DNA of 64,000 bases, from assembly GCA_016291655.1 (NCBI GenBank), contig JAEEYF010000089.1, forward strand, positions 40,197 to 104,196, read 5' to 3'. This document shows positions 1 to 64,000 of the stretch, piece by piece. The translations under genes and the position numbers were made by a program. Under the pieces are notes generated by a model. The model was not told where the DNA came from. It ran no database searches and saw nothing but the letters and a program-made list of their open reading frames with translations. Each line of letters starts with the position of its first letter. Positions within the stretch are counted from its first letter, which is position 1. This DNA comes from Lachnospiraceae bacterium (lineage in GTDB: Bacteria; Bacillota; Clostridia; Lachnospirales; Lachnospiraceae).

Positions 1-1936
1 CGGAAACACCGGTAACGCAAGCGAACACTCCGAGAGGAACGTCTACATTAACCTTTTTCAGATTGTGCTCCGTCGCACCCTTGATCTTAAGCCAGCCTGT
101 AGGCTTGCGGCGCTTGGAAGGGATCTCGATCTTCTTTCTGCCTGAAAGGTAGTCGGCAGTGATAGAGTTGGGGCATTTCATGACTTCCTCGGGAGTTCCC
201 GCCGCAACGATCTCTCCTCCGAGATTGCCGGCTCCGGGGCCTATGTCCACAAGGAAATCAGCTTCACGCATAGTCTCCTCGTCATGCTCCACGACGATAA
301 GGCTGTTGCCGAGATCGCGAAGGCGCTTCAGGGAAGCCAGGAGCTTTCCGTTGTCACGCTGGTGAAGGCCTATACTGGGCTCATCCAGAATGTAGGCAAC
401 ACCCACAAGACCGGAGCCGATCTGGGTAGCGAGACGTATACGCTGGGCTTCACCTCCGGAAAGAGAGCCTGCCGAGCGGGCAAGGGTCAGGTAGTCAAGA
501 CCCACGTCGTTCAGGAAACGTATGCGCCCCTTGATCTCCTTGAGGATGGCAGCGCCAATGGTCTGCTGCATGGGTGTGAGCTCGAGGTTGTTGAAAAAGT
601 CCGCCAGATCCCTCAATGGAAGCTCGGTGACTTCGGATATATTTTTTCCTCCCACCGTTACAGCCAGAACTTCAGGCTTTAGACGCTTTCCGTTACATAC
701 GGCGCACGGGGTGGTGGTCATGAATTCTTCGTATTCGGCCTTGGAGTATTCCGAGGCGGTTTCACGGTATCTTCTTTCGGTACTCTTTATGAGACCCTCA
801 AAGACTATGGGATAGACACCCGATCCGCGCTGACCCGTGTAATGGACATCAACGGATTCGGTGGTTCCGTAGATGAGCATGTTTTGGATGTCTTCGGGGA
901 GCTCTTTGAAGGGAGTGTCAAGGGAGAAACCGAAATGCTTGGAGAGGGCGACAAGCAACGAACCCGAGAAGCTTTTCGGATCGCTTGAGGATTGCCAGCC
1001 CATAACCTGAATGGCGCCTTCCTTAAGGCTCAGGCTTCTGTCGGGTATCATGAGATCGGGAGAGAACTCCATCTTGACACCGATACCGTTACAATTGGGG
1101 CAGGCTCCGAAGGGATTGTTGAAGGAAAAAGCTCTGGGCTCCAGCTCGGGCAGATTTATGCCGCAGTCCGGGCAGGCAAAGCTTTGGGAGAAGAGCTTCT
1201 CTTCGCCGTTCATAAGGTCCACGACAAGAAGACCTTCGGACAGCTTAAGGGCTGTTTCGATGGAATCCGATAGTCTTTGATCGATGCCGGGCTTGGCTAT
1301 GAGCCTGTCCACAACAATCTCTATCAAATGCTTATTGTTCTTTTCAAGCTTGATCTCTTCGGACAGGTCGTAGATGTGACCGTCGATCCTTGCACGAACA
1401 AAGCCTGATTTCTTGGCACTTTCCAACACTTTTACATGTTCACCCTTACGACCTCTGACGACGGGAGCAAGGAGCTGAAATTTAGTGCCTTCCGGGAATT
1501 TCATTATCTCGTCCGCCATCTGATCCACAGACTGGCGCTTGATCTCGCGACCGCAATTGGGACAATGGGGGATTCCGACTCTTGCATAGAGCAAACGGAA
1601 GTAATCATATATCTCCGTGACCGTACCTACCGTTGAACGGGGGTTGCGGTTAGTGGATTTCTGGTCGATGGAAATGGCGGGGGACAGTCCCTCTATGCTT
1701 TCCACATTCGGTTTTTCCATCTGCCCCAGGAATTGTCTTGCATAGGAGGACAGGGATTCCATGTAACGTCTCTGACCTTCCGCATATATGGTATCAAAAG
1801 CAAGCGAACTCTTTCCCGAACCGGAAAGACCCGTGAGAACGACGAATTCATCTCTCGGGATGTCTATGTCTATGCCTTTCAGATTGTGCTCGTTTGCACC
1901 GCGTATCTTGATGTATTTCTTTGATTCTTCAAACAT
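1..1936 (-). CDS. uvrA: Excinuclease ABC subunit A (UvrA), 3' part; runs off the window start
   Basis: Reverse-strand translation from the ATG at 1936-1934 gives [70 protein letters not shown]...; at the window edge the reading frame covers the second Walker A region (LGVFxCVTGVSG). The start lies 11 nt after the uvrB stop, giving the usual uvrBA operon order. It is not in the ORF track because no stop occurs inside the window. Confidence 0.9.
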
Positions 1937-1946
1937 GTCTATTCCT

Positions 1947-3917
1947 TTAATCGTGTTTTTTCAGTTCAGCCAATTTGTCTCTGTACTCGGCGGCAAGCTC
2001 GAAATTGAGTTCCGCAGCCGCAGAGAGCATCTTGCGTTTTAAGCTTTCGGCAAGTGCTTTGAGCTCGTTGGATGACATGGATTCCAGATCCTTTTCGATA
2101 AGTTTGGAGCCGGGCTCGGTCTTTTTGGATATGCTTATGAGTTCGCGCACAGCCTTTTTGATCGATGTGGGGGTAATGCCGTGCTCTTTGTTGTAGGCAT
2201 CCTGAATTCCGCGTCTTCTTTCCGTCTCCGCGATGGCTTTTTCCATGGATTCGGTAATTGTGTCGGCATACATTATAACATGGCCGTCAACATTTCTCGC
2301 CGCACGCCCGACGGTCTGGATGAGAGAGGTCTCCGAACGGAGAAAGCCCTCTTTGTCGGCATCGAGGATCGCAACAAGTGAAACCTCGGGGATATCAAGG
2401 CCTTCGCGGAGAAGGTTGATGCCCACCAGCACATCAAAAACATCGAGACGCATGTCACGGATGATCTGAGAGCGCTCGAGGGTGTCAACGTCGGAGTGAA
2501 GGTAGCGCACGCGTATGCCCACTTCTTTGAGATATTCCGTAAGGCTTTCCGCCATCTTTTTGGTGAGAGTTGTCACAAGGACTTTTCCGCCGTTTTTCGT
2601 GGTCTTGTTTATCTCGCCGATCAGATCGTCGATCTGCCCCGTCGTCGGACGGACGAAGATCTCGGGATCAAGAAGGCCTGTGGGCCGGATGATCTGCTCT
2701 GCGCGTAGAAGCTCATGGGCTTCCTCATATTTTGAAGGAGTTGCGGAGACGAACAGCATCCGGCTGATGTGAGACTCAAACTCCTCAAAGTTCAGAGGGC
2801 GGTTGTCCTGAGCGGAGGGCAGACGGAAGCCGTAATCGATCAACGTAGCCTTTCGCGAACGGTTGCCGTTGTACATGCCTCCGATCTGGGGGATGGTCAT
2901 GTGGGACTCATCCACAATGATCAGAAAATCATCGGGGAAGAAGTCAAGCAGGGTATAGGGCGGATCTCCGGGATGCAGCCCCGAGAGGTGCATGGTGTAG
3001 TTTTCAATGCCGGAGCAGAAGCCTGTTTCATTGAGCATTTCAATATCATAGCTTGTTCGTTCGTATATCCTCTGGGCTTCGAGAAGCTTGCCCTTGTCCT
3101 TGAAATATTTGACCTGCTCGGTCATTTCTTCTTCGATATCATGGATCGCCTGATTCAAGCGGTCTTTGTCAACAACATAGTGGGAGGCGGGATATATGGC
3201 CGCATGAGCGAGGGTACACTTGGGATTTCCCGTCACCACCTCGAATTCCGTGATCCTGTCGATCTCATCACCGAAGAATTCGATGCGAAGGGCGGTATCT
3301 CCGTAGGCAGCGGGGTAGACCTCCACCACGTCTCCTCTGACTCTGAAGGTGCCTCGCTTAAAGTCCATGTCATTTCGGGCATATTGCATATCCACCAGTT
3401 TGCGGATTACTTCATCCCTGTCTTTGGTGGCGCCTTCACGCAGTATCAGCGACATGCCCTGATACTCCTCGGGGCTGCCTATGCCGTATATGCACGAAAC
3501 GGAAGCCACGATGATGACATCCTTTCGCTCCGAAAGCGCGTCTGTGGCAGAGTGACGCAGCTTGTCGATCTCGTCGTTTACCGCCGAATCCTTCTCAATA
3601 TATGTATCGCTGGAGGGAACATAAGCCTCCGGCTGATAGTAATCATAGTAGGACACAAAATATTCCACAGCATTCTCAGGGAAGAATTCCTTCATCTCCG
3701 AGTAAAGCTGTGCCGCAAGGGTCTTGTTGTGGGCAATGATCAGGGTGGGCTTTTGCACGGCTTCAATAACATTTGCCATGGTAAATGTTTTACCGGAGCC
3801 CGTCACGCCCAGCAGGGTTTCAAACTGATTACCGCTTTTGAAGCCCTCCACCAATTCTTTAATTGCCTGCGGCTGATCGCCCGTAGGTTTGTATTCCGAA
3901 TGAATTTTGAATTCCAT
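1947..3917 (-). CDS. uvrB: Excinuclease ABC subunit B (UvrB)
   Basis: 656-aa ORF with helicase motifs ([12 protein letters not shown]), a beta-hairpin region and a C-terminal UvrB/UvrC interaction coiled coil ([15 protein letters not shown]). Confidence 0.95.
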
Positions 3918-3977
3918 GGTTACCTCGATTCTTAATCTCTTATTATAACACAGATCCCATTTTTGGGGTAGTGTGAA

Positions 3978-4075
3978 CCTTGGGGACGGGGTTAGGGGTT
4001 CATCGCAGGTAAATTTTTGTCCTCTTTCCCCATGCGGGGAGGGGAAAATGACACCACAACCCCGTCCCCGGGGTT
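3978..4075. repeat. MITE/REP-like element, copy 1: terminal inverted repeats ccttggggacggggtta ... tgacaccacaaccccgtccccgggg about 100 bp apart
   Basis: Same GGGGACGGGGTT/AACCCCGTCCCC core as the copies at 15836, 43000, 54023 and 54281. Sits in the divergent uvrB/NUDIX intergenic region. Confidence 0.6.
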
Positions 4076-4152
4076 CATTTCCGAAATATTTGATTGACTT
4101 AGGTGAAGCGGAATAATAAACTTACAATAATAATAATACAACGGGAGGATTT

Positions 4153-5554
4153 TATGGAAATCTGGGATTTATATGACAATGAAGGAAACAAGACGGGAGA
4201 AACATGGGAAAGAACGTCCGGGAAGAACAATCGGATCCCGGAGGGCAGATACCATCTGGTGTGCGATATCCTGGTAAGGCATACTGACGGGACATTTCTT
4301 CTTACAAAACGCAGTTCGGACAAGGATGTGTATCCGGGACGCTGGGAAGCGAGCGCGGGCGGAAGTGCATTAAGCGGAGAAGAACCGCTGGATTGCGCAA
4401 AAAGGGAACTCTTGGAGGAAACGGGGATCAGTACCGATAGATTTTTCTTTATAGGTACATCCCGGAGAGAACAGAGCCACAGCATGTTATATTCGTATGT
4501 GGCGGAAACCGATTGCGATAAAAACTCCGTGAAGCTTCAGGAGGGTGAGACCGTAGATTACAAGTGGGTGACAAGGGAAGAACTTTTGGCGCATATCGGT
4601 TCCGATGATTCCATTCCCTCTCATGACGCGAGATACAAAAAATATTACGATAAGATTCTGTCGAATGAAGCGCTTGCTGCAAGACCTATTGCGCCGTGGT
4701 TTGCGGAAATGGATCCGGATGATTTCGTGTCGCCTTATCCGACCTATGAATGCGGAACTATATTGGACAGATTTACCAAGCGCGAGTTTACCGGAACAGA
4801 CGGCACAACGATCAAATACTACTGTTTTGAACCGAGTGAAGTAAAGGCGGGCTCGGATAAGAAATTCCCGCTGCTGGTGTTTTTCCACGGAAATAGTAAT
4901 TCCTTCGTGGGTGATCTTTGCGTGAATTACACAGGTGCGGAAAGATATGCATCCGATGAATACCAGAAGTCCATGGGCGGGGCATATATTCTGGTGCCTG
5001 TGGCCAATGAGTACAGGAACGAAAAGGGGCAGGTCGAGGGATGCTGGTCGCCTGAGTACGACACTGTTGTCAGGGAGTTGGTGAAAGGCTTTGTCGAAGA
5101 GAGCTCAGGGCATATATGCACTCGAGTTTTTCTGGGAAATTCCGCAGGGGGAAGATATGTCTTTCATGCCCTTGAATGTTTTCCGGAGGATATGGATGCG
5201 GTTGTTCCCGTGGGTTGCAGCGCGATCCCCGAGGATCGGATACTGGAAGCGTTTGATAAGGCGGGAAAACATCTGTTCTTTGCGATGGGAAAGAGAGACG
5301 AATTGAATGATTATGTTTTGGATGTAGTGCCTCGGCTGCCGAAACTCAACTCCCTCAAGAACTGCTTTATCTTCACACCCGATTGGGTGCGAAACGGTGA
5401 TAAGGGCATAGCATCCATAAACGGAGGCATAGAAATGGGACAGCACTGCCTTATGAACAGCATCCAGGCGAATCTCATGTTTGATGACGGTACGCCGATG
5501 GATGAGCGACTGCCACGGGGATTAACGGGGGGGATCGCTGAATTGGTAAAGTGA
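4153..5554 (+). CDS. Fusion protein: N-terminal NUDIX hydrolase domain plus C-terminal alpha/beta-hydrolase (esterase/lipase-like) domain
   Basis: Perfect Nudix box G-x5-E-x7-REUxEExGU in GGSALSGEEPLDCAKRELLEETGI. The C-terminal half carries a GxSxG nucleophile elbow (FLGNSAGG) and the HGNSNSF/VPVG organisation of an alpha/beta hydrolase. RBS GGGAGGA sits 6 nt before the ATG at 4153. The ORF-track start at 4103 has no RBS. Confidence 0.75.
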
Positions 5555-5732
5555 AAGATTCCATTAAAAAAAATAATAAGCATTGCATTGTAGAGTGAGG
5601 AAAAAAGTGTTAATATTCCTAATTGTTCTTAAAAGGCATAAAGCCCGTCGGGAACTAAAGGGCACAGGTGCTTGAAAAGGCCTTTACAAGGCGTTTTTTA
5701 ACCCAAACACCGGCTCGTCGAACGGAGGAAAC

Positions 5733-7286
5733 ATGACACAGGAAAAGATTTTGGTCCTTGACTTCGGAGGACAGTATAATCAGCTTGTTGCAAGGCGTGT
5801 ACGTGAATGCAATGTTTATTGCGAGATCGCATCCTACAAGACGCCCATTGAAAAGATCAAGGAAATGAAGCTTAAGGGCATAATCCTTACAGGCGGTCCA
5901 AACAGCTGCTACGAGGAAGGGGCACCAACCTATTCAAAGGAACTCTTTGAACTGGGCATTCCCGTGCTCGGACTTTGCTACGGCGCTCAGCTTATGAGCC
6001 ATGTATTGGGCGGCAAGGTTGAAAGGGCTGCTAACAGAGAATATGGCAAGACCAAAGTTTATGTGGATGGTGAAAAAGGCATAGGCGGACTGTTTGACGG
6101 CATTCCTTCCGAAACCGTGGTCTGGATGAGTCATTTTGATTATATATCAAAAATTGCTCCGGGTTTTGAGATCCTGGCACATACGGACAATTGTCCGGTT
6201 GCTGCGGCAGGAAACGGAGTTAAGAAATTATATGCAATACAGTTCCATCCTGAGGTGTTGCATACAGAAAAGGGAAAAGAGATCCTCTTTAATTTTGTGC
6301 GCAAGATCTGCGGATGTGCGGGCGAATGGAGAATGGATTCCTTCGTAGAGCATTCCATAAAGGAGATACGCGAAAAAGTCGGAGACGGTAAGGTTTTGCT
6401 GGCACTTTCGGGCGGCGTGGATTCGTCTGTTGCGGCAGGCTTACTTTCACGGGCTATCGGTAAGCAGCTTACATGCGTATTTGTGGATCACGGTCTTCTT
6501 CGCAAAAACGAGGGAGATGATGTGGAAGCGGTTTTTGGACCCATGGGAAATTTTGACCTCAATTTCGTACGTGTTAATGCTCAGCAAAGATACTATGGCA
6601 AGCTGGCAGGAGTTTCAGAACCCGAAAGAAAGCGTAAGATAATCGGGGAAGAATTCATACGTGTATTTGAGGAAGAGGCAAAGAAGATCGGCAGAGTGGA
6701 TTTCCTTGCTCAGGGAACCATTTATCCTGACGTTGTTGAATCAGGCCTCGGCGGAGAGTCTGCTGTCATAAAGTCCCATCACAATGTGGGCGGACTTCCG
6801 GATTATGTTGATTTTAAAGAAATCATTGAACCTCTTCGCAATCTGTTTAAGGATGAAGTCCGTAAAGCCGGACTTGAGCTCGGACTTCCCGAAAAACTTG
6901 TGTTCCGGCAGCCCTTCCCCGGTCCCGGACTTGGCGTTCGTATAGTGGGAGAGGTCACGGAAGAGAAAGTTCGCATTGTTCAGGAGGCAGACTTCATCTA
7001 TCGCGATGAGATTGCCAAAGCCGGACTTAAGAAATTGCCCGATCAGTATTTCGCAGCTCTTACAAACATGCGCTCCGTCGGCGTTATGGGTGATGAGAGA
7101 ACCTATGACTATGCAGTGGCACTTCGTGCGGTAAACACCATTGATTTCATGACCGCAGAGGCAGCGGAAATCCCCTTTGAAGTTCTTCAGAAGGTGATGA
7201 GCCGTATCATAAACGAGGTCCGCGGAGTAAACCGCGTATTCTACGACCTGACGAGCAAACCGCCGGGTACGATAGAGCTCGAGTGA
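5733..7286 (+). CDS. guaA: GMP synthase (glutamine-hydrolysing)
   Basis: N-terminal class-I glutamine amidotransferase (LGLCYGAQL), an ATP-pyrophosphatase P-loop SGGVDSSV, and the characteristic C-terminal dimerisation domain. Full-length at 517 aa. Confidence 0.95.
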
Positions 7287-7336
7287 CCTGAGTGACGACA
7301 AATTGTTGTTTTTTCTAAGGAATAAATTCTATTATT

Positions 7337-7760
7337 TCGATGCCCACCGCTTCAAAAATGGCGGGGGCATCGAAAATTTCAAATTTCAAAATCCCGATGC
7401 CCTGAATAGCATATTCCCCTGGCCTATGGCGTCGGAAATTCCCAAATTCAAAATCTCGATGCCCTGAATGACTGATTTCAAAAGTTTATGGCATCGATAA
7501 TCCCTAAATTCAAAATCCCGATGCCCAAAATAGCATATTCCCCTGGCCTATGGCGTCGGAAATTCCCAAATTCAAAATCTCGATGCCCTAAAGGCTTGAT
7601 TACAAGAAGATATGGCATCGGAAATTTCAAAATTAAAAATCCCGATGCCCTAAAGTCCTGATTTCAGTGACATGTGGCATCGGAAAATCCAGAATTCAAA
7701 GTCTCGATGCTCTGAGCCCTGTGAACTGAGGAAAAAGAGCATCGGGATTCTATAAATTCA
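7337..7760. repeat. Regular tandem array of six or seven 36-bp palindromic repeats (consensus GGCATCGGAAATTCCCAAATTCAAAATCCCGATGCC) separated by 26-bp spacers, period 62 bp; CRISPR-like but degenerate, with no cas genes
   Basis: Repeats start at 7366, 7428, 7490, 7553, 7614 and 7676, with a partial copy at 7738. Each is an 8-bp stem (GGCATCGG/CCGATGCC) around a 20-nt AT-rich loop. Spacers 1 and 3 are near-identical (a block duplication of 7406-7466 = 7533-7593). Repeats differ at 3-6 positions. The array lies between guaA and pgi. Confidence 0.7.
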
Positions 7761-7890
7761 ATTAAAGGAAAAAATTTCATTCTTTAGTAGCCACGCTATC
7801 TTTTTATGTGACCGATTCTTTACTTTTCGGATTTTTTCGAGTATACTTACCGACTGTGAAGATATTGATATCTCGGAAAGGAAGTAAACC

Positions 7891-9471
7891 ATGATTTCTT
7901 GGAAGAATTACAATGAACTTGTAACAGTAAAAAAACTTGAAAAGACAGCAAAGACCGATCTTCGTGAAGTGCTTGCGGGAAAAGAAGGTGCTGACAGAGT
8001 AGCAAAGTATGCGATACCCATGTCTGAGGGACTTTCCTACAATTATGCCGCGAAACAGGTTAATGACGAGACTATAGAGATTTTAAAAGAATTGGCCGAG
8101 GAAGCTCAGCTTGCGGATAAGTTTGAAGCCCTTTATAACGGCGAAGTGATCAATACCGGTGAAAAGAGAATGGTTCTCCACCATATGACCAGAGGCCGGC
8201 TCGGAAAGGCAGTACTTGACGGAGATACGGACAAGAGAGCCTTTTATGTTGAGCAGCAGAACAGGATCGCAGATTTCGCCAATGCGGTTCATGAAGGAAA
8301 GATCGTTAATGAAAAGGGAGAAAGATTTACAACAGCCGTACAGATAGGTATCGGCGGAAGTGATCTCGGCCCCAGAGCAATGTATCTTGCTCTTGAGAAT
8401 TGGGCAAAGAAAAACGGATGCTTCAAGATGGAAGCTAAGTTTATTTCCAATGTAGATCCCGACGATGCGGCAGGAGTACTGAACGGTATAGATGTAGAGC
8501 GTTCGATCTTTATACTTGTATCAAAGTCGGGAACAACACTTGAAACCCTTACAAATGAATCCTTTGTTAAGGATGCATTGAAGAATAAGGGACTTGATGC
8601 TTCAAAGCATATGATCGCAGTTACCAGCGAAACCTCACCTCTTGCAAAGAGCGCGGATTATCTGGCTGCTTTCTTTATGGATGATTTTATCGGCGGACGC
8701 TACTCATCCACTTCTGCTGTGGGCGGTGCGGTTCTCTCACTTGCCTTCGGACCCGAAATATTTGCACGCTTCCTTAACGGAGCAGCCGCAGAGGATAAGA
8801 ATGCTGCAAACAGAGATGTGATGAAGAATCCCGCTATGCTTGATGCATTGATCGGAGTATATGAAAGAAACGTACTTGGTTATCCTTCAACAGCTGTACT
8901 TCCGTACTCTCAGGCCATGAGCCGTTTCCCCGCTCATCTTCAGCAGCTGGACATGGAGTCAAACGGTAAGAGCGTAAACCGTTTCGGAGAGAAACTCGAT
9001 TATGTGACGGGACCTGTGATCTTCGGTGAACCCGGAACCAACGGACAGCATTCCTTCTACCAGCTCCTTCATCAGGGAACCAACGCTATACCTATGCAGT
9101 TTATTGCATTCAGGCATAATCAGGCTGAAACGGATGTAGTGATCCAGGGAAGCACGAGCCAGCAGAAACTGTGTGCAAACGTTGCAGCACAGATCATGGC
9201 TTTTGCATGCGGTAAAAAGAGCGAGGATCTTAACAAAAACTTTGAAGGAAATCGTCCTTCAAGCATAATCATAGGCGAGCAGCTTAATCCCGAGGCTCTC
9301 GGTACCATTCTTGCGCATTTTGAGAACAAGGTGATGTTCCAGGGTTTCATTTGGAACGTTAACAGCTTCGATCAGGAAGGTGTTCAGCTCGGAAAGGTGC
9401 TTGCAAAGAAAGTTTTGGCACATGAAACAGACGGAGCTCTCAAAGCCTACAGCGATCTTTTGAATATTTAA
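7891..9471 (+). CDS. pgi: Glucose-6-phosphate isomerase
   Basis: 526-aa PGI-family protein with SIS domains (IGIGGSDLGP, the sugar-isomerase signature FGEPGTNGQHSFYQL). Confidence 0.93.
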   Translation: MISWKNYNELVTVKKLEKTAKTDLREVLAGKEGADRVAKYAIPMSEGLSYNYAAKQVNDETIEILKELAEEAQLADKFEALYNGEVINTGEKRMVLHHMTRGRLGKAVLDGDTDKRAFYVEQQNRIADFANAVHEGKIVNEKGERFTTAVQIGIGGSDLGPRAMYLALENWAKKNGCFKMEAKFISNVDPDDAAGVLNGIDVERSIFILVSKSGTTLETLTNESFVKDALKNKGLDASKHMIAVTSETSPLAKSADYLAAFFMDDFIGGRYSSTSAVGGAVLSLAFGPEIFARFLNGAAAEDKNAANRDVMKNPAMLDALIGVYERNVLGYPSTAVLPYSQAMSRFPAHLQQLDMESNGKSVNRFGEKLDYVTGPVIFGEPGTNGQHSFYQLLHQGTNAIPMQFIAFRHNQAETDVVIQGSTSQQKLCANVAAQIMAFACGKKSEDLNKNFEGNRPSSIIIGEQLNPEALGTILAHFENKVMFQGFIWNVNSFDQEGVQLGKVLAKKVLAHETDGALKAYSDLLNI

Positions 9472-9529
9472 GCAAAGGCTTGATTTCAAGGGCTTCCTGT
9501 GTTATAAAGTATGTGTTTAACTGAATATA

Positions 9530-9825
9530 AAGCATGTTCGGTTCCGGAGAGATCCGGATCAGGGGGAAGTTCGGTGAAAATCCGTCGCAACCACCATTAC
9601 CGTGATCGGGCGTGAGCCCGTAAGTCGGAATACCTGCCGAACTTGTAAGGTTAACCGCTTTGACCTTTGTATCATCAAAGTGAGAGTGGACATTTTTGGG
9701 TAAGAAGAATGCAACCGTTTGTCGTTCCGGGACAGTGCCTTAACAGGCAGTGTCTTGGTTTAGTTTGCGTGCGAGAAACAGTTGCGTTTTGTTATCCTTA
9801 AGGAAAACAAAACGCTTTTTCTGTA
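9530..9825 (+). promoter_or_regulatory. Cobalamin (AdoCbl) riboswitch with expression-platform terminator
   Basis: GGTGAAAATCC motif plus a B12 box AAGTCGGAATACCTGCC (consensus rAGYCMGgAgaCCkGCc). A terminator hairpin gcgttttgtt...aacaaaacgc followed by TTTTTCT lies at about 9783-9822. B12-uptake genes follow directly. Confidence 0.75.
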
Positions 9826-9839
9826 TTTAAGGATGGGTT

Positions 9840-10139
9840 ATGGGAAAGTACACAAGGGAGATGAGTATTCAGCTGCTCATCGATAAAAAGAAAAGTATTG
9901 AGGAAGCGGGCGAAGACCGATTGCCAAAGAGATCCGATTTTGACAGTGAGGAAGTCTGTGCCATCAAAGCTTTTCTGGGACCGTGGCCGAGGGCGCTGGA
10001 AACCGCGGGACTGAAGGAAGTCAGAAACGACGACCGAAAACGCCTTAACTCCGAAAAAAGGATAAGGGCAAAAAGACGAAGGACCGAAGCGAAAAAGGGA
10101 CGAGTCAAGGCTGAAAATACTAAATCTAAAGGAGACTGA
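9840..10139 (+). CDS. Small basic hypothetical protein (99 aa), first ORF after the B12 riboswitch
   Basis: RBS AAGGATGGG before the ATG; a highly charged K/R/E-rich C-terminus; no recognisable domain. Whether it is a real gene is uncertain. Confidence 0.35.
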   Translation: MGKYTREMSIQLLIDKKKSIEEAGEDRLPKRSDFDSEEVCAIKAFLGPWPRALETAGLKEVRNDDRKRLNSEKRIRAKRRRTEAKKGRVKAENTKSKGD

Positions 10140-10143
10140 TACT

Positions 10144-10977
10144 ATGAAAAAGTTTTTCGCAACATTGCTTGCCGCATTTCTTGTGATCGCGGCTGTAAAT
10201 CCTGTTACCGTTAAGGCGGGCGGACTTTTGATCTCCCCCAGGCCTGCGGATGTGACGGTTTATGTTACTGTTTGCGACGGAGACGTAAAGCTTGCTCAGA
10301 CAGCGGTTAAAGTGGCGGATATAGATGAGGACGGAGCACTTACGATCAATGATGCTCTTTACCTTGCTCATGAAGCTGAATTCAAGGGCGGCGCTGCTGC
10401 AGGCTACGGTTCGGCAAACAGCACCTGGGGTCTTTCCCTTACCAAACTCTGGGGCGTGGAAAACGGCGGAAGCTATGGCTATTACGTAAACAATGTGTCT
10501 GCTATGGGTCTTGCGGATCCCATTAAGGACGGAGATTACATCAATGCTTTTGTTTACACCGACACCGTAGGTTTTTCCGACATGTATACTTTCTTTGATG
10601 TAAATACGGTTGAAGATTACAACGGTAAGGAAGTAACACTTACACTTTCAGGCGCAGGCTATGATGCAAACTGGAATCCCGTTACTGTACAGGTTGCGGA
10701 TGCAACTGTCACTGTGGACGGAAAGAAATCAACTTTTAAGACAGATGCAAACGGAAAGGTTACTATTAAGGTGGACAAAAAAGGAAGCCATGTGATCAGT
10801 GCGGTTTCCGAGAAAAATACAATTGTTCCTCCGGTCTGTGTTATCTCTGCTCCCGTAAAGGTTAATCCTCCTCTTACGGCAGATACCGCACACACAGCTG
10901 CAGTCGTATTATTGCTTGTGGCACTTGGCGGTGTTGGCATTTGTGTATTCTGCGGAAAGAAAGTTAATGAAAGATAA
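10144..10977 (+). CDS. Surface-anchored DUF4430 (transcobalamin beta-domain-like) protein, putative cobalamin-binding
   Basis: Signal peptide MKKFFATLLAAFLVIAAVNPVTVKA, a DUF4430-like core (SYGYYVNNVSAMGLADPIKDGDYINAFVY) and a C-terminal TM anchor. RBS AAAGGAG. Under the B12 riboswitch. Confidence 0.65.
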   Translation: MKKFFATLLAAFLVIAAVNPVTVKAGGLLISPRPADVTVYVTVCDGDVKLAQTAVKVADIDEDGALTINDALYLAHEAEFKGGAAAGYGSANSTWGLSLTKLWGVENGGSYGYYVNNVSAMGLADPIKDGDYINAFVYTDTVGFSDMYTFFDVNTVEDYNGKEVTLTLSGAGYDANWNPVTVQVADATVTVDGKKSTFKTDANGKVTIKVDKKGSHVISAVSEKNTIVPPVCVISAPVKVNPPLTADTAHTAAVVLLLVALGGVGICVFCGKKVNER

Positions 10978-12667
10978 GCTAAAAAAATTCATAGGCGGTT
11001 TGATCGCGGCATTGATCTTTGTGTCAGCGATCCCGCCTTTTTATGCTGAAGCGGCTGCCGTCGGTGAACTGAATGAGGTCATCGACGGTATTGTTGCTTA
11101 TGAAGAAAAAACAGAAGACTGTTTTGATGCCGTGGAATGGATAAAGGCATTGGAAGCCACAGCGGGAAGCGGCTCCGAGTGGTTTGTGATCGGGGCTTCG
11201 GCTGCAGGAATAGAGGCTGACTACGAAAGCTATGCCTGTAAGCTGGTTGAATATGCGGAGAACAACAGTATCCCGAGCGCAACCGCAAAGCAGAGGATAG
11301 CTATCGCTATGATGGCCTGCGGTGAAAAGGACAATGAATTTATAAGGAGTACGGCTGAGGAAGAGAGCGACAAGCTCGGGATCATGAGCCGGGTTTTCGG
11401 ACTTCATCTGCTTAACAATGATGTTGCCGCAAACAAGGTTACAAAGGAGGAGCTGACAGAGCAGATCCTCGGTTTAAGGAAATCCGACGGCGGATGGGCC
11501 ATTATGGGAACGGTATCGGATGTGGATGTTACCGCCATGGCGATCCAGGCTCTGGCGCCTCTTGTGAAGGAAAACAAAGAGGTTGAAGAAGCGGTTGACC
11601 GTGCGTTGGGGATACTGTCGGAAAAACAGCTCGATAACGGCGGATATGCAGGCTTCGGGAATGAGAACCCGGAGAGCGCGGCTCAGGTGGTGATCGCACT
11701 CACTTCCTTAGGTATCGATCCGCTTACGGATGAACGATTTATTAAAAACGAAAACACAGTCCTTGACGGATTTTTGAGATACAGAAGAGAGGACGGAAGC
11801 TTTGCTCACGTCATAGACGGAGAGGCAAATGTTTCCGCGACCTATCAGGCGCTTTTGGCCTTGGCTTCAATTAAAAAGATGAGGGAAGGCAGAGGGGGAC
11901 TGTACGATCTGAGTGAAGCTCGGTTTGTGAAGTCCGAGGAACAGGGAACTACGGAAGAGGTCAAGCCCACGGCAACCGAAGCTCCGACACCCACGGCTGT
12001 TCCGACTGTAACGGTCGAAACACCCGCGGAGAGTGAAGATACGTCGAAAGCAGCAGATATCGATATTAAAACGGTTGTCATTACGGGGACGATCCTTTTG
12101 GGGATCGTGGCAGCTCTGGTGCTTTTCATTACAGGGCACAGAAACCGGAAAAACTATATCTTTGTGGGAGGCATATGCCTGCTAATCTGTGTTGCTGCCC
12201 TCTTTACAAGGTTCAGCACCCGTGAAGCCTATTATTCCGGTTCGGGGACCGGTAAAGAAGCGCCCATAGGAACCGTGACCCTGACCATAAGGTGCGACAC
12301 GGTAAAGAATGAGGCGGACAGAAGGTACATACCCGAGGATGGGGTCATCCTGCCTGTCACGACCTATGAGATAGAAGAGGGCGACACGGTGTATGATATA
12401 CTCGTGGAAGCCGTAAAGGAACATAATATACAGATGGAAAACAGAGGCTCCGCCACAGGTGCTCACGGAATGGTCTACATTGCGGGGATCGCCTATCTCT
12501 ATGAGCAGCAGTTCGGAGAATTGTCCGGCTGGATATATCATGTGAACGGAGTTGCCCCGTCCTACGGCTGCGGAGATTGTGTGCTAAAGGACGGAGATGT
12601 GGTGGAGTGGCTGTACACAAGGGATCTTGGCAGGGATCTCGGTGAGAACTTCGATGACTGGGAGTGA
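10967..12667 (+). CDS. Transcobalamin/intrinsic-factor-like surface protein: alpha/alpha-toroid (prenyltransferase/squalene-cyclase-like repeats) plus two TMs plus a C-terminal DUF4430 domain
   Basis: Start re-picked at the ATG overlapping the upstream stop (signal peptide MKDKLKKFIGGLIAALIFVSAIPPFYAEAAA). Repeats of the QxxxGGW type (SDGGWAIMG, LDNGGYAGFG, REDGSFAHV). Two TM helices. C-terminal DUF4430 (GWIYHVNGVAPSYGCGDCVLKDGDVVEWLY). Confidence 0.65.
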   Translation: MKDKLKKFIGGLIAALIFVSAIPPFYAEAAAVGELNEVIDGIVAYEEKTEDCFDAVEWIKALEATAGSGSEWFVIGASAAGIEADYESYACKLVEYAENNSIPSATAKQRIAIAMMACGEKDNEFIRSTAEEESDKLGIMSRVFGLHLLNNDVAANKVTKEELTEQILGLRKSDGGWAIMGTVSDVDVTAMAIQALAPLVKENKEVEEAVDRALGILSEKQLDNGGYAGFGNENPESAAQVVIALTSLGIDPLTDERFIKNENTVLDGFLRYRREDGSFAHVIDGEANVSATYQALLALASIKKMREGRGGLYDLSEARFVKSEEQGTTEEVKPTATEAPTPTAVPTVTVETPAESEDTSKAADIDIKTVVITGTILLGIVAALVLFITGHRNRKNYIFVGGICLLICVAALFTRFSTREAYYSGSGTGKEAPIGTVTLTIRCDTVKNEADRRYIPEDGVILPVTTYEIEEGDTVYDILVEAVKEHNIQMENRGSATGAHGMVYIAGIAYLYEQQFGELSGWIYHVNGVAPSYGCGDCVLKDGDVVEWLYTRDLGRDLGENFDDWE

Positions 12668-12673
12668 TGAACG

Positions 12674-13552
12674 GTGACGGCATATTCGGAATACAATCCA
12701 ATAGTGATCTTCCTGTATTTCATAATGGTTGCGGGACCGGTAATGTTCATCATGAATCCGGTCCTTCCGGCAAGCTCTCTTTTTGGTGCGGTCATATGTT
12801 TCGCGCTACGGGAGCGGAGGGAAAAAGACCGTTCTATAGCCGCCTTCGTGCTCCTTTTTCTGTTGTTGGCTCTTTTGAATCCCTTGTTCCATCATAACGG
12901 TGTAACGGTGCTGTTTTTGATAAATGACAATCCTATCACGCTGGAGGCGCTGTTTTACGGACTTACTTCTTCAACCATGGTGATAGCCGTGATCTTTTGG
13001 TTCAGAAGCTTTTCGAGACTGATGACCGGAGACAGGCTGCTTTATGTATTCGGAAAGGCTTCCCCCAAATTTGCGCTGATGTTGTCAATGGCACTGAGGT
13101 ATATTCCCTTGTTTGCAGAGCAGGCAAGGAAGATAAAGACGGCCAGACGGGCAATGGGGGCATATGAGGAGGAGAATCTCTGGGACACGGTAAGAGGCAG
13201 CGTGAAGGTTTTTGTGTCTCTTGCGGGTTGGAGTCTTGAAAACGGCATAATCACCGCCGACAGCATGGAAGCCAGAGGGTACGGCTCGGGGAAGAGGACG
13301 TTTTTTTCCAGATATGTATTCGGGAAAAAGGATTGGTTAGCACTATTGATCATTGCGGTTTCAAGCGGGGGAGTGATCGCCGGAAAGATCTTCGGTTGTC
13401 TGGACTTTGAGTTCTATCCGAAGGCTGAGGGAGATCTGTTTTCAAAAGGAGCCCTCTTGTCATATGCCTGCTACTTTGTTTTGACGATCCTGCCTTTGAT
13501 CGATAGGATCGCGGAAAGGGAAAAATGGAAATATTTAGAGTCGAAGATCTGA
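12674..13552 (+). CDS. ecfT: ECF transporter transmembrane component (EcfT/CbiQ family)
   Basis: GTG start after RBS GGGAG. Polytopic membrane protein with the EcfT signature region (ARRAMGAY, coupling helices). In an operon with the ECF ATPase. Confidence 0.8.
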   Translation: MTAYSEYNPIVIFLYFIMVAGPVMFIMNPVLPASSLFGAVICFALRERREKDRSIAAFVLLFLLLALLNPLFHHNGVTVLFLINDNPITLEALFYGLTSSTMVIAVIFWFRSFSRLMTGDRLLYVFGKASPKFALMLSMALRYIPLFAEQARKIKTARRAMGAYEEENLWDTVRGSVKVFVSLAGWSLENGIITADSMEARGYGSGKRTFFSRYVFGKKDWLALLIIAVSSGGVIAGKIFGCLDFEFYPKAEGDLFSKGALLSYACYFVLTILPLIDRIAEREKWKYLESKI

Positions 13553-15165
13553 ATTTTACATATGCCTTGGGGAACAAGCCGGCATTGAAGCAGGTGAGTT
13601 TTAAGGTTTCACGCGGTGATCTTGTCACCGTCTGCGGAGCTACGGGATCGGGGAAATCCACTCTTTTAAGGCTTCTTAAAAAGGAGCTCTCGCCCGTGGG
13701 AAAGAAAGAGGGAAGGATACTCTTCAAAGGAAAGGATCTCGATTCCATGTCCGTGAGGGAGAGTGCTTCCGCAATCGGTTTTGTGATGCAGAAGCCGGAG
13801 CAGCAGATTGTGACCGACAAGGTGTGGCACGAGCTGGCTTTCGGTCTTGAAAATCTGGGCGTGGACAACGCTTCCGTAAGAAGGCGCGTGTCGGAGATGG
13901 CAAGCTATTTCGGCATAGAAAGCTGGTTTGAAAAAAGCGTTACGGAACTTTCGGGAGGACAGAAACAGCTTCTTAATCTGGCGGCTGTAATGGTGATGCA
14001 ACCCGAGGTGCTTCTGTTGGATGAGCCCACAGCTCAGTTGGATCCCATAGCGGCAGCGGATTTTATGGCTACGGTGGCAAAGCTGAACAGGGAATTGGCC
14101 CTGACGGTGATAATTACCGAACACAGACTGGAGAATGTGATCTCCGTTTCGGACAAGCTCATGGCATTGGACAAGGGAGAAGTGAGGGCTTACGGAAAAA
14201 CCGGGGAAACGGTAGCGGAACTGACAGGTGAAAAGACCTTGCTGGAGGGTATGCCTGCAGCGGTAAGACTTTATGCGGGATTAAAAAACGCGGGAGTTCC
14301 CATGAAAGGGGAGTGTCCTTTGGATGTGTGCGAAGGACGCCGCTTTATAGAAAGCAATTTTCCGAATCATATAGATACATTGAGCTTGAAAAAGAGAAAA
14401 AGAAGTGACGAAACGGTCCTGAAGTTTACGAATGTATTTTTCAGGTACGAAAAAAATATGCCTGATGCGGTCGGAAACATGAACTTCGAGGTGCACAGAG
14501 GCGAGATCTTCTGTCTCCTCGGAGGAAACGGTTCGGGAAAATCCACCACCCTTTCTCTGGCAGCGGGAGTAAGGAAAGCCTATGCGGGAGAGATCAGGAT
14601 ATTCGGCAAAAGGCTCAAGGATTACAAGGCAGGATCTCTTTACAAGGGCTGCGTATCCATGCTTCCACAGGATGTTCAGACGTTGTTCATAGCGGATACG
14701 GTGAAAGAGGAACTGGAGGAAGTAAGATTCAGACCGGAGCTCCTGCCCTTCGATCTTTCACAACTTTCAGAGCGTCATCCCTATGACCTTTCGGGCGGTG
14801 AACAGCAATTGCTCGGACTTGCGAAGGTGATGGCATCGGATCCCAAACTGCTGCTTCTGGATGAGCCCACAAAAGGGCTGGATGCATATGCAAAAAAGGA
14901 AATAGCGGGAGTTTTGAGGAAACTCAGAGACCGTGGGGTGACCATAGTGTTTGTTACCCATGATGTGGAGTTTGCAGCTGCGCTGGCAGACAGATGCGCT
15001 CTTGTATTCAGGGGAGAAGTGACATCGGAAGGAGAGACCGCCGGCTTCTTTTCGGAAAATAGCTTTTACACTACGGCCGCGAATCGCATGACCAGAGGCT
15101 ACTATAACGGCATCCTGCGGGTTCGCGAGGCTGAGGAGATCATTAAATTAAATGTTTGTCATTAA
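13525..15165 (+). CDS. ecfA: ECF transporter ATPase, fused EcfA-EcfA' (two ABC domains)
   Basis: Two Walker A motifs (GATGSGKST, GGNGSGKST), two ABC signatures (LSGGQKQ, LSGGEQQ) and two Walker B motifs (LLLDEP). 546 aa. Confidence 0.9.
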   Translation: MEIFRVEDLNFTYALGNKPALKQVSFKVSRGDLVTVCGATGSGKSTLLRLLKKELSPVGKKEGRILFKGKDLDSMSVRESASAIGFVMQKPEQQIVTDKVWHELAFGLENLGVDNASVRRRVSEMASYFGIESWFEKSVTELSGGQKQLLNLAAVMVMQPEVLLLDEPTAQLDPIAAADFMATVAKLNRELALTVIITEHRLENVISVSDKLMALDKGEVRAYGKTGETVAELTGEKTLLEGMPAAVRLYAGLKNAGVPMKGECPLDVCEGRRFIESNFPNHIDTLSLKKRKRSDETVLKFTNVFFRYEKNMPDAVGNMNFEVHRGEIFCLLGGNGSGKSTTLSLAAGVRKAYAGEIRIFGKRLKDYKAGSLYKGCVSMLPQDVQTLFIADTVKEELEEVRFRPELLPFDLSQLSERHPYDLSGGEQQLLGLAKVMASDPKLLLLDEPTKGLDAYAKKEIAGVLRKLRDRGVTIVFVTHDVEFAAALADRCALVFRGEVTSEGETAGFFSENSFYTTAANRMTRGYYNGILRVREAEEIIKLNVCH

Positions 15166-15838
15166 GGATCGGACAATAAGAAATATTATCAGATTTGCTG
15201 TTCCGTTTTTGCTGATACCTGCGGCGGTGGCTGTTGGAGTGTTTGTATTCGACGACAAGTCATATGCCTTTGTGTCCCTGGCGGTTGCGGGGCTTTCGGT
15301 GCTGCTCTTTACTGCCGGATTCGAACGCAGGCGCACGGGAACAGGGCGCATGGCTGTGGTCGCCGTGATCGTGGCACTGACCGTGGTGGGGCGTTTCATC
15401 CCCTACTTTAAGCCGGTGGCGGCGCTGACAGTGATCGCAGGCATATATCTTGGCAGCGAAGCGGGCTTTCTCGTGGGGGCCTTGGCAGCGGTGATCTCCA
15501 ACTTCTACTTCGGTCAGGGACCCTGGACACCCTTCCAGATGCTGGCATGGGGTATGATAGGCCTGATCGCGGGCTTTTTGGGCGAGATTTTAAAACGCAG
15601 CCGTGTTTCGCTTGCCGTATACGGTGTTTTTTCGGGTGTTTTCTTTTCTCTTGTGATGGATGTTTGGACCGTTCTCTGGTATAATAAAACATTTGACGGA
15701 AGCATGTATCTCGCGGCATTGGTCACCGCTGCGCCTTACACGGTCCTCTATGCGGTTTCCAACATATTTTTCCTGATGGTGCTGAAAAAGCCTTTCGGAG
15801 AAAAACTTGAACGCATATGCATAAAGTACAGATTATGA
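15152..15838 (+). CDS. ECF transporter substrate-specific (S) component, probably cobalamin-specific (CbrT-like)
   Basis: 228-aa six-TM protein immediately after ecfAA'. Context: B12 riboswitch plus DUF4430 proteins. The CbrT assignment rests on context only. Confidence 0.6.
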   Translation: MFVIKDRTIRNIIRFAVPFLLIPAAVAVGVFVFDDKSYAFVSLAVAGLSVLLFTAGFERRRTGTGRMAVVAVIVALTVVGRFIPYFKPVAALTVIAGIYLGSEAGFLVGALAAVISNFYFGQGPWTPFQMLAWGMIGLIAGFLGEILKRSRVSLAVYGVFSGVFFSLVMDVWTVLWYNKTFDGSMYLAALVTAAPYTVLYAVSNIFFLMVLKKPFGEKLERICIKYRL

Positions 15839-15905
15839 CACCACAACCCCGTCCCCGGGTGTCAAATGAACCCCGGTGAACCCCGGGGACGGGGTTGTGG
15901 TGTCA
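15836..15905. repeat. REP/MITE-family palindrome, copy 2 (tgacaccacaaccccgtccccggg ... ccccggggacggggttgtggtgtca); probably also acts as a terminator of the ECF operon
   Basis: Perfect 24-bp arms with a 21-nt loop containing a tandem tgaaccccgg repeat, followed by TTTTT. Confidence 0.7.
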
Positions 15906-15926
15906 TTTTTACGGAGGTATGTTTAT

Positions 15927-16655
15927 ATGAAGATATGGGCACACAGAGGGTGCAGTCAGATGTACCCCGAGAACACGTTGACGGCTTTTGGAAAGGCGGC
16001 AAAGATCCCCGGTCTGGAGGGCATAGAACTGGATATTCAGTTTACTTCCGACGGGCATATGGTGGTGATACATGACGAAAGAGTGGACAGGACCACAAAC
16101 GGAAAAGGGTTTGTAAGAGATTACACCCTTAAAGAGATACAGGCGCTCAGGATCGATTCCGTAAACGGAGAGATCGAGAAGATCCCCACCATCAACGAGG
16201 TTTTGGATCTGATCGGACCTGCCATGAGAAAAGGCCTGAAATTGAATATCGAGCTTAAAACGAGTGTTTATCCGTACATAGGCATAGAGAAAAAGATCGT
16301 GGAGCTGGTGAAAGAGAGAGGACTTACGGACAGGATCGTGTGGAGTTCTTTTTCGGCCCTGTCACTGCCCATAATACGTGAGCTTTTACCGGATGCGGAC
16401 ATAGGAATGCTGGCGGACAGAGCATCCGACTGCATGAGGATACACAAGGCGGGAATTGGCACAAATGCCCTCCATCCCTATGCTCGTGCAATGGATCTGA
16501 GCAAAGAAGAATTGGAGGGCATGACCGTTCGTGCCTGGTTTTTAAAGCATCTTTATCCTGAAAAACCCACGGGCAACAGGCTTGACTTTAAGGTGCTTGA
16601 GGAACAGGGCATTACCGATGTTTTCCTTAATGAACCTGAAGTGTACCTGCAATAA
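15927..16655 (+). CDS. Glycerophosphodiester phosphodiesterase (GDPD family)
   Basis: MKIWAHRG...ENT motif (catalytic His/Arg), E.D metal ligands and TIM-barrel GDPD organisation. RBS GGAGG before the ATG at 15927. The ORF-track start at 15876 lies inside the REP element. Confidence 0.85.
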   Translation: MKIWAHRGCSQMYPENTLTAFGKAAKIPGLEGIELDIQFTSDGHMVVIHDERVDRTTNGKGFVRDYTLKEIQALRIDSVNGEIEKIPTINEVLDLIGPAMRKGLKLNIELKTSVYPYIGIEKKIVELVKERGLTDRIVWSSFSALSLPIIRELLPDADIGMLADRASDCMRIHKAGIGTNALHPYARAMDLSKEELEGMTVRAWFLKHLYPEKPTGNRLDFKVLEEQGITDVFLNEPEVYLQ

Positions 16656-16881
16656 GCTGTTCTTTTTCAGCACGGGAGAGGTGTTTTATGTGCCATTCAA
16701 GGCTCATGGCCTCTTCCTTGGTTTCGGATTCCTTCACCCACACAAGTTCAACGGGGCGCTGGGAACGCGTGCATTTGCTGGCGGTACCCGCGTTGTGGGC
16801 GGCGAGACGTTTTTCGATGTCATTTGTCCACCCGCAATAGTAATTACCGTTTTTCAATTTCAGGATATAAGTATAATTCAT
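16627..16881 (-). CDS. GIY-YIG nuclease family protein (UPF0213/YhbQ-like)
   Basis: YILKLKNGNYYCGWTNDIEKRLAAHN is the GIY-YIG signature. 84 aa. The start overlaps the ribU stop (ATGA). The 3' end overlaps the convergent GDPD gene by 29 nt. Confidence 0.8.
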   Translation of the reverse strand: MNYTYILKLKNGNYYCGWTNDIEKRLAAHNAGTASKCTRSQRPVELVWVKESETKEEAMSLEWHIKHLSRAEKEQLIAGTLQVH

Positions 16882-17492
16882 TTTTTATTCTCTGTATTAA
16901 AACCCTTTATGACTCTGCTGAGAGGTTTGTAGATCAGAATAACTATTACGGAAGCGATCACGGACTTGATGACATTGAGGGGGATCGTACCGAAAAGAAT
17001 GAGGGTGGTCATTCCGGTAATGCTTGAATTTGCTTTCGCGGCGCCTCCGATAACACGCTCCATTCCTCCGAAGGCCTTGGCATAGGCGGGAACAAGGAGA
17101 TAGGCATTAAGCAGGCAGCCTGCGACAATGTTGCATACGGCTGCGATGCACAGTCCCACAAGAGCGCTCTTTTTGGTCTTCTTTACCTGATAGATGATGG
17201 AAGCGGGAAGGATAAAGGAAAGCCCGATAAGGAAATTCGCAAGCTCTCCGATACCTGCGGTAACAGTACCCTTGATCAGGAACTTGATGAGGATCTTGAA
17301 GGCTTCGATGATCACACCCGCAACAGGTCCCATGGCATATGCACCGATGAGCACCGGGATCTCACTGAAATCGATCTTATAAAAAGAAGGCAGGAAGGGT
17401 ACGGGGAAATCAAGAAACATAAGAACTGCGGCAATGGCAGCGAGCATAGCTCCCGCGGTCATCAACCGGGGACTTTTAAAAAAGTTTTTCAT
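16878..17492 (-). CDS. ribU: ECF transporter S component for riboflavin (RibU-like)
   Basis: 204-aa membrane protein resembling B. subtilis RibU/YpaA (IDFSEIPVLIGAYAMGPVAGVIIEAFK). An FMN riboswitch lies directly upstream. Confidence 0.85.
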   Translation of the reverse strand: MKNFFKSPRLMTAGAMLAAIAAVLMFLDFPVPFLPSFYKIDFSEIPVLIGAYAMGPVAGVIIEAFKILIKFLIKGTVTAGIGELANFLIGLSFILPASIIYQVKKTKKSALVGLCIAAVCNIVAGCLLNAYLLVPAYAKAFGGMERVIGGAAKANSSITGMTTLILFGTIPLNVIKSVIASVIVILIYKPLSRVIKGFNTENKK

Positions 17493-17524
17493 AAAAAAAT
17501 CCTTTCCGACGAAAAAACGTCCAA

Positions 17525-17690
17525 CCGATTCTTCGTAAAAAAGGCAAACTCTTTCTTCTCACATCCAGACTATACTGTCGGTACCGGAATTACACCGGTT
17601 CATGCACCAAGGCTCGCGGACTTTACCGCCGGTAGGGAAATTTCGTCCCTCCCCGAAGAATCATTATTAAATTACAGGGGGAATTCTACT
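17525..17690 (-). promoter_or_regulatory. FMN riboswitch (RFN element)
   Basis: The minus-strand sequence GGGGAGGGACGAAATTTCCCTACCGGCGGTAAAGTCCGCGAGCC...CCGACAGTATAGTCTGGATGTGAGAAG matches the RFN consensus (GAAATTCCC-ACCGGCGGTA, CCGACAGT-AGTCTGGATG-GAGAAG). Confidence 0.85.
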
Positions 17691-17814
17691 TCTTTGACAA
17701 GTAATTGTCAAGTGTTTTTTAATCACAGAAAATATGATATACTTATGTATTATATATCCTTTAAAATAGACAAAAAAGAAAAAAAGACTGCAAAATATAT
17801 AGCATGGAGGCAGG

Positions 17815-19227
17815 ATGAGACATAAAAAACTATTGACAATTGCATTAACTGCGGCGATTTTTTTGACAGGATGTTCCGGTGTTCAGGGTTCCGGACAGAC
17901 CGTTACTCCGTTACCTTACGGAACGGAATTTAATGCCTTGGGGACACCCATCATAAAAGAAACTCCTGTACCGACGGATACTCCGAAGCCGACCGCAACA
18001 AGCACTCCCACAAATACTCCGAAGCCGACCGCAACAAAGAAACCCACAAACACCCCGAAGCCGACCGCAACAAAGAAACCCACATCAACCCCAAAACCTA
18101 CAAATACACCGACTCCGATACCGGATCCCAATGGGGTACCGGAATGGAGAGAGATGCTCTCACAGATGGGGACGGGCTGGAACCTCGGTAACACTTTGGA
18201 TGCAAAGGATGCCACATGGTTTACGGATGAGATGAAGTATGAGACTGCCTGGGTCGGAGAACCCAAGGTATCACAGAAGATGATAGACACCGTTGCGGAG
18301 GCGGGATTCACGACTATACGAGTTCCCGTTTCATGGCATAATCACGTGACCAAAACTGTAAGAGAGGACGGAAGCTCCTATTACAGGATCAGCGAAAAGT
18401 GGATGAAGAGAGTTCATGAGATAGTTGATTATTGCTATAACGCAGGGCTTTTTGTGATCCTTAACATACATCATGATGATGCGGATGCTTACTATGTTTA
18501 TCCCGATTCCGCCCATGAAGCGGAGTCCATGAATTACGTCGTTTCCATTTGGGAACAGATCGCAACGGAGTTCGGAGATTATGACTATCATCTGATATTT
18601 GAGACGTTGAATGAGCCCAGACTTGTGGGCGCTTCTGAATGGAATCCCGGAGCCGCGGATGCGCGTGAGGCCCAAAAGTACATTAACCGCTATAATCAGG
18701 CGGCAGTATTCACGATCCGTACAACGGAAGGAGCCTACAACGGTGTTCGTTACATCGGATGTCCCGGATATGCGGCTTCAATGTGGTCGCTGGATGGCTT
18801 TGAACTTCCTCAGGATCCTTCGGGACTCGAGGGCAGGATCATGGCTTCCGTACATGCCTATACACCCTACAACTTCGCCACCGCGAAGGAAACCTCTTTT
18901 AATTCTTCGGTTAAAAACGAGGTTGACGGCGTGTTTAACATGATAAAGAACAAGCTTTTGAGTAAAAACATTCCCGCTTACATAGGAGAGTGGGGTGTAT
19001 ATGCCGAAAAGAACAACTATGACGCAAGGATGAAGTATGTTGACTACTACATCTCATCCTCATACAAGGTAAAGGATTCTTCGGGTACACAGATAAGGAT
19101 CCCGATGATCATTTGGGACAACAACCAATATGCGACGGGTAATGAATCCTACGGCATATTGAACCGAAAGAACAATACCTGGTTTGAAGATGAATTTGTA
19201 AAAGCCATTGTAAACGCAGGGAAATAG
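17815..19227 (+). CDS. Lipoprotein glycoside hydrolase family 5 (endo-beta-1,4-glucanase/mannanase type) with a Pro/Thr-rich linker
   Basis: Lipobox LTGCSG. Repeated TPKPTATKKPTNTPKP linker. GH5 catalytic acid/base in IFETLNEPR and nucleophile in GEWG. Confidence 0.85.
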   Translation: MRHKKLLTIALTAAIFLTGCSGVQGSGQTVTPLPYGTEFNALGTPIIKETPVPTDTPKPTATSTPTNTPKPTATKKPTNTPKPTATKKPTSTPKPTNTPTPIPDPNGVPEWREMLSQMGTGWNLGNTLDAKDATWFTDEMKYETAWVGEPKVSQKMIDTVAEAGFTTIRVPVSWHNHVTKTVREDGSSYYRISEKWMKRVHEIVDYCYNAGLFVILNIHHDDADAYYVYPDSAHEAESMNYVVSIWEQIATEFGDYDYHLIFETLNEPRLVGASEWNPGAADAREAQKYINRYNQAAVFTIRTTEGAYNGVRYIGCPGYAASMWSLDGFELPQDPSGLEGRIMASVHAYTPYNFATAKETSFNSSVKNEVDGVFNMIKNKLLSKNIPAYIGEWGVYAEKNNYDARMKYVDYYISSSYKVKDSSGTQIRIPMIIWDNNQYATGNESYGILNRKNNTWFEDEFVKAIVNAGK

Positions 19228-19230
19228 AAT

Positions 19231-19262
19231 AAAGCGGTGTCTGTGACGACACCGCTTTTTTA
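19231..19262 (+). terminator. Intrinsic terminator after the GH5 gene
   Basis: aaagcggtgtc-tgtga-cgacaccgc followed by TTTTTT. Confidence 0.8.
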
Positions 19263-19430
19263 AATGATAGGATCAGACCTCAAAAAGCAAAAAAAGTGCG
19301 AGTAGAAATGGGGTTTTCATACTCGCTGAGGGGTAGTTAGGTTTAGGGTCTCTAACTGTTTTGTAGTATAGCATCCAACCTCAAAAAAGTGAATAGGTTT
19401 TTAGTCCCAATTTTTATTTTTTTAAAGTTA

Positions 19431-19459
19431 TTGACAAATATCTGTATTAGGTGTATATA
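19431..19459 (+). promoter_or_regulatory. Putative sigma-70 promoter for the gntR-ABC operon
   Basis: TTGACA at 19431-19436, a 17-nt spacer, then TATATA. Confidence 0.4.
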
Positions 19460-19538
19460 TAACACATAAACAGTAAGCGGTCGTGTGTATCAATCCGGAA
19501 GATATATGCACGCATTAATAAGTAAAGGAGGCAGGGAG

Positions 19539-19916
19539 TTGAAAATATCACAGAACAACGGTATCCCGATATATAAACAGATAGCCGATTCTTTCCGTAA
19601 CGACATACTTACGGGAAAGTTTAAGCAGGGGGAATATCTGCCGTCCATCAGAGAGTTGGCAAGAGATTTAAGGATCAGCGTCATTACAACCATGAAGGCA
19701 TATGAACAGCTGGAAATCGAAGGGCTGGTTACGGCATCTCAGGGCAAGGGCTTTTACGTGAACGCCCAGGACAGTGAAATGCTCAAAGAACAGCATCTGC
19801 GAAAGGTTGAAGAGGCGCTTTCGGCAGCCATTGAAGCGGCGCGCATAGCCGGCATGAGCCGAAACGAACTTAAGAACACACTTGATACACTTCTTGGAAT
19901 GGAAGATGTTCACTAA
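19539..19916 (+). CDS. GntR-family transcriptional regulator (YtrA subfamily, short)
   Basis: wHTH IYKQIADSFRNDILTGKFKQGEYLPSIRELARDLRISVITTMKAYEQLEIEGLV. Likely TTG start at 19539, 7 nt after RBS AAAGGAGG. The ORF-track ATG at 19485 lacks an RBS. Confidence 0.8.
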   Translation: MKISQNNGIPIYKQIADSFRNDILTGKFKQGEYLPSIRELARDLRISVITTMKAYEQLEIEGLVTASQGKGFYVNAQDSEMLKEQHLRKVEEALSAAIEAARIAGMSRNELKNTLDTLLGMEDVH

Positions 19917-19934
19917 TATCAATCGGAGGAAATT

Positions 19935-20843
19935 ATGGAAAACAGTGTAATAAAGGTAAAAGATCTTAAAAAAGAATATAAGAGTTTCAAGCTGGATATT
20001 CCCGAGCTTGAGATACCGAGAGGATTTGCCACCGCACTCATCGGTGAGAACGGAGCCGGAAAGACCACACTTTTGGATATTTTAACCGGCATCAGGCTTG
20101 ACTATACGGGCGAGCTGGAATATTTCGGAAAATATTCCTCCGAGGATATCGAGAAAAACCCGGAAGTCAAGGAAATGATAGGCTATACGGGCACGGAAAA
20201 CTACTATATTCTGAGCTGGACCGTGGGCATGGTTAATGAGCTGTCGAAGCTCTTGTTTAAAAAGTATGACGAGGAGAAGTTTAAGAAGTATCGTGATGAG
20301 TTTGCGATCCTTGGCAAAAACAATCCGGGCTCCTCTTGCTCCGACAAAAAGAGAATCAGCGAGCTTTCGGACGGAACCAAGACAAAGCTGATGCTGGCGG
20401 GAGTTCTTGCAAGAGAGACGGAGATGCTCATCCTGGACGAGCCGGCATCTCCTTTGGACCCGCTGATGCGCGACAGGCTGTGTGAGGTGATCCGTGATTA
20501 TCTGAATTCAGGTGAAGGAAGGAGCGTATTCTTTTCAACCCACAACATCGCAGATATGGAGGGCGTAACGGATTATGCCGTCATCATGGAGAACGGGCGC
20601 ATTGCCGAGAAGGGGTTTGTAGAGGATCTCAAGGAAAAATATATTGCTGTAAAGGGCGAACCCAAGGACATTGAGGCTGCGAAAAAGGTGCTCTACAGCA
20701 TCACTACGTCAAAATACGGATTTGAAGGCATATGCCTGGCGGAGGACCTTGACAAGCTTGCGGGAATGGACATTGTGACGGAGACGGCCAACCTTACGAA
20801 GATCGCTGTGGCGATCATGAAAAAGAATGCATCGATCGCATAA
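19935..20843 (+). CDS. ABC transporter ATP-binding protein (YtrB-like)
   Basis: Walker A GENGAGKTT, signature LSDGTKTKL, Walker B LILDEP. Confidence 0.9.
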   Translation: MENSVIKVKDLKKEYKSFKLDIPELEIPRGFATALIGENGAGKTTLLDILTGIRLDYTGELEYFGKYSSEDIEKNPEVKEMIGYTGTENYYILSWTVGMVNELSKLLFKKYDEEKFKKYRDEFAILGKNNPGSSCSDKKRISELSDGTKTKLMLAGVLARETEMLILDEPASPLDPLMRDRLCEVIRDYLNSGEGRSVFFSTHNIADMEGVTDYAVIMENGRIAEKGFVEDLKEKYIAVKGEPKDIEAAKKVLYSITTSKYGFEGICLAEDLDKLAGMDIVTETANLTKIAVAIMKKNASIA

Positions 20844-21535
20844 TGAAAGGAGCTGTTGACATGAACAAATTAGAATGGGCATGTTATGCATGCTTTACGC
20901 CACGTTACTACAGGGGGATATCGATATTTTTTGCGGTATTGTGTTCGGCCGCAGGGGTGCTGGCATCGGTCGGTTTCGGTGTTTGGGGAGCCATGATAAT
21001 GCCCTACTTGCTTTTCCTGGTCATGGGAATGACGGATTTCCTTGTGTTTGCGGGAAGTACTGAGAGAAATTCGGGGGATATGAATTTTATCAGGTCCTCG
21101 GGTTACGGCATGAGCTATATGAGAAATGTGTACAAGACAGACATAATATTTAAGACCGTCTTAAATGTCTTCGGAACGCTCGGAAGCATCGTATATTGTT
21201 TCATATTGGGACCGGTACAGGGCTTATATGCTTTGATGTGCTGTGAACTCCTGTTGGTGATCCTGATGCTTACGTTGGTGACAACAAGGCGAAAAGTAAT
21301 GACTTTGAACGCACAAACCCCCTATTTTTATGCAGGGTCTATAGCATTGCTTCTCTGTGACGGCGCTATGGTGTTTCTGATCCTGAAATTCGGAAATGAC
21401 AGGTTTTCATGGGTTTTGCCGTTGATCCTGGACATAGTTTTCGGGGAACTTACGGTTTGGGCTTGCTTAAGACTGTACAGAGAAAGCAATCGCGGTTTTG
21501 AAAGCGGCTACAGGCCGAATGAAAATGTGGTATAA
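20843..21535 (+). CDS. Polytopic membrane protein, putative ABC permease partner
   Basis: About six predicted TM helices. ATGA overlap with the ATPase gene. Confidence 0.6.
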   Translation: MKGAVDMNKLEWACYACFTPRYYRGISIFFAVLCSAAGVLASVGFGVWGAMIMPYLLFLVMGMTDFLVFAGSTERNSGDMNFIRSSGYGMSYMRNVYKTDIIFKTVLNVFGTLGSIVYCFILGPVQGLYALMCCELLLVILMLTLVTTRRKVMTLNAQTPYFYAGSIALLLCDGAMVFLILKFGNDRFSWVLPLILDIVFGELTVWACLRLYRESNRGFESGYRPNENVV

Positions 21536-21570
21536 GTTGCCGTATACGGCAGTATGTCAGAGGTGATGTT

Positions 21571-22359
21571 ATGAAATTTAAGGATATATTTAAAATGTTG
21601 AAATTCGGTGGCCAGTGGAAGCAGATGCTGGTAATGACGATATTGTTCCCTATTATGGGATATATATTTGAAGTAGCTCTGATCGTCGATCTGTTCAGGT
21701 TTTCTGCGGATCCCGCCGCTTTCAACAGTGTAGCGGGTAACTGGGTGTTCAAAAGATGGGGTTACGAGCCGGGGTTTTACTTCGGGATATCATTTGTCTA
21801 CCTATATACGGTAATGAAAACCCTTTGCGCGTCCAAAGCTGTGGGGGCATCTCCGTTAAAAAATGTTATCAGTACAAAGGCTCCCACGAAGATCAGTATG
21901 CTGGTGGCTGTTATCGTTAATACCGGTTTTGTGGCAATACAGATTGCTGTGACTCTGGTGTTCAGAGCAAAATATCCGGATCCGACGCCGTTGCAGTCAG
22001 AGCTTCTTGAAATGTTTTATGTATGGATGCTCATGGCGGTGATAAATTATCTGTTTGTTTATGTGTATCTGGGATTTGCGGTGACACGCTATTATATTCC
22101 GGCAATGATCTGTATTTTTGCCGTGGAGGCAGGATGGCTGGTGTTTGCGGGACAAACGGGAATGCAGCCTGTAAGGGATTATGTATACGGCGGACTGCTG
22201 AATGCCTTCGGAAGCGTGGGAGCTCATGTGGCAGTCTGTGTCGGCAGCTATCTGATCCTCTTCCTTTCAGGTTTGATCAACTATCTGATCAATAAGGCAA
22301 TGTACAGAAAACCTATGCTCGGATTCATGTCAAGACTGTATATCAAGGGTAATGTTTAA
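21571..22359 (+). CDS. Polytopic membrane protein, second putative permease of the ytrABCD-like operon
   Basis: About six or seven TM helices. Same operon. Confidence 0.55.
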   Translation: MKFKDIFKMLKFGGQWKQMLVMTILFPIMGYIFEVALIVDLFRFSADPAAFNSVAGNWVFKRWGYEPGFYFGISFVYLYTVMKTLCASKAVGASPLKNVISTKAPTKISMLVAVIVNTGFVAIQIAVTLVFRAKYPDPTPLQSELLEMFYVWMLMAVINYLFVYVYLGFAVTRYYIPAMICIFAVEAGWLVFAGQTGMQPVRDYVYGGLLNAFGSVGAHVAVCVGSYLILFLSGLINYLINKAMYRKPMLGFMSRLYIKGNV

Positions 22360-22496
22360 TTCTCACCAAACATTAATCCGATTTTAATCTTTCCGATATT
22401 TTAGATTAATTTTGATGCTTTATTATAGGATCATCGGTTGAGAGAAAACCGAAAATCAATTATAATAGTGATCGAAAATGATCGGAAAGGGAAATC

Positions 22497-23057
22497 ATGG
22501 ATAATTTAGAAAAAGTTGAAAAGATCAGGGAAAAAACAGGAGTTACATACGAGGCCGCAAAGGAAGCGCTGGAAGCATCGGAATATGATATTCTCGACGC
22601 CATAGTATATCTTGAGAAGAACGGCAAGGTTAAAGGTCCCGAGGTTCAGGTTGTTACCGTTGAAGAGGCTGAGGACAAGAAGGAAGGCCGTGAAAAGTTC
22701 AAGAAGACGCAGGATGAGTACGAGAAGAACTGCAAAAAGAAGAAAAAGAATTACATCAATGAGTTCTTCAAGTACATCGGCATTCTGTTAAAGAAGAGCG
22801 TTGACACAAGCTTTATTGTTGAAAGAAAGCATGAAAACCTTATCACAATGCCCGTGCTTGTTCTGATCATTTTACTGATCTTCATGTTCTGGCTTATCTG
22901 CCCGCTCATTATCGTTGGTCTGTTCTGCGATTGCAGATACAGATTTGAGAGTGAAAAGAACACAAAGTTTGATATCAACGAATTTTGCGACAAGTGCGCA
23001 GACGGTGCGGAAAACATAAAGAAGGATTTCTGCAACTGCGATGATGACAATCAATAA
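22497..23057 (+). CDS. Hypothetical membrane protein with an N-terminal UBA/EF-Ts-N-like domain and a Cys-rich C-terminus
   Basis: VTYEAAKEALEASEYDILDAIVYLEKNG (UBA-like), a basic K-rich segment, one TM, and a CDC...CDKC...CNCDDD tail. Confidence 0.55.
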   Translation: MDNLEKVEKIREKTGVTYEAAKEALEASEYDILDAIVYLEKNGKVKGPEVQVVTVEEAEDKKEGREKFKKTQDEYEKNCKKKKKNYINEFFKYIGILLKKSVDTSFIVERKHENLITMPVLVLIILLIFMFWLICPLIIVGLFCDCRYRFESEKNTKFDINEFCDKCADGAENIKKDFCNCDDDNQ

Positions 23058-23080
23058 GCTGAATTTTGTAGGGTGAGAAA

Positions 23081-23758
23081 ATGGAAAATCGGATCCTGAT
23101 CGTTGAGGATGAAGTAAAAATTGCGCGCTTCGTGGAGCTAGAATTACTCCATGAGGGCTATACGGCAGAGAAAACAGGTGACGGCAGGGAGGGACTTGAA
23201 ATGGCCCTCTCGGGCCGTTTTGACCTTTTAATCCTGGATATTATGCTGCCGGGACTTAACGGCGTCGAGGTTTTGAGACGTCTGAGAAAAGAAAGCGAAA
23301 TGCCGGTGATCATGCTGACGGCACGTGACGCTGTTATGGACAAGGTTTCGGGACTTGATGCGGGGGCGGACGATTATATCACAAAACCCTTTGCCATTGA
23401 GGAATTGCTGGCGAGGATCCGTGTGGCACTAAAACGTAGATCGGGAAACACCGGGGAAAAACACATTATTGAAGTGGGCCCCGTAAGGCTTGACAGCGAC
23501 AGATATGAGGTGACGGTAAACGGGGAGATCGTAGATCTCAGCAACCGTGAATTTGAGCTGCTTAAGCTTCTGATGACCAACCGTAACATTGTCATGAACA
23601 GAGAGACCATGATCAATGAGGTATGCGGCTATGATTATGTGGGGGAGACAAATATCATAGATGTTTATGTCCGCTATCTCCGGACCAAGATCGATGACAA
23701 GTACGGGATAAAGTTTATTCAAACAGTCCGAGGTGTCGGATATATCGTAAAGGATTAA
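23081..23758 (+). CDS. Two-component response regulator, OmpR/PhoB family
   Basis: Receiver domain (DEVK...LILDIMLPGLNG...ITKPF) plus a winged-helix trans_reg_C domain (VRGVGYIV). Confidence 0.92.
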   Translation: MENRILIVEDEVKIARFVELELLHEGYTAEKTGDGREGLEMALSGRFDLLILDIMLPGLNGVEVLRRLRKESEMPVIMLTARDAVMDKVSGLDAGADDYITKPFAIEELLARIRVALKRRSGNTGEKHIIEVGPVRLDSDRYEVTVNGEIVDLSNREFELLKLLMTNRNIVMNRETMINEVCGYDYVGETNIIDVYVRYLRTKIDDKYGIKFIQTVRGVGYIVKD

Positions 23759-23762
23759 GGCT

Positions 23763-25034
23763 ATGACTGAGATTAAGAAAATGTCGTCCATAGCCAGAAA
23801 AATAAATTTCCGATATTGGTGCAAGAGGTTCTCTGCCTTTTTTGGCTTGGATATAGTGATAACGCTCGTTATAGTGTTCAGCTATATGTACTATAACGAT
23901 CAACTGATACTGAAGTTTTGGGAGATACCGGATGAACACTGGACGAATATGATCGCCTGGGCTGACAAGTATCTGAGAGTTCCGGGCATAGTGGTCATTG
24001 GTTATGAGCAGCTCTCACTGTTTTCCGCGCTCTTTGACAGCAGTGAGGTGAGAAGAGATCTGAAACCCTTGAATGACCTTGCGATCAAGGCAGACAAGCT
24101 GAGCCGCATAGATCTTAACAACCTTAACGATCCGCTCACGGGTACTATGCCCCGAAAGCCGGCAGCCGACCAAAAGGCTGTTAAGCAGGAAGCGGAAAAG
24201 CTGAGCCGTGACGAACAGAAACGTGAGAAAAAGAGGCTTGAAAGCCTTGGTCACGCCATTGAGAGCATCTCTCCGGACGAACTGGAAAAAGGCGTGCACA
24301 CGGGAGATTCCGATCTGCAGGGCATAGAAGTGGCGCTCAACAACCTTCTGCTCAGAATGAGAGACAATCAGAGACAGCAGGCACGCTTTGTATCGGATGC
24401 TTCTCACGAACTGAGAACACCCATAGCGGTCATTCAGGGCTATGTAAATATGCTTGACAGATGGGGGAAGACGGATGAATCCGTGCTTAACGAATCCATC
24501 GAAGCCTTAAAGAATGAGTCCGAGCATATGAAGACTCTTGTGGAACAGCTCCTGTTCCTTGCAAGAGGCGACAGCGGGCGAAATACGCTAAACAAGACGG
24601 AAATAGATCTGAATGAGATCGTCAAAGATGTATGGGAAGAATCGAGTATGATCGACGACAAGCATGTCTATGTCTTTGATGAAAAACCCGGAGCAATGAT
24701 GAACGGTGATGTGGCTATGGTAAAGCAGTCGCTTAGGATCTTTATACAAAACGCGGCAAAGTACTCAAACGAGGGAGACACCATCAAGCTCAGGGTGCAG
24801 ATGAGTGACGGACATCCCGCCTATGTGGTACAGGATGAAGGCATAGGAATGCAGGAGTCCGATGTTGCTCACATCTTTGAACGCTTCTACCGTTCCGATG
24901 ATGCAAGAAATTCGCAGACCGGAGGCAGCGGACTCGGACTTTCCATTGCAAAATGGATAATCGATGCTCATGAAGGGCGCATAGAAGTCCTGTCCAGACC
25001 GGAATTCGGAACAAGATTTACGGTAACATTTTGA
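23763..25034 (+). CDS. Sensor histidine kinase (HisKA/HATPase_c), cognate to the OmpR-type regulator
   Basis: N-terminal TM(s), H-box SHELRTP, G-boxes GGSGLGLSIAK. Confidence 0.9.
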   Translation: MTEIKKMSSIARKINFRYWCKRFSAFFGLDIVITLVIVFSYMYYNDQLILKFWEIPDEHWTNMIAWADKYLRVPGIVVIGYEQLSLFSALFDSSEVRRDLKPLNDLAIKADKLSRIDLNNLNDPLTGTMPRKPAADQKAVKQEAEKLSRDEQKREKKRLESLGHAIESISPDELEKGVHTGDSDLQGIEVALNNLLLRMRDNQRQQARFVSDASHELRTPIAVIQGYVNMLDRWGKTDESVLNESIEALKNESEHMKTLVEQLLFLARGDSGRNTLNKTEIDLNEIVKDVWEESSMIDDKHVYVFDEKPGAMMNGDVAMVKQSLRIFIQNAAKYSNEGDTIKLRVQMSDGHPAYVVQDEGIGMQESDVAHIFERFYRSDDARNSQTGGSGLGLSIAKWIIDAHEGRIEVLSRPEFGTRFTVTF

Positions 25035-25042
25035 CAAAAGAA

Positions 25043-25092
25043 AACCGTACCCGCATACAGATAAATGTCTGCAAAGGGTACGGTATTTTTTT
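25043..25092. terminator. Bidirectional intrinsic terminator between the convergent HK and TPM genes
   Basis: aaccgtaccc...gggtacggt followed by a T-run. Confidence 0.7.
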
Positions 25093-25110
25093 GCTTTTAA
25101 AGGAGTTCGA

Positions 25111-26028
25111 TCAAATATGTCTTCCGCCGCCACCGTGGGATCTTCCGGAAGAGCTGTGGTGCGTGGTGCTGTGATGTGAACCGCCGCTGCTTGTGGTTTC
25201 CTGCGGGATCGGAACTGCCGAAACTCTTTTGTAAAGGAAGTTGTCCGATTGCCGGTTCAATTTAAAGGAACCCAACTTAATGTATCCCGTGGCATTGGTT
25301 GCGGGAGCAACACTCAGGAGCTGGCTCTTCAGGACACTTGTCACGCTGAAACCAACAATGAGTCCCACACCGATGGCTACGGCCAGCCATATGGGATTGT
25401 AGGAAGTGTTTACAGGCCTTCTGTAAGGATCGTAGGGCACGTAAATGTCCGGATAGTATTCATAGGGGTCATCATACTCGAAATCGTCATCCGTAACGGC
25501 GCGGTTCAAAGCGTCCTCGTAGGCTTCCACAGCAGTCTTAACATTGTCTCCGAAGTTGTAGAAAGCCCTGAAGTAGTTACCGTCTATAATGTCATCCGCT
25601 ATAAGGTCTATCTGACGTTGGATGGCATAGTCGGTGAAAACGGAGATCGCTTTACCGCAGGTGGAGATCCAGACATCATAATCTCTGCCATCCTCACTGA
25701 TGTATCTCAAAAAGCATATTCCGCTGAATTGTTCATCCGGACCGTAGCCGCTGTAATCATAGAAGTCATCGCAGTAGGCTTCGGGAGTCTTTCCCTCCAG
25801 ATCGTGAGTGGTAACCACCACGATGTCCAGATTCAGCTCGCTGCTCAGAGCCTTCAGATGTTCATCCAGTTCGGCGCATTCACTTTCCGTAAGAAGATCG
25901 GCGTCGTCGGTCACATAGTGATCGGGGTGAGGAGCAAGGGGCTCGGTTGAGCCTGCATATGCCTTCAAGGGAACTGCAAGTGCAACGGTAAGGAAGGTCA
26001 ATAAAAGTAAATTAAACAGTTTTTTCAT
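25111..26028 (-). CDS. TPM-domain protein (YgcG/YdjH-like) with TM segment and Gly/Ser/His-rich tail
   Basis: Signal peptide, TPM/MOLO-1 phosphatase-like domain (YVTDDADLLTESECAELDEHLKALSSELNLDIVVVTT), a TM helix, and a C-terminal SSGGSHHSTTHHSSSGRSHGGGG tail. Confidence 0.8.
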   Translation of the reverse strand: MKKLFNLLLLTFLTVALAVPLKAYAGSTEPLAPHPDHYVTDDADLLTESECAELDEHLKALSSELNLDIVVVTTHDLEGKTPEAYCDDFYDYSGYGPDEQFSGICFLRYISEDGRDYDVWISTCGKAISVFTDYAIQRQIDLIADDIIDGNYFRAFYNFGDNVKTAVEAYEDALNRAVTDDDFEYDDPYEYYPDIYVPYDPYRRPVNTSYNPIWLAVAIGVGLIVGFSVTSVLKSQLLSVAPATNATGYIKLGSFKLNRQSDNFLYKRVSAVPIPQETTSSGGSHHSTTHHSSSGRSHGGGGRHI

Positions 26029-26040
26029 CTTTTCCCCTCC

Positions 26041-27135
26041 TTAATGGATCCTGATCAGGTGCAGTATGAAGGACAGTATGGAGATCACTGCCGCAGTGAT
26101 GCCTGCATAAGACCAGAAATACTTGTTTTTAAGACTTTTGTCCATGGGCAGATTTCCGACGAACTTGCCTGTCTGTCCGTTCATGGCAAAGGTGAAATTG
26201 GTGTCGTTCCATTTGGTATTCAGTATCCAGACGGGAAGGAGAGCATATTTCGCCGAGGTGTTTGTAAGACTGACGGCGGAACTCTCCGTCTTAAGCGAGG
26301 AATAGCCTCTCACCGTGTCCTTCAGCATTGAGACCGAACTTGTCTTTATTCTTGAATTTGAGCGTTCTGCCGATTCTTCCGACGTAACGTCGTATTTGTC
26401 CGCAAGATAGCCTGCCATATAGGCGGTCTGAAAAGGAACCGCGGCCCTGTAGTCATAGGGCTCAAGTGAGTCCATAAGGGCGTTGTCCATCTTGGTGGAG
26501 GCATCGACGGGAACATTTTCAAAACGGAGATTTCCCTCTCTTGTAATGGAGTAAGTGGATTTCTCGGTATAGATGAACCTGCTGTCCCGCCAGGAACGGA
26601 TCTTTTCTCCGGAGTAGCGGGCATTCGCTTCCGCATCCGCCGAGAAGAGCCAGAAGGGGACATAGACACCCAGGATCTCTTCAATATGATTTTCATCCTT
26701 AAAGACCTTGGGAAGCAGCTTTTTACCCATGAGATGCTGTGCCATGGCCTTTTTGGCGTCGTCCTTGTCCAGCTTAAAGGGAATCACCAGATCGGGCTTC
26801 AGTCCGCCCGCAAAGTTTCCCATTACCACCACGTTGTTTCCGCAATAGGGACATGAGGTGGCAGCCATATTTTCATCGCCTATGATCTCTCCAGCGCAGG
26901 AGGCGCAGGTGAAGACCCTCATGTTTTCCAATTCGGAGTTGCTCCATTCGGTGCTTTCTCCGAGATTCCATTCTATTTCGTCGGCTCTGTCATCCGCCAG
27001 ATCTTTGTCTAATTGTTCCAGTGCGGACATTTCGAATTCCGTATCGCAATAGGGACATTTCATTTTTTGAATGTCCGAGTTGAACTCTATTGCACCGCCG
27101 CAGCATGGACACTTGTATTCCTGTAATCCGTTCAT
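26041..27135 (-). CDS. Zinc-ribbon membrane protein (YdjG-like); in an operon with the TPM protein
   Basis: Three CxxC-type pairs (CPCCGG, CPYCDT, CASCAG...CPYCGN), a large soluble domain, and a C-terminal TM helix (YAGITAAVISILSFILHLI). Confidence 0.7.
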   Translation of the reverse strand: MNGLQEYKCPCCGGAIEFNSDIQKMKCPYCDTEFEMSALEQLDKDLADDRADEIEWNLGESTEWSNSELENMRVFTCASCAGEIIGDENMAATSCPYCGNNVVVMGNFAGGLKPDLVIPFKLDKDDAKKAMAQHLMGKKLLPKVFKDENHIEEILGVYVPFWLFSADAEANARYSGEKIRSWRDSRFIYTEKSTYSITREGNLRFENVPVDASTKMDNALMDSLEPYDYRAAVPFQTAYMAGYLADKYDVTSEESAERSNSRIKTSSVSMLKDTVRGYSSLKTESSAVSLTNTSAKYALLPVWILNTKWNDTNFTFAMNGQTGKFVGNLPMDKSLKNKYFWSYAGITAAVISILSFILHLIRIH

Positions 27136-27345
27136 ACTAAGATAGCCCTCCCTTTTGAGTTATAATTGTACAGTAAATGTCGCAAATGTGCAATCTGTCA
27201 TTTCCGACAGTGAAAAATATCCTGTCATGTGAGATAATCCATATGGGGAACTTCTTGCCCTACGCCCCGCTTTAGGGTATATTAAATATGAATTCTTTTA
27301 AGCAAAGTATGGTCGGGACTGCAAGTCCCGCTTCGGAGAAGGAAC

Positions 27346-28998
27346 ATGCGTGAAAAGATCGGGAAAACACAGGTTAATACCGCGATATTTGTTGTAATGA
27401 TAGCGTTTGCCGCAACTCTCAGGCACGTTCCGGTAAACGGAGAGTTTATGAGGCTGCTGGTTGCCATGCTTCGTCCGATTGTTTATATCATTCTTTTCGG
27501 ACTTTGGGGCATATCCATCGGAAAGCGTATCGTTCATGAGAGTATCAGAAAGATACTGATGTCCATAGCGGCACTCATGATATTCTGGATCTGTGTAAGG
27601 ACGCTTAAGTACAACAGCGAGAACTACGCCGTCATAAGATATTCCTGGTATTGCTACTACATCTCACAGCTTTTTATCCCCACTCTGTTTTTCATCGTGG
27701 CTTTTCTTTTGGGAAAGAAGGAGAGTAACGTGCATTCGGGCAAAAGAGTCATATATCCCGTGTTTGCAATAAGCCTTGCTCTTGTGCTTCTCGTACTTAC
27801 CAACGATCTTCATATGCTTGTTTTTGTATTTGACGGTAAGCCTTACACCGAAAAGAACTATACCCACAACATCGTGTTTTACCTGGTGTGGGGGTGGATG
27901 GTCCTCCTTGCCCTTTATTCTGTTGTTTCCATAGTCAGAAAGTGCAGGATCTATAAAAAGAAAAAATTTGCGGTTCTGCCGCTGGTAGCCATATCCCTTG
28001 CATTCTTATATGCAGTGCTGTCCATGCTCGGAAATCCCGTGATCAAATTTGTTGCGGGCGACATGACGGTAAGCTTTTGCGTTATATATATGTTTATAAT
28101 CGAGAGCTGCCTAAGAAGCGGCCTTATTACGATAAACACCGGCTATGAGGAGTTGTTCAAGCGGTCAAGCATACGTGCCCAGATCCTGGACGAGTCCTAC
28201 AACACCTTCCTTTCTTCCAAGGATGCGGTTACCTATCCCTTTGAAACTCTCAAAGAGACGGAGTGGGGGCCTGTTCTGCTTGAGGACGGGATCCGGCTTT
28301 CCAACTTCAAGATCAACTCCGGCCATGTTTTGTGGCAGGAGGATACGAGCGGTCTTGTCAAGGTAATGAGAGAACTGGATGAGGTAAAAAAGGAACTGGA
28401 GGGACGTAATGCGGTGCTTGCGGAGGCGTATAATACCGAGAGGAACATTCACCGTCTGGAGGAGCAGAACCGCCTTTACGACTCCATAAGAATGAAGACC
28501 AGCAAGCAGATCGATATGCTCTCACAGCTCCTCGGGGATTATCGTGAGGCAGAGACCCACGAAGAAAGGGCAAAGATACTTAAGCATATAATCGTTGTCG
28601 GAGTTTACATCAAACGACGCAACAATCTGATCTTTATCAACGAACAGAGCAATGTTATCCCGGTCCGTGAACTGGAACTTTGCTTTGAAGAAACCGTGAG
28701 CAATCTGGAATTGGCGGACATCAGAAGCAGCTGCTTCATAAATGTGGGAGACGAGATCGACCTGGAAACGGCGACCGCCATGTACGATCTTTACGAAAAG
28801 GTGTGTGAAGCCGTCTTCGGACGGATAGATTCCATGCTGATCCGGATATACAGGAAAGAGAACGAATATTATATGAGCATAGATGTGAGCTCGCTCGGGA
28901 AATTGGAGATCGACATCCCGGAGGTCAAGGTTTCCGAGGAGGACGGAGTCTATTGCATCTCCGGGAGTTTTGCGGCTCCGAAGGAGGTGGCGGAATGA
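27346..28998 (+). CDS. Polytopic membrane sensor-like protein (about eight TMs, a coiled coil, a C-terminal domain with no obvious catalytic motifs), translationally coupled to a soluble histidine kinase
   Basis: 550 aa. The TM-rich N-terminal half is followed by LDEVKKELEGRNAVLAEAY...EEQNRLYD coiled coil. Its stop overlaps the HK start (ATGA). Confidence 0.65.
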   Translation: MREKIGKTQVNTAIFVVMIAFAATLRHVPVNGEFMRLLVAMLRPIVYIILFGLWGISIGKRIVHESIRKILMSIAALMIFWICVRTLKYNSENYAVIRYSWYCYYISQLFIPTLFFIVAFLLGKKESNVHSGKRVIYPVFAISLALVLLVLTNDLHMLVFVFDGKPYTEKNYTHNIVFYLVWGWMVLLALYSVVSIVRKCRIYKKKKFAVLPLVAISLAFLYAVLSMLGNPVIKFVAGDMTVSFCVIYMFIIESCLRSGLITINTGYEELFKRSSIRAQILDESYNTFLSSKDAVTYPFETLKETEWGPVLLEDGIRLSNFKINSGHVLWQEDTSGLVKVMRELDEVKKELEGRNAVLAEAYNTERNIHRLEEQNRLYDSIRMKTSKQIDMLSQLLGDYREAETHEERAKILKHIIVVGVYIKRRNNLIFINEQSNVIPVRELELCFEETVSNLELADIRSSCFINVGDEIDLETATAMYDLYEKVCEAVFGRIDSMLIRIYRKENEYYMSIDVSSLGKLEIDIPEVKVSEEDGVYCISGSFAAPKEVAE

Positions 28999-29981
28999 AG
29001 CTTTTTAAAAGGAGAAAAGGGCTGAGCACCGATTCGATAAAGGAAGCCTTTGATAATCTTCCCACAGGCATATGCTTTTTCGACTCAAACGGCTTTGTAA
29101 AACTTTGCAATAAGACCATGCACAAGCTGTCCCATGATCTGAGCGGGCATGATGTGCAGTATCTCCGCGAGTTTGAGGATACACTGAAGAACCCCGGAAG
29201 CAAGTGTACGAGGCCTATGGACGGGAAGTACTACTTCATGGCGGACGGAACGGTCTGGATGTTCGGCAAGAACAGCATTGTGGGAGCACAGGGTGCAAAA
29301 TACACGGAATTTGTGGCATCCGAGGTCTCCGAACTGTATCAGAGGCTGGATGAACTGAATACAGATAATAAAAAAATGCTGGAGATCTCGGGAGAGATCA
29401 AGAAAATGTCGGCAAATGTTCTGACCATAACAAGAGAAGAAGAAACACTTTCCATGAAAATGAGGGTACATGACGAGATGGGAAGGAGTCTTACGGCAGC
29501 GAGAAAGCTGCTTCAGCAGGGCGTGCTCCTGGAAAAGGACAATCCCGTGACCGAGACATGGCAGAGAGCGACCGAGATACTTAAACGAAGCAATGATGAG
29601 CCGGAGAAGAAGGATATGCTCGATGAACTCAGAGAAGCCTGCAAGGGAATGCTGAACATACACCTGAAGGGTACTTTGCCCGAGAAGGAAGAGACTGCCT
29701 ATCTTTTAGTCGTGGCCATAAGAGAATGCATTACAAATGCCATAAGATACGGCAATGCCACCGAGCTTTATGTGAATGTTGAAAAGCAGGAAGGCAAAGT
29801 GATCGCAAAGATCACAAATAACGGAGAGCCGCCCAAGGGATGGATAGTCGAAGGCGGCGGCTTGTCATCACTCAGAAGAAAGATAGAAAGAGCGGGTGGT
29901 CTGATGGAGATCAGATCACTTCCGACCTTTGAATTAACCGTGATCCTGCCCTGCGATGAGCTGATGGGCAGGCTGATCTGA
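28995..29981 (+). CDS. Cytoplasmic histidine kinase, HisKA_3 (NarL-partner type)
   Basis: H-box RVHDEMGRSLTAARKLL. N/G boxes ECITNAIRYGNA...GGGLSSLRRKIERAGGLMEI. No TM segments. A PAS-like N-terminus. Confidence 0.85.
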   Translation: MKLFKRRKGLSTDSIKEAFDNLPTGICFFDSNGFVKLCNKTMHKLSHDLSGHDVQYLREFEDTLKNPGSKCTRPMDGKYYFMADGTVWMFGKNSIVGAQGAKYTEFVASEVSELYQRLDELNTDNKKMLEISGEIKKMSANVLTITREEETLSMKMRVHDEMGRSLTAARKLLQQGVLLEKDNPVTETWQRATEILKRSNDEPEKKDMLDELREACKGMLNIHLKGTLPEKEETAYLLVVAIRECITNAIRYGNATELYVNVEKQEGKVIAKITNNGEPPKGWIVEGGGLSSLRRKIERAGGLMEIRSLPTFELTVILPCDELMGRLI

Positions 29982-29996
29982 CCGGGAGGGAACGGT

Positions 29997-30635
29997 ATGG
30001 TAAGAGTATTGATAGTTGAAGACCAGAAAATGGCCAGAGACAGTATGGTGGGCTATGTGGAAAGCGGCAAGGACTATGTGCTTGCAGGTACCCTTAAAAA
30101 TGCCGGCTCAGCGGAGGTCTTTTGTGCGGGACATCCGGTGGATCTCATACTTATGGATGTCTGTACCGAGTATGATGAAAGCGGCCTTGATGCTACGGCG
30201 GTAATTAAAAAACGTTATCCCTCCATAAAGATCATAATTGTGACATCCATGGTGGAATGCAGTTTTTTGGACAGAGCACGGGAAGCGGGTGCTGACAGCT
30301 TCTGGTACAAGGAGACCGAGACGGAGGAGCTTCTGAACGTCATGGACAGAACGATGGCGGGAGAGAGTGTCTATCCCGAAAGGACGCCCGAGGTGAGACT
30401 CGGACTTACCACCAGCTATCATCTTACGGGAACGGAGCTTTTGGTCCTGAGAACGATAATGGAGAGCAGCAACTATCAGGAAGCGGCGGATAAGATCGGC
30501 TGTACGGAAAGAAACATAAGGTTTCATCTTAATAATATTCTGGACAAGACCGGATACAGAAATCGCTTTGAATTGTGCATGGCTGTATCACAGAAAAAAC
30601 TGATCATAGTCAACCCCGACAACGAATTGTTGTGA
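29997..30635 (+). CDS. Response regulator, NarL/FixJ (LuxR-HTH) family
   Basis: Receiver domain (IVEDQ...LILMDV...IIIVTS) plus a C-terminal LuxR-type HTH (LTGTELLVLRTIMESSNYQEAADKIGCTERNIRFHLNNILDK). Confidence 0.9.
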   Translation: MVRVLIVEDQKMARDSMVGYVESGKDYVLAGTLKNAGSAEVFCAGHPVDLILMDVCTEYDESGLDATAVIKKRYPSIKIIIVTSMVECSFLDRAREAGADSFWYKETETEELLNVMDRTMAGESVYPERTPEVRLGLTTSYHLTGTELLVLRTIMESSNYQEAADKIGCTERNIRFHLNNILDKTGYRNRFELCMAVSQKKLIIVNPDNELL

Positions 30636-30723
30636 AAATGATCAAAACTGTCAAATGTGACAGTTTCTTTTGAAGGGTTTTATGCCATAATATGTCTTGC
30701 ACCGAGACAAAGAGGAGGCATAT

Positions 30724-31296
30724 ATGGGCATTTTAAAAACCTTGTTTAAATCGCCCGTGCCCGTCGAAGAAAAGGGTGTGTCGGGTGGTTACACGGAAAA
30801 GAGAGCGGAAAGGATAGAGATCGCTTTCGCCGAGTTACCGAAGAATGTCAAAGAAATGAAAGAATTACCCGAAGCGACACTCGCAGATCCTTTTAAGACT
30901 GCGGCACTCACGGTTTGCGCATTCTGCGTTTATGTGTCCGATGCGGCAAAGGGCGTGGAAATGATCAACTATCTGAAAGGGCCTCAGGAGCTTTCGATCT
31001 ATGACAGGCAATTGATAAAGGATAATCTTGAAGGAAAGAGTTACCTGCCGTTTTCATATTTCAAGGGAGCTTTTCCGGAAAATGAGTATCAGCCGTCGAA
31101 ACCCTATATCATAGAGGTTCAATCCAATGCATACTCGTATAATGAAGACGGATATGCAAAGATGTATGTTCAATCGAGCGGATCGGATTCACTCAGATCC
31201 ATAACTTTAAGAAAAAAGGCTGAACAATGGTTCTTATGGGAACAGATGATTTTGGCTGACATAAGGAAGCCGCTATCTGCTGATCCTTGGGCATAA
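30724..31296 (+). CDS. Hypothetical cytoplasmic protein
   Basis: RBS GAGGAGG before the ATG at 30724; no recognisable domain. First gene of the SPFH operon. Confidence 0.5.
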   Translation: MGILKTLFKSPVPVEEKGVSGGYTEKRAERIEIAFAELPKNVKEMKELPEATLADPFKTAALTVCAFCVYVSDAAKGVEMINYLKGPQELSIYDRQLIKDNLEGKSYLPFSYFKGAFPENEYQPSKPYIIEVQSNAYSYNEDGYAKMYVQSSGSDSLRSITLRKKAEQWFLWEQMILADIRKPLSADPWA

Positions 31297-31331
31297 AAAA
31301 ACATATTTAAATCTGAAAGGAGATCTATATT

Positions 31332-32669
31332 ATGGGACTTATTTCTGCAGTAATTAATTCAGCGGGTTCGGTATTGGCCGATCAATGGAAGGAATTCTTC
31401 TATTGTGATTCTCTCGCTAAAGACGTGTTGGTGGTAAAGGGGCAGAAAAGAATAGGACCGAATTCCTCGAACGTAAAAGGAGCAGACAACATTATTTCCA
31501 ACGGCTCGGGTATTGCCGTAAATGAAGGACAATGCATGATCATTGTTGAACAGGGTAAGGTTGTTGAGATCTGTGCGGAACCCGGACAGTTCACGTGGGA
31601 TTCATCCTCTGAACCTTCGATCTTCTGCGGTTCGCTCGGAAAGAATATCATTAACACTTTCAAAACCATCGGTAAGCGTATTTCTTACGGTGGAGATACA
31701 GGTAAAGATCAGAGAGTTTACTACTTCAATACGAAGGAACTTATTGATAATAAATTTGGTACGGCTAATCCCGTTCCCTTCAGAGTTGTTGATTCCAAGA
31801 TCGGACTCGACATCGACGTATCACTTCGTTGCTCGGGCGTTTTCTCTTACAGGATCGCAGACCCCATTCTTTTCTACTCAAATGTTTGCGGTAACGTAAC
31901 AAGTGCTTACACACGTTCCGAGATCGATGCCCAGCTTAAAACGGAATTCATATCCGCTTTACAGCCCGCCTTGGGAAGACTTTCCGCACTGGAACTTCGT
32001 CCCAACCAGATCGTGGCACATACAACGGAACTTGAAAATGCGATCAATGACGCACTTTCGTCCAAGTGGGCAGAGCTCAGAGGACTTACGGTTGTTTCCG
32101 TAGCTCTCGGCTCCGTAACACTTCCCGATGAAGATGCCGAACTCATCAAGCAGGCTCAGCGTACCGCTATCATGAGAGATCCTACCATGGCAGCAGCTAC
32201 ACTTGTAGGAGCTCAGGCAGATGCTATGAAGGCAGCGGCTTCTAACAGTGCAGGCGCAATGACCGGATTTATGGGACTTGGTTTTGCACAGAACGCAGGT
32301 GGCGGCGGAATGAACGCTCAGAACCTCTTTGCTATGGGACAGCAGAATCAGCAGCAGGCAGCACCTCAGGCAGCAGCGGCAGCACCCGCAGCAGCTCCCG
32401 CAGGAAGCTGGACATGTAAGTGCGGAACCGTCGTAACAGGCAAGTTCTGTCCCGAGTGTGGAAGTCCCAAGCCCGCAGAAGAAGGCTGGACATGTAAGTG
32501 CGGTGCGGTAAACAAGGGCAAGTTCTGCCAGAACTGCGGCGCAAAGAAGCCCGCCGGAGCACCTCTTTACAGATGCGATAAGTGCGGTTGGGAACCCGAA
32601 GATCCCTACAACCCTCCGAAATTCTGTCCCGAATGCGGTGATATTTTTGATGACAACGATGTAAAATAG
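31332..32669 (+). CDS. SPFH/band-7 domain protein with three C-terminal zinc-ribbon repeats (COG4260, YdjI-like)
   Basis: N-terminal SPFH-like domain. Q/A-rich linker. Three WTCKCG/YRCDKCG ... CPECG zinc ribbons. Confidence 0.8.
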   Translation: MGLISAVINSAGSVLADQWKEFFYCDSLAKDVLVVKGQKRIGPNSSNVKGADNIISNGSGIAVNEGQCMIIVEQGKVVEICAEPGQFTWDSSSEPSIFCGSLGKNIINTFKTIGKRISYGGDTGKDQRVYYFNTKELIDNKFGTANPVPFRVVDSKIGLDIDVSLRCSGVFSYRIADPILFYSNVCGNVTSAYTRSEIDAQLKTEFISALQPALGRLSALELRPNQIVAHTTELENAINDALSSKWAELRGLTVVSVALGSVTLPDEDAELIKQAQRTAIMRDPTMAAATLVGAQADAMKAAASNSAGAMTGFMGLGFAQNAGGGGMNAQNLFAMGQQNQQQAAPQAAAAAPAAAPAGSWTCKCGTVVTGKFCPECGSPKPAEEGWTCKCGAVNKGKFCQNCGAKKPAGAPLYRCDKCGWEPEDPYNPPKFCPECGDIFDDNDVK

Positions 32670-32688
32670 ACGATCGGAGGCGCTTTAT

Positions 32689-33459
32689 ATGGGATTATTT
32701 GACAAGAAGATATGCAGTATATGTAACAAAAAGATCGGAATTCTCGATCTAATAGGAAGCAGAAAGCTTGAAGACGGTTACCTTTGCAAGGATTGCGCAA
32801 AACGCCTCTCACCATGGTTCAGCGACAACCGTAAATCTACGGTTGAAGAGATCAGAGAACAGCTTTCATACCGTGAACTCAACAAGGAAGAGGTTGAAAG
32901 CTTTAATGCTACACGTACTATTGGCCAGAAATACAAGGTTATGATCGATGACAGATCAAACAAATTCCTTGTTACAAAAGAGTCAAAATGGCGTGAAGAA
33001 AATCCGGATGTATTGAAGTTTTCCCAGGTTACCGGTTGTGACATTGACATCAAGGAGAGCAAGGATGAGATGTATGACCGTGACAAGGACGGCAATCAGG
33101 TAAGCTTCAATCCGCCCCAGTTCAGCTACAAGTACAGTTTTGGTATTGTAATACATGTAAACCACAAGTACTTCAGTGAAATGAAGTTTGACGTTAATAA
33201 TACACTCATTGTTGAGAAAGTTGTCATGAAGCCCGGCTTCGATCCGAAGAAGAGGGAGCATGAGAATGATTATCTGGAGTGCAAAAAAATTGCGGAAGAC
33301 ATTAAGGCGGCAATTCTCGGGATCCATGAGGAAGCAAGAAATGCGGAAGAGGAAGCAGAGAAGCCGAAGGCAGCTCTTGTATGTCCGTTCTGCGGAGCCA
33401 CCACTGTTCCTGACGCTGCAGGAAACTGCGAATACTGTGGTGCCTGCATAGTGAGATAA
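32689..33459 (+). CDS. Hypothetical protein with N- and C-terminal zinc ribbons
   Basis: CSICNKK...CKDCAKR at the N-terminus. CPFCGA...CEYCGACI at the C-terminus. Operonic with the SPFH protein. Confidence 0.6.
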   Translation: MGLFDKKICSICNKKIGILDLIGSRKLEDGYLCKDCAKRLSPWFSDNRKSTVEEIREQLSYRELNKEEVESFNATRTIGQKYKVMIDDRSNKFLVTKESKWREENPDVLKFSQVTGCDIDIKESKDEMYDRDKDGNQVSFNPPQFSYKYSFGIVIHVNHKYFSEMKFDVNNTLIVEKVVMKPGFDPKKREHENDYLECKKIAEDIKAAILGIHEEARNAEEEAEKPKAALVCPFCGATTVPDAAGNCEYCGACIVR

Positions 33460-33490
33460 AAGTTAAGTTATGATTTAGTGGAGGAAAGAT

Positions 33491-33922
33491 ATGGCGAATG
33501 ATTTTTTGAATGATCTTTTGGGCAGCCTGGATGATGAAAATGTGGGTGACAGCATTGAAAAGACAATTACAAGTGCTATCGGGGCAAAAGTCAAAACCTC
33601 GCTTTCATCCTCGAAAGACAGAGTAAAAACCGATCTCGGTTCGTCAAAGAACAGAGTAAAGACCGATCTTTCCTCCGCCTCCGCTAAAGTGAAGACCACC
33701 TCCGGCGGAATGAAGCTTTCGGGAAGATCCGCATCTTTCAAAACCGGAGTCAGGAATGCTGTGAATACGATGATGAACGGCGTGGGAGAAAGCGACAATG
33801 TCGGACAGACTATTGAAGACAATATAATGTCTGCTTTTACAAATAAGTTTAAGTCCGAAAAAGACGACGAAAACGCTTCCGATCTGACAGAACTTAAGGA
33901 TCTGACGGATCTGTTCAAGTAA
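33491..33922 (+). CDS. Hypothetical low-complexity protein with tandem KxRVKTDL(G/S)SS repeats
   Basis: Repeats SSSKDRVKTDLGSSKNRVKTDLSSASAKVKTTSGG. Acidic termini. Followed by a terminator at about 33994-34037. Confidence 0.5.
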   Translation: MANDFLNDLLGSLDDENVGDSIEKTITSAIGAKVKTSLSSSKDRVKTDLGSSKNRVKTDLSSASAKVKTTSGGMKLSGRSASFKTGVRNAVNTMMNGVGESDNVGQTIEDNIMSAFTNKFKSEKDDENASDLTELKDLTDLFK

Positions 33923-33993
33923 AACAGGATTTTAAAAAAATTAAATCGCGATATAATGTATAGGCTTTCAATAAAAGGAGGCCATACAATATC

Positions 33994-34037
33994 ATATGCA
34001 AAAGGGAAGGATCAAGCCCAAGGGATCCTTCCTCTTT
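33994..34037 (+). terminator. Intrinsic terminator ending the SPFH operon
   Basis: gggaaggatc...gatccttcc followed by tctttgctttttt. Confidence 0.65.
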
Positions 34038-34182
34038 GCTTTTTTGGGGAAAAACTGCACCTTGTGACAAACATTAGGTTACCTAATAAACTCTACAAAA
34101 ACTTCTTGATTTAAAAGCGGTTTATGTTATAATGCTGATGAGAAAAGGGCGATGTTCAACGCCCGCAGATCAGGAGGGTATA

Positions 34183-35061
34183 ATGAGACCGTTTATCGTA
34201 TCTACAGATTCTACAGCAGACATTCCGGAGGATTATTTAAAAGAACATGGTGTACAGCTCCATCCGCTTCATTATATTGTTGATGGAGTGGAGTACGGCG
34301 CGGAACTTCCCGGGGGTGAGATACCTATAGTAAAATTTTATGAAATGATCGAAGCGGGAACGATCGCTACTACCAATGCCACCAACATGGGTTACGATAT
34401 TGAATTGTTTGAAAAGGCCGCAAAAGAGGGAGTTGATGTTCTCCACATCAGCTTTGCGGCATATATGAGTGCAAGCTACAATAATGCGAAGGTGGCTGCC
34501 GATCAGGTCATGGAGGAGCATCCCGAGTGCAGGATAGTGGTGATCGATTCCAAAAAGGGATCCGGGGGCACAAATCTTCTGGTAAGAAAAGCGGTGGAAA
34601 TGAAGGAGGCGGGAAAAGACTTTGATGAGACCGCAAAGTGGGTGGAAGAGGCTGTCAAAAGAACACAGGTTTACTTTTCCGTACCCAGTCTTATGAGCCT
34701 TTTTCGCGGCGGAAGACTTAAAAAATCGGCAGCCATACTCGGTACTATCCTTAAGATACAGCCCACTCTTTATATAGATGAAAAGGGAGCTTTGACTCTT
34801 CTGAACAAGGTCAGAGGAAGAAGAGCAGCAATGGATTTCCTGTGTGAAACCTTAAGACCGCTGATGGAAAGAGGGACCTTGCCCGATGAGATTGCCATCG
34901 AACACGGAAATTGTCTTGAAGATGCGGAGTTTTTGGGAGCAATGGCTGAGGACAGATTTGGCATTGAAAAAATCCATTACAATTTTCTTTGTCCGACTCT
35001 CGGAAGTCATACGGGACAGGGAATTTTAACCTTTAGCTTTATAGAAAAAGAGAAATCTTGA
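34183..35061 (+). CDS. DegV family fatty-acid-binding protein
   Basis: DegV/EDD fold motifs (IVSTDSTADIP, VIDSKKGSGG). RBS CAGGAGGG before the ATG at 34183. Confidence 0.85.
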   Translation: MRPFIVSTDSTADIPEDYLKEHGVQLHPLHYIVDGVEYGAELPGGEIPIVKFYEMIEAGTIATTNATNMGYDIELFEKAAKEGVDVLHISFAAYMSASYNNAKVAADQVMEEHPECRIVVIDSKKGSGGTNLLVRKAVEMKEAGKDFDETAKWVEEAVKRTQVYFSVPSLMSLFRGGRLKKSAAILGTILKIQPTLYIDEKGALTLLNKVRGRRAAMDFLCETLRPLMERGTLPDEIAIEHGNCLEDAEFLGAMAEDRFGIEKIHYNFLCPTLGSHTGQGILTFSFIEKEKS

Positions 35062-35118
35062 GGCAAAGACAAATATATGTTATAATCCCTTCATCTTGTT
35101 TGATCGGGGTGAAATGCT

Positions 35119-36252
35119 ATGACGACAGAGAAATGGGTTTTGGATGCACTTGAAAAGATCAGAAAAAAGTTAGAGATTACATCCGAAAAGAATAAGGATA
35201 AGATTCCTTACAAAACTGATGAAAACGGAGATTATGACGATAATTCAGACATAAGGGACGACGGGAGCGGCCTTGACTGGTGGACAAACGGCTTCTGGGG
35301 CGGTACCCTTTGGAGAATGTATGAAGACACGGGCAAAGAAAGATATGCTGAAATAGCAAGGATTTCAGAAGAAAAACTTAAATCCTGTTTTGATAATTTC
35401 TACGGCCTTAATCATGATGTTGGCTTCATGTATATGCTTACAGCCGGTGTGGATTACAGACTGACAGGCAACAAAGATTCCCTTAAGACGGTTCTTCGCG
35501 CAGCCAATCTTCTTGCGGGACGTTTCAATCCCGTGGGAGGTTATATCCGTGCATGGAACGATATGTGGGGAAACAACGTAGGCTGGGCGATAATAGATTG
35601 CATGATGAATCTTTCGCTTTTGTATTATGCTTCGGAGATCACTCATGATCCGAGGTTTGCAAATGTGGCAAGATTGCATGCAAATACGGTTATCGACTGC
35701 TTTGTGCGAAAAGACGGTTCCTGCTGCCATATAGTTGAATTTGATCCCGATACGGGAAAGAGGATAAAGTCTCTCGGAGGACAGGGCTTTGGCACCGGGT
35801 CTTCCTGGACAAGAGGACAGGCTTGGGGCTTGTACGGTTTTATGATCAGCTACATTCATACCGGAGACAAGCGCTACCTTGATACAGCTGTCAGGATCGC
35901 CGATTACTGTCTTGCAAATATTCCGGACAACGGAATTATTCCCATCGACTTCCGTCAGCCTGCCGAACCTGCATTGGAGGACTCCTGCGGAGCCTGCATT
36001 ATGGCCGGAGGCTATCTGGAACTTGCACGTGAGCTTGGAGAAAAGGGTAAGGTTTACCTTGACGCAGGAAAGAAGATACTTAAGGCTATAGCGGAAACAA
36101 GGTGTGATTATTCTCTTGACTGCGATGCCTTTGTGCAAAACTGTTCGGTGGCATATCATTCGAATGACCATCATATAACCATGAACTATGCGGATTATTT
36201 CTTTATAGAAGCCCTGCATAAGCTGGCGGATATAGGAAGTTTTTACTGGTAG
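35119..36252 (+). CDS. Unsaturated glycuronyl hydrolase family protein (GH88/GH105-like alpha6/alpha6 barrel)
   Basis: 377 aa with the WxNGFWGG, DxxNxG and GQAWGLYG motifs typical of GH88/GH105. Confidence 0.7.
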   Translation: MTTEKWVLDALEKIRKKLEITSEKNKDKIPYKTDENGDYDDNSDIRDDGSGLDWWTNGFWGGTLWRMYEDTGKERYAEIARISEEKLKSCFDNFYGLNHDVGFMYMLTAGVDYRLTGNKDSLKTVLRAANLLAGRFNPVGGYIRAWNDMWGNNVGWAIIDCMMNLSLLYYASEITHDPRFANVARLHANTVIDCFVRKDGSCCHIVEFDPDTGKRIKSLGGQGFGTGSSWTRGQAWGLYGFMISYIHTGDKRYLDTAVRIADYCLANIPDNGIIPIDFRQPAEPALEDSCGACIMAGGYLELARELGEKGKVYLDAGKKILKAIAETRCDYSLDCDAFVQNCSVAYHSNDHHITMNYADYFFIEALHKLADIGSFYW

Positions 36253-36262
36253 ACAAAAAAAT

Positions 36263-36305
36263 GAGAAATCAAATCAGCATTTGATTTCTCGTTTTTTTTT
36301 TTTTT
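36263..36305. terminator. Bidirectional intrinsic terminator between GH88 and the WYL regulator
   Basis: gagaaatcaaat-cagc-atttgatttctc followed by T15. Confidence 0.8.
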
Positions 36306-37341
36306 AATACTTTTCGTATGCTTGTTTAAAGTCCTGTTTAAGGGTGTTCACAAGGCTTTCCGGAGAAAGGATGGTCACTTCCTTTACAAATTGGGTAGCC
36401 CATAATCTCATGGCTTGCAGGCTGGAAATGAGTGAGACCGTAACCTCGTCCTCCGTTTCTTCCGTAAAGGTCATTTCGGGTTCAAACCAGTCAAAGAGTT
36501 CGGAAAGAAGAGATTTTTTCATCCTGAACCTGACTCTTTCCGCCTTGTCCGAAAACATGAATACATGCTCGGACATATGCTTGGCCAGGGAGAAGTTGTC
36601 ACTGTAGCCGTCGATCTCGGAAGCGGGACGACTGTCTTCTTCCAGGATCTTAATGTTTGTGATCCTGTCTATCCTGAAATGGGAAAGACCGTTTCCGAAC
36701 CAGTCATTGTTGCATATAACGTAATAACGGTTGTTTGTGGCGGCAATACGATAGGGGCTTACGGTGAAGCGCCGGATCTTTCCGTTTCGTGTTATCCTCT
36801 TGTGCAGCTTTTTATCCGTATGGTATTCAAGATAGTTAAAATCTATGCGCTTACGATTGGCTATCGCCTCATCGATCATTTCTATATTATAGAAAAGCTC
36901 CTTACCTGCGGATTCTTCGCCCGAAACCGTGAGAATGTTTTTCGCTCCGGTTTTGAAATACTTGCTTGAAAGGTTTTCAAGCTTGCCTATGAGCTCACGA
37001 CGTTGGCTGACGGGTATGTTTCGGGAGAAAAGTATACCGTCGATAAGAAGGTGCAGCTCAGCATCCGTAAAATCGTGGATCATGCTGAAATCAGTCCATT
37101 GGATGTTTTCCTCGTTCTCCTCCGCGGAGGCTCTGGGGATCTCGCGATAAGCGATGTCATAGGGGGAGTCCACAAGACCTTCCAGATATTTTTTGACCGA
37201 TTTTCTGTCTGCGGTGATATCATAGTTTTTCTTCAGAAGATCCGAGACTTCTTTTTGAGTCAGGGTGTGGTTTTCATCCGTGTATCTTTTAAGGATCTCA
37301 AGGATATACAATATGACCATTTTCTTTTGAACGTCTGCCAT
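36304..37341 (-). CDS. WYL-domain transcriptional regulator (wHTH plus WYL plus C-terminal extension)
   Basis: N-terminal wHTH (VILYILEILKRYTDENHTLTQKEVSDLL). WYL core (RYYVICNNDWFGNGLSHFRIDRITNIKIL). Confidence 0.8.
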   Translation of the reverse strand: MADVQKKMVILYILEILKRYTDENHTLTQKEVSDLLKKNYDITADRKSVKKYLEGLVDSPYDIAYREIPRASAEENEENIQWTDFSMIHDFTDAELHLLIDGILFSRNIPVSQRRELIGKLENLSSKYFKTGAKNILTVSGEESAGKELFYNIEMIDEAIANRKRIDFNYLEYHTDKKLHKRITRNGKIRRFTVSPYRIAATNNRYYVICNNDWFGNGLSHFRIDRITNIKILEEDSRPASEIDGYSDNFSLAKHMSEHVFMFSDKAERVRFRMKKSLLSELFDWFEPEMTFTEETEDEVTVSLISSLQAMRLWATQFVKEVTILSPESLVNTLKQDFKQAYEKY

Positions 37342-37435
37342 GTAGCCCTCCTATTATATGTTCCATTAGTAAAAAGAATAGCACAAACGCAAACGAAGTG
37401 CTACAATAATTGTCTTGAAGATGTATAATTGCGAA

Positions 37436-37600
37436 TCATCATTACTGTTCACAGATGTGTCGGTGATAAGCCGTTTTTGAAAATGTATTTTCAAAAACAG
37501 CTTAATACCGACATATTCTGCTTCGCAGAATACCATGATCAAACCGCGGTTTGATCATGGCGTGAACAGTAATGTCGTACATATATATCTGTGAACACCG
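37436..37600. repeat. Palindrome-rich structured region: 13-bp outer inverted repeat (cattactgttcac / gtgaacagtaatg) enclosing three perfect palindromes
   Basis: tttttgaaaatgtattttcaaaaa (37474-37497). attctgcttcgcagaat (37514-37530). catgatcaaaccgcggtttgatcatg (37534-37559). An additional tgttcacag/ctgtgaaca pair. Confidence 0.6.
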
Positions 37601-37720
37601 TACTTTTACACTTGTTCCCCATTTTACGCCCTCGCTACACGAGCAATGGAGCGAAGCGGATTGCGAGTGCATGACAATGGGGCATTCGCAGGTACCATAT
37701 AATCTCAGAAAGGTAAAACC

Positions 37721-38905
37721 ATGGATTACAGAAAAGAATCGTTAAAAAAACATGCCGAATGGAAGGGAAAGATCGAGACCGCATGTCGCGTCCCGGTGGA
37801 TTCCAGGGATGCTCTTTCACTTGCCTATACACCCGGTGTTGCAGAGCCCTGTCTGGCTATCAAAGAGGACATTAACAAGAGCTTCGAGCTCACAAGAAGA
37901 TGGAATACGGTTCCGGTCATCACAGACGGAACAGCGATCCTCGGACTCGGAGATATAGGACCGGAAGCCGGCATGCCCGTTATGGAAGGGAAGGCCGCAC
38001 TCTTCAAGGCATACGGAGATGTGGACGCCTATCCTCTCTGCATCCGTTCAAAGGATACGGAAGAAATCATCAGGACGATAGAATTGATGGCCGGCTCATG
38101 GGGCGGAATAAACCTTGAAGATATCTCCGGACCCAGATGCTTCGAAATAGAGACAAGGTTAAAGCAGGATCTGGACATTCCTGTTTTTCATGACGATCAG
38201 CACGGAACCGCGATCGTAATGACAGCGGCTCTCATAAATGCGTTAAAGCTTGCGGGTAAGAAGAAGGAAGAGATCAAGGTTGTGATCAACGGAGCGGGAG
38301 CTGCGGGCATAGCCATAGCAAGGTTCCTTCTTAACGTATACGGGATCAAAGATGTTATCCTTTGTGACAGATACGGTATCCTCTATGAAGGAAATTCGGA
38401 GATGAATCCGGTTCAGGCGGAGATGGCAAAGGTAACCAACAGAGGAATGCTCAAGGGAAGTCTTGCGGATGCAATGAAGGGGGCCGATGTTTTCATCGGT
38501 GTTTCAGCTCCTCATGTTGTTACAAAGGATATGGTCGGCTCCATGAACGACAAGGCTATCGTTTTCACCTGTGCAAATCCGGTTCCCGAGATCGAGAGAG
38601 AAGATGCCCTTGAAGCAGGCGCCTTTATAGTGGGAACAGGTTCATCCACAAAGCCTAACCAGATCAACAATGTTCTCGTATTCCCAGGCTTGTTCCGCGG
38701 AGCACTGGATGTTCGTGCCAATACTGTAAACTTTGAAATGATGATGGCTGCCTCCGAAGGTATTGCCGCCTATGTGGGCGACAGTCTTTCCACGGAACAC
38801 ATCCTTCCCTTTGCCTATGACAAGGGAGCGCATGAAGCGGTTGCAAAGGCGGTGGCTGAGGCTGCGATCAGAACAGGAGTGTCAAAACTGTATAATCAGC
38901 ATTAA
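37721..38905 (+). CDS. maeA: NAD(P)-dependent malic enzyme (short bacterial form)
   Basis: Malic enzyme N-terminal and NAD-binding domains (AYTPGVA, GAGAAGIAI). Confidence 0.9.
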   Translation: MDYRKESLKKHAEWKGKIETACRVPVDSRDALSLAYTPGVAEPCLAIKEDINKSFELTRRWNTVPVITDGTAILGLGDIGPEAGMPVMEGKAALFKAYGDVDAYPLCIRSKDTEEIIRTIELMAGSWGGINLEDISGPRCFEIETRLKQDLDIPVFHDDQHGTAIVMTAALINALKLAGKKKEEIKVVINGAGAAGIAIARFLLNVYGIKDVILCDRYGILYEGNSEMNPVQAEMAKVTNRGMLKGSLADAMKGADVFIGVSAPHVVTKDMVGSMNDKAIVFTCANPVPEIEREDALEAGAFIVGTGSSTKPNQINNVLVFPGLFRGALDVRANTVNFEMMMAASEGIAAYVGDSLSTEHILPFAYDKGAHEAVAKAVAEAAIRTGVSKLYNQH

Positions 38906-38984
38906 GGACGCATACATAGCGAACCCTTGTCGAATAAATAACAATGTGTTAAAATCAGTCATTGGTGAAAGCCAATGACTTTTT

Positions 38985-39653
38985 TTGGAGGAACAAATGC
39001 CTAAATACAAAATTGCCGTTTTTGATATGGACGGCACTATTCTCAATACACTTGACGATATGACCGTAGCCTGCAACTACACCCTCGATCGCATGGGAAT
39101 GCCCCAAAGGACGATCGATGAGGTCAGGATGTTCGTGGGAAACGGTATTCCGAAGCTGGTGGAGCGCATAGCTCCCGCGGGCACGGATGCGGAGACTTTA
39201 AAGGAGATGCTGGACATCTTCATGCCCTTTTATTCGGCGCACAGCATGGACAAGACCGGTCCCTATGCGGGGATCCCCGAGCTTCTTAAGAGGCTTAAGG
39301 ACAACGGCATAAGGCTTGCCTGTGTTTCGAACAAGGCGGATGCGGCTATGCGAAAGCTATGCGATGTGTTCTTTACCGGGCTGTTTGATGATGCGGAGGG
39401 CGAGAGAGCCGGCGTCAACAAGAAGCCTGCCCCCGACATGGTGTGGGCGGCACTGGACAAGATGGGCGCGCGCAAAGAGGACGCTGTCTACATCGGAGAT
39501 TCTAACGTCGATTATGAGACGGCGGTTAATTCCGGGCTTGACTGCATATCCGTAACATGGGGCTTCAGAACAAGAGAATTCCTTGAAAAATTGGGTACAA
39601 AATGCATAGTTGATACACCCGATGAAGTTTTTGAAGTGATCATGGGCAGATGA
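38985..39653 (+). CDS. HAD-family hydrolase (phosphoglycolate phosphatase-like)
   Basis: Motif I FDMDGTILNT. Motif II and III residues present (SNK...GDSNVD). Confidence 0.85.
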   Translation: MEEQMPKYKIAVFDMDGTILNTLDDMTVACNYTLDRMGMPQRTIDEVRMFVGNGIPKLVERIAPAGTDAETLKEMLDIFMPFYSAHSMDKTGPYAGIPELLKRLKDNGIRLACVSNKADAAMRKLCDVFFTGLFDDAEGERAGVNKKPAPDMVWAALDKMGARKEDAVYIGDSNVDYETAVNSGLDCISVTWGFRTREFLEKLGTKCIVDTPDEVFEVIMGR

Positions 39654-39666
39654 GAGGGAGGAGAAA

Positions 39667-40191
39667 ATGCATCCTTTCAGACATTTCAGGACAATTACAA
39701 AACACAGACACCTGGTGATGAGATACTGTTTTAAGGCCGGCATAGGTTTTCAGGGCCTGTTTCACGATCTTTCAAAGTACTCTCCCATGGAATTCATACC
39801 CGGAGCGAAGTACTGGACCGGAAAACATTCGCCGATCAGGGATGAGAGGAACGATGTCGGTTACAGCCTTGCCTGGATGCATCACAAGGGTAGGAACAAG
39901 CACCACTATGAGTACTGGATGGATTCGGATCCCGTAACCAAGGAGCTGTCGCCGGTGCCTATGCCCGACAGATACATTAAGGAAATGTTCTGCGACAGGC
40001 TGGCAGCGACCAAGGTTTATCTGGGAAAGGCCTACAAAAAGGACGAGCCTCTCAAATACCAGCAGTGGGAGACCTCCTTCTGGAAGATACATCCGGACAC
40101 GGAGAAGAAACTGGTTTTCCTTCTTAACATGCTGGCGGAAAAAGGTGAAGAAGAAACATTTAAATACATAAAAAGCAGGCGGACATTGTGA
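39667..40191 (+). CDS. Hypothetical protein with an HD-like motif (DUF-type)
   Basis: 174 aa. HDLSKY and HHKGRNKHHYEYW motifs. No confident family assignment. Confidence 0.5.
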   Translation: MHPFRHFRTITKHRHLVMRYCFKAGIGFQGLFHDLSKYSPMEFIPGAKYWTGKHSPIRDERNDVGYSLAWMHHKGRNKHHYEYWMDSDPVTKELSPVPMPDRYIKEMFCDRLAATKVYLGKAYKKDEPLKYQQWETSFWKIHPDTEKKLVFLLNMLAEKGEEETFKYIKSRRTL

Positions 40192-40209
40192 TCCGCCTGT
40201 TTGATCGCT

Positions 40210-41244
40210 TCAGAAGCATTTCTTTCTGCCTGCGCCCTTGCATTCCGCAACTTTTTCGCACTTGTAGCAAACTTCGTTGGGAAGAACGTCTTCGCCCGCG
40301 AAGAAGCCTTGGATGTTGGAAAGCGTGGTATCTGCGATGGCTTCGAGGGCTTCTCTCGTGAGAAAAGCCTGATGCGAGGTCAGGATAACATTGGGCATTG
40401 AGAGAAGACGTGCGAGGATGTCATCCTGCAGGATATGCCCGGAACGGTCATCGAAGAAGAGATCCGACTCCTCCTCGTATACATCAAGGCACGCAGCTCC
40501 GATACGGCGGGATTTTATGCCCTCGAGCAAGTCCTCGGCATCGATCAGACCGCCGCGAGAGGTGTTGATGATCACAACTCCTTTTTTCATATGCCCGATG
40601 GAGTCTTTGTTGAGCATATGATGATTATCCTCGGTGAGAGGGCAGTGAAGGGAAACGATGTCACTCTGCCTTAAAACTTCGTCCTGTGAAAGAAATTCCA
40701 CTCCCGGAACCTCCGAAGGATACTTGTCGTAAGCGATCACGTGCATGCCGAAGCCGAGGCATATTTTTGCAAAGGCTTTTCCTATCTTGCCCATTCCTAC
40801 GATGCCCACGGTCTTATCGTGGAGATTGAAGCCTACCAGTCCGTTGATGCTGAAGTTGAATTCGCGGGTGCGGTTGTAGGCCTTGTGGATGCGTCTGACA
40901 GATGTCAGGAGCATGGCCATGGCGTGCTCGGCAACAGCTTCGGGGGAGTAGGCGGGTACACGTACAACATGGATCTTTTTGTAGGCCGCGCGGACATCAA
41001 CGTTATTGAATCCCGCACAGCGAAGAGCGATGAGCTTTACCCCGTACTCGTTCAGTTTGTCTATGACCTCTTTGGAAAGTTCGTCGTTAACGAACACTAT
41101 GACCGTATCAAAACCTCTTGCAAGCTCGACGGTTTTGGGGTCAAGCTTTGTGTCAAAGTAGGTGATATCTACGTCCCGGCCCTTGACCTTTTCAAAACTC
41201 TCCCTGTCATAAGGCTTTGTATCAAACATTGCAGCTTTTATCAT
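40210..41244 (-). CDS. ldhA: D-lactate dehydrogenase / D-isomer-specific 2-hydroxyacid dehydrogenase
   Basis: NAD-binding GxGxxG (GIVGMGKIG) and the catalytic R/E/H of the D-2-HAD family. Start re-picked at MIKAAMF with RBS AGGAGGG. A C-terminal Cys-containing tail (CYKCEKVAECKG). Confidence 0.85.
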   Translation of the reverse strand: MIKAAMFDTKPYDRESFEKVKGRDVDITYFDTKLDPKTVELARGFDTVIVFVNDELSKEVIDKLNEYGVKLIALRCAGFNNVDVRAAYKKIHVVRVPAYSPEAVAEHAMAMLLTSVRRIHKAYNRTREFNFSINGLVGFNLHDKTVGIVGMGKIGKAFAKICLGFGMHVIAYDKYPSEVPGVEFLSQDEVLRQSDIVSLHCPLTEDNHHMLNKDSIGHMKKGVVIINTSRGGLIDAEDLLEGIKSRRIGAACLDVYEEESDLFFDDRSGHILQDDILARLLSMPNVILTSHQAFLTREALEAIADTTLSNIQGFFAGEDVLPNEVCYKCEKVAECKGAGRKKCF

Positions 41245-41412
41245 AATCAGCCCTCCTCGTATTATAAATTTAAGTAGTATTTTTAATAAGTTATGTTTCG
41301 GGGGTGTTGGAATCTTTGGAAACCCTTCTAACTTGTGAATAATATAACACACCTTCTCTAAAAGGGATGTTGTAAAAACAACGAAAATAAACGAAAATGT
41401 CAAAAAATACTG

Positions 41413-41440
41413 TTGACAAAGAGTAGTCTTTTATTATAAT
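41413..41440 (+). promoter_or_regulatory. Near-consensus sigma-70 promoter (TTGACA, 16-nt spacer, TATAAT)
   Basis: TTGACA at 41413-41418 and TATAAT at 41435-41440, upstream of the small histone-like gene. Confidence 0.5.
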
Positions 41441-41523
41441 GAACTAAAGTGTTATTGTGCTACAAAAATATCACATTTATTTGCAGAATTAAACAGATTT
41501 TAGTAAAAAGAAGGAGAATTATT

Positions 41524-41886
41524 ATGGCAGATAAGAAGATTACAACAGAGACAGAAGTTAAAAAGACAGTTGCCAAGAAGACAACAGCTAAAAAGCCGGC
41601 AGCAAAAAAGACTGAAGTAAAAGATACAGTAACCCAAGAAGCAGCAGTAGCAGCACCTAAGGCAGCAAAGTCGGCAGCTAAGGACATTAAGACCAAGATC
41701 GCCGTTCAGTTCGGCGGAAAGGGCTATGAAACGGAAGATTTCGTAAAGATGGCCAAGGACGTATGGAAATTCGATCTTAAGAGAGAAGTTGCGGATCTCA
41801 AGCAGATCGATCTCTATGTTAAACCCGAAGAGAGCAAGGTTTACTATGTATTTAACGGCAGTGAGCTCGGCTCCTTCGACATCTGA
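41524..41886 (+). CDS. Small protein with a histone-H1-like Lys/Ala-rich N-terminus and a conserved C-terminal domain
   Basis: MADKKITTETEVKKTVAKKTTAKKPAAKK... RBS AAGGAGA before the ATG at 41524. A strong terminator follows at 41899-41932. Confidence 0.6.
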   Translation: MADKKITTETEVKKTVAKKTTAKKPAAKKTEVKDTVTQEAAVAAPKAAKSAAKDIKTKIAVQFGGKGYETEDFVKMAKDVWKFDLKREVADLKQIDLYVKPEESKVYYVFNGSELGSFDI

Positions 41887-41898
41887 TCAAAAAAACAT

Positions 41899-41932
41899 CG
41901 CCTCGCGATAATTGCGAGGCGAATTTTTTTGT
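41899..41932 (+). terminator. Intrinsic terminator
   Basis: cgcctcgcgataattgcgaggcg followed by aattttttt. Confidence 0.8.
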
Positions 41933-41943
41933 TGTGTACACTA

Positions 41944-42876
41944 TCAGAACTTTTTGTCGACATGGATATCCATCTGATTGAAGGGGATCTCAATTCCGTT
42001 TTCGTTGAAGATGTTATTGATGGATTCCTGCAAGCGCCATTTGGTGTTCCAGTAGTCGGGGGAGTTTACCCAGACTCTGAAGCCCACATTTAAAGAGCTG
42101 TCCGCAAATTCGGAAAGGAAGATCACGGGTTCCTTATCCTTTAGAATGGCCTCATCGTTTTCATAAACCTTTGTAAGTATGCTCTTGACCAGAGCTATGT
42201 CTGTTCCGTAAGCAACGGGAAGCAGAAGATCGAGTCTTCTTTCGGGCTCATGGGAAACATTGGTTATGGTGCTGTTTGATAAAGTGCCGTTGGGAACAAC
42301 GATCATCTTGTTGTCGGGAGTTTTCAGGGTTGTGTAGAAAATGTCGATCGAATCGACGGTACCTTCAACTCCGCAGCTTACAATGTAATCACCTACCACA
42401 TAGGGTTTCAATACAAGGATCAGAACGCCTCCGGCAAAGTTTGAAAGTGAGCCCTGCAGAGCAAGACCGATGGTAAGACCGACAGAACCGAGCACCGCTA
42501 CTATGGTGGTTGTGGCTATTCCGAAGATCTCAAAGATCGCAAATACCGTCAAGGCATAGAGTCCGATCTTGATCAGGGATAGAAGAAAGCTTTCAACACC
42601 TTTCTCGAATTTTGTTTTGTCCATTGCTTTTTTTGCAACATTTACAATAAGGTTTATCAGCTTGCGACAAACTATGTATATGATTATTGCAAAGACTACC
42701 TTCAGAAGTCCCGGCGCAACAACATTGATCAGAAAGTCCTGAAGATTGATCAGCCCTGTTTTTGCGTAATTTGCAATGTCCTCACCCATGTCCGCAAGGT
42801 CCGGAAGCGGTGTGGGGGAAGGAGTGGCAGTGGACTCGGCAGCCGCATAAAAAAAGGGGTTTGGAAAGAAATTCAC
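41944..42876 (-). CDS. mscS: Small-conductance mechanosensitive channel (MscS family)
   Basis: TM3 pore helix (IGLALQGSLSNFAGGVLIL), a beta-domain and a C-terminal cage. Confidence 0.85.
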   Translation of the reverse strand: MNFFPNPFFYAAAESTATPSPTPLPDLADMGEDIANYAKTGLINLQDFLINVVAPGLLKVVFAIIIYIVCRKLINLIVNVAKKAMDKTKFEKGVESFLLSLIKIGLYALTVFAIFEIFGIATTTIVAVLGSVGLTIGLALQGSLSNFAGGVLILVLKPYVVGDYIVSCGVEGTVDSIDIFYTTLKTPDNKMIVVPNGTLSNSTITNVSHEPERRLDLLLPVAYGTDIALVKSILTKVYENDEAILKDKEPVIFLSEFADSSLNVGFRVWVNSPDYWNTKWRLQESINNIFNENGIEIPFNQMDIHVDKKF

Positions 42877-42999
42877 TTTTAATCCTCCTTATTCTAAATC
42901 TTGTTAATTATTGATTATATCACATAAAGTACATCAAAGGTTGACTTTTTATATGCACTGATGTATTTTACAGGGGAAATGTTGTTTTTGCAACAAAAA

Positions 43000-43023
43000 A
43001 TGACACCACAACCCCGTCCCCGG
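43000..43023. repeat. REP/MITE-family half-site, copy 3 (tgacaccacaaccccgtccccggg)
   Basis: Single arm of the dispersed repeat, upstream of the Crp/Fnr gene. It would lie inside the spurious N-terminal extension of the ORF-track call at 42961. Confidence 0.6.
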
Positions 43024-43041
43024 GTATCAAGGAGAAAGACC

Positions 43042-43752
43042 ATGGAAAGAAAATGTTACAGTGAAGCCGCAAAGTGCCTGAATGTCGATGATATGCTGGC
43101 AGGCTGCGTGTTGTTCAAAGGGATCAAAAAAGAAGAGATCAATCCGCTGATGAGTTGCATGGGCGGGCAGGTGCTTCATTACAAAAAAGGAGAGTACCTG
43201 ATCCGGGCAGGCGAACGGATCAAAAGCGCAAGCATATTGCTGAGAGGCAGAGTGATAGTGGAACAGGTGGACTACTGGGGAAACCGCGACATTCTGCAGG
43301 AGATCCATCCGGGAGAGCTGTTTGCGGTAAACTATGCGATCCCCGAGGGAGAAGTTGTACCCTCGAATGTGGTGGCTCTTGAGGATTCCTGCGTATTGGA
43401 AATGGATGCGGACAGGCTTGTAAAGGTTTGCGACAGAGGCTGCAATTGTCACAACAGCGTGAAGGATAATCTGATCCTGATGCTATCATCGAGAAACAGT
43501 GCGCTTACGCGCAAACTTCGCCATGTTTCAAAACGTTCCACAAGGGAAAAACTGATCTCCTACCTTACCGAGGCCTCTGTAGCTGCGGGGAAAAAGGAGT
43601 TTGACATACATCTGGACAGACAGCAGCTGGCAGATTATCTTGCCGTGGACAGGAGCGCCATGAGTTCCGAATTGTCCAGGATGAAAAATGAGGGCATGCT
43701 GGATTACAGGAAAAATCATTTTATTTTGCATGTAAGGTCGGAGCAGTTGTGA
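43042..43752 (+). CDS. Crp/Fnr-family transcriptional regulator
   Basis: cNMP-binding domain plus a C-terminal HTH (REKLISYL...LADYLAVDRSAMSSELSRMKNEG). RBS AAGGAGA before the ATG at 43042. Confidence 0.8.
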   Translation: MERKCYSEAAKCLNVDDMLAGCVLFKGIKKEEINPLMSCMGGQVLHYKKGEYLIRAGERIKSASILLRGRVIVEQVDYWGNRDILQEIHPGELFAVNYAIPEGEVVPSNVVALEDSCVLEMDADRLVKVCDRGCNCHNSVKDNLILMLSSRNSALTRKLRHVSKRSTREKLISYLTEASVAAGKKEFDIHLDRQQLADYLAVDRSAMSSELSRMKNEGMLDYRKNHFILHVRSEQL

Positions 43753-44636
43753 TGGACAGGAAACCTAAGTATCGTTCCCTTGACTCTGAAATGAAAAAGC
43801 GTTTCGGCACCAAGGTATACAAGATATCACTGGATGCGGGCTGTACCTGCCCCAACAGAGACGGAAAGTGCGGCACGGGAGGGTGCATATTCTGTGCCGA
43901 CGAGGCATATGCCTGCTTTGACCTTCCGATAGCGGAGCAGCTGAAGGCCGCGAAGGCCAAGGTTGCGGCCAAGATAAAGGGAGAAGGCAGGTATATAGCC
44001 TACTTTCAGTCCCATACCAACACCTACGGAGATCTGAACCGCCTGGAAAGGCTGTTCACGGAAGCGATTGCAGATCCTGAGGTTGTGGTGCTGTCCATAG
44101 GCACCAGACCGGATTGCATAGACGATAAGGTGATCGCCATGCTGAAGCGTTTGCAAAAGATCAAACCCGTATGGATCGAACTGGGGCTGCAGACAATACA
44201 TGAGAGAACCGCGGAGCTCATCAATCGTGGCTACAGACTCGAAGTGTTTGAGAAAGCATATGCCTGCCTGAAAGCTGCCGGGATAGAAGTCATCGCGCAT
44301 GTGATCATAGGTCTTCCGGGGGAGAGTAAGGAGGATGTGACGGAAACGGTAAGATACCTTGCGGGGCTCAAACCGACGCTGGACGGCATTAAGCTGCAGC
44401 TTCTGCACGTGCTGAAGGGGACTGCGCTTTATGACATGTATATGAAGGATCCGAAGATCATCCATGAATTTGAACTTGAGGAGTATGTGGAGTTTGTGAC
44501 GGGGCTCGTGAAGCTTTTGCCGGAGACTACCGTGGTACACAGGCTGACGGGAGACGGACCGAGGAAACTTCTTGTGACTCCGATGTGGACAACCGACAAG
44601 AAAAGGGTGCTCAATTCATTTCAAAAGTCCTTGTAG
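43749..44636 (+). CDS. Radical SAM protein, TIGR01212 family
   Basis: Cys-rich N-terminal (CTCPNRDGKCGTGGCIFC) and elongator/MiaB-like TIM-barrel motifs. Overlaps the Crp gene by 4 nt. Confidence 0.75.
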   Translation: MMDRKPKYRSLDSEMKKRFGTKVYKISLDAGCTCPNRDGKCGTGGCIFCADEAYACFDLPIAEQLKAAKAKVAAKIKGEGRYIAYFQSHTNTYGDLNRLERLFTEAIADPEVVVLSIGTRPDCIDDKVIAMLKRLQKIKPVWIELGLQTIHERTAELINRGYRLEVFEKAYACLKAAGIEVIAHVIIGLPGESKEDVTETVRYLAGLKPTLDGIKLQLLHVLKGTALYDMYMKDPKIIHEFELEEYVEFVTGLVKLLPETTVVHRLTGDGPRKLLVTPMWTTDKKRVLNSFQKSL

Positions 44637-44728
44637 ACAAGAAAAAAAAGCGGTGATATAATCCAAGCAGATTAGGTGATAAGCCTGTTAACAACAGACT
44701 CTCTTGCCAAATTACGGAGGTAGATATT

Positions 44729-44911
44729 ATGAATAACAGTAAAAGTAATCGCCAAGCCGGGTTCGAAGCGATGGCAAGAGGCAATAAAAAAGCGAATGCC
44801 AATCCTGCAATGAACGGCGGTAAAGGTAATGCTAAGGTGAACAGCGGAGCCGTAAACACCAATGTCAAGGGTGGACAGGCGATGCGTCGTCAGGGACAGC
44901 GCGGTCAATAA
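44729..44911 (+). CDS. Small N/G/K/A-rich protein (60 aa), SASP-like low complexity
   Basis: RBS ACGGAGG before the ATG. A strong terminator follows at 44924-44956. The sequence is MNNSKSNRQAGFEAMARGNKKANANPAMNGGKGNAKVN... Confidence 0.5.
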   Translation: MNNSKSNRQAGFEAMARGNKKANANPAMNGGKGNAKVNSGAVNTNVKGGQAMRRQGQRGQ

Positions 44912-44923
44912 AACGTAAAGTTG

Positions 44924-44956
44924 AGAGGTTCAATCTTCGAACCTCCCTTTTTTTGA
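44924..44956 (+). terminator. Intrinsic terminator
   Basis: gagaggttcaatcttcgaacctc followed by cctttttttt. Confidence 0.8.
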
Positions 44957-44992
44957 TGTACTTTTCGTGATATAATAAGACGATCAACCAAG

Positions 44993-45574
44993 ATGAAGGG
45001 AGACATTATGAACGGGCTTAAAGGTCTTGCATCGTTTATTTCGGAGAAGGACAATATCATCATATTCGTATTCGCCGGCATAAACATCTGCATATTTATT
45101 GCATCGCTCATTATCAGGGCAATCGGAAATTCGATCCGCTATCCGAAGGGAGAACTGATCACGGGAACCGGCGCCAGAGTGCAGGTTTCAAGAAAGACCG
45201 GTAAGGATCTGAGAGGTATAGGACGAACACTTCTCGTACTTTACCAGATATATGCAAATTTAACCGCGGTATTCCCGCTTTTGGGTATCATGGGTACGGT
45301 AGCGGCGCTGATCACCGTGGCGGAATCAAGCGATCTGATGGCTAACCTCATGGTGGCTCTTACCACCACGCTGAACGGCGTTATCTGGGCGATCATCTTC
45401 AAGTGCCTGGATGCGGTGCTCTCGGCACCCCTCGATTCCTTCCTCGGAGTGGTGGATTCGGTTGAGAATCTGCTGGAGGAAGCGGGAAAGGGCGACATAG
45501 AAATAATTGACGATAATGCAAAGGTTGTTTCACCGGTAGCAGGAGAGAAGCATGAAGAAGAGACGAACGCGTGA
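44993..45574 (+). CDS. MotA/TolQ/ExbB-family proton-channel protein (short, 193 aa)
   Basis: Conserved C-terminal TM pair: AVFPLLGIMGTVAALI (compare ExbB APxLGLLGTVxG) and LMVALTTTLNGVIWAIIF (compare ExbB ALiTTAxGLxVAIP). Confidence 0.75.
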   Translation: MKGDIMNGLKGLASFISEKDNIIIFVFAGINICIFIASLIIRAIGNSIRYPKGELITGTGARVQVSRKTGKDLRGIGRTLLVLYQIYANLTAVFPLLGIMGTVAALITVAESSDLMANLMVALTTTLNGVIWAIIFKCLDAVLSAPLDSFLGVVDSVENLLEEAGKGDIEIIDDNAKVVSPVAGEKHEEETNA

Positions 45575-46382
45575 CATTGTCATAGAGCTCACTTCGCTTC
45601 TGGACGTGGTAATGATCCTTATCTTTGCGGTAATGATCGAGAACAGTAAGATGGTGAAGGCTTCCGAAGCTGAGGCGGCAGCGGCCAATGAAGCCGTTCT
45701 GGAAATGCGGAACGAACTCAATGAGACCGTTCTGGAAATGCAGAACGAGCTCAAAGAGACTGAGGAAGAGATGCAGAACAGGCTCGATGAGGCCGAGGCT
45801 GAGAAAAGCCGTATCACCGATGAATTTCTCGGGCAGTTGAAGGACAAGGACAAAGAAATAAAAGAGGCTGAAGAAAAGCTGGGAAAGAGTGATGAAGAGC
45901 TTGCCATCGCAAAGCGTAAGCTTGCGGAGGGCGAGGTCGACGAGCTGCTCAACAGGATAGCGAATGCGGAGCGGAAGCTTGAAGGCTATGAGTACCTGAG
46001 CAAAATGGTCGCGGTGTACAATGTAGGTGTGGAAAGCATATATGCCGTTGACGATCCGGACAACGAATTGTATCGTATCCTTACATTCGGAAAGGCCGGA
46101 ACATCCGATGAGGACAGGCTGTTTGAATTCAGGAACAAGGCGGAAAGATCCGAGGGCATAGGGCATATGAATACCTACCTCACAAGTAAGCTTGACGAGG
46201 TTTTGAAGGATGAGACCGCAGTTGCATTCGTAATATTCACCTACCATACGATAAATTCCAGAGGCTTGGACAGAGTGGCTGTGGAAGAGGCCCTCAACGA
46301 GCTTGTGGATAAATATACCGGAACGGGCTTACGTTATTCGGTAAATATAATAGATGATGAAGATAAAACGGAGGATCGATAA
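45552..46382 (+). CDS. TolR/ExbD-like protein with a long coiled coil and a C-terminal globular domain
   Basis: N-terminus KKRRTRDIVIELTSLLDVVMILIFAVMI matches the ExbD/TolR TM, including the conserved Asp. A roughly 100-aa E/K-rich coiled coil with an internal tandem repeat (ETVLEM(R/Q)NEL). A roughly 140-aa C-terminal domain unlike an OmpA/PG-binding domain. Overlaps the MotA-like gene. Confidence 0.7.
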   Translation: MKKRRTRDIVIELTSLLDVVMILIFAVMIENSKMVKASEAEAAAANEAVLEMRNELNETVLEMQNELKETEEEMQNRLDEAEAEKSRITDEFLGQLKDKDKEIKEAEEKLGKSDEELAIAKRKLAEGEVDELLNRIANAERKLEGYEYLSKMVAVYNVGVESIYAVDDPDNELYRILTFGKAGTSDEDRLFEFRNKAERSEGIGHMNTYLTSKLDEVLKDETAVAFVIFTYHTINSRGLDRVAVEEALNELVDKYTGTGLRYSVNIIDDEDKTEDR

Positions 46383-46901
46383 ATGAAGAAGCTTTTTAAA
46401 TTTTTGTTTTTTGTGACTGTACTTACGGTAGTGTTCCTGTTGGGAACCATCTTCGGCGGTGACAAGTGGGGAATCGGCAAGGGCATCGGTCTTGTGGATG
46501 AAAACGGAGATGTAACAAAGGATTCCGTATCTCAGTTTGTGGATAACACAAAGGAGAATGTTATCGATGGGACCGAAAAGGTGAAGGATACCATTAACGA
46601 CAAGAAGGAAGCAATAAACAACACCATTAACACTCCGGCACCGACACCTCATCCCTACGTATCCGCCAAAGAGATCATGATCACCGCGGGAAAGGACAAT
46701 TACAGCATCTATTCGGAGCCGTGCGATACTCTTGAGGAGCTGGAAAACAAGATCCTTGAGGTTAATGCTGTGAACAAGGATGTAGTTTATGTTGTGGACT
46801 TTACCATCGCGTCCGATAAGACAATGAACAAGCTTAAGGAAGTCATTGAAAGGCAGATAAAGGCTAACGGCATAAAGGTCAGATACACTGAAGAGAAATA
46901 G
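46383..46901 (+). CDS. Membrane-anchored extracytoplasmic protein (N-terminal TM, short Pro-rich TPAPTPHP segment, C-terminal domain); possible TonB/TolA-like partner
   Basis: Start codon abuts the previous stop. N-terminal TM FKFLFFVTVLTVVFLLGTIFGG. Third gene of the stator-like operon; a terminator follows. Confidence 0.55.
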   Translation: MKKLFKFLFFVTVLTVVFLLGTIFGGDKWGIGKGIGLVDENGDVTKDSVSQFVDNTKENVIDGTEKVKDTINDKKEAINNTINTPAPTPHPYVSAKEIMITAGKDNYSIYSEPCDTLEELENKILEVNAVNKDVVYVVDFTIASDKTMNKLKEVIERQIKANGIKVRYTEEK

Positions 46902-46911
46902 ACGGGCATAT

Positions 46912-46940
46912 AAAAAAAGGCGTTTTATACGCCCTTTTTT
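46912..46940. terminator. Bidirectional intrinsic terminator
   Basis: aaaaaaaggcgttttatacgccctttttt. Confidence 0.8.
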
Positions 46941-49576
46941 GATGCCGTTTCAACAGCTTCCCCGAACAGCCTGTCGAGCTCCTGCCTTATGGAGAGCATT
47001 TCGTTGCGGAGCACCTTGCAAACCTTTCTGTCATAGGTGAAAAGACCATTGGTCTCGTCTTCTATGTCGGAAAGCTGGGTATAGATGCACCCGCATCCAC
47101 CCGAGGCGATGATCGGAAAGATCATCTCGTCATACATCTTCCTGACCAGAGCAGTAAGCTCTGCGGGAGAGTGGGATATGCCGTAGTTGAAATGATTGTA
47201 CTTTGAAAAATAATGTTCCGGGATCATATAGGAAAAGCCGCCGCATTCCGAGAGGAGCAGAGGACGTATGCCCGGTGTGAACAAAACGTTGTTGAAGTAT
47301 TGGTGTCGGCTGTCAAAGTCGCTCTTTTTCTGAACGAACCAGCCGGACGTGGAATCATACAGGCGGGTGCCGTCTTTTTCCTTGAGCTTGTCGAATAGGC
47401 TGTCACTGTCAAACTGTCCCCAGCCCTCGTTGAATATGGTGTAAGCCACGACAGAGGGATGGTTATGGAGCTGGCGTAAAGTGCCAAGGCAGTGATTTAT
47501 AAAGAATTCCCTGCGCTTTTTGGAATGACATTTCCCAACATCCGATTTGTGTTTTGTGGTAATGTTGGGCATAATGGTGTCTCTCAGAAAGTTGTATCTT
47601 CCGCTGTTTACCATGTCCTGCATGACAAGTATGCCCAGGGTGTCGCAATAATAATAAAAGATATCCGGCTCGATCTTTATATGCTTTCTCAGGCAGTTAA
47701 AGCCCAGCTCCTTGATCCGCAGGATGTCCTTTGCATATTCGCGGGAGGTGGCGGGGGTGAACAGCCCGTCCGGATAATAGCCCTGATCCAAAACCCCGTG
47801 AAGATAGACGGGTTTGTTGTTCAGGCATACACGGACTATGCCGTTTATCTCTTTAAGGGCTATCGTTCTTAAACCGAAGTAGGTTTCGATCTCATCCGAC
47901 CCATAGCATATGCTCATCCTGTAAAGGTACGGGGAGTCGGGAGTCCAGAGGCGCAGCGGTTCTGTCAGGCCCACACTTGCATATGCGTCCTCGAGATTAA
48001 TGTATTGCCTCTGATCGGAGGATTCCCCGTGCCATATGTGACCACCCGGCAGGTGTATGTCTACGCTGTATTTTTCAATTGATTCGGGCTCGCCTTCCGT
48101 AACGATCTTTAAGTATATGCCTTTAAGATCGGGAGTGATCTTGATTCGACGGATGTGATTCTCGGGAACGGGCTCCAGCCATACCGTCTGCCATATGCCG
48201 CTTACGGGTGTGTACCACATGCCTCCTCTCGGTATGCGTTGTTTGCCGTAGGGATACTTCTTGGAAAGGAAGTCGAAGGCACGCACCTCGATCAGATTGT
48301 CCGCGTACATATTCAGAGCGTCCGTGACATCAAAGGAAAAGGGCAGGTAGCCTCCCTCGTGGGAACCTATGCGTTTATTGTTTATCCAGATCTCGCAGAT
48401 CTGGTCCACGGCTCCGAAATGGAGAATTATGCGCTTTTCACCCCATTCTGCGGGAATACGGAAGGTCCTTGAATAGAACAGAACATTTGTATTGGCACCT
48501 TTATGGCAGGCAAGTGCCGCCTGCGGAGGAAAAGGAACATAGATCGTGTTTGTGTTGAGTTTCCAGACTCCGTTCAGGTTCAGCCAGTCATTACGTCTCA
48601 TCTGAGGACGGGGATATTCCGTCCAGGTCACGGGGGTGTCCGAGGAGTCGACAAATTCTTTCCATATCCTGGGTTCGATCAGGTCTCCGCTTTCCGTGAA
48701 AAGATCAAAATGAGAGGTGCGGATTATCAGATATACCGCCGAAAGAGAAATGAATGCGAGGATGTCTATGACAGCCGCCAAAAGGAAAGTGTTTCTCCCT
48801 GAAAAAACGGGGATCTTAAGCAAAAAATAGGAACAGACCGGAGCAAGAGCAACAGCAAGCGATCTTTCCAGATAGCTGAGAAATTGTTTGTGCTTCGGAG
48901 TATAGTTGTTTAAAAGGGAAGCGATCACGCTTAATGTACAGTACTGCCCGGTAAATATGAAGAAAAGTGAAATGAGGATCGGGATGAACATTGAGGATAC
49001 ACAAAGCAGCAGACAACCTGACATCTGCAAAGCCAAGGCCGGTATGACGGCGGTGGAAAAGCCCTGCGTATCATAGAGTGAGCCGTAAAAAAAGACAACA
49101 TCCAGTGCGAGGAAAAGAGCAATACCGATCAGGATGAGACTTTTGTTATAGGTGATCGTGTCGGAGCAAAAGCCGGGTATACCCAAAAAAGCCACGGAAC
49201 CTGACAGAGAGATCAAAAAAAGGGAGATCGATGTCGTGCCGTTCAGGCCTGAAGAGGATTCTTTGGTAACGGGAGTCTCGGCAAGTTCCTGAAGGCCTCT
49301 GAGGCCTATGACCGAAAAAAGTGTGGCAATAGCGCCTGTTACTAAAAATATCGGCTCTTTGCAAAAAAAAGTATTAGCCGAGAATATGATGAGCATGATA
49401 AAGCTGTATAAAATTTTTGAACCTAAAGAAGGTTTGTTCACGATCGGCCCCCTGAGAAAATGTGTGAGTATTATATCACATAAGTGTTTTTTTGGGTATG
49501 TATTTCTGTTACTCAAACCGTTCTTCTCCATTTCGAATGGGACTTGATGGTTTATTGATACTGTGGTATAATCCAC
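46925..49576 (-). CDS. Membrane-anchored glycoside hydrolase family 2 protein (N-terminal polytopic domain fused to a GH2 sugar-binding and TIM-barrel region)
   Basis: About 300 aa with 8-10 TM helices. Then a GH2 beta-sandwich and TIM barrel (LRIWTPDSPYLYRMSI..., NEGWGQF catalytic acid region). The exact start is uncertain. Confidence 0.7.
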   Translation of the reverse strand: MDYTTVSINHQVPFEMEKNGLSNRNTYPKKHLCDIILTHFLRGPIVNKPSLGSKILYSFIMLIIFSANTFFCKEPIFLVTGAIATLFSVIGLRGLQELAETPVTKESSSGLNGTTSISLFLISLSGSVAFLGIPGFCSDTITYNKSLILIGIALFLALDVVFFYGSLYDTQGFSTAVIPALALQMSGCLLLCVSSMFIPILISLFFIFTGQYCTLSVIASLLNNYTPKHKQFLSYLERSLAVALAPVCSYFLLKIPVFSGRNTFLLAAVIDILAFISLSAVYLIIRTSHFDLFTESGDLIEPRIWKEFVDSSDTPVTWTEYPRPQMRRNDWLNLNGVWKLNTNTIYVPFPPQAALACHKGANTNVLFYSRTFRIPAEWGEKRIILHFGAVDQICEIWINNKRIGSHEGGYLPFSFDVTDALNMYADNLIEVRAFDFLSKKYPYGKQRIPRGGMWYTPVSGIWQTVWLEPVPENHIRRIKITPDLKGIYLKIVTEGEPESIEKYSVDIHLPGGHIWHGESSDQRQYINLEDAYASVGLTEPLRLWTPDSPYLYRMSICYGSDEIETYFGLRTIALKEINGIVRVCLNNKPVYLHGVLDQGYYPDGLFTPATSREYAKDILRIKELGFNCLRKHIKIEPDIFYYYCDTLGILVMQDMVNSGRYNFLRDTIMPNITTKHKSDVGKCHSKKRREFFINHCLGTLRQLHNHPSVVAYTIFNEGWGQFDSDSLFDKLKEKDGTRLYDSTSGWFVQKKSDFDSRHQYFNNVLFTPGIRPLLLSECGGFSYMIPEHYFSKYNHFNYGISHSPAELTALVRKMYDEMIFPIIASGGCGCIYTQLSDIEDETNGLFTYDRKVCKVLRNEMLSIRQELDRLFGEAVETASKKGV

Positions 49577-50064
49577 CTTCGGAAAAAATGATACAGAAAG
49601 TTTTTATGGTTTTTATATTGAGATAAACCGTAAAAGATGGTATACTTTAGCCATCCTGAGGTGTACGACAACTCCTTGCTATTTTGAACCTACAAAACTT
49701 TAAACGGGATTCCTAATTGCGTGACGGATGTCAGGCCGCAACTTCATCGCCGGCCTTCGGATTGGACGAAGATCTTCTTCATTCAATCCGAAGGTCGCCG
49801 CAGCGGAAGACAGCAAATCAGGCTGCGGTTACCCACCTGGCATGATGCTAGGAGTCAAAATGCGGGAAACGGCACTTTGGGTTTTTTGTTACTTTCAAAG
49901 CGATCATTTTTTTGGTCGCATTTTTTTAATGAAACGTTAATGAGTTTTTTACGAGTTATATAGATATGATAACTTTTATTTTAATCATACAGTTTTACAC
50001 TGTCGGTAGGTGAGCGTTGGAATGTTGATTTTCAACGGCCGGCCGATTTTTGGAGGGTAAGTTT

Positions 50065-50709
50065 ATGGATATGCCTGAACAGGCATTTGAGAATGCTGTT
50101 ATTAAAACTTCTCAAAATGCAAAGGACGGTAAAAAAACCGCAAGGCAAATGGTGATCTCGCTCGCATCGTTTTTTATTATTGCGTTTGTTTTGGTTTTTG
50201 TAGTCATCTTTGCAAAGGCCTTTTTTGACGGAAAGTTTAAATCGGTCGAATCTTTACAACTGTATATGGAGCAATACGGAGTGTTTGCGCCGGTCATTTT
50301 AACGATCATTCAGGCCATGCAGGTCATCATACCGGTTCTTCCGGGCTTTTTCGGCTGTGCGGTTGGATCTGTTATGTTCGGACCGATGGTGGGCTTCATC
50401 TGCAATTATCTCGGTATCGGATTGGGCTCCGTGATCGCGTTCTTTCTTGCGAGAAAGTTCGGAAAGCCGCTGATACAGGACCTTTTCCCGTCAGGCAGAT
50501 ACAACAAATGGTCAAACTGGGCATCCAAAAGCAAGTCATATACCGCTTTTCTGTTTATGGCGATGCTACTGCCGCTGTTTCCGGACGATTACCTTTGTTA
50601 TCTGACGGGTATATCGAAGATGACGGCAAGAAAATTCATATGGATCATAATATTGGGAAAACCTTGGTGCATATTGGCATACAGCCTTGGGTTTTCTTTG
50701 ATAAAGTAA
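50065..50709 (+). CDS. DedA/TVP38/TMEM64-family membrane protein
   Basis: DedA signature region (FPSGRY...LPLFPDDYLCYLTG). RBS GGAGGG before the ATG at 50065. Confidence 0.8.
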   Translation: MDMPEQAFENAVIKTSQNAKDGKKTARQMVISLASFFIIAFVLVFVVIFAKAFFDGKFKSVESLQLYMEQYGVFAPVILTIIQAMQVIIPVLPGFFGCAVGSVMFGPMVGFICNYLGIGLGSVIAFFLARKFGKPLIQDLFPSGRYNKWSNWASKSKSYTAFLFMAMLLPLFPDDYLCYLTGISKMTARKFIWIIILGKPWCILAYSLGFSLIK

Positions 50710-50733
50710 ATGAGGGATCAAAAGGAGAGAAAA

Positions 50734-51375
50734 ATGAACACTAAACACGGACCTTTGGGCTACTACAACTACACGGTCATTCTTACCTATATCGGTATGT
50801 TGATCGGATTCATCGGTATTGCATATGCCTTTGAGGGAAACACATGCGCTTCCGTTATCTGTCTGATGGCAGCGGGCTTTTGCGATATGTTTGACGGCGC
50901 GGTCGCATCCACAAGAGTACGTACGGTACAGGAAAAAACCTTCGGCATACAGATCGACTCCCTGAGCGATCTCATCTGCTTCGGAGTTTTGCCGGCAGTG
51001 ATCGTATATCGCATGAGCGTCCACAACAATCTTGTTTTGGCGGTATGCGCATTATATGTGCTTTGTGCCCTGATCAGACTTGCATACTTTAATGTGGACG
51101 AGCAGGATCGTCAGAAGACAAGCAATTCTTCAAGAGAACTTTACTATGGTATGCCTGTTACTTTATCGGCTTTGTTCTTCCCAATCGTAAATGCCGCCGC
51201 AAGAGCGTTTTCATGGAAGACAAACATTGCTCAGACCGTTACGTTGTTTGTAATGGCAGTACTGTTCCTTACACCTGTTCCGATCAAGAAGCCCAAGCTC
51301 ATAGGAAAGATATGCGTGTTACTCTGCGGTATCGTTGAAGTGGGCTTTGTGATCATGACATTGGATGGGGTATGA
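50734..51375 (+). CDS. pssA: CDP-diacylglycerol-serine O-phosphatidyltransferase (CDP-alcohol phosphatidyltransferase family)
   Basis: CDP-OH_P_transf motif DMFDGAVASTRVRTVQEKTFGIQIDSLSDLICFG. RBS AAAGGAGAG before the ATG at 50734. The pssA call rests on adjacency to psd. Confidence 0.8.
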   Translation: MNTKHGPLGYYNYTVILTYIGMLIGFIGIAYAFEGNTCASVICLMAAGFCDMFDGAVASTRVRTVQEKTFGIQIDSLSDLICFGVLPAVIVYRMSVHNNLVLAVCALYVLCALIRLAYFNVDEQDRQKTSNSSRELYYGMPVTLSALFFPIVNAAARAFSWKTNIAQTVTLFVMAVLFLTPVPIKKPKLIGKICVLLCGIVEVGFVIMTLDGV

Positions 51376-52202
51376 TGAACGCTGATTTTTTCTATACAAA
51401 TGCATTCGGGCGGGGCGTATTGAAGATAATGCTTAAGGCGCATATGTTTAAGCCTGTTGCATGGTATCTTCATACGAAAGCGTCCAAACGCATGATCTCC
51501 CGCTATATCCAAAAGAACGGGATAGACATGCGGCCATACGGCGATCGGGTTTACGGCTCCTTCGCCGATTTTTTCGGCAGAAGAAGGGCATATGATTTCT
51601 CAACGGACAAGAAAACGTTGATAGCTCCCTGTGACAGTCTTTTGTCGGCTTATGACATTACACCGGAACTGGAAATGCCGATCAAGGGATCACTTTATAC
51701 AGTTGAGGATCTTGTACCCGACAGAGAGACCGCCGGAAAGTTTAAAGACGGACTGGCTCTTGTTTTCAGGCTTGAAGCCTCGGATTACCATCATTTCTGT
51801 TTCTTTGACGACGGAAAGATCCTTAAAACCGGATTTATCCCCGGAAGCCTTCACAGTGTACAGCCCATTGCCCTGAGACATTTTCCGGTGTTCAGGCTTA
51901 ATCGCAGATGGTGGAGTGTTTTTGAAACGGAGCACTTCGGAACCGCAGTCCAGACAGAGATAGGAGCTATGGCTGTCGGCGGGATCACGTTTGCCGAAGG
52001 AAAGGAAAACTTCAGCCGCGGTGAGGAAATGGGTAACTTTGAACTTGCGGGTTCGACAATTGTTGTTTTGCTGACTGCAGAAGTTAAGAGCAGATTAAAC
52101 ATGGATATTGTTGGGGTCAAGACGGGACCCTGTGATCCGAAGGCTGATGAAGTCAGGGTTACGATCGGGTCCGCGATAGGGATTTTAAAAGATGAAGATT
52201 AA
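51372..52202 (+). CDS. psd: Phosphatidylserine decarboxylase proenzyme
   Basis: PSD family with the self-cleavage GST site (ELAGSTIVV). Overlaps pssA by 4 nt. Confidence 0.85.
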   Translation: MMNADFFYTNAFGRGVLKIMLKAHMFKPVAWYLHTKASKRMISRYIQKNGIDMRPYGDRVYGSFADFFGRRRAYDFSTDKKTLIAPCDSLLSAYDITPELEMPIKGSLYTVEDLVPDRETAGKFKDGLALVFRLEASDYHHFCFFDDGKILKTGFIPGSLHSVQPIALRHFPVFRLNRRWWSVFETEHFGTAVQTEIGAMAVGGITFAEGKENFSRGEEMGNFELAGSTIVVLLTAEVKSRLNMDIVGVKTGPCDPKADEVRVTIGSAIGILKDED

Positions 52203-52830
52203 AAAAGAAACTTTTAACAGATTGTTATTGCTTGCCGGAGCCGCGGGACTGAATTTTGCGGGTTATTTTGCCGGAAGGATCATTGCACACGACTTCAGGC
52301 ATTTTGATTTTACGACGCCGATCGATGAAATGATCCCGTTCATTCCCTGGACGATCATGATATACTGGTTGGGATACGGGCTTTGGGTGGCAAATTATTG
52401 CCTTGGCACTTTTTATGACAAAAGCGGCTATAACCGCGCATTGCTGGCTCACTATATGGGCGAGGTGGTATGTTTCCTCTGCTTTGTATTTCTTCCCACA
52501 ACGATGACACGTGCGGAGATCGCGGGTACAGGCTTCTTTGATCGCTTGATGATGGGAACCTATACGGTGGACAGTGCGGACAATCTTCTCCCCTCAATCC
52601 ATTGCTTTGTGAGCTGGATCAGCTGGATAGCGGTCAGAGGTAATGACAGGATTCCAAAGTGGTATCAGGTTTTCTCCTTCATTTTTGCCGCAGCAGTATG
52701 TATCTCCACAGTAACGGTAAAGCAACACGTCGTTCTTGACATAGTTACGGGGATAGGACTTGCCGAGCTTTGCTATTTCCTGGCTGGGAAGATCGGAAAA
52801 GCATACTTGAATAAAAAACAGGGTAAATAA
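52192..52830 (+). CDS. PAP2-superfamily membrane protein (phosphatidic-acid-phosphatase / inositol-phosphotransferase-like)
   Basis: PAP2 motifs PSIHCF and VKQHVVLDIV (SRxxxxxHxxxD-type). Last gene of the lipid cluster. Confidence 0.7.
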   Translation: MKIKKETFNRLLLLAGAAGLNFAGYFAGRIIAHDFRHFDFTTPIDEMIPFIPWTIMIYWLGYGLWVANYCLGTFYDKSGYNRALLAHYMGEVVCFLCFVFLPTTMTRAEIAGTGFFDRLMMGTYTVDSADNLLPSIHCFVSWISWIAVRGNDRIPKWYQVFSFIFAAAVCISTVTVKQHVVLDIVTGIGLAELCYFLAGKIGKAYLNKKQGK

Positions 52831-52858
52831 GATTTTGGAAAGTAAGGGAATTTAAAAA

Positions 52859-53983
52859 ATGAAGAAGATCATTCTAATGCTCTCGGTTGCTGCGCTTGTT
52901 GCGCTGGCAGGCTGCGGAGAAGGAAAGGCTGAACCTACACCTTCACCGACGATCACGCCGACACCGACGATCACGCCGACACCGACCAACACGCCGACAC
53001 CGACCAACACACCTACACCAACGAACACACCAACACCGTCACCGACTCCGTATGTTCACGTCAGCTCAGATGATATATCTTACGGAGACACCTTTATAGT
53101 GGAGCTGGTCAATGCCGAAGTTGCCACACAAGAGCTTCTCAATGAAAGTGTATTGAAGTATAACGGTAACGGGGAATACTATGCACACGGTACGGGAAAC
53201 ACCATTATTACCGTTACCGACACCAATGGGAATGTTTATGAGGTTGAGATCCAATCCTTGCCCGTGCAGATGGAGGTGGAGTTAACCTACAGTGACTGGA
53301 ACGATGATAATATCTCCTATTATGATACGGTGGTTAAAGGAAACTACTACGGAGATATGAAAAACGATCTTCCGAACGGAAACGGAAGTTTTAAGGCTCT
53401 TGACGATAGCTTTACATATAAGGGCGGATTTGTCGACGGCTTTTTCCAAGGTTGGGGTTGTATGGAAAAGTTTTCCGGTAAATTGAAAATAAGAGACAGC
53501 TGGTTTGAAAAAGGTCTGTTCACGCCCACAGCTTTGGATACGATCAGATTATTTTTTAAAGAAGCATATAACGCGTCCGTGCCTGAAACAAGTTTGAACA
53601 ACATCTCCATGAATTCAATGTACTTCAATGAGACCAGGGATTTTCTTGACAGTAAGGCAACGATTGCAGATCTGAATGATGTTGAAAAAAGAGTTCAATC
53701 GTATTTAGGCGACTTCCATTTAATCAAAGATATAGAACTGTCATATAGTTACGAAGGCGTACTGTTCGGACAGAAAATCAGTCTTCTGGAAGGCTACAGT
53801 AACGGACATCATGTCTACGGCATTTATCCGGGAACCAATGAATGGGATGTGGGAGATATTGTTGATATCTACGCATTCCCCATAGGTTTGTTGCTAATGC
53901 GAAACGGAGCAACCGGCGGCTTCGAGATCATCACAACCTACATACCTGCGCAAGTATACAAAAAAACAGACGCAGATTTATAA
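52859..53983 (+). CDS. Lipoprotein with a TPTPTxTPTPTN linker and a beta-rich (Ig-like) domain
   Basis: Lipobox LAGCGEG and repeated PTPT(I/N)TPTPT. Confidence 0.7.
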   Translation: MKKIILMLSVAALVALAGCGEGKAEPTPSPTITPTPTITPTPTNTPTPTNTPTPTNTPTPSPTPYVHVSSDDISYGDTFIVELVNAEVATQELLNESVLKYNGNGEYYAHGTGNTIITVTDTNGNVYEVEIQSLPVQMEVELTYSDWNDDNISYYDTVVKGNYYGDMKNDLPNGNGSFKALDDSFTYKGGFVDGFFQGWGCMEKFSGKLKIRDSWFEKGLFTPTALDTIRLFFKEAYNASVPETSLNNISMNSMYFNETRDFLDSKATIADLNDVEKRVQSYLGDFHLIKDIELSYSYEGVLFGQKISLLEGYSNGHHVYGIYPGTNEWDVGDIVDIYAFPIGLLLMRNGATGGFEIITTYIPAQVYKKTDADL

Positions 53984-53996
53984 TTCACATCAAAAA

Positions 53997-54019
53997 AAGA
54001 CCGCGCAGGTCTTTTTTTG
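53997..54019. terminator. Bidirectional intrinsic terminator
   Basis: aagaccgcgcaggtctt followed by tttttg. Confidence 0.75.
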
Positions 54020-54022
54020 ATA

Positions 54023-54305
54023 CCTTGGGGACGGGGTTATGGTGTCAAAAAATGACACCATAACCCCGTCCCCGGGGGCTCAATTTCAGGCAGCCACACT
54101 TAGCGACGGAATCCGTGTTTTCGTCCGTTTCCGACGCGGGCTTTTAGGTTGCACCCCATGATTCCCGCAAACACTGCTGAGATCGGAGTAACAGGGTCAC
54201 GTGAAATTTTGTGCATTACCCCCCGCGCGGGAGAATGTGGTGGGAAGAAAAACATGTGAGGACAAAAAATTACCTGTGATGACACCATAACCCCGTCCCC
54301 AAGGC
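54023..54305. repeat. MITE-like element (283 bp) bounded by 25-bp terminal inverted repeats CCTTGGGGACGGGGTTATGGTGTCA / TGACACCATAACCCCGTCCCCAAGG
   Basis: The left end is itself a perfect hairpin (ggggacggggttatggtgtca-aaaaa-tgacaccataaccccgtcccc, 54026-54072). About 200 bp of internal sequence contains no credible ORF. Same repeat family as 3978, 4049, 15836 and 43000. Confidence 0.65.
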
Positions 54306-54369
54306 TCATTCTTTACATTTATTCTGCGGTGGGATAAAATATTTGGCAGGAATCAAGCGGGAGGGAAAC

Positions 54370-57300
54370 ATGAGCCTTCGACCTATATTGGGACCCGCAG
54401 GCAGCGGGAAAACAAAAAAGCTGTTTGAAACAGCCATAAAAGAAGCGGAGAAGAATCCGGAGACAACGTATTATTTTCTTGTGCCTGAACAGTTTTCGCT
54501 CCGTACACAATATGACCTGCTGTCGGTACATCCGCAGGGAGGCATATTAAACATCGACGTGACCAGCCTTGCAAGGCTTGCAAATGCCGCTTTCGCTAAG
54601 CTGTCGGGGATGAAGCACGAGTTTATTCCCGAGATCGGAAAGAGCATGATAATTAAAAAGGTCCTGAACGATAACAGCGAGAAGCTGGTTATGTATGGGA
54701 GAAATTCGCGACATACCGGCTTTGTGGCCGAAGCTAAGGCTTTGCTTTCCGAGCTTCTGCAGTACGGGGTTACGGAAGAGGACCTGAAGGATTGTATGGA
54801 AAGGGCGGGAAATGAGCCTGTGCTTCAAAGGAAGCTGAAGGATGTGATCACCTTGATCTCAGGTTTCAAGACCTGTCTCGGAGATCGCCTGCTTACGAAT
54901 GAGAGTATGTATGATGCTTTCGCGGCCATCCTTGAAAAAAGCGGGCTTGCACGGAATGCGGTGTTCATCCTGGACGGCTTTACAGGCTTTACCCCTTCGC
55001 AGAACGGCATACTTCGTGAATTTCTGCGCCTCGGAAAAGACGTATGGGTTTCCTTTACGATAGATGAAGCCGCTTCAAAAGCGGTTCTTCCGGAATACGA
55101 TCTCTATCATATGAGTGCCGAAGCTCTGCGTAAGCTGACCGAGCTTGCGGAGGAAGTGGGTTGCGATGTAAAGGCGCCCGTATATACAAACCATAACAAG
55201 TATGAGACCGAGACACTCCACAGGCTGGAACGCGGTCTTTTCAGACACGGAAACAAGAAGGTTCCGGCGGGTGACAGTCTCGTTATTTATAATGCGAGCA
55301 ACATCGAAGAGGAAACAAAGCGTGCGGCGGCTGAGATAGAGAGGCTTGTAAGAAAAGAGGGCTACCGTTACTCGGACATAGCCATAGTGTGCGGCGATAT
55401 GGATCTGTACGGTGAACGTATGTGCAATGAACTGGATGTTATCAGAGCACATTATTTCCATGACCGTAAAAAGACTCTTCATGAAAATGAGTGCTCGGGT
55501 TTTCTTGAGATCGTTCTTAAACTGATGGAAAAGGGAGCGGACACGGAGCTCCTGATCGCCTATGCAAAGAACAGTCTTTCGGGCATAGTTTATGACGACG
55601 CGTGTCTTCTGGAAAACTATTGCGCCGCTTTCGGGACAAAGGGAGGCTCCTTCAGCCGAGAATTCAAAAGGGAGTTTTACGGAAGACAGGACATTTCGCT
55701 TGAACATGTGAATGAGGTGAGAAAGCAGATAATGAGCGAACTGTCGGGAATGCTCAAAGTGAAGAAGAACAAGGCACGGGTGTTCTCCGATAAGGTGCTC
55801 GCTTTTCTTGAAAAGTTGGGGGTTGAAGAAAAGCTTAAGAAGATAGCGGAGGATTTTGAACAGAAGGAAGAATACCTTAAAGCCAAGGAATATGCGGGGG
55901 TATATGAGGCTCTTCGGGAAATTCTGGATCAATCCGTTGAATTTCTCGGGGATGCAGAGATGACTTCATCGGAATACAGGGGACTGATCGAAGCGGGGCT
56001 TTCCGAAGCGAAGGTGGGCCTTGTCCCTCACGGCTCCGACAACATAATCATCGGAGATATAGAAAGGACGAGACTCAGCCGCGTAAAGGCGCTGTTCCTT
56101 TTGGGAGCCAATGAGAACAAGCTGCCGAAACCCTCGGGCGGTCACGGGATCATAAGCGACAATGACAAGAAAAGTCTGTTGAGCAAGGGCATAGAACTTT
56201 CGCCTTCTCATCTCAAAAAGGTGGGAAATGACAAGTTTTATATTTATCTCACTCTTACCAAGCCTACCTCCAGATTGTGGATATCCTACCCTTCTTTAAG
56301 CGGAAGCGAGAGAGTTAAGCCCGCGGCGGTATTGAATGAGATCGCAGAGTTATATACGGATCTGAAGCCGATCCGTAGAGAGGATCTGGATCCGGTTACC
56401 GGAGTTCTGGAAAACGATCTGGGCCTCAGGATGCTTTTGGCAGAGGAAAGACGGGAAAACGAGCATAGGATCAAGACCACGGATTATGTACCGGAGACCA
56501 TCTCTGCTGCGGAAGCGGAAGGGCTCTACGGGAAAACGCTCACCGGCAGCATTTCGCGCCTGGAAACCTTTGCAAACTGCCCTTTCAAGCATTTCCTAAG
56601 CTACGGTCTGGGAATAGAAAAAAAGGCCAGCTACAGGCTTGAAAGCTCAGATTTCGGTGAGATATCCCATGCTGCCCTGGAAATGTACGGACGGGCCGTC
56701 AGAGAAAGCGGAAGGGACTGGGTTTCCATTCCCGATGACGAGAGGGAAAAACTGATCGCCGAGTGTGCTTTCAATGCGGTCAACGATCACAAGAAGGGCG
56801 TATTTAAGGACACCTCCAAGAATAAATACATTGCTGACAGGATCAGGGATGTGCTGACCCTGACGGTTGAGATGTTCACCGAGCAGCTTAAGGATACCGA
56901 CTTCAGACCCTATGCCTTTGAGCAAAAGTTCAAGGTGCCCGGAGACAGGTTTATCCTTAACGGAAAGATAGACCGTATAGATGTATGCGATACGGAGAAT
57001 CTGAAGGCGGTCAAGGTGGTGGATTACAAATCCGGCAGCCACAGATTTGACCCGGAAAAGCTGTATTACGGTCTTTCATTGCAGCTACCCACCTATCTGA
57101 ACGTAGCTACGGAGATGATGAGTCCCGGTATCAAAGGCATAGAGGGAATGAAGGCGTCCGAAAGAGTGAAACTGAAGACCCAAAGGCCCGAAGGCTACAG
57201 ACCTGCGGCTATGTTGTATGATATTATCAACGATCCCGTATTGGATAACACCGGAAAACCGTCGGATGACAGCGAAGAGGTACGGGCAGCGGTCAGGGAA

Positions 57301-57750
57301 GCGATAAAGAAGGAGTTCAAACCCTCAGGCCTTGTCAATGAGGATCAGACTATCGTAAAAAGTCTCGATCATGCATTCGGAGAACAGGGAGAGGAGATAC
57401 GCGGCAAAGTTTCTTCTTACAAGATCCCGGTAGAGACCAACACAAAGAAAAACAATTCAAGTGAGCCTCCGGCTTACAGTGCGCACTCGGCCGTAATATC
57501 CGAGAAAAACCTGAGGATGCTGATGGAATATGCCGTTGATAAAATGGGATCCGGAGCACGGGAGATCATGGCGGGAAAAACAGCCAAGACACCCGTAAAA
57601 GACAAGGACAGCAGTGCATGCAAATATTGTGATTTTAAGAGTGTATGCGGCTTTGATCCAAAAAACGGAGACAAAGAAAAACGGCTTAAGAAGATGGACG
57701 GGGAAGAACTGCTGGAGAAGATGACCAAAGGAGAAACGGAAAATGGCTGA
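54370..57750 (+). CDS. addB: ATP-dependent helicase/deoxyribonuclease subunit B (AddB/RexB)
   Basis: N-terminal Walker A GPAGSGKT. C-terminal RecB-like nuclease with Fe-S cysteines (CPFKHF...CKYCDFKSVCGFD). RBS GGGAGGG before the ATG at 54370. Confidence 0.9.
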   Translation: MSLRPILGPAGSGKTKKLFETAIKEAEKNPETTYYFLVPEQFSLRTQYDLLSVHPQGGILNIDVTSLARLANAAFAKLSGMKHEFIPEIGKSMIIKKVLNDNSEKLVMYGRNSRHTGFVAEAKALLSELLQYGVTEEDLKDCMERAGNEPVLQRKLKDVITLISGFKTCLGDRLLTNESMYDAFAAILEKSGLARNAVFILDGFTGFTPSQNGILREFLRLGKDVWVSFTIDEAASKAVLPEYDLYHMSAEALRKLTELAEEVGCDVKAPVYTNHNKYETETLHRLERGLFRHGNKKVPAGDSLVIYNASNIEEETKRAAAEIERLVRKEGYRYSDIAIVCGDMDLYGERMCNELDVIRAHYFHDRKKTLHENECSGFLEIVLKLMEKGADTELLIAYAKNSLSGIVYDDACLLENYCAAFGTKGGSFSREFKREFYGRQDISLEHVNEVRKQIMSELSGMLKVKKNKARVFSDKVLAFLEKLGVEEKLKKIAEDFEQKEEYLKAKEYAGVYEALREILDQSVEFLGDAEMTSSEYRGLIEAGLSEAKVGLVPHGSDNIIIGDIERTRLSRVKALFLLGANENKLPKPSGGHGIISDNDKKSLLSKGIELSPSHLKKVGNDKFYIYLTLTKPTSRLWISYPSLSGSERVKPAAVLNEIAELYTDLKPIRREDLDPVTGVLENDLGLRMLLAEERRENEHRIKTTDYVPETISAAEAEGLYGKTLTGSISRLETFANCPFKHFLSYGLGIEKKASYRLESSDFGEISHAALEMYGRAVRESGRDWVSIPDDEREKLIAECAFNAVNDHKKGVFKDTSKNKYIADRIRDVLTLTVEMFTEQLKDTDFRPYAFEQKFKVPGDRFILNGKIDRIDVCDTENLKAVKVVDYKSGSHRFDPEKLYYGLSLQLPTYLNVATEMMSPGIKGIEGMKASERVKLKTQRPEGYRPAAMLYDIINDPVLDNTGKPSDDSEEVRAAVREAIKKEFKPSGLVNEDQTIVKSLDHAFGEQGEEIRGKVSSYKIPVETNTKKNNSSEPPAYSAHSAVISEKNLRMLMEYAVDKMGSGAREIMAGKTAKTPVKDKDSSACKYCDFKSVCGFDPKNGDKEKRLKKMDGEELLEKMTKGETENG

Positions 57751-60700
57751 CATTAAACTTACACCTGCACAGCAACAGGTTGTGGATGCAAGAGACTGTT
57801 CTCTTTTGGTGGCCGCGGCTGCGGGCTCCGGAAAAACGGCAGTTCTTGTCAGAAGGATAATAGACAGGATAAGGAGCGGACAGACCTCTCTGGACCGCCT
57901 TATTATTGTGACCTTTACCAATGCCGCAGCGGCTGAGATGAAGGAAAGGATCGGAAAGGCACTGAGGGAAGAAGCTGACAAAAACCCGGAGGTAAAAAGG
58001 TTTAAAGAGCAACTGGCACTTCTTTCGGAAGCAAAGATATCGACCATAGACAGCTTTTGCAATTCGATAGTCAGGGAGAATTTTCAGGCGTTGGGAATAG
58101 ATCCCGGCTTTTCGATCATGGAGCCGGTAGAAAACGAGCTCATTATGGCGGATGTGCTCGAAGAACTTTTTGAGGAGGAATATGAGAAGCAGTCGGAGGA
58201 TTTCATGACCCTTGTGTCTTCTTACGGAGCATACAAGGATGACGACGGCGTAAAAAAGCTGGTCATCGATCTGGCAAGATTTGCGGATAACGAACCGCGT
58301 CCCACCGAATGGCTTGAAAACTGCATTTCCGACTTTGACAAGGCTGAGCATCCCGAATTGGTGAAAAACATTCTTTTTGAATACAAGCGGGTCCTGAAGG
58401 ACATCCTAAAACTCTGCGAACATTGCATAGAGCTCTGTGAAGCCGAAAGCGGGCTGCCTTCCGCAACCAAGAATTTTATCGCGGACAGGGAGATGCTTAA
58501 GGAACTTTTAGAAAATTCAGGGGATTTTGACACTGCGGTGAGAGGGATCAATGCCGCTTCTTTGGGAAGGTTTTCTGCGGCAACCAAGCTTTCGGATGAG
58601 GAAGCGATACTCAAGGATAAGGTCATGAACATCAGAAACGGCTACAAAAAAGCTCTTAAAGATGTCAGAGACACTTACTTTTTCGATACCCTCGAAAAGG
58701 CCGAGGAAACATATGCAAAGACGCGCCCTGCCGTGTCTGCGCTTGTACGCATCACCCTCGAGTTTATGAAAAGGGTTGATGAGACAAAGAGAGAAAAGAG
58801 CAGTTTTTCTTTTTCCGATATCGAGCATATGGCATTTAGGATACTGTGCGAGAGGGACAAGGACGGGAATGAAGGCCCCACGGCGGTAGCGAGGGAGCTG
58901 GCCAAGGGCTTTGACGAGATAATGATAGACGAGTATCAGGATTCCAGCTACATTCAGGAGTATATGCTTAAAAGCATATCCGGAGAGTACGGGGAAGGGA
59001 TACCCAACCTTTTTATGGTCGGAGATGTAAAGCAGAGCATTTACAGCTTCCGTCAGGCAAGACCGGAGCTTTTTCAAAAGAAATACGATTATTTTAAAGA
59101 TGCGGGAGCGCATAGGAAGATAGATCTGTCCGAGAATTTCCGAAGCAGAAAGAGCGTGCTGGATGCGGTAAACGTGCTGCTGGCGCCGGTAATGAAAAAA
59201 GATATGACCGAGATAGAGTATGACGGTGCGGCTGCGTTGCATTTCGGTTCGACGGTGTACACCGAGGACGATCCGAAGAATCCTGTGTACAACACCGAGG
59301 TGATACTGATCGACAGGGAGCTTTCGGATGGAACGGAGGAAGATGAGACCGATGAAGAAGAGCCTGAAGAAAGCATAGCGGAGGGGAGACCCAATGACAT
59401 AGAAAGAGAAGCCCTGACGGTAGCAAAGAAGATAAGGGAGATGATAGATTCGGGCTTTCTTGTCTCCGACGGAAAAACCGAAGCGGGAGAAAAAAAGACA
59501 AGACCCGTGCGCCCCGGTGATTTTGCGGTGCTAACAAGAAACGGCAAACAGACCACAGAGATATTCGTGAAGCAGTTGAGCAAGCTGAGGCTTCCTGCGG
59601 TAGCAGAAACGGGAACGGGTTTCTTTGCGGCGGTGGAGATCAGGAAAACACTTGCTTTTCTCAGGATACTTGATAATCCTTATGATGACATATCTTTTGC
59701 AGCGGCGCTCTACTCCCCCTATGCGGAGTTCACCGCTTCGGATCTGGCGGAGCTGAAGATACGTTACGGCAAAACTCAGAAGCAGGGAAAGAAAAAGCTG
59801 CTCTATGAATGCCTTCTAACCGCGATGGAAGATGAAGAGGCCAATGATGCGCTCAGCGTAAAGATCCGGGAATTCATGGAGATCCTTTTTTCTATGCGCG
59901 CTTTGAATGAGACGCTCACGGTGCATGAACTGATCAAAGCCTTTTATAAAATAACAAATTACAAGAACACGGTCACTTCTCAGCCCGGAGGCGAAAACAG
60001 AAGGGGAAACCTCGATCTGCTTGTGATGATCGCGGAGAAATATGAGAAGAGTTCTTTTGCGGGACTTCATGACTTTATCCGTTATATCGATCGACTGAAC
60101 GAAAATAACAGTGATTTCGGAGAAGCGGACACGGAAGGCACCGGAGATGCGGTGAAGGTTACAACCATGCACAGATCAAAAGGCCTCGAATATCCGATAG
60201 TATTTGTATGCCGTCTGTCCAAGGAATTCAATCAAAGGAGTTCGAGAGAGAATGTGATGCTTGATCGGGAACTGGGCATAGGCTCGAACTTTGTGGACAG
60301 GAAAAAGAGGATAAAGTCCAAAACTCTAAAACAGGTGTTTTTGCAGAAAAGGGAAAGACAAAAGAGCCTGTCTGAAGAACTCCGCATATTGTACGTTGCT
60401 CTGACGCGTGCAAAGGAAAAGCTGTTTATAGTGGCATCGGAGAAGAAACCCGCGGAAGCAATGAAAAAGTGGAATAATACGCTGATCGTGAATGAGAGCC
60501 CGACCTATCTGGATCTTAAAGGCAGCAAGAGCTTTATGGATTTTGTGGGAGCAACTCTGTTCAGCGGTCTTTTCGCTGCGGACATAGAAGAACTGGACGA
60601 GGGAAAGGAAAAGAATATCACCGTAACACGACATGCGGGAAAGGAAAAATATGCCGCAGGTTTCGGGCTCAGGCTTGTACGATACGATGAGAAGTCCGCC

Positions 60701-61522
60701 AAGGAGTTGGCCGAGCAGACTCCGGCCGGGAAAACGGAAAGATTTAAGAAGGTGACCGTTAGGAGCTTTACGGATGCGCCGGGAGTCAGAGAGGAGATCA
60801 GGGCGCAGAGCGAGTTTGTCTATCCGGGAGAGGAGAAAGCAAAGGCACCCATGCGAGTGTCCGTATCGGCTCTTAAGCATATTGAGATAGAGAACCTCAT
60901 GAAGCGGGAGGAACGTGAAGAAGAGTTTACACCCTTACTTAAGGGTATGCCCGACGAAAGCGGGAAGGACGGAGTTTCTGCGGGAGCTGCCAGAGGAACC
61001 CTTTATCACGAGGTATTTGAAAAGCTTCGCTACGAGGGAGATTACAGCTCGAAGGAAAAAGCAAAACAAAGCGTTCGGGAAGACATAGAGGGACTGATCG
61101 CCGAACAGTTTTTGGAAAAAGATATTACTAAAACCGTGTCCGTCAATGATATAGCCGAATTCTGCATGAGCGGTATCGGAAAGAGGATGATCGGGGCGTG
61201 CAAGAAGGGAAAACTCAGAAGAGAGCAGCCTTTTGTATACGGTCTTTCTCCCGAGGAATACAGGCATTATTCAAAGACCGAAGAGGAAACCGACATGGTC
61301 ATGGTGCAGGGTATCATAGATGCCTATATCGATGATGAGGACGGTATAACTCTGGTTGACTATAAGACGGACAAGGTGTACGGAAATGCTGCAGAGGAGC
61401 TGGTCACAAAATACAGGGTTCAGCTGGAACTTTATGCAAAAGCGCTGGAAAGGATCACCGGAAAGAAAGTTAAGGAAAAGGTGATCTATTCGGTTTCTGC
61501 GGGCATTGACATTTATTTGTAG
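57743..61522 (+). CDS. addA: ATP-dependent helicase/nuclease subunit A (AddA/RexA)
   Basis: UvrD-like helicase motifs (AAAGSGKT, DEYQDS). C-terminal RecB nuclease (GIIDAYIDDEDGITLVDYKTD). Overlaps addB by 8 nt. Confidence 0.93.
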   Translation: MADIKLTPAQQQVVDARDCSLLVAAAAGSGKTAVLVRRIIDRIRSGQTSLDRLIIVTFTNAAAAEMKERIGKALREEADKNPEVKRFKEQLALLSEAKISTIDSFCNSIVRENFQALGIDPGFSIMEPVENELIMADVLEELFEEEYEKQSEDFMTLVSSYGAYKDDDGVKKLVIDLARFADNEPRPTEWLENCISDFDKAEHPELVKNILFEYKRVLKDILKLCEHCIELCEAESGLPSATKNFIADREMLKELLENSGDFDTAVRGINAASLGRFSAATKLSDEEAILKDKVMNIRNGYKKALKDVRDTYFFDTLEKAEETYAKTRPAVSALVRITLEFMKRVDETKREKSSFSFSDIEHMAFRILCERDKDGNEGPTAVARELAKGFDEIMIDEYQDSSYIQEYMLKSISGEYGEGIPNLFMVGDVKQSIYSFRQARPELFQKKYDYFKDAGAHRKIDLSENFRSRKSVLDAVNVLLAPVMKKDMTEIEYDGAAALHFGSTVYTEDDPKNPVYNTEVILIDRELSDGTEEDETDEEEPEESIAEGRPNDIEREALTVAKKIREMIDSGFLVSDGKTEAGEKKTRPVRPGDFAVLTRNGKQTTEIFVKQLSKLRLPAVAETGTGFFAAVEIRKTLAFLRILDNPYDDISFAAALYSPYAEFTASDLAELKIRYGKTQKQGKKKLLYECLLTAMEDEEANDALSVKIREFMEILFSMRALNETLTVHELIKAFYKITNYKNTVTSQPGGENRRGNLDLLVMIAEKYEKSSFAGLHDFIRYIDRLNENNSDFGEADTEGTGDAVKVTTMHRSKGLEYPIVFVCRLSKEFNQRSSRENVMLDRELGIGSNFVDRKKRIKSKTLKQVFLQKRERQKSLSEELRILYVALTRAKEKLFIVASEKKPAEAMKKWNNTLIVNESPTYLDLKGSKSFMDFVGATLFSGLFAADIEELDEGKEKNITVTRHAGKEKYAAGFGLRLVRYDEKSAKELAEQTPAGKTERFKKVTVRSFTDAPGVREEIRAQSEFVYPGEEKAKAPMRVSVSALKHIEIENLMKREEREEEFTPLLKGMPDESGKDGVSAGAARGTLYHEVFEKLRYEGDYSSKEKAKQSVREDIEGLIAEQFLEKDITKTVSVNDIAEFCMSGIGKRMIGACKKGKLRREQPFVYGLSPEEYRHYSKTEEETDMVMVQGIIDAYIDDEDGITLVDYKTDKVYGNAAEELVTKYRVQLELYAKALERITGKKVKEKVIYSVSAGIDIYL

Positions 61523-61530
61523 GTTGCAAA

Positions 61531-62283
61531 ATGGATGACGATCTTATTTTAAAAAGGCTTAAGGATCTTTCCAAGAGATCCTATAACAACAACACTTTCG
61601 AGTTCAGTGATTTCCTTACGGTACAGGAGCAGGATGAGCTGGATCTCAATAGATCTGTATTTGCGGGAAGCAGGTTCAGGCTTTTCGGAGGATATAAACT
61701 TGCAGAGCGCCGAATGGTGCGTTTCGGGGATGAGGAGGAATTCGGCTACAATGTGGAATTCCCCATCTCCTGCATAGAGATTTCCCCGGTTTCCGAAAAG
61801 TTTGCAAAGGCATATACACACAGGGATTTTTTGGGGGCTCTCATGAGTCTCGGACTTGAAAGACGGATATTTGGTGATATAATCGTAAAGGATAAATGCG
61901 CTTATCTGTTCTGTGAGGAGCGGTTTGCCTCCTTCATATGCGATAATCTGGTTTCTGTGGGACGGAATCCCGTTCATTGTGAGATATGTTTGTTTCCCGA
62001 GGAAAATGTAAAGAAGGAAAGAGAGAAGATATCGGTTCAGGTAAATTCACCGAGAGCCGATGCGGTGGTCGCCAAGGTATGCAGGCTATCCAGAGGAGCG
62101 GTGCTGCCGCTGTTTATGCAAAAGCATGTGATACTTAACGGGCAGACGCTGGAAAACAAGGACAAGGCTCTTAAGGAGGGAGACATATTCTCCGTTCGGG
62201 GCTACGGCAAATTTGTTGTGGGAGAGAGTACGGGGCTCAGCAGAAAAGGAAAGGAAAACGTAAACATCTACAAATACATGTAG
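61531..62283 (+). CDS. ylmH: YlmH-like RNA-binding S4-domain protein
   Basis: 250-aa protein of YlmH architecture with a C-terminal S4-like domain (RADAVVAKVCRLSRGAVLPLFMQKHVILNGQ). Confidence 0.7.
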   Translation: MDDDLILKRLKDLSKRSYNNNTFEFSDFLTVQEQDELDLNRSVFAGSRFRLFGGYKLAERRMVRFGDEEEFGYNVEFPISCIEISPVSEKFAKAYTHRDFLGALMSLGLERRIFGDIIVKDKCAYLFCEERFASFICDNLVSVGRNPVHCEICLFPEENVKKEREKISVQVNSPRADAVVAKVCRLSRGAVLPLFMQKHVILNGQTLENKDKALKEGDIFSVRGYGKFVVGESTGLSRKGKENVNIYKYM

Positions 62284-62306
62284 TTTTTGGATTTACAGAC
62301 AGAGGA

Positions 62307-63689
62307 ATGGCAGAAGAAAAAAGACTCCCGACATCGGGAGAAAAAATGTATAAAAAAATGACGGAAACACCGGTATCCGCGCTTGTGATCACGCTGGGCA
62401 TACCAACCACCATCAGTATGCTTGTAACGAGTGTATATAATATGGCGGATACTTATTTTGTAAGTGAGGAAGGAAACAGTGCATCCGGTGCGGTTGGAGT
62501 GGTCTTCGGTCTTATGGCCGTGATCCAGGCATTCGGATTCATGTTCGGACAAGGCTCGGGAGTTGTGGCTTCCAAAGCGTTGGGGGCAAGAGACCGGGAC
62601 AGGGCATACAGAAGTGATTCCACCGGCTTTACCCTGGCATTAATGGTGGGAGCGCTGATAAGCATTATCGGACTTGTGTTTTTGGATCCCGTGATGAGGC
62701 TTCTCGGAAGTACCGAAACCATTCTTCCCTATGCGAGGGATTATTCGATCTTCATCCTTATCGCCTCGCCGGTGATGTGTGCCAGCTGTGTACTTAACAA
62801 TATCCTTCGTTTTGAAGGAAAGGCTTTTTATTCCATGATCGGACTCTGCACGGGAGCGGGACTGAACATATTCGGAGACTGGCTTCTTATCCACCGGATG
62901 GGAATGGGCGTAAAAGGAGCGGGTATTGCAACCGCGATCTCTCAGTGCATCAGTTTTTGCCTGCTGCTGATCCCGTTCCTTATCGGTAAAAGCGAAGGAA
63001 AGCTCAGACTCAGATCCGTTACTCTTACCTTTAAAATGATAGGGGATATATGCAAAACAGGTCTTGCAAGCCTTATAAGGCAAGGCCTTGCCAGTCTGTC
63101 CACCATGCTTTTGAACAATTGCGCAAAGAAATACGGAGATGCTGCGGTGGCGGCAATGTCCATAGTCAATCGTGTATGCTTCTTTACTTTTGCGACTGCT
63201 CTGGGCATCGGTCAGGGATTTCAGCCCGTATGCTCGTTTAACTTCGGGGCAAAGAGATATGACAGGGTCAGGAAGGCATATACTTTTACGTTCATTGTGG
63301 GTGAGATACTTTTGGGAGTTGCGGCGATCGTTGGCTTTTTCCTTTCGGACCGTATCATTGCGATTTTCCGCGACGATCCCGAAGTTGTCCGGATCGGGAC
63401 AACTGCTCTCGCCGCTCAGTTTATCGGCCAGCTGTTTCAGCCGTTGACGGTTTGTTCAAATATGCTTTTCCAAAGCGTTGGAAAGAGCTTTATGGCAAGC
63501 GCGGTATCGGTCTGCAGAAACGGGTTGTGCTTTATACCGGTTTTGCTGCTTCTGACAGCCACGCTGGGACTGCCGGGAGTCCAGTATTCGCAGGCGATAG
63601 CGGATGTATTGACATTCTTTGTGGTAGCGCCCTTCGGTCTCAGATATGTTAACGAATTGAAGAAAATGGAACAACAAAAGACAGTGTAA
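62307..63689 (+). CDS. MATE-family multidrug/oligosaccharidyl-lipid efflux transporter
   Basis: 12-TM MatE repeats. The ATG at 62346 is an alternative start. Confidence 0.85.
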   Translation: MAEEKRLPTSGEKMYKKMTETPVSALVITLGIPTTISMLVTSVYNMADTYFVSEEGNSASGAVGVVFGLMAVIQAFGFMFGQGSGVVASKALGARDRDRAYRSDSTGFTLALMVGALISIIGLVFLDPVMRLLGSTETILPYARDYSIFILIASPVMCASCVLNNILRFEGKAFYSMIGLCTGAGLNIFGDWLLIHRMGMGVKGAGIATAISQCISFCLLLIPFLIGKSEGKLRLRSVTLTFKMIGDICKTGLASLIRQGLASLSTMLLNNCAKKYGDAAVAAMSIVNRVCFFTFATALGIGQGFQPVCSFNFGAKRYDRVRKAYTFTFIVGEILLGVAAIVGFFLSDRIIAIFRDDPEVVRIGTTALAAQFIGQLFQPLTVCSNMLFQSVGKSFMASAVSVCRNGLCFIPVLLLLTATLGLPGVQYSQAIADVLTFFVVAPFGLRYVNELKKMEQQKTV

Positions 63690-63691
63690 AG

Positions 63692-63728
63692 AAAAGCCGC
63701 AGGTTTGAAACCTGCGGTTGATTTTTTA
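63692..63728. terminator. Bidirectional intrinsic terminator
   Basis: aaaagccgcaggtttgaaacctgcggttgatttttt. Confidence 0.8.
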
Positions 63729-63989
63729 GAATACATATAACAGATAGCTTATTAAGCCTTCGACAAAAGCCGACACCAAAAGCCCTATTCCGAAGCAGGC
63801 GAGATAGGCGGCATAAACCTTCATTTGCCGGATCAGCGCCGTCCAAGTGAAGGATATGGTCTTGTAGTGGATGATGATGGAGGCAAGCCCCACACCCAGC
63901 GACCAAAGAACAAGCGCTTTATATTCAGAAGGAGTGAAGATCCCTTTACTTGAAAAGAAAATCAGTGAGAACAACAAAGGGATCAACAT
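63726..63989 (-). CDS. Small membrane protein, possibly N-terminally incomplete at the window edge
   Basis: Two or three TM helices; no domain recognised. The gene may extend beyond position 64000. Confidence 0.3.
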   Translation of the reverse strand: MLIPLLFSLIFFSSKGIFTPSEYKALVLWSLGVGLASIIIHYKTISFTWTALIRQMKVYAAYLACFGIGLLVSAFVEGLISYLLYVF

Positions 63990-64000
63990 TCCGAGTACAG

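What the first reader, a model, noticed from the sequence alone, without database searches (positions are those of the whole stretch)
7337..7760. Regular 62-bp-period array of palindromic repeats between guaA and pgi (CRISPR-like but atypical)
There are six or seven copies of a 36-bp repeat, each an 8-bp stem (GGCATCGG/CCGATGCC) around a 20-nt AT-rich loop, spaced by 26-bp spacers of constant length. Repeats diverge at 3-6 positions. Some stem changes keep G-U pairing, compatible with an RNA-level hairpin. The repeat-spacer-repeat-spacer block 7406-7466 is duplicated exactly at 7533-7593. No cas genes occur in 64 kb. Candidates: a decaying orphan CRISPR, a tandem REP/BIME-like element, or an array of small hairpin RNAs/terminators insulating guaA from pgi.
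Basis: seen in the sequence. Interest (0 to 1): 0.55.

Follow-up and report, generated by a model that had tools for sequence, protein, structure and literature searches.

The report
Orphan hairpin array of nuclease module
The 62-bp-period palindromic array is real but is not a CRISPR: it is a gene-less copy of a repeat array that in related rumen Lachnospiraceae sits directly upstream of an uncharacterised nuclease gene, usually next to guaA. The guaA-array-pgi arrangement in this window is probably an assembly join across two copies of that array.

Summary
The array exists as described: six full 62-bp units at 7366-7737 plus half units at both ends. Its "spacers" are related to one another (48% vs 26% random identity) and recur in other strains, so it is a tandem repeat, not a CRISPR. 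In about 50 of 70 related loci, a tandem array lies directly upstream of a conserved 277-aa protein with a PD-(D/E)xK nuclease domain. That protein has no Pfam or NCBIfam match. The arrays have a 62-nt period (rarely 73). Their inverted arms covary, and their A-rich, G-poor linkers always have the gene's polarity. guaA is the commonest upstream neighbour. The window has no nuclease gene, so its array is an orphan. The window is also an exact splice: 1-7430 equals guaA-array-nuclease contigs and 7352-19471 equals an HSP20-array-pgi contig, with a 79-nt overlap inside the array. Sister species have HSP20-pgi and no array. "Between guaA and pgi" is therefore probably an assembly chimera. My preferred mechanism, held with low confidence, is that the transcribed hairpin array binds or restrains the nuclease, as in type III toxin-antitoxin systems. 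The main rival is a DNA-level array of protein-binding sites at the end of a guaA-targeting island. No description of the module was found in the papers searched.

The parts
7263..7299 (+). Last ~24 nt of guaA plus GAGTGACCTGAGTGACGAC. This is an att-like core. Imperfect copies of the guaA 3' end (GGAAACATCGAG(A/C)TGGAGTGA) recur at the far end of the small island in L010, and directly in front of the leader in L002, L003 and L005.
   Evidence: guaA identity
7300..7337 (+). Conserved leader shared by all window-type arrays (L001-L005, L016). It holds a weak promoter-like pair, TTGTTT (7306-7311), 18 nt, TATTAT (7330-7335), which would start transcription inside hairpin 1.
   Evidence: promoter-like only; such hits are not enriched family-wide
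7338..7372 (+). Hairpin 1: CGATGCCC-a-CCGC / GCGG-g-GGCATCG, 12 bp with one bulge. It is homologous to the strong GC hairpin with a T-rich tail that precedes the array in guaA-linked loci (L007, L034, L040, L043, L047). Its 3' arm doubles as the left arm of unit 1.
   Evidence: (I6)
7366..7737 (+). Six full 62-nt units starting at 7366, 7428, 7490, 7552, 7614 and 7676. Each is R-arm GGC(A/G)TCG(G/A), a 20-nt A-rich G-free linker, Y-arm (C/T)CGATGC(C/T), then a 26-nt variable gap.
7352..7430 (.). 79-nt stretch identical in both parental contig types. To its left the window equals the guaA-array A-nuclease contigs (L001/L114). To its right it equals the HSP20-array B-pgi contig (L002). It is the probable assembly or recombination junction.
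7737..7769 (+). Terminal half unit (R-arm GAGCATCGGG, 7737-7746) plus ATTCTATAAATTCAATTAAAGGA. This is the remnant of the 5' UTR and Shine-Dalgarno region of the missing nuclease gene. In L001, L004 and L016 it continues AGGCAATTACCATGAAAAAC...
7770..7890 (+). Native pgi upstream region with pgi's own promoter-like site, TTTACT-17-TATACT (7819-7847). It is conserved in the array-less sister species L121.

Best explanation
Identity (high confidence). The array is a gene-less copy of the cis component of a two-part module found in rumen Lachnospiraceae. The module reads, in order:
- the 3' end of a co-oriented housekeeping gene, most often guaA;
- a GC hairpin;
- 2-11 tandem units of 62 nt (rarely 72-73), each with 7-9-bp covarying inverted arms, a 20-23-nt A-rich G-poor linker and a 21-28-nt variable gap;
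- the gene for a ~277-aa protein with an N-terminal helix/beta-hairpin/helix coiled coil and a C-terminal PD-(D/E)xK (Vsr/EDxHD-like) nuclease domain.
The module sits at the guaA-proximal end of small variable islands. In at least one case (L010) the island is bounded by imperfect direct repeats of the guaA 3' end.

In the window the nuclease gene is absent. Most of the array (7352-7770) is the secondary, orphan copy that naturally lies between HSP20 and pgi. It is spliced, probably by the assembler, to the first unit of the guaA-linked copy.

Mechanism (inferred, low confidence). The array is transcribed on the gene strand and folds into tandem hairpins separated by single-stranded A-rich linkers. 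The nuclease oligomer binds these units, and possibly cleaves in the linkers. That keeps the nuclease sequestered or its translation repressed, because the last unit abuts the ribosome-binding site. [quoted passage not shown] Without the nuclease, the window's copy is a relic. At most it could neutralise an incoming nuclease.
For: Module association.
- A period-55-80 tandem array lies within 500 nt upstream of the gene in 45 of 80 metagenomic loci (about 50 of 70 with enough upstream DNA).
- Many 'array-less' loci still show diverged units at lag 61-64.
- 172 kb of unrelated viral control loci hold none.
- Repeat sequences differ widely between lineages, but the period stays 61-63 in the great majority.
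- The arms covary: 87.4% of cells are paired vs 71% in shuffles, 9 of 10 pairs show changes on both sides, 0 of 500 shuffles reach the observed score, and the core 7 bp are about 100% paired.

Polarity and the RNA reading.
- All arrays have the gene's polarity. They are A-rich on the gene strand (A 0.345, T 0.200).
- The linker is G-poor (G 0.08, C 0.20, A 0.49).
- G.U exceeds A.C in core arm pairs, 48 vs 23 (p = 0.004), and in 19 arrays against 3.
- The linker is slightly less structured than shuffled versions.
- The last unit runs into the Shine-Dalgarno sequence.

Orphan status.
- The window has no homolog of the gene.
- L003 keeps only the first 6 codons, an independent deletion.
- L002 and the second array in L015 are also orphans.

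Protein.
- No Pfam, NCBIfam or PDB sequence hit. 595 homologs were found.
- AF2 model pLDDT 85.9.
- Foldseek matches DrdV, Bax1, R2-RLE and MunI.
- The nuclease domain matches the C-terminus of the PADLOC defence candidate PDC-S68 at E = 1e-25.

Context.
- Downstream genes are unrelated between loci (49 clusters in 65 loci) and include type II TA and Fic/zeta-like genes.

Splice.
-.

Design parallel.
- Type III loci are defined by tandem nucleotide repeats upstream of a toxin gene, and their authors expected further families (PMC3401426).
Against: - There is no terminator between array and gene, which the published type III criteria require. The terminator-like hairpin lies upstream of the array, so read-through from guaA would be limited.
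- Sigma-70-like promoters are not enriched upstream of arrays: 18 of 33 loci vs 43% background. In L079 a good promoter lies between the array and the gene.
- Relatives of the nuclease domain are DNA enzymes or helicase-nuclease fusions.
- The period classes of 62 and 73 differ by about one DNA helical turn.
- The gaps show no significant nested structure (z = -0.27).
- The G.U excess could partly reflect leading-strand C-to-T mutation bias.
- A 29%-identical homolog has no array.
- There are no expression data of any kind.
Confidence: 0.4

Rival explanations
1. DNA-level element. The units are phased double-stranded binding sites for the nuclease oligomer at the guaA-proximal end of a guaA-3'-end-targeting integrative or homing island. 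They would work like the arm-type sites of attP or the multiple transposase sites in Tn7 or Mu ends, or as an operator or sequestration array. The nuclease would be the mobility enzyme, a free-standing homing-endonuclease-like protein. The window's array would be what is left of such an element end.
For:
- The array lies between an att-like copy of the guaA 3' end and the first gene of the island, where integrase genes and arm sites normally lie.
- L010 shows a second guaA-3'-like copy about 2 kb downstream. L002 shows the order right end-att-left end, as expected of a circular junction.
- The region after the guaA stop is hypervariable between strains with identical guaA.
- The guaA 3' end is a known ICE target, with direct repeats made of the gene's exact 3' end (PMC4701971).
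- Periods of 62-63 and 72-73 bp correspond to about 6 and 7 helical turns.
- A terminator-like hairpin precedes the array, and promoters are inconsistent.
Against: - The centre of the 36-bp pseudo-palindrome is strongly strand-asymmetric (A-rich, G-poor) and always in the gene's polarity. A symmetric dimer site does not require this.
- G.U exceeds A.C on the gene strand.
- Arrays occur at one end only, or on both sides of the gene in direct rather than inverted orientation.
- No guaA-tail repeat was found within 4 kb downstream in 23 other loci.
- The predicted N-terminal domain is a coiled coil with a beta-hairpin, not a recognisable DNA-binding fold.
Confidence: 0.3
2. REP/RAYT-like relationship. 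The array cassette (guaA tail, leader, array) is a non-autonomous repeat that is copied to new intergenic sites. It is mobilised or maintained by the neighbouring nuclease, as REPINs are by RAYT transposases.
For: - Orphan copies carrying 20-28 nt of the guaA tail sit in unrelated intergenic sites: HSP20-pgi in L002 and after an aminotransferase gene in L003.
- Ten loci have a second array of the same polarity within 4 kb. Four of these start right after the gene's stop codon, so the gene is flanked by arrays.
- The alternating inverted arms with two linker classes recall BIME-2 architecture (my own knowledge).
Against: - No genome-wide dispersal is seen in the data held: one array in the 64-kb window, and one locus per MAG in the species-representative scan.
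- The protein is not an HUH/Y1 transposase.
- The orphan copies are equally well explained as islands whose genes were deleted.
Confidence: 0.12
3. The array has no dedicated function. It is a tandem duplication of a terminator-like hairpin, maintained by unequal crossing-over. At most it acts as an mRNA 3'-end stabiliser or as a barrier to antisense transcription, since on the - strand each hairpin is followed by a T-rich tract.
For: - The array arms resemble the arms of the preceding hairpin 1.
- Unit number and order vary between strains, as expected for unequal crossing-over.
- On the - strand the units have the form hairpin plus U-rich tail (sequence reading).
Against: - A 62-nt period, arm pairing kept by compensatory change, and a conserved linker composition across lineages whose repeat sequences are otherwise unalignable all indicate selection on the unit.
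- The tight, polar linkage to one protein family argues for a shared function.
- The scan found no terminator-like sites on either strand, and the loops are 20-26 nt.
Confidence: 0.1
4. Degenerate orphan CRISPR array.
For: It has 36-nt partly palindromic repeats and constant-length interspersed sequences.
Against: - The spacers are 25-26 nt and mutually homologous (0.48 identity), and are reused between positions and strains.
- In other lineages the whole 62-nt units are 85-97% identical.
- There are no matches to phages, plasmids or viral contigs beyond chance.
- The conserved neighbour is a PD-(D/E)xK nuclease, not cas.
- No Rfam CRISPR-DR hit was found.
Confidence: 0.02

Closest known systems
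Type III toxin-antitoxin loci (toxIN, cptIN, tenpIN; Blower et al. 2012, PMC3401426)
   Same: A tandem array of short nucleotide repeats (2-11 copies) lies directly upstream of, and co-oriented with, a nuclease gene. The modules are small and sit in variable, defence-like regions. Orphan or partial loci occur. cptIN was itself described in Lachnospiraceae relatives.
   Different: The units are 62 nt rather than 34-45 nt, and are simple hairpins with A-rich linkers rather than known pseudoknots. The protein has a PD-(D/E)xK fold plus a coiled coil, not the ToxN/AbiQ endoribonuclease fold. The terminator-like hairpin lies before the array, not between array and gene. No consistent promoter is seen. 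Toxicity and antitoxicity are untested.
REP/BIME elements with RAYT genes
   Same: Intergenic clusters of inverted arms alternate with two classes of linker and lie just after stop codons. A nuclease-type gene is flanked by its cognate repeats. Repeat and gene appear to co-diversify.
   Different: There is no genome-wide dispersal in the data held. The protein is not an HUH transposase. The 62-nt period is strict and the polarity matches the gene.
Site-specific integrative islands/ICEs at the 3' end of guaA (PMC4701971), with arm-type sites next to the integrase gene
   Same: The location is immediately after the guaA stop. Imperfect direct repeats of the guaA 3' end flank the L010 element. 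Cargo is variable. An attP-like junction is present in L002.
   Different: No tyrosine or serine recombinase is present. The end-proximal gene is a PD-(D/E)xK nuclease. The repeats are 62-bp tandem units rather than short arm sites.
EDxHD / Vsr-like homing endonucleases (I-Bth0305I, PMC3239194)
   Different: There is no intron or intein context and no sequence-level similarity. The motif is WEHRG..DD rather than EDxHD. Homing is untested.
CRISPR arrays
   Same: Regular repeat/non-repeat alternation, and a repeat length of about 36 nt with terminal complementarity.
   Different: The interspersed segments are paralogous to one another. There are no cas genes next to any of more than 50 arrays and no protospacer matches. 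Variation looks like unequal crossing-over.

Membership tests
CRISPR array | Spacers are unique sequences unrelated to each other | tested here: not met
   Mean pairwise spacer identity is 0.48 against 0.26 random. There is a 61-nt exact duplicate. The same 2-3 archetypes recur across strains. Whole units are 85-97% identical in other lineages.
CRISPR array | cas genes adjacent, or at least present, and crRNA-type repeat family | tested here: not met
   In more than 50 related loci the adjacent conserved gene is a PD-(D/E)xK nuclease without Cas family hits. There is no Rfam hit. cas genes elsewhere in the source genome could not be checked.
CRISPR array | Spacers match mobile elements | tested here: not met
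   No match in 50,697 phage records. One chance-level hit to the leader was found in plasmids. Viral contigs gave only single chance matches to the repeat.
Type III toxin-antitoxin | Tandem array of nucleotide repeats upstream of and co-oriented with the toxin gene | tested here: met
   45 of 80 loci by TRF, plus diverged arrays in others. In the window itself the gene is missing.
Type III toxin-antitoxin | Palindromic terminator between repeats and toxin gene (criterion in PMC3401426) | tested here: not met
   No terminator-like site was found. The last unit abuts the RBS, and the GC hairpin with a T tail lies upstream of the array.
Type III toxin-antitoxin | Promoter at the start of the repeat array | tested here: inconclusive
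   TTGTTT-18-TATTAT lies in the window-type leader, with a similar site in L007. Family-wide, however, hits occur in 18 of 33 loci against 43% background.
Type III toxin-antitoxin | Toxin of the ToxN/CptN/TenpN (AbiQ-like endoribonuclease) families | tested here: not met
   The fold is PD-(D/E)xK plus a coiled coil. There are no Pfam, NCBIfam or PADLOC toxN-type hits.
Type III toxin-antitoxin | Protein is toxic and repeat RNA neutralises it; toxin processes the repeat RNA | not testable with these tools
   This needs expression and biochemical assays.
REP/BIME with RAYT | Many dispersed copies per genome | tested here: not met
   One array in 64 kb. There was one locus in each of three MAGs in the species-representative scan. 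Only local extra copies lie within 4 kb of the gene. No complete genome was available.
REP/BIME with RAYT | Associated gene is an IS200/IS605-like HUH (Y1) transposase | tested here: not met
   No Pfam hit was found, and the predicted fold is PD-(D/E)xK.
Intrinsic terminator array | GC-rich stem with short loop followed by a T tract on the transcribed strand | tested here: not met
   0 terminator-like sites in 7000-8100 on either strand. Loops are 20-26 nt, and the + strand hairpins are followed by A-rich linkers.
Integrative island at guaA 3' end | Direct repeats of the target gene's 3' end flanking the element | tested here: inconclusive
   Present in L010 (about 21 nt, imperfect) and as an attP-like junction in L002. 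Not found within 4 kb in 23 other loci.
Integrative island at guaA 3' end | Site-specific tyrosine/serine recombinase encoded at the element end | tested here: not met
   The end-proximal gene is the nuclease. The neighbours in L010 are a 115-aa protein without hits and a DUF4417 protein.

The most novel reading that the evidence does not exclude
The 62-nt hairpin array plus coiled-coil PD-(D/E)xK nuclease would be a previously undescribed two-component system. The family has more than 500 members, so far seen in rumen and gut Lachnospiraceae. One possibility is a fourth, structurally unrelated family of RNA-antitoxin (type III-like) abortive-infection modules whose toxin is a DNA nuclease. 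The other is a new kind of recombinase-less mobile island that targets the guaA 3' end with a homing-type nuclease and uses the phased repeat array as its end-recognition or control element. The orphan arrays, such as the one in this window, would be its footprints.
Probability: 0.35. Interest if true: 0.8.

Novelty: new variant of a known kind. Interest (0 to 1): 0.6.

Why it matters
Taken alone, the window's array is a relic, and its genomic context is probably an assembly artefact. That is a useful warning: such arrays break or mis-join metagenomic contigs, and they can be miscalled as CRISPRs.

The family behind it is more interesting. A protein family with no Pfam, NCBIfam or PDB-sequence match is rigidly coupled to a repeat array. 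The array's period, arm pairing and linker composition are conserved while its sequence is not. That pattern marks a specific protein-nucleic acid partnership.

If the partner is RNA, type III toxin-antitoxin logic would extend to a new toxin fold and to DNA nucleases. If the partner is DNA, it would be an integrase-free way of occupying the guaA 3' end. Either reading can be tested directly with a two-plasmid toxicity/rescue assay and with binding assays.

Tried and rejected
- Rfam at permissive thresholds over the array gave only chance miRNA-like hits.
- The CRISPR reading was rejected on spacer homology, neighbours and the lack of protospacers.
- My first G.U vs A.C test, with long automatically called arms, was noisy (147 vs 108; arrays 14 vs 13). 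I replaced it with a core-arm test.
- A promoter scan upstream of arrays showed no enrichment over coding background.
- Nested structure inside the variable gaps was not significant against shuffled gaps.
- A search for guaA-tail repeats (attR) downstream of the gene found none within 4 kb in 23 loci.
- The protein family is absent from viral contigs. In phage records only three weak hits on short unannotated faecal contigs were found, and the best of these has no array.
- Profile and single-sequence searches against PDB sequences returned nothing meaningful.
- The N-terminal domain was modelled alone from a single sequence (pLDDT 72). It gave only a helix/beta-hairpin/helix fold and was not searched further.
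- The AFDB Foldseek library was unavailable.
- Literature searches found no description of the module. One possibly relevant 2026 preprint on mining non-coding elements could not be opened.
- My early idea that the downstream gene was an integrase was wrong.

Full report
1. THE OBSERVATION

- Tandem Repeats Finder reports one array, 7366-7715, with period 62, 5.6 copies and 72% matches (82% at period 124).
- The repeat finder places seven in-register copies exactly 62 nt apart.
- Each unit has four parts: an R-arm GGC(A/G)TCG(G/A), a 20-nt A/T-rich stretch, a Y-arm (C/T)CGATGC(C/T), and 26 further nucleotides.
- A lone Y-arm (7338-7345) precedes the first unit. With the first R-arm it forms a 12-bp hairpin. 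A lone R-arm (7737-7746) follows the last unit.
- The arm pattern is absent from 100 shuffles of the window and from the rest of the 64 kb.
- The flanking genes are guaA and pgi.

Two details need correcting.
- The exact duplicate is 61 nt at 7405-7465 and 7529-7589.
- The "spacers" resemble each other: 0.48 mean identity against 0.26 for random pairs.

No Rfam family matches the array.

2. THE CONTEXT IS PROBABLY AN ASSEMBLY SPLICE

Looking up the exact guaA and pgi proteins gave contigs from two rumen metagenome assemblies.
- Window 1-7430 is 100% identical to L001 and L114. These continue as guaA-leader-array-gene.
- L114 ends at window position 7439 and carries that other array's bases at 7431 and 7435.
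- Window 7352-19471 is 100% identical to L002, whose upstream genes are an ABC transporter, a histidine kinase, a response regulator, an MCP and HSP20, not guaA.
- The two identities overlap in 79 nt inside the array.
- Two sister species (pgi 90-91% identical) have the same HSP20-pgi synteny, with a plain terminator, the pgi promoter and no array.

So there are two natural copies. Array A lies after guaA and is followed by a gene. Array B is an orphan inserted between HSP20 and pgi. The window's guaA-array-pgi order is supported only by the window itself. I put about 70% on an assembler join through the shared 79-mer and the rest on a genuine recombinant.

3. WHAT THE ARRAY BELONGS TO

The gene after array A encodes a 277-aa protein (P0001) with no Pfam, NCBIfam or PDB sequence match. 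It has 595 homologs, all named hits being Lachnospiraceae MAGs.

I collected 80 metagenomic loci with a profile of the family.
- 45 of the 80 loci have a tandem array of period 55-80 within 500 nt upstream of the gene. The period is 61-63 in the great majority, 72-73 in a few, 75 once and 96 once. Arrays hold 2-10.7 copies.
- Many loci that TRF missed still show diverged units at lag 61-64, or recognisable arms.
- 172 kb of unrelated control loci hold no such array.

The repeat sequences are unalignable between lineages, but the unit plan is constant. Each unit reads:
- a Y-arm;
- a 21-28-nt G-richer gap;
- an R-arm;
- a 20-23-nt A-rich, G-poor linker that often starts AAAT and ends AAATC.

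Aligned arms show homologous positions that change in a compensatory way: GCATCG, CAGCGG, GCATCA, GGCAAC, GCAATG and CCACG, each with its complement.
- 87.4% of cells are paired against 71% in shuffles.
- 9 of 10 pairs have changes on both sides.
- 0 of 500 shuffles reach the observed score.
- Slid controls give 31-50% paired.

All arrays share the gene's polarity.

The commonest upstream neighbour is guaA or a guaA C-terminal paralog, in 34 of 83 loci. Others are thrS, leuA, serS and prfC/trx. Downstream genes are unrelated from locus to locus. The conserved module is therefore array plus gene. The window has no homolog of the gene.

The module has lost its gene independently more than once.
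- L003 keeps only the first six codons.
- L002 and the window keep only part of the Shine-Dalgarno region.

4. THE PROTEIN

The AF2 model (pLDDT 85.9) has two parts: an N-terminal helix/beta-hairpin/helix coiled coil and a C-terminal alpha/beta domain.
- Foldseek returns PD-(D/E)xK nucleases: DrdV, Bax1, R2 RLE and MunI.
- The domain is homologous to the C-terminus of the PADLOC defence candidate PDC-S68 (E = 1e-25) and to helicase-nuclease proteins on plasmids.
- Invariant residues E174, D205 (in PDF) and E220-H-R222 fit a PD-(D/E)xK-type site.

5. LOCUS BIOLOGY

The sequence right after the guaA stop differs completely between strains with identical guaA. A 91%-identical relative has no array. 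This is expected of an integration hotspot. The guaA 3' end is a documented ICE target, with direct repeats made of the gene's 3' end (PMC4701971).

In L010 the order is array, nuclease gene, a 115-aa gene, a DUF4417 gene, a 136-nt segment, and then a guaA-tail-like copy (GGAAACATCGAGCTGGAGTGA). In L002 the same 136 nt and the guaA tail lie directly in front of the leader and array B. That is the order expected of a circular or tandem junction. The module therefore sits at the guaA-proximal end of small mobile islands that lack a recognisable recombinase.

Ten loci carry a second array of the same polarity within 4 kb. Four of these start just after the gene's stop codon.

Among close strains, the first and last units are fixed and the middle ones are duplicated or shuffled. 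That is the pattern of unequal crossing-over.

6. MECHANISM

What is shown: a specific, polar, co-evolving partnership between the array and the nuclease family.

What is inferred: its nature, RNA or DNA.

For RNA on the gene strand:
- constant polarity;
- strong A over T and G depletion in the linker;
- G.U exceeding A.C in core arm pairs, 48 vs 23 (p = 0.004), and in 19 arrays against 3;
- a linker slightly less structured than shuffles;
- the last unit abutting the ribosome-binding site;
- persistence of orphan arrays;
- the design parallel with type III toxin-antitoxin loci (PMC3401426).

Against RNA, or for a DNA-level site array:
- the relatives of the nuclease domain act on DNA;
- a terminator-like hairpin precedes the array rather than following it;
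- promoters are inconsistent;
- the period classes differ by about one helical turn;
- the array lies beside an att-like site;
- a 29%-identical homolog has no array.

I commit, at about 0.4, to the RNA-sequestration or autoregulation model. I give about 0.3 to phased DNA binding sites of an island end. Smaller shares go to a REP/RAYT-like relationship, to neutral tandem duplication, and to CRISPR (about 0.02).

7. NOVELTY

No Rfam, Pfam or NCBIfam model matches the module, and the full-text searches found no paper describing it. It fails defining features of CRISPR, of the three type III TA families, of REP/RAYT and of recombinase-based guaA islands, while resembling each in part.

The window's copy is a relic, hence a moderate score. 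The family it points to deserves experimental follow-up.

Noticed in passing
window 17549-17664 (-), 9522-9655 (+), 49650-49887 (+): Rfam gathering-threshold hits: an FMN riboswitch, a cobalamin riboswitch just downstream of pgi, and 6S RNA.
   Followed up: no
window 17978-18084; 52944-53038; 45686-45760; 41549-41631: Other tandem repeats in the window: 36 nt x 3.0 (91% matches), 18 nt x 5.3, 33 nt x 2 and 15/30 nt x 5. They are probably within coding regions. None has the hairpin-arm plan.
   Followed up: no
L018, L034, L038, L040, L043, L071, L078 (upstream of the module); L015 3875-4831: A 317-aa paralog of only the C-terminal (ATP-pyrophosphatase plus dimerisation) half of guaA, about 52% identical to guaA residues 202-518. 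It is the immediate upstream neighbour of the array in many loci. In L015 it lies about 2.5 kb downstream of the nuclease gene. Its role and its link to the module are unexplained.
   Followed up: partly
L116 vs L117, positions 6548-6800: Two Pseudobutyrivibrio records encode the identical guaA protein, but their DNA diverges completely from the first base after the stop codon, with different terminators and different genes. So the guaA 3' end is a strain-level recombination or integration boundary even without the module.
   Followed up: partly
L005 2375-2775: A ~400-bp insertion lies between the guaA stop and the leader. It is bounded by near-identical 9-mers, GACCTGAGT and GACATGAGT, and looks like a small insertion with a target-site duplication or an att-type crossover.
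   Followed up: no
L015 2965-3165: A second, orphan 63-nt-period array (arms GGCATCGG/TCCGATG, different linker) lies about 1.7 kb downstream of the nuclease gene. It sits in front of an MGMT-type DNA_binding_1 gene and the guaA C-terminal paralog.
   Followed up: partly
L047 456-1301; window 7303-7467 and 7488-7661: Long spurious ORFs run through the arrays, for example a 281-aa ORF with a 62-aa periodicity in L047. Some database guaA entries are 590-707 aa long (P0121, P0122, P0126, P0134), possibly from gene calls extended across such arrays.
   Followed up: no
L001 (contig end), L114 (contig end at window 7439), L011-L013, L015 (contig starts inside arrays): Several metagenomic contigs begin or end inside these arrays or in the nuclease gene. 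The locus seems to be a recurrent assembly breakpoint, presumably because of strain heterogeneity and multiple array copies.
   Followed up: partly

Follow-up and report, generated by a model that had tools for sequence, protein, structure and literature searches.

In a 64,000-nt stretch of Lachnospiraceae DNA (hereafter the window), a same-strand gene trio at positions 27346-30635 encodes a membrane pseudo-histidine kinase (P1), a soluble histidine kinase (P2) and a response regulator (P3). We consider it probable that these proteins constitute a single three-component phosphorelay, in which P1 is the sensing pseudokinase subunit, P2 the enzyme under its control, and P3 the output. The bacterial pseudo-histidine kinases known so far are few and were studied one by one (DivL, RetS and RcsD); in the P1 family, with its thousands of sequence clusters, the exchange of the phospho-acceptor His for Tyr is the rule. 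Our literature searches found no paper on the P1/P2 family. The trio provides a genetically compact natural system for how a dead kinase fold signals to a live one, and the P1 and P2 families, mostly "hypothetical protein" in public annotation, gain working names.

P1, P2 and P3 form an obligate operon

The three genes lie on the forward strand and encode proteins of 550 aa (P1, 27346..28998), 328 aa (P2, 28995..29981) and 212 aa (P3, 29997..30635). The features given for this locus in a preliminary description of this DNA were all confirmed at their coordinates, among them the overlap of the P1 stop codon with the P2 start codon: the ATG at 28995 shares the sequence ATGA with the TGA at 28996-28998. 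An AGGAGG Shine-Dalgarno sequence sits within the 3' end of P1, 7 nt upstream of this ATG; the elements of a translational-coupling junction occupy 28981..28998 of the forward strand. A further Shine-Dalgarno sequence (GGGAGGG) stands ahead of the P3 ATG. In the P1 leader, a stem of 7 bp with a 3-nt loop (CGGGACT-GCA-AGTCCCG, 27314..27330, forward strand), read from the sequence, lies immediately 5' of the P1 Shine-Dalgarno; it has no Rfam match, and an Rfam scan of 24000-34500 gave zero matches altogether. A sigma-70 promoter scan returned 8 sites versus 9.1 in shuffled sequences, i.e., no excess.

Relatives of P1 comprise 2281 clusters at 50% identity and occur in at least 596 species genomes, with Clostridia of gut and rumen as hosts; isolates carrying the system include Coprococcus comes, Dorea and Allobaculum mucilyticum. 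The preliminary description had proposed determining the co-occurrence of the trio across genomes, and had named a lack of it as a refutation; co-occurrence turned out to be complete in both directions. Starting from P1, the order P1-P2-P3 on one strand was found at every sufficiently long locus (approximately 75 of 80), while among loci found through P2 that had enough sequence, the trio was complete in 57/57 and 66/66 cases. P3 directly follows P2 in 66/66 and approximately 70/70 loci with enough sequence. The 4-nt stop/start overlap is the commonest P1/P2 junction among relatives, with either of the two forms of P2 described below, and persists down to approximately 32% identity for P1 and 33% for P2. 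In one case (P0247, 1050 aa), P1 and P2 are naturally fused. P1-P2-P3 is an obligate three-component operon. Its arrangement is far from chance, and all relative loci of adequate length that we examined have it as well.

P1 is a membrane-bound pseudokinase

Hydropathy analysis (Kyte-Doolittle) of P1 gave 8 hydrophobic segments, all within aa 10-253, in line with the approximately eight transmembrane (TM) helices described earlier. They make up a membrane domain (aa 1-263, 27346..28134, forward strand) of which the last 7 segments correspond to the Pfam family HisKA_7TM (PF16927; aa 48-262, 40.9 bits against a gathering cut-off of 28.6), and this annotation is present on all P1 homologues. Conserved polar motifs lie inside the membrane (TNDLH, aa 152-156; GDMT, aa 238-241; and E253).

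The remaining 287 aa form a cytoplasmic module whose fold is visible solely by structure prediction, since Pfam, NCBIfam and phmmer searches against the PDB gave no matches for it, nor did a 72-sequence profile of this region searched against the PDB. AlphaFold2 (AF2) modeled the module as PAS-DHp-CA (pLDDT 86.7), with the helical hairpin of a DHp domain and a Bergerat-type CA fold. The model has 89 Foldseek matches in the PDB at E<=1e-3, those listed all being sensor kinases or kinase-like proteins, and the best structural matches of the CA domain are VraS, DesK and DevS. In the forward-strand coding sequence, the module starts with a PAS-like alpha/beta domain (aa 264-333, 28135..28344) whose GGH(V)LW.ED motif (H327) is almost invariant. 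A signaling helix and DHp-like helical hairpin follow (aa 335-434, 28348..28647), beginning with a helix of 50 residues (aa 335-384), in keeping with the coiled coil described before; the motif G-x-Y-x-K-R-R-x-N-L (28600-28635) is found on DHp-like helix 2. The C-terminus is a CA-like alpha/beta sandwich (aa 437-543, 28654..28974). The module measures 286-290 aa at all but two of 72 loci, where it has 277 and 295 aa.

This kinase fold has lost its catalytic residues. Tyr378 (codon 28477-28479) occupies the phospho-acceptor position, which holds Tyr in 59, His in 9, Phe in 3 and Thr in 1 of 72 loci, and Tyr in 139, Phe in 5 and His in 3 of 150 cluster representatives; no other conserved His is present in the DHp-like region. 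The His at this position (RLHD) is kept in a single P1 clade. When the profiles of the P1 module and of P2 were compared with hhalign, RLYD of P1 aligned to RVHD of P2, in a weak match of 53 columns (probability 6.6%) that we take as a pointer to the correspondence of these motifs and not as proof of paralogy. Glu488 (codon 28807-28809) stands at what we read as the position of the N-box Asn, having compared the motifs of P1 and P2 instead of computing an alignment; Glu occupies this putative position in 71/72 loci and 134/150 representatives. Gly-rich motifs are absent from P1, with G1 (DxGxG), G2 (GxGxG) and the ATP lid all missing, and the lid and G2 helix seen in the P2 model have no counterpart in the P1 model. 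In other words, P1 has a kinase fold without catalytic chemistry, i.e., it is a pseudokinase, and its residue losses are family-wide. The preliminary description had seen a C-terminal domain without H, N or G boxes, and had named the finding of canonical H and ATP-binding boxes as a refutation. Of the two identities that it suggested for P1, a degenerate pseudokinase is the correct one; the other, a LiaF-like accessory protein, was rejected. P1 has no Pfam match at E<=1 to LiaI-LiaF-TM (DUF2157) or Toastrack (DUF2154/DUF4097), and its predicted C-terminus combines a helical hairpin with an alpha/beta sandwich where Toastrack forms a beta-helix.

P2 is a soluble DesK/DevS-class kinase with an unusual G1 box

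P2 had been described as a HisKA_3/HATPase kinase with a PAS-like N-terminus and no membrane anchor. At the level of the single sequence, Pfam yields weak PAS matches (aa 16-64) and a weak HATPase_c match, whereas the HisKA_3 model (PF07730) gave no match at E<=1; public precomputed annotation goes as far as HATPase_c at most. A profile of the P2 family, in contrast, matches DevS (4e-13), DosT, DesK and VraS, with profile residues 126-321 aligned to the DHp and CA domains of DesK (residues 9-222, E 2e-10). We therefore assigned P2 to the HisKA_3 class based on this profile, the H-box MRVHDEMG, and an AF2 model with Foldseek matches to PAS histidine kinases. The PAS-like domain spans aa 12-110, and a helix at aa 112-174 bears His159 (codon 29469-29471). 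Across the P2 family, H159-D160 in MKMRVHD is invariant, as are E244 and N248 of the N box (Asn248 codon 29736-29738) and GGGL in the G2 box (EGGGLSSLR, 29850-29900). The G1 box (ITNNGEPP, 29811-29837) departs from the expected DxGxG: it reads N275-N-G-x-P versus D-N-G-R-G in DevS, with an invariant Asn in place of the adenine-binding Asp of GHKL ATPases and Pro for the second Gly. P2 is a PAS protein with a DesK/DevS-class kinase domain; its autokinase activity is likely, but in view of the invariant Asn and Pro it is not assured.

The claim that P2 has no anchor holds for the window, where Kyte-Doolittle analysis found zero hydrophobic segments and zero TM helices in P2, and for roughly one in two family members; the rest have a 3-TM N-terminal anchor of their own, and could receive membrane input themselves. 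The soluble form is seen in at least two separate places on the P1 tree, which suggests that the anchor is dispensable. The idea that this anchor is a duplicated remnant of the 7-TM domain of P1 was not supported, with no similarity in hmmsearch or hhalign.

Two kinase-like halves joined by a 4-nt overlap of reading frames could also be the product of one decayed or frameshifted kinase gene. We assign this a negligible probability, as both open reading frames are intact, P1 contains a complete module of constant length and P2 a second complete one, and loci of many species share the junction together with its Shine-Dalgarno; a frameshifted single gene is effectively refuted by these observations.

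P1 as the probable sensing subunit of P2

In the phosphorelay that we favor, the jobs of a membrane sensor kinase would be shared out between P1 and P2. P1 would sense through its 8-TM (HisKA_7TM) domain, probably a membrane or envelope cue, and relay the signal through the PAS-like domain and the long signaling helix to the DHp-like hairpin and CA-like domain. Translational coupling would provide P2 in fixed proportion to P1, whose cytoplasmic module may both recruit P2 and control it allosterically. We infer a physical contact with P1 as the controlling partner, which could be either a DHp-DHp hetero-oligomer in the style of RetS-GacS, or PAS/CA-like contacts between homodimers in the style of DivL-CckA. 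The state of P1 would in this way set the kinase/phosphatase balance of P2 on P3 (Asp54).

A more far-reaching form of this proposal, which we put forward tentatively and hold to be doubtful, is an obligate heteromeric histidine kinase, with a DHp bundle made of a dead sensing chain (Tyr378) and a live catalytic chain (His159). If true, sensing and catalysis would be permanently split over two polypeptides. Taken furthest, the CA domain of P2 would modify or read the conserved Tyr, or the His that one clade has instead; the large Clostridial family would then define a new class of two-component sensor architecture, in which the DivL-type His-to-Tyr switch was invented a second time, independently.

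Signals might also travel the other way: rather than relaying an external signal, the dead DHp of P1 would read whether a receiver is phosphorylated, either P3~P or a stand-alone REC-like protein, and feed this back on P2. The His-to-Tyr exchange of P1 matches that of DivL exactly, and the DHp domain of DivL binds DivK~P (PMC4211667); its top-conserved surface motif, YxKRRxNL on DHp helix 2, falls within the usual receiver-docking region; and a very conserved REC-like fourth gene of 127 aa follows P3 in 38/72 loci. This fourth gene was not found at the locus in the window, and the conserved polytopic membrane domain, polar intramembrane motifs, PAS-like domain and signaling helix are the anatomy of an input device. 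We therefore regard such reverse signaling as unlikely, while noting that it and a sensor role of P1 are not mutually exclusive.

Alternatively, P1 could be a constitutive brake that titrates P2 into inactive DHp heterodimers independently of any signal. The RetS-GacS heterodimer, which blocks trans-autophosphorylation, is a precedent (PMC8498467), RetS is among the structural matches of P1, and the fixed stoichiometry from translational coupling fits a titrating inhibitor. For a constitutive brake, however, the conserved 8-TM and PAS-like domains would be superfluous, and with the two proteins made strictly 1:1, P2 would become free only when a signal released it, which would make P1 a sensor again; we find this quite unlikely.

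Comparison of the trio with known systems

Among the known systems closest to the trio is DivL of Caulobacter, a PAS-DHp-CA protein with Tyr for the phospho-acceptor His that is itself inactive as a kinase and controls another one, CckA. DivL, an alphaproteobacterial protein of the HisKA class, still has N, G1, F and G2 boxes (PMC4211667), whereas P1 lacks the lid and the N, G1 and G2 boxes, has a CA domain nearest to the DesK/VraS class, and bears an 8-TM sensor domain. Moreover, P1 and P2 are both operonic and translationally coupled, while DivL and CckA are neither. Membership of P1 in the DivL family was rejected on account of the lost boxes, the VraS/DesK/DevS matches of the CA domain and the Clostridial hosts, leaving a DivL-like function at most. 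The His-to-Tyr substitution of DivL has been called unique (PMC4211667); as the substitution is the norm among P1 representatives (139/150), this implies a convergence independent of DivL.

In RetS-GacS of Pseudomonas, a kinase-fold protein likewise controls another kinase via contact of the transmitter regions. RetS differs from P1 in being encoded elsewhere in the genome, in keeping phosphatase and transfer chemistry, and in having a periplasmic sensor domain; its heterodimer with GacS is established, whereas that of P1 and P2 is a proposal. The kinase-derived proteins RcsD, ChpT and Spo0B have dead CA domains too, but act as phosphotransferases through a phosphorylatable His (or HPt domain), where P1 of the window has Tyr and a single P1 clade His. 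With canonical HisKA_7TM sensor kinases P1 shares the N-terminal 7-TM sensor domain (PF16927), which Pfam assigns to the N-terminus of histidine kinases and a census counts among archaeal histidine-kinase sensor domains (PMC5847659); in P1, this domain is joined to a catalytically dead module, and a separate gene encodes the kinase.

The resemblance to LiaFSR-type circuits pointed out in the preliminary description stands as a functional analogy, not as homology. In the envelope-stress systems LiaFSR and VraTSR of Firmicutes, a HisKA_3-class kinase and a NarL-type regulator are also directly preceded by the gene of an accessory membrane protein, with membrane-stress-type genes nearby. LiaF and VraT, however, consist of a LiaI-LiaF-TM domain and a Toastrack beta-helix (PMC11237479), compared to HisKA_7TM and a kinase fold in P1, and LiaS is membrane-anchored while P2 of the window is not.

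P3, its putative regulon and candidate operators

P3 matches Response_reg (55.8 bits) and GerE (31.1 bits) in Pfam, with a REC Asp54 in LILMDV and a GerE/LuxR helix-turn-helix, confirming the LuxR-type regulator noted after the kinase; its closest NCBIfam models are MadR, MctR and NarL. P3~P would bind DNA, probably at CTGTC-N6-GACAG palindromes that flank the operon, and would control its own operon together with neighboring membrane-maintenance genes.

The genes at 25111..27135 and 30724..33459 are a putative regulon of P3. Downstream on the forward strand, Pfam identified a DUF6935 gene (30724-31296), an SPFH/Band_7_1 gene with C-terminal zinc ribbons (31332-32669) and a DUF4428 gene (32689-33459). 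Divergently, on the reverse strand, are genes for a double-zinc-ribbon membrane protein (26041-27135), which recurs in 10 loci, and a TPM-domain membrane protein (25111-26028); Bacillus subtilis YdjG and YdjH have the same domain architectures as this pair (PMC11237479). No PspA was found near the trio within window positions 13.5-44 kb. By clustering across 80 loci, SPFH recurs beside the trio in 19 and DUF6935 in 11; tblastn gave 17 loci for SPFH, 12 for DUF6935 and 10 for DUF4428. In abundant gut commensals, the P1/P2 families are thereby tied to recurring membrane-maintenance genes (SPFH, TPM and zinc-ribbon).

The recurring neighbors, along with the PAS-like input domain that P2 has of its own, would also fit two independent functions in a shared operon, with P2-P3 as a cytoplasmic PAS-sensor two-component system and P1 as a kinase-independent membrane scaffold, e.g., for the SPFH, TPM and zinc-ribbon proteins. 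Yet these neighbors occur in merely 10-25% of loci and P2 always, co-occurrence and gene order are complete both ways, the overlap junction is kept at low identity, and a natural fusion exists, which makes this explanation very unlikely.

Returning to the candidate operators of P3, exactly two perfect CTGTC-N6-GACAG sites are present in the 64 kb, both flanking the operon (shuffle mean 0.04; 0/100 shuffles reach 2). The first, CTGTCATTTCCGACAG (27195..27210), precedes the P1 ATG by 136 nt, between the divergently oriented genes, and is conserved at the same position in the closest relative (L001/L083). The second, CTGTCAAATGTGACAG (30648..30663), lies 13 nt past the P3 stop and approximately 60 nt before the DUF6935 gene, and is position-conserved in close relatives (L001, L083-85 and L109); it may act as an operator, as a weak terminator hairpin, or as both, and could be merely the hairpin. 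The core CTGT-N8-ACAG occurs downstream of P3 in 7/68 loci versus approximately 0.2 expected. As a general operator across all 80 loci, CTGTC-N6-GACAG was rejected, its conservation being confined to close relatives. In other clades, different palindromes, such as ATCACCC-N4-GGGTGAT, recur downstream of P3 and may be terminators.

The operon and its translational coupling

Three ORFs on one strand (27346-30635) encode a 550-aa membrane protein (P1, 27346..28998, + strand), a 328-aa kinase (P2, starting at the ATG at 28995, + strand) and a 212-aa regulator (P3, 29997..30635, + strand). P1 combines eight hydrophobic segments with a HisKA_7TM domain, P2 has no hydrophobic segments, and P3 carries Response_reg and GerE domains, retains Asp54 and has MadR, MctR and NarL as its best NCBIfam matches. 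The TGA stop codon of P1 (28996-28998) is overlapped by the ATG of P2 (28995), whose Shine-Dalgarno sequence, AGGAGG, lies 7 nt upstream within the P1 coding region. Every element of the preliminary description was found in place. In the window's own public record (GCA_016295045.1), P2 has no Pfam annotation and P3 (L081:5700-6290) is called from a later ATG, giving 196 aa vs 212; using the start at 29997, which has the Shine-Dalgarno sequence GGGAGGG, restores the REC N-terminus (MVRVLIVEDQ). The P1 leader contains a stem-loop with a 7-bp stem (CGGGACT-GCA-AGTCCCG, 27314-27330) directly 5' of the ribosome-binding site, for which no Rfam match was found.

P1: predicted kinase fold and loss of catalytic motifs

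By Kyte-Doolittle analysis, the eight hydrophobic segments of P1 lie within aa 10-253, and aa 48-262 match Pfam HisKA_7TM (40.9 bits vs a cut-off of 28.6), a group of proteins to which P1 belongs by its N-terminus only. The membrane domain contains the conserved polar motifs TNDLH, GDMT and E253. The C-terminal 287 aa gave no sequence matches in Pfam, NCBIfam or the PDB, either as a single sequence or as a 72-sequence profile. We predicted the structure of this module (aa 264-550) with 18 aligned family members as input (mean pLDDT 86.7). The model divides into a small alpha/beta domain (aa 264-333), a helix of 50 residues, a helical hairpin and an alpha/beta sandwich. Foldseek found 89 PDB matches to the model at E≤1e-3, of which the best 50 are all sensor kinases or kinase-like proteins, including the YF1 LOV-kinase (6e-8) and DesK (8e-7), then ThkA, BceS, DivL and RetS. 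Because of these matches, P1 is, on its modelled structure, an eight-TM sensor followed by PAS, DHp and CA domains. The PAS-like domain contains a nearly invariant motif, G-G-H-V-L-W-x-E-D (His327, Trp330; residues 321-335, window 28306-28350), which may represent a ligand site or a conserved junction between the PAS domain and the helix; the PAS-like domain of P2 ends in a similar motif, S-D-V-T-E-L.

The P1 module has lost the chemistry of a kinase. Aligned by hhalign, the profiles of the P1 module and P2 match weakly overall (probability 6.6%), and E-Q-N-R-L-Y-D of P1 is paired with the H box of P2, M-K-M-R-V-H-D. The phospho-acceptor position, His in a live kinase, is Tyr378 in the window; it is Y in 59, H in 9, F in 3 and T in 1 of the 72 loci, and Y in 139, F in 5 and H in 3 of 150 cluster representatives from a protein profile search. 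At the N-box position the Asn of a live kinase is replaced by Glu488 (Glu in 71 of the 72 loci and 134 of the 150 representatives), a correspondence that we assigned ourselves by setting the P1 helix YDLYEKVCEAV beside the P2 N box, not by a computed alignment. Gly-rich motifs were not found in P1, and a comparison of the secondary structures of both models showed it to be without the ATP lid and G2 helix, whose counterpart in P2 is residues 276-299. The module is catalytically dead; of the options raised for P1 in the preliminary description, the degenerate pseudo-kinase is borne out by a modelled kinase-type fold with its Foldseek matches and by the missing catalytic motifs. The best-conserved feature of P1 is G-x-Y-x-K-R-R-x-N-L on DHp helix 2, with the K in 149 and the first R in all 150 cluster representatives.

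The nine His-bearing P1 proteins (L019, L020, L021, L033, L039, L040, L043, L046 and L077) form one clade and read RLHDELH, an even better DesK-type H box. This clade supports homology of the position to the H box and marks it as the ancestral phospho-acceptor site. In these proteins the N-box position is still Glu and the lid is absent, and the partner P2 is in all cases a form with three TM helices; they might be phosphorylated in trans.

P2: kinase identity and probable repeated loss of the anchor

His159, Glu244, Asn248, Gly277 and the G2 box GGGL are invariant in the P2 family alignment. P2 does not match the Pfam HisKA_3 model, and its 28-sequence profile matches only DevS (4e-13), DosT, DesK (2e-10, query 126-321 aligning to DesK 9-222) and VraS. 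In its AF2 model (pLDDT 79.7), a PAS-like domain (12-110) is followed by a 63-residue helix with His159, and a further helix leads into a complete CA domain; the Foldseek matches (WalK; YF1, 1e-12; DesK, 7e-11) are largely those of P1. Since the His, the N box and G2 are strictly conserved, P2 is probably an active kinase. Its G1 box, ITNNGEPP (residues 273-281, window 29811-29837), reads N-N-G-x-P vs D-N-G-R-G in DevS, so that the adenine-contacting Asp is an invariant Asn and the second Gly is Pro. Both replacements are found across the whole P2 family and could alter nucleotide binding or specificity.

P2 had been described as a kinase without a membrane anchor, which holds for the window and fails for about half of the family. 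In approximately 38 of 72 loci, P2 measures ~425 aa and carries an N-terminal membrane anchor of three helices; here, too, its start overlaps the P1 stop. No similarity between this anchor and the P1 membrane domain was found. When the P2 forms are mapped onto a neighbour-joining P1 tree, soluble and anchored ones group in clades, and the window's soluble clade (with loci L001, L036 and L038) is placed among anchored clades, separate from the large soluble clade; the anchor has therefore probably been lost more than once. Such repeated loss is expected if P1 already keeps P2 at the membrane.

Linkage and distribution of the three genes

A pattern scan with the P1 alignment, using one genome per species, confirmed at least 596 P1 relatives. 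The matches listed come, among other hosts, from Lachnospiraceae, Oscillospiraceae, Ruminococcaceae, Acutalibacteraceae, Erysipelotrichaceae and Peptoniphilaceae; Coprococcus comes, Dorea hominis, Dorea amylophila, Oscillibacter sp. PC13, Anaeromassilibacillus senegalensis and Allobaculum mucilyticum are among the named isolates. From this search 80 loci were retained, and in these P1 is followed by P2 and P3 on its own strand for as far as the contig extends; a P2 match is missing only in two, both on contigs that end at P1. Conversely, 80 metagenome loci were collected through P2: P1 is the immediate upstream neighbour in 57/57 whose upstream sequence extends for at least 1.9 kb, and P3 the immediate downstream neighbour in 66/66 with at least 700 nt on that side. 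The co-occurrence that the preliminary description had proposed to check is thus seen in both search directions. With correctly assigned start codons, most loci show a 4-nt overlap between the stop of P1 and the start of P2. Against this background, we consider it very unlikely that P1 and P2/P3 are functionally independent, and next to inconceivable that the arrangement is an artefact.

When 1.84 billion cluster representatives were searched with a profile, 2281 P1 family clusters reached E≤1e-3, of which 967 also passed E≤1e-30. Among the 150 representatives listed, most are 545-560 aa long, the shorter ones being apparent fragments. One representative, P0247 (1050 aa, a single case), joins a P1-type 7-TM pseudokinase, a ~200-aa low-complexity linker and a P2-type PAS kinase in one protein; it is either a natural P1-P2 (Rosetta-stone) fusion or an assembly artefact, and we take it as a hint only. 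Two others, P0160 and P0196 (~770 aa), have two tandem HisKA_7TM domains before the pseudokinase module, and P0160 has His at the acceptor position (RLHDKLH). In public annotation, both the P1 and P2 families are mostly "hypothetical protein".

In 38 of 72 loci (e.g., L055:4492-4875, L065:4040-4438 and L057:9493-9876) the trio comes with a fourth gene, which in 37 of them lies downstream of P3 on the same strand. It encodes a very highly conserved REC-like protein of ~127 aa (MRRVVVDMQNALFADAIATAL...ANVLIMEVTAYTPWK...CKIVLVVDENTEKKLADKVR.AKKDGLID.FIYGSVS), is absent from the window, and occurs independently of the P2 form (soluble or anchored). Because Glu apparently replaces the phospho-Asp, the protein may be a pseudo-receiver.

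A split sensor as the best-supported reading

The best-supported reading of the trio is a split sensor. The 8-TM domain of P1 would perceive a membrane-associated cue, and the signal would travel via the PAS-like domain and then the signalling helix to the dead transmitter module. By contacting P2, this module would set the balance of P2 between kinase and phosphatase action on P3, and translational coupling would keep P1 and P2 in fixed stoichiometry. The analysis establishes the fold, the lost chemistry, the gene linkage and the coupling; we infer the P1-P2 contact and the direction of control, as well as the signal and the regulon. Control of one kinase fold by another has precedents in DivL-CckA (PMC4211667) and in the DHp heterodimer of RetS and GacS (PMC8498467). 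P1 could also be a DivL-style reverse sensor that reads receiver phosphorylation, which we regard as unlikely, or an anti-kinase acting by sequestration alone, which seems to us slightly less likely again. As a split sensor, the trio would work like known pseudokinase-kinase pairs and three-component envelope-stress systems.

Homology of P1 to known accessory proteins was also considered. P1 lacks the domains that define LiaF and VraT and is therefore no homologue of either, and the LiaF-like accessory suggested in the preliminary description was dropped. Nor is P1 a DivL orthologue: it belongs to another class, occurs in other hosts and has lost the boxes. In the literature, we found no description of an operon-encoded, translationally coupled 8-TM Tyr-type pseudokinase with a DesK-class kinase and a NarL-type regulator.

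Flanking palindromes and neighbouring genes

The perfect palindrome CTGTC-N6-GACAG occurs exactly twice in the 64 kb, at 27195-27210 and 30648-30663, on either side of the operon; shuffled sequences averaged 0.04 sites, and none of 100 contained two. Both positions are kept in the nearest relative, and the downstream one also in relatives down to 74% P3 identity. The core CTGT-N8-ACAG lies downstream of P3 in 7 of 68 loci, vs ~0.2 expected. We tentatively propose the palindrome as a candidate P3 operator, at somewhat under an even chance; the copy at 30648 could also be a weak terminator.

Pfam annotation of the neighbouring genes shows, divergently oriented on the - strand, a membrane protein with a TPM domain (25111-26028) and a double zinc ribbon protein with a TM segment (26041-27135), and on the + strand a DUF6935 protein (30724-31296), an SPFH/Band_7_1 protein with C-terminal zinc ribbons (31332-32669) and a DUF4428 protein (32689-33459). 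Members of these families are found repeatedly at distances of up to 6 kb from the trio: clustering gave SPFH in 19/80 and DUF6935 in 11/80 loci, and tblastn gave 10 loci for DUF4428 and 10 for the zinc-ribbon membrane protein. The zinc-ribbon membrane protein, TPM protein and SPFH protein have the domain architectures of B. subtilis YdjG, YdjH and YdjL, which have been interpreted as membrane-maintenance factors (PMC11237479). The B. subtilis operon is PspA-associated, whereas no PspA gene lies nearby in the window. A separate module upstream on the + strand (19935-25034), comprising an ABC ATPase, two unannotated proteins, a DUF4342 protein, an OmpR-type regulator (23081-23758) and a HisKA kinase (23763-25034), is unrelated to the trio and is conserved only in the closest relative, L001.

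Follow-up and report, generated by a model that had tools for sequence, protein, structure and literature searches.

Ion-driven motors of the ExbBD/TolQR type are understood as carrying energy from the inner to the outer membrane. Lachnospiraceae are monoderm, and we know of no job for ExbB/ExbD-type motors in single-membrane Clostridia. In a 2025 survey, the Ton systems occasionally seen in monoderms were regarded as 'likely non-functional' (PMC12204202).

A three-gene module (A, B, and C) found in the window (the whole 64,000-nucleotide stretch of DNA analyzed), from a gut or rumen Lachnospiraceae genome, represents an uncharacterized family confined to single-membrane Clostridia. The original prediction placed a Tol/Ton-like module in a monoderm host and held that no described system explains it; the host lineage was confirmed as Lachnospiraceae, and a literature comparison with Ton/Tol, Zorya, and GldLM-type motors likewise yields no system that accounts for the module. 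With a probability of roughly 55%, it constitutes a functional, uncharacterized ion-driven 5:2 motor of the ExbBD/TolQR branch, adapted to the single-membrane Gram-positive envelope.

Operon organization and the channel subunit A

A, B, and C are present as three open reading frames on the + strand (ORF check) and form one co-transcribed three-gene module, with the following features:

44968..44976, + strand: putative extended -10 promoter element TGaTATAAT of the A-B-C operon, read from the sequence
44993..45574, + strand: gene A, minimal MotA/ExbB/TolQ-family subunit (Pfam, PDB profile, hydropathy, ribosome-binding site)
45272..45301, + strand: A TM2 channel motif F-P-L-L-G-I-M-G-T-V (residues 94-103 of the 193-aa ORF)
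45356..45379, + strand: A TM3 motif A-L-T-T-T-L-N-G (residues 122-129)
45552..46382, + strand: gene B, stalked ExbD/TolR-like subunit, 276 aa
45576..45638, + strand: B TM helix I-V-I-E-L-T-S-L-L-D18-V-V-M-I-L-I-F-A-V-M-I (Asp18 codon 45603-45605)
45639..46007, + strand: B charged amphipathic helical stalk (residues ~30-152)
45686..45760, + strand: 33-nt tandem duplication within the stalk (TRF score 110-113, 88-91% matches)
46008..46379, + strand: B extracytoplasmic alpha/beta domain and short acidic tail
46383..46901, + strand: gene C, membrane-anchored partner of predicted ExbD/TolR fold, 172 aa
46632..46658, + strand: C Pro-rich motif T-P-A-P-T-P-H-P-Y (residues 84-92)
46668..46892, + strand: predicted C ExbD/TolR-type ectodomain, beta-beta-beta-alpha-beta-alpha-beta
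46906-46945, no strand assigned: bidirectional terminator-like hairpin between the convergent gene C and a GH2 gene

Three tightly coupled genes followed by a terminator had been proposed, and this layout was confirmed: the reading frames of A and B share 23 nt, the start codon of C (46383) lies directly after the stop codon of B (46380-46382), and the hairpin 3' of C (-14.9 kcal/mol, z -3.07) carries A and T tracts on its flanks. The -10 element is given as putative because a two-hexamer scan did not detect TGaTATAAT; it sits just 3' of a terminator-like hairpin that belongs to the small ORF before it. A 60-aa upstream ORF was rejected as a fourth component since it comes with a separate promoter and terminator, and since neither locus L006 nor the short class of loci contains it.

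The order of A and B and the overlap of their frames are shared with ExbB-ExbD and TolQ-TolR. In contrast to Ton/Tol, the host has a single membrane, and TonB, TolA, TonB-dependent receptor, and Pal genes are all absent within +/-10 kb of the module; none of the related loci contains a TonB-dependent receptor in the neighborhoods examined. Flagellar genes are likewise absent within +/-10 kb and from every related locus, in agreement with the initial description of a single module outside any flagellar or receptor context.

The reading frame of A encodes 193 aa, yet translation probably begins at the second ATG (45008), preceded by the ribosome-binding site AAGGGAG, which gives 188 aa as in the homologs P0096 and P0102. 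By sequence, A is assigned to the MotA/ExbB/TolQ channel family, as first proposed: it matches Pfam MotA_ExbB (PF01618) over residues 85-145 with 24.0 bits (cutoff 22.9, E 3.6e-5), and the A-family profile retrieves MotA, PomA, and ExbB chains as its only PDB matches, MotA chain 8gqy being the top one (E 1.1e-5). The margin over the Pfam cutoff is small, which was counted against the motor reading. Among other assignments sought for the three proteins in Pfam, NCBIfam, and PADLOC, none passed a threshold.

Hydropathy of A reveals three hydrophobic segments, as in ExbB and TolQ, and an acidic C-terminal tail. The channel motifs P..G..GTV and AL..T..G are shared as well. Within the TM2 motif, which aligns with P..G..GTV of E. 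coli ExbB/TolQ and with FPAFGMIGTL of MotA, P95, G98, G101, T102, and V103 are invariant among the 23 aligned A sequences; within the TM3 motif, the counterpart of the ExbB/TolQ A-L-x-x-T-x-x-G that carries the second conserved Thr, the same holds for A122, L123, T126, and G129. The Pro and Thr residues of the pore helices, retained in all 23 sequences, correspond to P141, T148, and T181 of ExbB. A differs from ExbB and TolQ in the cytoplasmic insert between TM1 and TM2, which spans ~35 aa rather than ~100 (alignment gaps and hydropathy), so that no sizeable cytoplasmic domain separates its first TM segment from the channel helices. Since A is almost without a cytoplasmic domain, the output of the module is unlikely to be cytoplasmic.

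The stalked subunit B and its partners C and D

The N-terminus of B was expected to begin like ExbD/TolR with a transmembrane Asp, and it aligns with E. coli ExbD and TolR column for column: a short basic segment is followed by the I-x-(L/V/I)-(T/V)-x-(L/F)-(L/I)-D-V helix, with D18 in the column of ExbD D25 and TolR D23. The helix is essentially invariant in a family whose members are otherwise 24-55% identical, and both the motif and its Asp occur in 41 of 41 fetched loci. Judged from these alignments, B carries an ExbD-type TM helix with its Asp. In Pfam searches, the window protein matches ExbD (PF02472) with 11.1 bits (cutoff 25.4, E 0.44) in an alignment confined to residues 10-49; ExbD is the sole recurrent Pfam family, matched below threshold by 27 of 30 B members (best E 3e-5). 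A search of the B profile against PDB returned no ExbD chain and nothing relevant. Two proteins sharing only the N-terminus of B, P0092 and P0093, are fused to a TRAM domain and a DivIVA-like helix of unrelated sequence and were judged chimeric contigs rather than domain swaps. A precomputed PF28006 entry exists for P0007.

The stalk that follows the helix is 45% charged and Pro-free, has a hydrophobic periodicity of 3.6 (z 9.3), and extends as helices to residue 152 in an AF2 model; it is probably a dimeric coiled coil. The internal repeat noticed at the outset is a real 33-nt tandem duplication, which encodes the 11-aa units VLEMRNELNET and VLEMQNELKET and is a lineage-specific insertion relative to other long-class B proteins. 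The suggestion that the coiled coil could span a thick wall does not extend to the family at large: the stalk measures 60-69 aa (~9.6 nm) in 58 of 84 members, and lengths of 100-167 aa are reached by the long class only.

Beyond the stalk, B has a globular domain as had been described, although of ~125 aa instead of the claimed ~140, in which a long beta-hairpin precedes a beta-alpha-beta-alpha-beta order. Neither B nor the 30-member B alignment matches an OmpA family in Pfam at E <= 1, in line with the stated dissimilarity to the MotB domain. The fold resembles generic RNase-H-like folds no less closely than it does TolR; a Foldseek search of PDB with this domain retrieved generic RNase-H-like folds alone, with low TM-scores, and sequence comparison did not show homology to ExbD. 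Comparisons by hhalign, performed with full-length and domain-only alignments, gave no significant result for C against B, C against ExbD/TolR, or B against ExbD/TolR (P 0.002, 0.005, and 0.04). The helical stalk of 64-167 aa and the enlarged ectodomain unrecognized by ExbD profiles distinguish B from ExbD and TolR.

C was described initially as an anchored protein with a short Pro-rich stretch and a C-terminal domain, and all three elements were found: an N-terminal TM segment, a Gly-rich GGDxxGIGxGIG stretch, and a linker precede the C-terminal domain (residues ~96-170). The Pro-rich motif is kept as (T/A)PTPTPHPY in long-class homologs and is missing in the short class. According to a structure prediction from a 7-sequence alignment, the ectodomain of C has the ExbD/TolR fold, a further likeness to these proteins. 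The C profile matched ExbD in PDB below threshold only, and TAL-effector rows that ranked above it were set aside as repeat artefacts lacking a significant stretch. An exhaustive phmmer search found just five true relatives of C; P0116 was discarded as a repeat-driven false match. The TM segment of C contains neither an acidic nor an invariant residue and so lacks the conserved Asp of ExbD/TolR, and the TonB_C carboxy-terminal domain of Ton systems was not found.

Some clades encode D, a lipid-anchored paralog of C. An extra ExbD-fold protein without a TM Asp, sometimes accompanied by a lipoprotein copy, is foreign to Ton/Tol. To our knowledge, a channel pore cannot accommodate a lipoprotein; a role of C and D as a second axle subunit is not favored. 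The lipid anchor of D was counted in favor of the motor reading. The linker of C measures ~32 aa where the B stalk has ~64 aa, and 58-86 aa where it has 114-167 aa, a correlation that constitutes a single between-clade contrast and vanishes inside each class.

Conservation, genomic context, and alternative readings

The arrangement is far from accidental: 33 unique loci share the gene order A-B-C, which answers the question of neighborhood conservation raised with the first description. A and B are present in all 33 and C in essentially all, whereas nothing else is conserved across them: all-against-all clustering of neighboring ORFs recovered no universal partner beyond the three genes, and no conserved neighbor across these loci indicates a substrate or an output. 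The long class occupies a conserved housekeeping neighborhood across several genomes. Carriers include the cultured Lachnospiraceae bacterium 10-1, Lachnospiraceae bacterium P6A3, and Ruminococcaceae bacterium FB2012.

Regulators beside the module would fit a different function, in which A and B, instead of delivering force, form an envelope-sensing or signaling device that perceives the state of the wall by way of the B and C ectodomains, gates ions or shifts conformation accordingly, and signals to lineage-specific regulators. These genes differ between clades: a FecR-domain protein is encoded immediately upstream in L001, a large Pkinase+AAA_16 protein upstream in L003 and L045, a Ser/Thr kinase together with a LytTR protein upstream in L006, and a MerR regulator within ~1.7 kb in six loci. 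Zorya also provides a precedent for a 5:2 motor acting as a sensor (PMC12505986). None of the neighboring regulators is universal, however; at the window locus and in its syntenic relatives, the only one is a Crp-family gene that belongs to a separate unit and lies two genes upstream, and A exposes hardly any surface in the cytoplasm from which a signal could be passed on. Sensing is considered unlikely, although it retains some weight.

Quite improbable is a Zorya-like anti-phage module, i.e., a PMF-driven sensor anchored in the wall. Like ZorA-ZorB, the module would be a non-flagellar 5:2-type pair outside Ton/Tol, and PADLOC yields a weak ZorB match on the TM segment and helix of B (E 3.9e-4, residues 15-104); moreover, Fic, GIY-YIG, SNF2-helicase, HTH_3, STAND-like kinase, and TnpV genes are found close to short-class loci, which occupy variable regions. 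Against this, PADLOC gives no match for A or C, and A (188-193 aa) has no long cytoplasmic tail, the defining feature of ZorA. The coiled coil of Zorya is that tail, whereas the one in the module is extracytoplasmic and belongs to B. A ZorC- or ZorD-like effector is not adjacent and no effector-like gene is conserved nearby, the long class resides at its conserved core-genome site, and relatives of B were not found in the viral contigs, phage genomes, and plasmids searched.

The survey verdict on monoderm Ton systems (PMC12204202), together with the missing TonB, receptor, and Pal genes nearby, would fit a vestigial, non-functional Ton/Tol remnant derived from a diderm ancestor or from horizontal transfer. 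Decay is contradicted by the conservation of the module, which makes this reading very hard to sustain. Across genera, no variation occurs at 17 residues in the TM region of B or at 21 positions in A, and A and B are under purifying selection, with dN/dS of 0.08-0.33 and 0.14-0.25, well below 1 (C: 0.47-0.81, from few substitutions). Reading frames are intact in the 33 loci, gene order is conserved, as is translational coupling, and the stalk, the C/D paralogs, and the minimal A are features of the module's own rather than decayed canonical genes.

A divergent MotAB or MotPS-like flagellar stator can practically be dismissed: despite the top PDB match to MotA, the label 'chemotaxis protein MotA' given to some A homologs in IMG, and the channel helices and TM Asp principle shared with MotA-MotB and PomA-PomB, A has three TM segments instead of four and no large torque-generating cytoplasmic domain, Pfam finds no OmpA-like peptidoglycan-binding domain in B, flagellar genes are absent within +/-10 kb and from the related loci, and a third ExbD-fold gene is foreign to every known stator.

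Proposed mechanism and comparison with other motors

In the favored reading of an ion-driven ExbBD/TolQR-branch motor, A would be the channel-forming subunit, presumably a pentamer, and B presumably a dimer inside its pore, which would give a 5:2 stoichiometry; the invariant TM Asp of B would carry the coupling ion. Ion flow would make A rotate relative to B. The helical stalk, ~10-25 nm long, might place the alpha/beta ectodomain of B at a distance from the membrane, against the inner surface of the wall, to which it may bind. C would contribute an ExbD/TolR-fold ectodomain tethered to the membrane by a flexible linker whose reach matches the stalk. C and D could thereby occupy the position of TonB/TolA in diderms as partner or load, or serve as a wall adaptor, and rotation would be converted into mechanical or conformational work on such wall-proximal partners, energizing a process at that site.

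More tentatively, and at less than even odds, the module may represent a distinct class of 5:2 motors of monoderm Clostridia, a 'Ton/Tol without an outer membrane', in which the stalk carries PMF energy to the wall and hands it to C/D to power a wall-level process. If so, the output would be without a counterpart among known motors, e.g., wall remodeling; movement of large substrates across the wall and handling of surface polymers are other candidates.

Parallels in design are also found in gliding systems. AglQ and AglS each retain an acidic TM residue, which C and D lack, and the module has no gliding-machinery context. Compared by description, AglR-AglQ-AglS of Myxococcus gliding is otherwise similar in combining one A-type with two ExbD/TolR-like genes and in a function that is neither flagellar nor Ton-related (PMC12505986). 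GldL-GldM of the Bacteroidota T9SS/gliding machinery is alike in concept: a small A-type subunit that puts little mass in the cytoplasm is paired with a long dimeric extracytoplasmic B-type shaft, 18 nm in GldM (PMC9389320), which carries the output off the membrane. Unlike the four globular domains of GldM, the B shaft is a simple helical stalk, and B keeps the ExbD-type Asp helix; Pfam gave no GldL or GldM match at E <= 1 among the module proteins, which show no sequence relationship to this pair.

The module is compact, conserved, and under selection in abundant gut and rumen Clostridia, with the ion-coupling core kept and all its surroundings replaced. As it occurs in cultured isolates, the question of its function is directly testable, and A offers a very small subunit for structural work on a minimal motor.

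Organization of the operon

In monoderm Clostridia, the three genes make up a genuine variant of the ExbBD/TolQR kind of motor, conserved and so far uncharacterised; the observation behind the original prediction is confirmed, while its interpretation is supported in part. The reading frames of A (the MotA/ExbB/TolQ-like subunit), B (the stalked ExbD/TolR-like subunit) and C (the membrane-anchored partner) lie exactly where they had been placed.

Features of the operon
44968-44976, +, putative extended -10 element TGaTATAAT, just 3' of the terminator-like hairpin belonging to the small ORF before A
44993-45574, +, gene A, 193 aa
45552-46382, +, gene B, 276 aa
46383-46901, +, gene C, 172 aa

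The frames of A and B overlap by 23 nt, and the ATG of C, with GGAGG 8 nt upstream, abuts the stop codon of B; the genes are translationally coupled and under selection. The true start of A is probably the second ATG at 45008, preceded by an AAGGGAG ribosome-binding site and giving a product of 188 aa, as in its homologues P0096 and P0102. The terminator noted after C corresponds to a terminator-like hairpin with flanking A and T tracts (-14.9 kcal/mol, z -3.1), common to C and the convergent GH2 gene. The sequence of the window matches contig JAEEGI010000628.1 of assembly GCA_016295045.1. Over 44993-46901, dS against the same related locus, L050, differs strongly between the adjacent genes (A 0.37, B 0.07, and C 0.04), which suggests recombination inside the operon.

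Recent surveys find great structural diversity, and often no known function, among the non-flagellar "generic ion transporter" relatives of ExbBD and TolQR (PMC12505986). A review of 5:2 motors notes that ExbBD is regarded as a property of Gram-negatives and that what Ton-like orthologues do in thick-walled Gram-positives has yet to be tested (PMC9389320); in a 2025 analysis, the Ton components of monoderms are judged likely non-functional (PMC12204202). In agreement with the claim that no described system explains the module, no paper was found on the A-B-C family or its architecture, and public annotation is confined to "hypothetical protein" or the automatic IMG labels ExbD, MotA, and SbcC.

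Channel subunit and Asp-helix partner

As predicted for a MotA/TolQ/ExbB-like protein, A passes the gathering score of Pfam MotA_ExbB, by a small margin (24.0 vs. 22.9 bits). A profile of 23 A-family sequences, compared with all PDB sequences, matched only MotA, PomA, and ExbB chains, and only over the channel helices. The family has 21 invariant positions (including P95, G98, G101, T102, V103, A122, L123, T126, and G129), so that the Pro and Thr residues of the channel helices (P95, T102, and T126) are retained throughout; in an alignment to the actual E. coli ExbB and TolQ sequences, the invariant residues coincide with the P..G..GTV (TM2) and AL..T..G (TM3) signatures of ExbB/TolQ. A is an ExbB-family channel subunit with intact pore motifs. 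It shares the three hydrophobic segments of ExbB and TolQ, whereas its TM1-TM2 insert comprises ~35 residues (~100 in ExbB) and TM3 is followed by a short acidic tail. It is therefore a minimal ExbB-like subunit whose cytoplasmic mass is almost nil, which argues for an output of the complex that is not cytoplasmic.

Database searches returned 93 relatives of B, divided into a long class (266-321 aa, including the window protein) and a much commoner short class (~205-220 aa). Family members are only 24-55% identical overall, yet their N-terminal segment R7-(D/N)-I-V-I-E-L-T-S-L-L-D18-V-V-M-I-L-I-F scarcely varies; it was found, D18 included, in 41/41 fetched loci. B had been said to begin like ExbD/TolR with a transmembrane Asp, and in an alignment this segment indeed matches ExbD I-N-V-T-P-F-I-D25-V and TolR I-N-I-V-P-L-L-D23-V column by column, with D18 opposite D25 and D23, respectively. 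The ExbD-type Asp helix of this partner subunit is extremely constrained. The window protein scores below the Pfam gathering score of ExbD (11.1 vs. 25.4 bits); in one-by-one scans ExbD is the sole recurrent Pfam family (27/30 B members, best E 3e-5). The B ectodomain may be an enlarged ExbD/TolR-type domain. Two metagenome proteins (P0092 and P0093), most likely chimeric assemblies, share only the N-terminal 43-84 residues of B; the remainder (a TRAM domain and a DivIVA-like helix) is unrelated.

The helical stalk that follows the TM helix (residues ~30-152) is 45% charged and devoid of proline. Its hydrophobic periodicity of 3.6 residues (z 9.3 vs. shuffles; not a strict 3.5) and its 11-residue internal repeat fit either a coiled coil containing hendecad-like stretches or one long amphipathic helix. 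The repeat, noticed in the original prediction, proved to be a genuine duplication, an insertion specific to the window lineage.

45686-45760, +, 33-nt tandem duplication inside the B stalk, encoding the 11-residue repeat

The stalk comprises 60-69 residues in 58/84 members (~9.6 nm as a helix) and 100-167 residues in the long class (~15-25 nm). Because its length is not conserved, the proposed span across a thick wall does not hold family-wide; a long stalk is confined to a single sub-clade. Reach to the inner face of the wall would be more defensible.

Tethered ectodomains and a possible mechanism

C evolves fast. A word-indexed search gave one near-identical relative, and phmmer, run exhaustively against 1.84 billion representatives, gave five true ones; homologues were therefore gathered from the loci themselves. 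In all of them, an N-terminal TM segment in which no polar residue is conserved is followed, just outside the membrane, by a Gly-rich stretch (GGDxxGIGxGIG in the long class), then by a linker that varies and by a C-terminal domain of ~75 residues; in the long class, an almost invariant (T/A)PTPTPHPY motif directly precedes this domain. ExbD is the sole recurrent Pfam family here too (10/26 members, best E 1.6e-4); the inspected matches lie mostly at ~40-116 of the 128-position profile, i.e., in the periplasmic domain. In the PDB, the C profile reached ExbD chains 8pek and 7ajq_F, below threshold. Of the TonB/TolA likeness attributed to C, the layout stands (anchor, linker, and globular domain), but the C-terminal domain has the ExbD/TolR fold and C is not TonB-like.

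Several clades (L003, L018, L019, L021, L023, and L024) encode a fourth protein, D, a lipoprotein with the domain of C. Its lipobox has the form ...L-x-(G/A)-C, and its motif A-x-K-x-x-(Y/L)-D-E-V aligns with ExbD DKTVDYETLMKV and TolR AKDVPYDEIIKA.

Gene D after C in Acetatifactor, Eisenbergiella and relatives: C paralogue with ExbD-type domain, 135-141 aa
L003:9042-9449
L018:7048-7455
L019:7040-7450
L021:3269-3694

As a lipoprotein cannot occupy the channel pore, C and D are argued to be tethered ectodomain partners, not axle subunits; the module has one or two such ExbD-fold ectodomains.

Going by the solved complexes ExbB5D2, TolQ5R2, and MotA5B2, A and B most likely assemble as A5B2. Protonation and deprotonation of the B Asp as ions flow would drive relative rotation, and, since A has no cytoplasmic domain, work would probably take place in the plane of the membrane or outside. 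The stalk would carry the B ectodomains 10-25 nm away from the membrane, to the inner wall face, where they perhaps bind peptidoglycan, as TolR, ExbD, and MotB do. The linker of C could reach the same height: it has ~32 residues where the stalk has ~64, and 58-86 where the stalk has 114-167, a correlation counted as weak support because it is a single between-clade contrast, lost within each class. C and D are proposed to fill the place of TonB or TolA in diderms, either as driven partner or as adaptor to the wall.

Distribution, neighbourhood and alternative roles

A scan of one genome per species yielded 29 loci, all in Lachnospiraceae, Ruminococcus, Acetatifactor, Eisenbergiella, and other gut or rumen Clostridia; cultured carriers are Lachnospiraceae bacterium 10-1, Lachnospiraceae bacterium P6A3, and Ruminococcaceae bacterium FB2012. 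Searches of IMG/VR contigs, phage genomes, and plasmids gave no relative of the family. The coupling of the three genes is conserved: A and B are adjacent in 33/33 unique loci, and a C-type gene comes next in essentially all. All-against-all clustering of neighbouring ORFs gave no other conserved partner beyond close-relative synteny, except MerR in 6 loci. Long-class loci share the housekeeping neighbourhood of the window (2-hydroxyacid dehydrogenase, DUF6465, MscS, Crp, radical SAM, and a 60-aa ORF before A-B-C; the convergent GH2 gene, VTT, and phosphatidylserine synthase and decarboxylase after it), and short-class neighbourhoods vary between loci.

Genes adjoining the module
L001:6322-7479, FecR-domain protein directly upstream of a short-class module
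L003:3982-7257 and L045:397-3615, Pkinase+AAA_16 protein of ~1,080 aa upstream of a short-class module
L018, L019, L021, L024, L029, and L044, MerR regulator of 109 aa, ~1.65 kb from B, often paired with a DUF6591/DUF4230 lipoprotein (L019 and L044) or an LRR lipoprotein

These clade-specific regulators suggest a role in sensing or signalling; however, none is universal, and A offers little cytoplasmic surface. Zorya-like defence was considered for a weak ZorB match on the TM segment and helix of B, its sole evidence, but A has no tail and no effector gene lies nearby. As had been stated for outer-membrane and flagellar genes, the neighbourhoods examined hold no flagellar, TonB-dependent-receptor, outer-membrane, or recognised defence-effector gene near the module; a flagellar stator is disfavoured by this missing flagellar context and by the absence of both a torque domain and an OmpA-like domain. 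A vestigial Ton remnant is contradicted by the invariant motifs, the intact reading frames, and the dN/dS values against two close relatives (A 0.08-0.33, B 0.14-0.25, and C 0.47-0.81, the last from few substitutions).

Features flanking the module
44634-44662, sigma70-like promoter of the 60-aa ORF (11/12 matches plus TG)
44729-44911, +, basic, N/G/K/Q-rich 60-aa ORF directly upstream of A
44925-44945, terminator-like hairpin of the 60-aa ORF
46925-49576, -, convergent GH2 glycoside hydrolase, an N-terminal polytopic membrane region of ~300 aa fused to catalytic domains

The 60-aa ORF, which occurs only in long-class syntenic loci and matches no Pfam or NCBIfam family, is 86-100% identical in genomes whose B is only ~43-50% identical (dN = 0 vs. 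L048). The GH2 gene, whose NCBIfam beta-galactosidase and beta-glucuronidase matches start at about residue 333, follows the module as its conserved neighbour in six long-class loci. The window also contains a 6S/SsrS RNA gene at 49650-49887 (+; Rfam RF00013, 57.7 bits vs. a gathering score of 46.4), an FMN riboswitch at 17549-17664 (-; 100.5 bits), and a cobalamin riboswitch at 9522-9655 (+; 51.4 bits).

Follow-up and report, generated by a model that had tools for sequence, protein, structure and literature searches.

A cluster of 30-bp REP-like repeats upstream of addB in a Lachnospiraceae bacterium and its probable partnership with a Y1 transposase

The intergenic spacer upstream of addB in the 64,000-nucleotide stretch of Lachnospiraceae DNA analysed here (hereafter the window) carries inverted repeats at both of its ends and a hairpin at one of them, which raises the question of what is being repeated: one element with two termini, or several smaller units that happen to share a spacer. 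The preliminary description of this DNA favoured the former, a 283-bp MITE-like element at 54023-54305, and mentioned a dispersed REP-type family as the alternative. We consider it probable that the region 54018-54308 holds a 30-bp REP-like repeat three times over, two units as a head-to-head doublet and one alone, that these were placed downstream of a terminator and ahead of the addB promoter with ~170 nt of unique DNA between them, and that the repeat family has as its partner a Y1/HUH transposase of ~258 aa (RAYT/TIRYT type, C-terminal HTH), encoded by a single-copy gene that two inverted units bracket in turn.

Starting from its upstream side, the spacer follows a gene on the + strand (52859-53983) for a 374-aa protein, for which no Pfam domain is on record and no homologue was found at E <= 1e-20 in a search of 5.8 billion proteins. 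The terminator-like hairpin and T-run of this gene occupy 53989-54021 (+ strand; AAAAAAAGACC-GCGCA-GGTCTTTTTTT, with arms complementary at 14 of 14 positions), and the T-run is both abutted and overlapped by the first repeat unit. This unit a (54018-54047) lies on the - strand, where it reads TGACACC AT AACCCCGTCCCC AA GGTATCA (nhmmer E = 4e-9). An AAAAA linker (54048-54052) joins it to unit b on the + strand (54053-54082; TGACACC AT AACCCCGTCCCC GG GGGCTCA; E = 1e-10), and the two units together make a REPIN-like hairpin with this linker as its 5-nt loop: 54023-54047 pairs with 54053-54083, perfectly over the 21 bp of GGGGACGGGGTTATGGTGTCA and at 87% over 31 nt, and the doublet as single-stranded DNA folds at -31.6 kcal/mol (z = -9.5). 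Unit c (54280-54308, + strand; TGACACC AT AACCCCGTCCCC AA GGCTCA; E = 5e-10) ends 3 nt before the -35 hexamer of a promoter-like site for addB, TTTACA-17-TAAAAT (54312-54340, + strand), which matches at 10 of 12 positions and is conserved in relatives that have no units. The downstream gene (54370-57750, + strand; 1126 aa) carries the ADDB_N (PF21445) and PDDEXK_1 (PF12705) domains, in agreement with its preliminary assignment as addB. The 25-bp inverted repeats noticed earlier are equally real, 54023-54047 and 54280-54304 being complementary at 25 of 25 positions, as is the hairpin at the left end.

The DNA between the doublet and unit c behaves differently from the units. The spacer at 54083-54252 matched only itself by blastn against the window and 70 related loci, and the interior has no match in the rest of the window, in 523 kb of related loci, in Rfam or in plasmids. 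Repetition is confined to the final ~22-26 nt (GAGGACAAAAAATTACCTGTGA), which reappear as an optional long linker, CATGTGAGGACAAAAAATTACCTGTGA (54253-54279, + strand), that precedes a subset of units; it is found again at window 4003-4024, in reverse complement, and in loci L018, L045, L052, L062 and L065. We considered 54083-54252 as a carried cargo or small RNA gene that would be part of the repeated feature and rejected this, as 54078-54279 recurs only in those last ~22-26 nt. The ~170-nt non-coding segment 54083-54252 also contains a weak terminator-like site with a T-run (54123-54141) and a CCCCCCGCGCGGGAG hairpin that resembles those found before long linkers at other loci. At L062 (~6290-6340, reverse strand), four tandem copies of GGGGCATGT adjoin a long linker and a unit.

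Within the window, GGGGACGGGGTT occurs eight times against 0.32 expected, and the 21-mer TGACACCAYAACCCCGTCCCC, with up to three mismatches allowed, eight times against 0.00 expected. A profile built from 141 related copies (nhmmer) recovered exactly these eight units, with no weaker or degenerate extras. They lie at four sites, all intergenic, so that the preliminary description was right about their location but too low in its count of six arms. Besides the addB cluster, a ~100-bp site in a divergent intergenic region (site A) has a left arm on the - strand (3974-4002; head variant TGAACCCCT; E = 2e-8), a right arm on the + strand (4049-4077; E = 3e-11) and the long linker on the - strand (GAGGACAAAAATTTACCTGCGA, the reverse complement, at 4003-4024), which is homologous to 54258-54279 with 20 of 22 positions identical. 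The next site is a tail-to-tail pair, 15836-15864 (+) and 15877-15905 (-), whose fold reaches -35.3 kcal/mol and between whose units the tail piece TGAACCCCGG is duplicated in two copies; the unit at 15836 overlaps the end of the ORF 15152-15838, the TGA of its head TGACACC supplying the stop codon. Lastly, a solo unit on the + strand (43001-43029; E = 2e-9) immediately precedes the next gene's ribosome-binding site and its ATG (43042). The window as a whole is 100% identical to the metagenome contig JAEEGI010000628.1.

Alignment of ~140 distinct copies defines a unit of 30 bp, TGAnnCC-AY-AACCCCGTCCCC-RR-GGnnTCA, in which an invariant 12-nt core stands between a head (TGAnnCC), followed by AY, and a tail (GGnnTCA), preceded by RR, and AAAA precedes ~70% of the units. 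Head and tail are in form inverted repeats of each other, the layout being that of a 12-nt core within a 16-nt 'loop' with weak 7-bp arms, TGAnnCC/GGnnTCA, on either side. As single-stranded DNA a single unit folds weakly (-2.4 to -9.5 kcal/mol), and a covariation count found the variable positions of head and tail to be uncorrelated (28 complementary against ~25 expected); for this reason we do not claim a conserved hairpin for the single unit. GTAG at the foot of a hairpin is absent from both strands of the unit consensus, and GTGG occurs solely in the 'C' variant of the unit, at the junction of loop and 3' arm. With a palindrome this poor and the GTAG tag missing, the recognition mode of E. 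coli TnpA_REP cannot simply be copied to this family. The tail together with the last C-run of a unit is often tandemly duplicated (for example CCCCGGGGTTCAT twice, or TGAACCCCGG twice), as seen at window 15865-15886 and in L025 (1055-1100), L035, L065 (~800), L008, L032 and L045 (6820); these duplications may be the footprint of slippage or repair at unit ends.

Neighbouring units are arranged with considerable regularity. Adjacent units keep a core-to-core gap of 22-23 nt whether they stand head-to-head, tail-to-tail or in direct orientation, and arrays of up to seven units are phased at 35 bp, direct (head-to-tail) neighbours making up 21 of 42 close pairs. Ten head-to-head doublets have a 5-nt A/T linker, and in all 10 the two heads are identical, one rare variant pair included, against a background frequency of 0.23; the tails were identical in none of 11 tail-to-tail doublets. 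Doublets fold at -31 to -35 kcal/mol. At L064 (2946-3185) seven units, split four to three between the strands, make up a single giant palindrome with the GC-rich centre TTTTTCGGCGCAGAGCGCCAAAA.

Exact-pattern scans located the family at seven loci in genome records and 63 metagenome loci, and all seven genome-record loci belong to Lachnospiraceae MAGs from rumen, horse faeces and similar sources. Among 181 copies, ~87% of those that could be classified are intergenic, though ~84% of the DNA is coding (~16% non-coding), and many of the copies scored as lying in an ORF fall at over-extended ORF ends. At L007 (6555), L012 (1778) and L019 (3221), exact 21-mer matches without the usual tail fall within long ORFs, perhaps by chance or as insertions into the genes. 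By spacer type, 44 copies are antisense and 38 sense in co-directional spacers, 29 lie in divergent and 19 in convergent ones. Copies occur roughly once every 8 kb in this uncultured rumen Lachnospiraceae genome (~125 per Mb in the window), and a search of viral contigs and plasmids returned zero copies of the unit. The solo copies have their G-rich strand on the leading strand, as judged by GC skew, in 52 cases against 27, in loci that are partly redundant and with a G-rich motif that may itself follow the skew, so that we attach little weight to this modest bias. Flanking sequences gave no target-site duplication signal, identical flanks of k = 4 numbering 23 against 20.8 +/- 3.2 in shuffled data; the excess at k = 5 (12 against 7.5 +/- 2.2 shuffled) is due to the A-run linkers. 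Enzymes of the HUH/Y1 type, such as the TnpA of IS200/IS605 and TnpA_REP, act on single-stranded DNA without target duplication, and the missing duplications are what would be expected of them.

A cognate, REP-associated tyrosine transposase of the IS200 superfamily, for which the preliminary description had suggested a search, exists among the loci of the family. The lead was a tblastn search with approximate IS200 and RAYT queries, which pointed to an ORF in L065 located 67 nt from a unit. This ORF, shared by L065 and L077, encodes a Y1_Tnp protein (Pfam E = 1e-13), available at full length as P0121 (257 aa). Against the NCBIfam model NF047646, 'REP-associated tyrosine transposase', P0121 scores 85.3 bits and passes the cutoff of 80; with the IS200 model it reaches 22.6 bits and fails the cutoff of 55. 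When a profile of 26 homologues was searched against the PDB, the sole match was E. coli TnpA_REP (4ER8), with the HUH and YIxxNPV motifs aligned. Residues ~220-257 of P0121 match HTH_28 (E = 1e-4), HTH_7 and HTH_23, all below the Pfam cutoffs, and this C-terminal HTH segment is conserved across the 26-sequence alignment. More than 1,200 homologues exist; among the matches listed they are mostly ~259 aa long, and the named sources are Butyrivibrio or Lachnospiraceae. A second tblastn match, in L025, was discarded as a chance match to xylose isomerase, and the genes bracketed by units at a distance of 1474 nt in L029, L038 and L040 proved to be ordinary genes.

The relation of this gene to the repeat is the same in each of seven independent loci (7 of 7): an inverted unit lies ~85-110 nt upstream of the ATG, and a second unit overlaps the stop codon. 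The transposases of these loci are 57-100% identical and comprise P0121 (L077/L078), P0122 (L079; 88% identical to P0121), P0123 (L080; 68%), P0155 (Butyrivibrio sp. AE3003, L082; 63%), P0134 (Butyrivibrio sp. AE2015, L083; 66%), P0232 (L085) and P0190 (L086). Their bracketing units have the same core, apart from one substitution in L085; the arms are TGGnCCA in Butyrivibrio and TGAACC in L080 and L086. In the gene ends inspected (L077, L079, L082 and L083), the transposase gene terminates in the TGA of the unit, for example at L077 3772-3774, or, in Butyrivibrio, in the TAA of the core. The gene appears to be single-copy and to keep its genomic neighbourhood: each transposase protein cluster is found on 1-4 contigs, L077 and L079 share an ABC transporter, an amylase and a response regulator as neighbours, and neighbours are conserved across 88% and partly across 68% transposase identity. 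There is no tnpB present, and the 64-kb window itself has no Y1 transposase gene. P0121 is nevertheless present in the same metagenome assembly as the window, on a 124-kb contig whose tetranucleotide composition correlates with that of the window at r = 0.963, against 0.979 between the window's own halves and similar values for other candidate contigs; composition and shared assembly are thus compatible with an origin of this contig from the window's genome, without being decisive.

The orthologous spacer in two relatives supplies the empty site that the preliminary description proposed to look for. In L075 (MAG RUI274) and L076, whose AddB proteins are 73% and 71% identical, the gene order and the addB promoter are kept, and in the alignment the spacer upstream of addB measures 153-171 nt and contains zero units. 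The genome of L075 carries the repeat family at other places. These spacers are ~110 nt shorter than that of the window even with the units subtracted. In the position of the 374-aa gene, L075 has a gene for 366 aa, and in L076 it is absent. We saw neither transposition nor excision products, nor any site polymorphic for the units within a species; the empty sites belong to species with AddB 71-73% identical. Two short-read contigs, L072 (window 52569-54043) and L073 (52657-54031), stop inside unit a, as expected at a multicopy repeat, and the contig of L074 (AddB 91% identical) breaks off in the addB promoter spacer, 51 nt upstream of addB. The repeat family appears to fragment MAG assemblies of Lachnospiraceae.

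How should these observations be read together? Let us take the initial assumption of a classical non-autonomous MITE, 283 bp long with 25-bp terminal inverted repeats and mobilised whole by a DDE enzyme, from which the 100-bp copy at 3974-4077 would have arisen by deletion. The perfection of the 25-nt inverted repeats agrees with it, as do the terminal units and ~22 nt of subterminal sequence that site A and 54018-54308 have in common. Such an element, however, should bring its interior along, and ~170 nt of that interior are found nowhere else; nor does a TIR-bounded element predict units that exist as solos and in all three orientations, direct tandem and tail-to-tail ones included, at a fixed gap. 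With target-site duplications also absent, zero viral or plasmid copies, and a Y1/HUH enzyme as the sole transposase tied to the units, we regard a 283-bp MITE as extremely improbable, and the 283 bp are not what is repeated. Bacterial MITEs such as RUP, Correia/NEMIS, ERIC and Bcr1 resemble the present sequences in being small, intergenic and bounded by inverted repeats, and in that they can carry or abut promoters and terminators, but they have a fixed length, a conserved interior and target-site duplications and are moved by DDE enzymes, none of which applies here. The Y1 fold of the transposase (Pfam Y1_Tnp) and its gene's position between inverted units might instead suggest that the units are the ends of an ordinary multicopy IS200/IS605 element, the dispersed copies being decayed ends (palindrome-associated transposable elements). 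Against this are the outcome of the model searches, in which the IS200 equivalog model failed and the RAYT model passed, the restriction of PDB matches to TnpA_REP, and a gene that is single-copy with conserved neighbours; units far outnumber genes and tnpB is missing. We give this alternative very little credence.

Two further possibilities place the units in the service of the host. They could be a cis-regulatory RNA or terminator motif selected for function and not mobile, and the strong folding of the doublets, some followed by a T-run (15899-15910), together with the several solo units just upstream of a ribosome-binding site (43001, L001 and L004), points in that direction. The units show no strand preference relative to flanking genes, however, and the ratio of 44 antisense to 38 sense copies argues against a dedicated cis-regulatory RNA, as does their presence in divergent spacers. 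In Rfam, searched at the gathering threshold over the whole window and with relaxed settings over 53900-54450, no family matched the element (best score 24.6 bits, cutoff 70). The stem within the unit lacks covariation, the orthologous addB leaders of the relatives manage without units, and the transposase bracket would be left unexplained, so that we hold a purely regulatory origin to be very unlikely. Alternatively, the units might be arrays of binding sites for a host DNA-binding protein, or a signal of the DNA-uptake type, with the transposase link being secondary. A core that is invariant across genera while the stems vary, the strict 35-bp phasing and the modest strand bias of solo units relative to GC skew would be in line with this, but units, in contrast to uptake sequences, are nearly absent from coding DNA, a candidate host protein did not emerge, and the transposase's own HTH could account for the conservation of the core; we assign this possibility hardly any probability. 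Likeness to KOPS, Chi, DNA uptake sequences, integron attC sites and Tn3-type inverted repeats was dismissed for misfits of orientation, density, coding exclusion or sequence.

What the dispersion and the bracket of the transposase gene point to is a REP/BIME-like family, as the preliminary description had offered in its alternative, and from these features we infer its spread by a RAYT/TIRYT-type transposase. By analogy with the HUH/Y1 enzymes discussed above, the transposase would recognise the unit on single-stranded DNA, probably via the invariant core and possibly by means of its HTH, and would cut and rejoin one strand without generating a target duplication. New copies might thereby be seeded preferentially beside existing units or beside A/T runs such as those of terminators, and seeding of this kind would give rise to the fixed 5-nt linkers. 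The hairpin doublets, once established, could secondarily serve as mRNA 3'-end or terminator structures, and expression may be influenced by doublets next to terminators as well as by units that abut promoters, ribosome-binding sites and stop codons.

Among the systems described in the literature, the TIRtron/TIRYT class comes nearest, in our view. TIRtrons are RAYT-like genes flanked by inverted repeats with the motif GGGGWSAS (Di Nocera et al. 2013, PMC3733652), and certain TIR repeats make up families of moderate abundance, with single copies, dimers and clusters (PMC3733652). The TIRYT class has been equated with TnpA_Y1 subclass 2.1, which has C-terminal HTH domains and for which REP-like sequences were not found nearby (Quentin et al. 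2018, PMC6006769); GGGGWSAS is present in 'the majority' of cases, not in all (PMC6006769). As in that class, the present gene is RAYT-like, longer than E. coli TnpA_REP and provided with a C-terminal HTH (weak HTH_28 and HTH_23 matches), its flanking inverted repeats, which are rich in G-runs, stand at a conserved distance from it, the one on the 3' side overlapping the end of the gene, and copies of this repeat are also scattered singly, as dimers and in clusters. GGGGWSAS agrees with the reverse complement of the core, GGGGACGG, at seven of eight positions, position 7 being G and not A; the L085 variant of this motif is GGGGACGGAG. The family departs from the class in its abundance, since ~125 copies per Mb in the window are nearer to classical REPs than to the 'moderately abundant' TIR families, in the bracketing of the gene by REP-like units, in contrast to the report on subclass 2.1, and in its host phylum, the Firmicutes. 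Neither Firmicutes nor Lachnospiraceae are mentioned for TIRYT or subclass 2.1 in the text of PMC3733652 and PMC6006769 or in the part of the PMC3733652 supplements that was covered. A further survey notes for Group 1 RAYTs, with flanking 16-mers of low abundance, that they are 'also found in the Clostridia' (PMC5581495).

The comparison with the REP/BIME-RAYT systems and REPINs (PMC2817692, PMC3116915) is similarly mixed. Short, extragenic, high-copy units, inverted doublets that form long hairpins, clustered and phased arrays, a single-copy Y1 transposase bracketed by inverted units (the REPtron arrangement), the lack of target duplication and the passing of the NCBI RAYT model are all common ground. 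The present units differ in having no unpaired 5' GT[AG]G tag and only a weak single-unit palindrome, and in the conservation of the core between genera; an additional HTH is found in the enzyme; and direct pairs, rare as neighbours in BIMEs, are common here. What is known of the biology of REP/RAYT systems and REPINs comes, to our knowledge, almost wholly from work on Proteobacteria. The surveys cited report neither REP nor TIR families from Firmicutes, and a literature search of incomplete coverage found no published description of the 30-bp repeat family, which is apparently a REP/RAYT-type system undescribed in Lachnospiraceae.

Combining these points, we tentatively propose a wider reading, although we consider it somewhat doubtful when taken as a whole: this may be the first pairing of an abundant REP-like repeat with a domesticated Y1 transposase documented in Firmicutes, kept across genera of rumen Lachnospiraceae (with transposases down to ~57-60% identical) with an almost invariant 12-nt core while the arms drift, with the C-terminal HTH, not a GTAG-tagged hairpin, perhaps giving recognition, and with arrays that would lengthen as new units insert beside existing ones, in either orientation, at a fixed 5-nt A/T linker. 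If this is true, the HTH-bearing enzymes of subclass 2.1, reported without nearby REPs, would gain a defined DNA partner. Of specialist interest are the conservation of the 12-nt core, an enzyme that bears an HTH, and the phylum of the host. The pairing of a 12-nt invariant core with a ~258-aa enzyme is easily searchable, and because the family is present in cultured Butyrivibrio (AE3003 and AE2015), experiments can address directly how enzymes of this subclass recognise their DNA. On the practical side, the repeats break short-read assemblies of rumen Lachnospiraceae, and these breaks, together with units set against promoters, ribosome-binding sites and stop codons, make the family matter for MAG quality and the annotation of gene ends.

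Elsewhere in the window, and unrelated to the repeats, Rfam returned matches above the gathering score for a cobalamin riboswitch (9522-9655, + strand; 51.4 bits), an FMN riboswitch (17549-17664, - strand; 100.5 bits) and 6S RNA (49650-49887, + strand; 57.7 bits).
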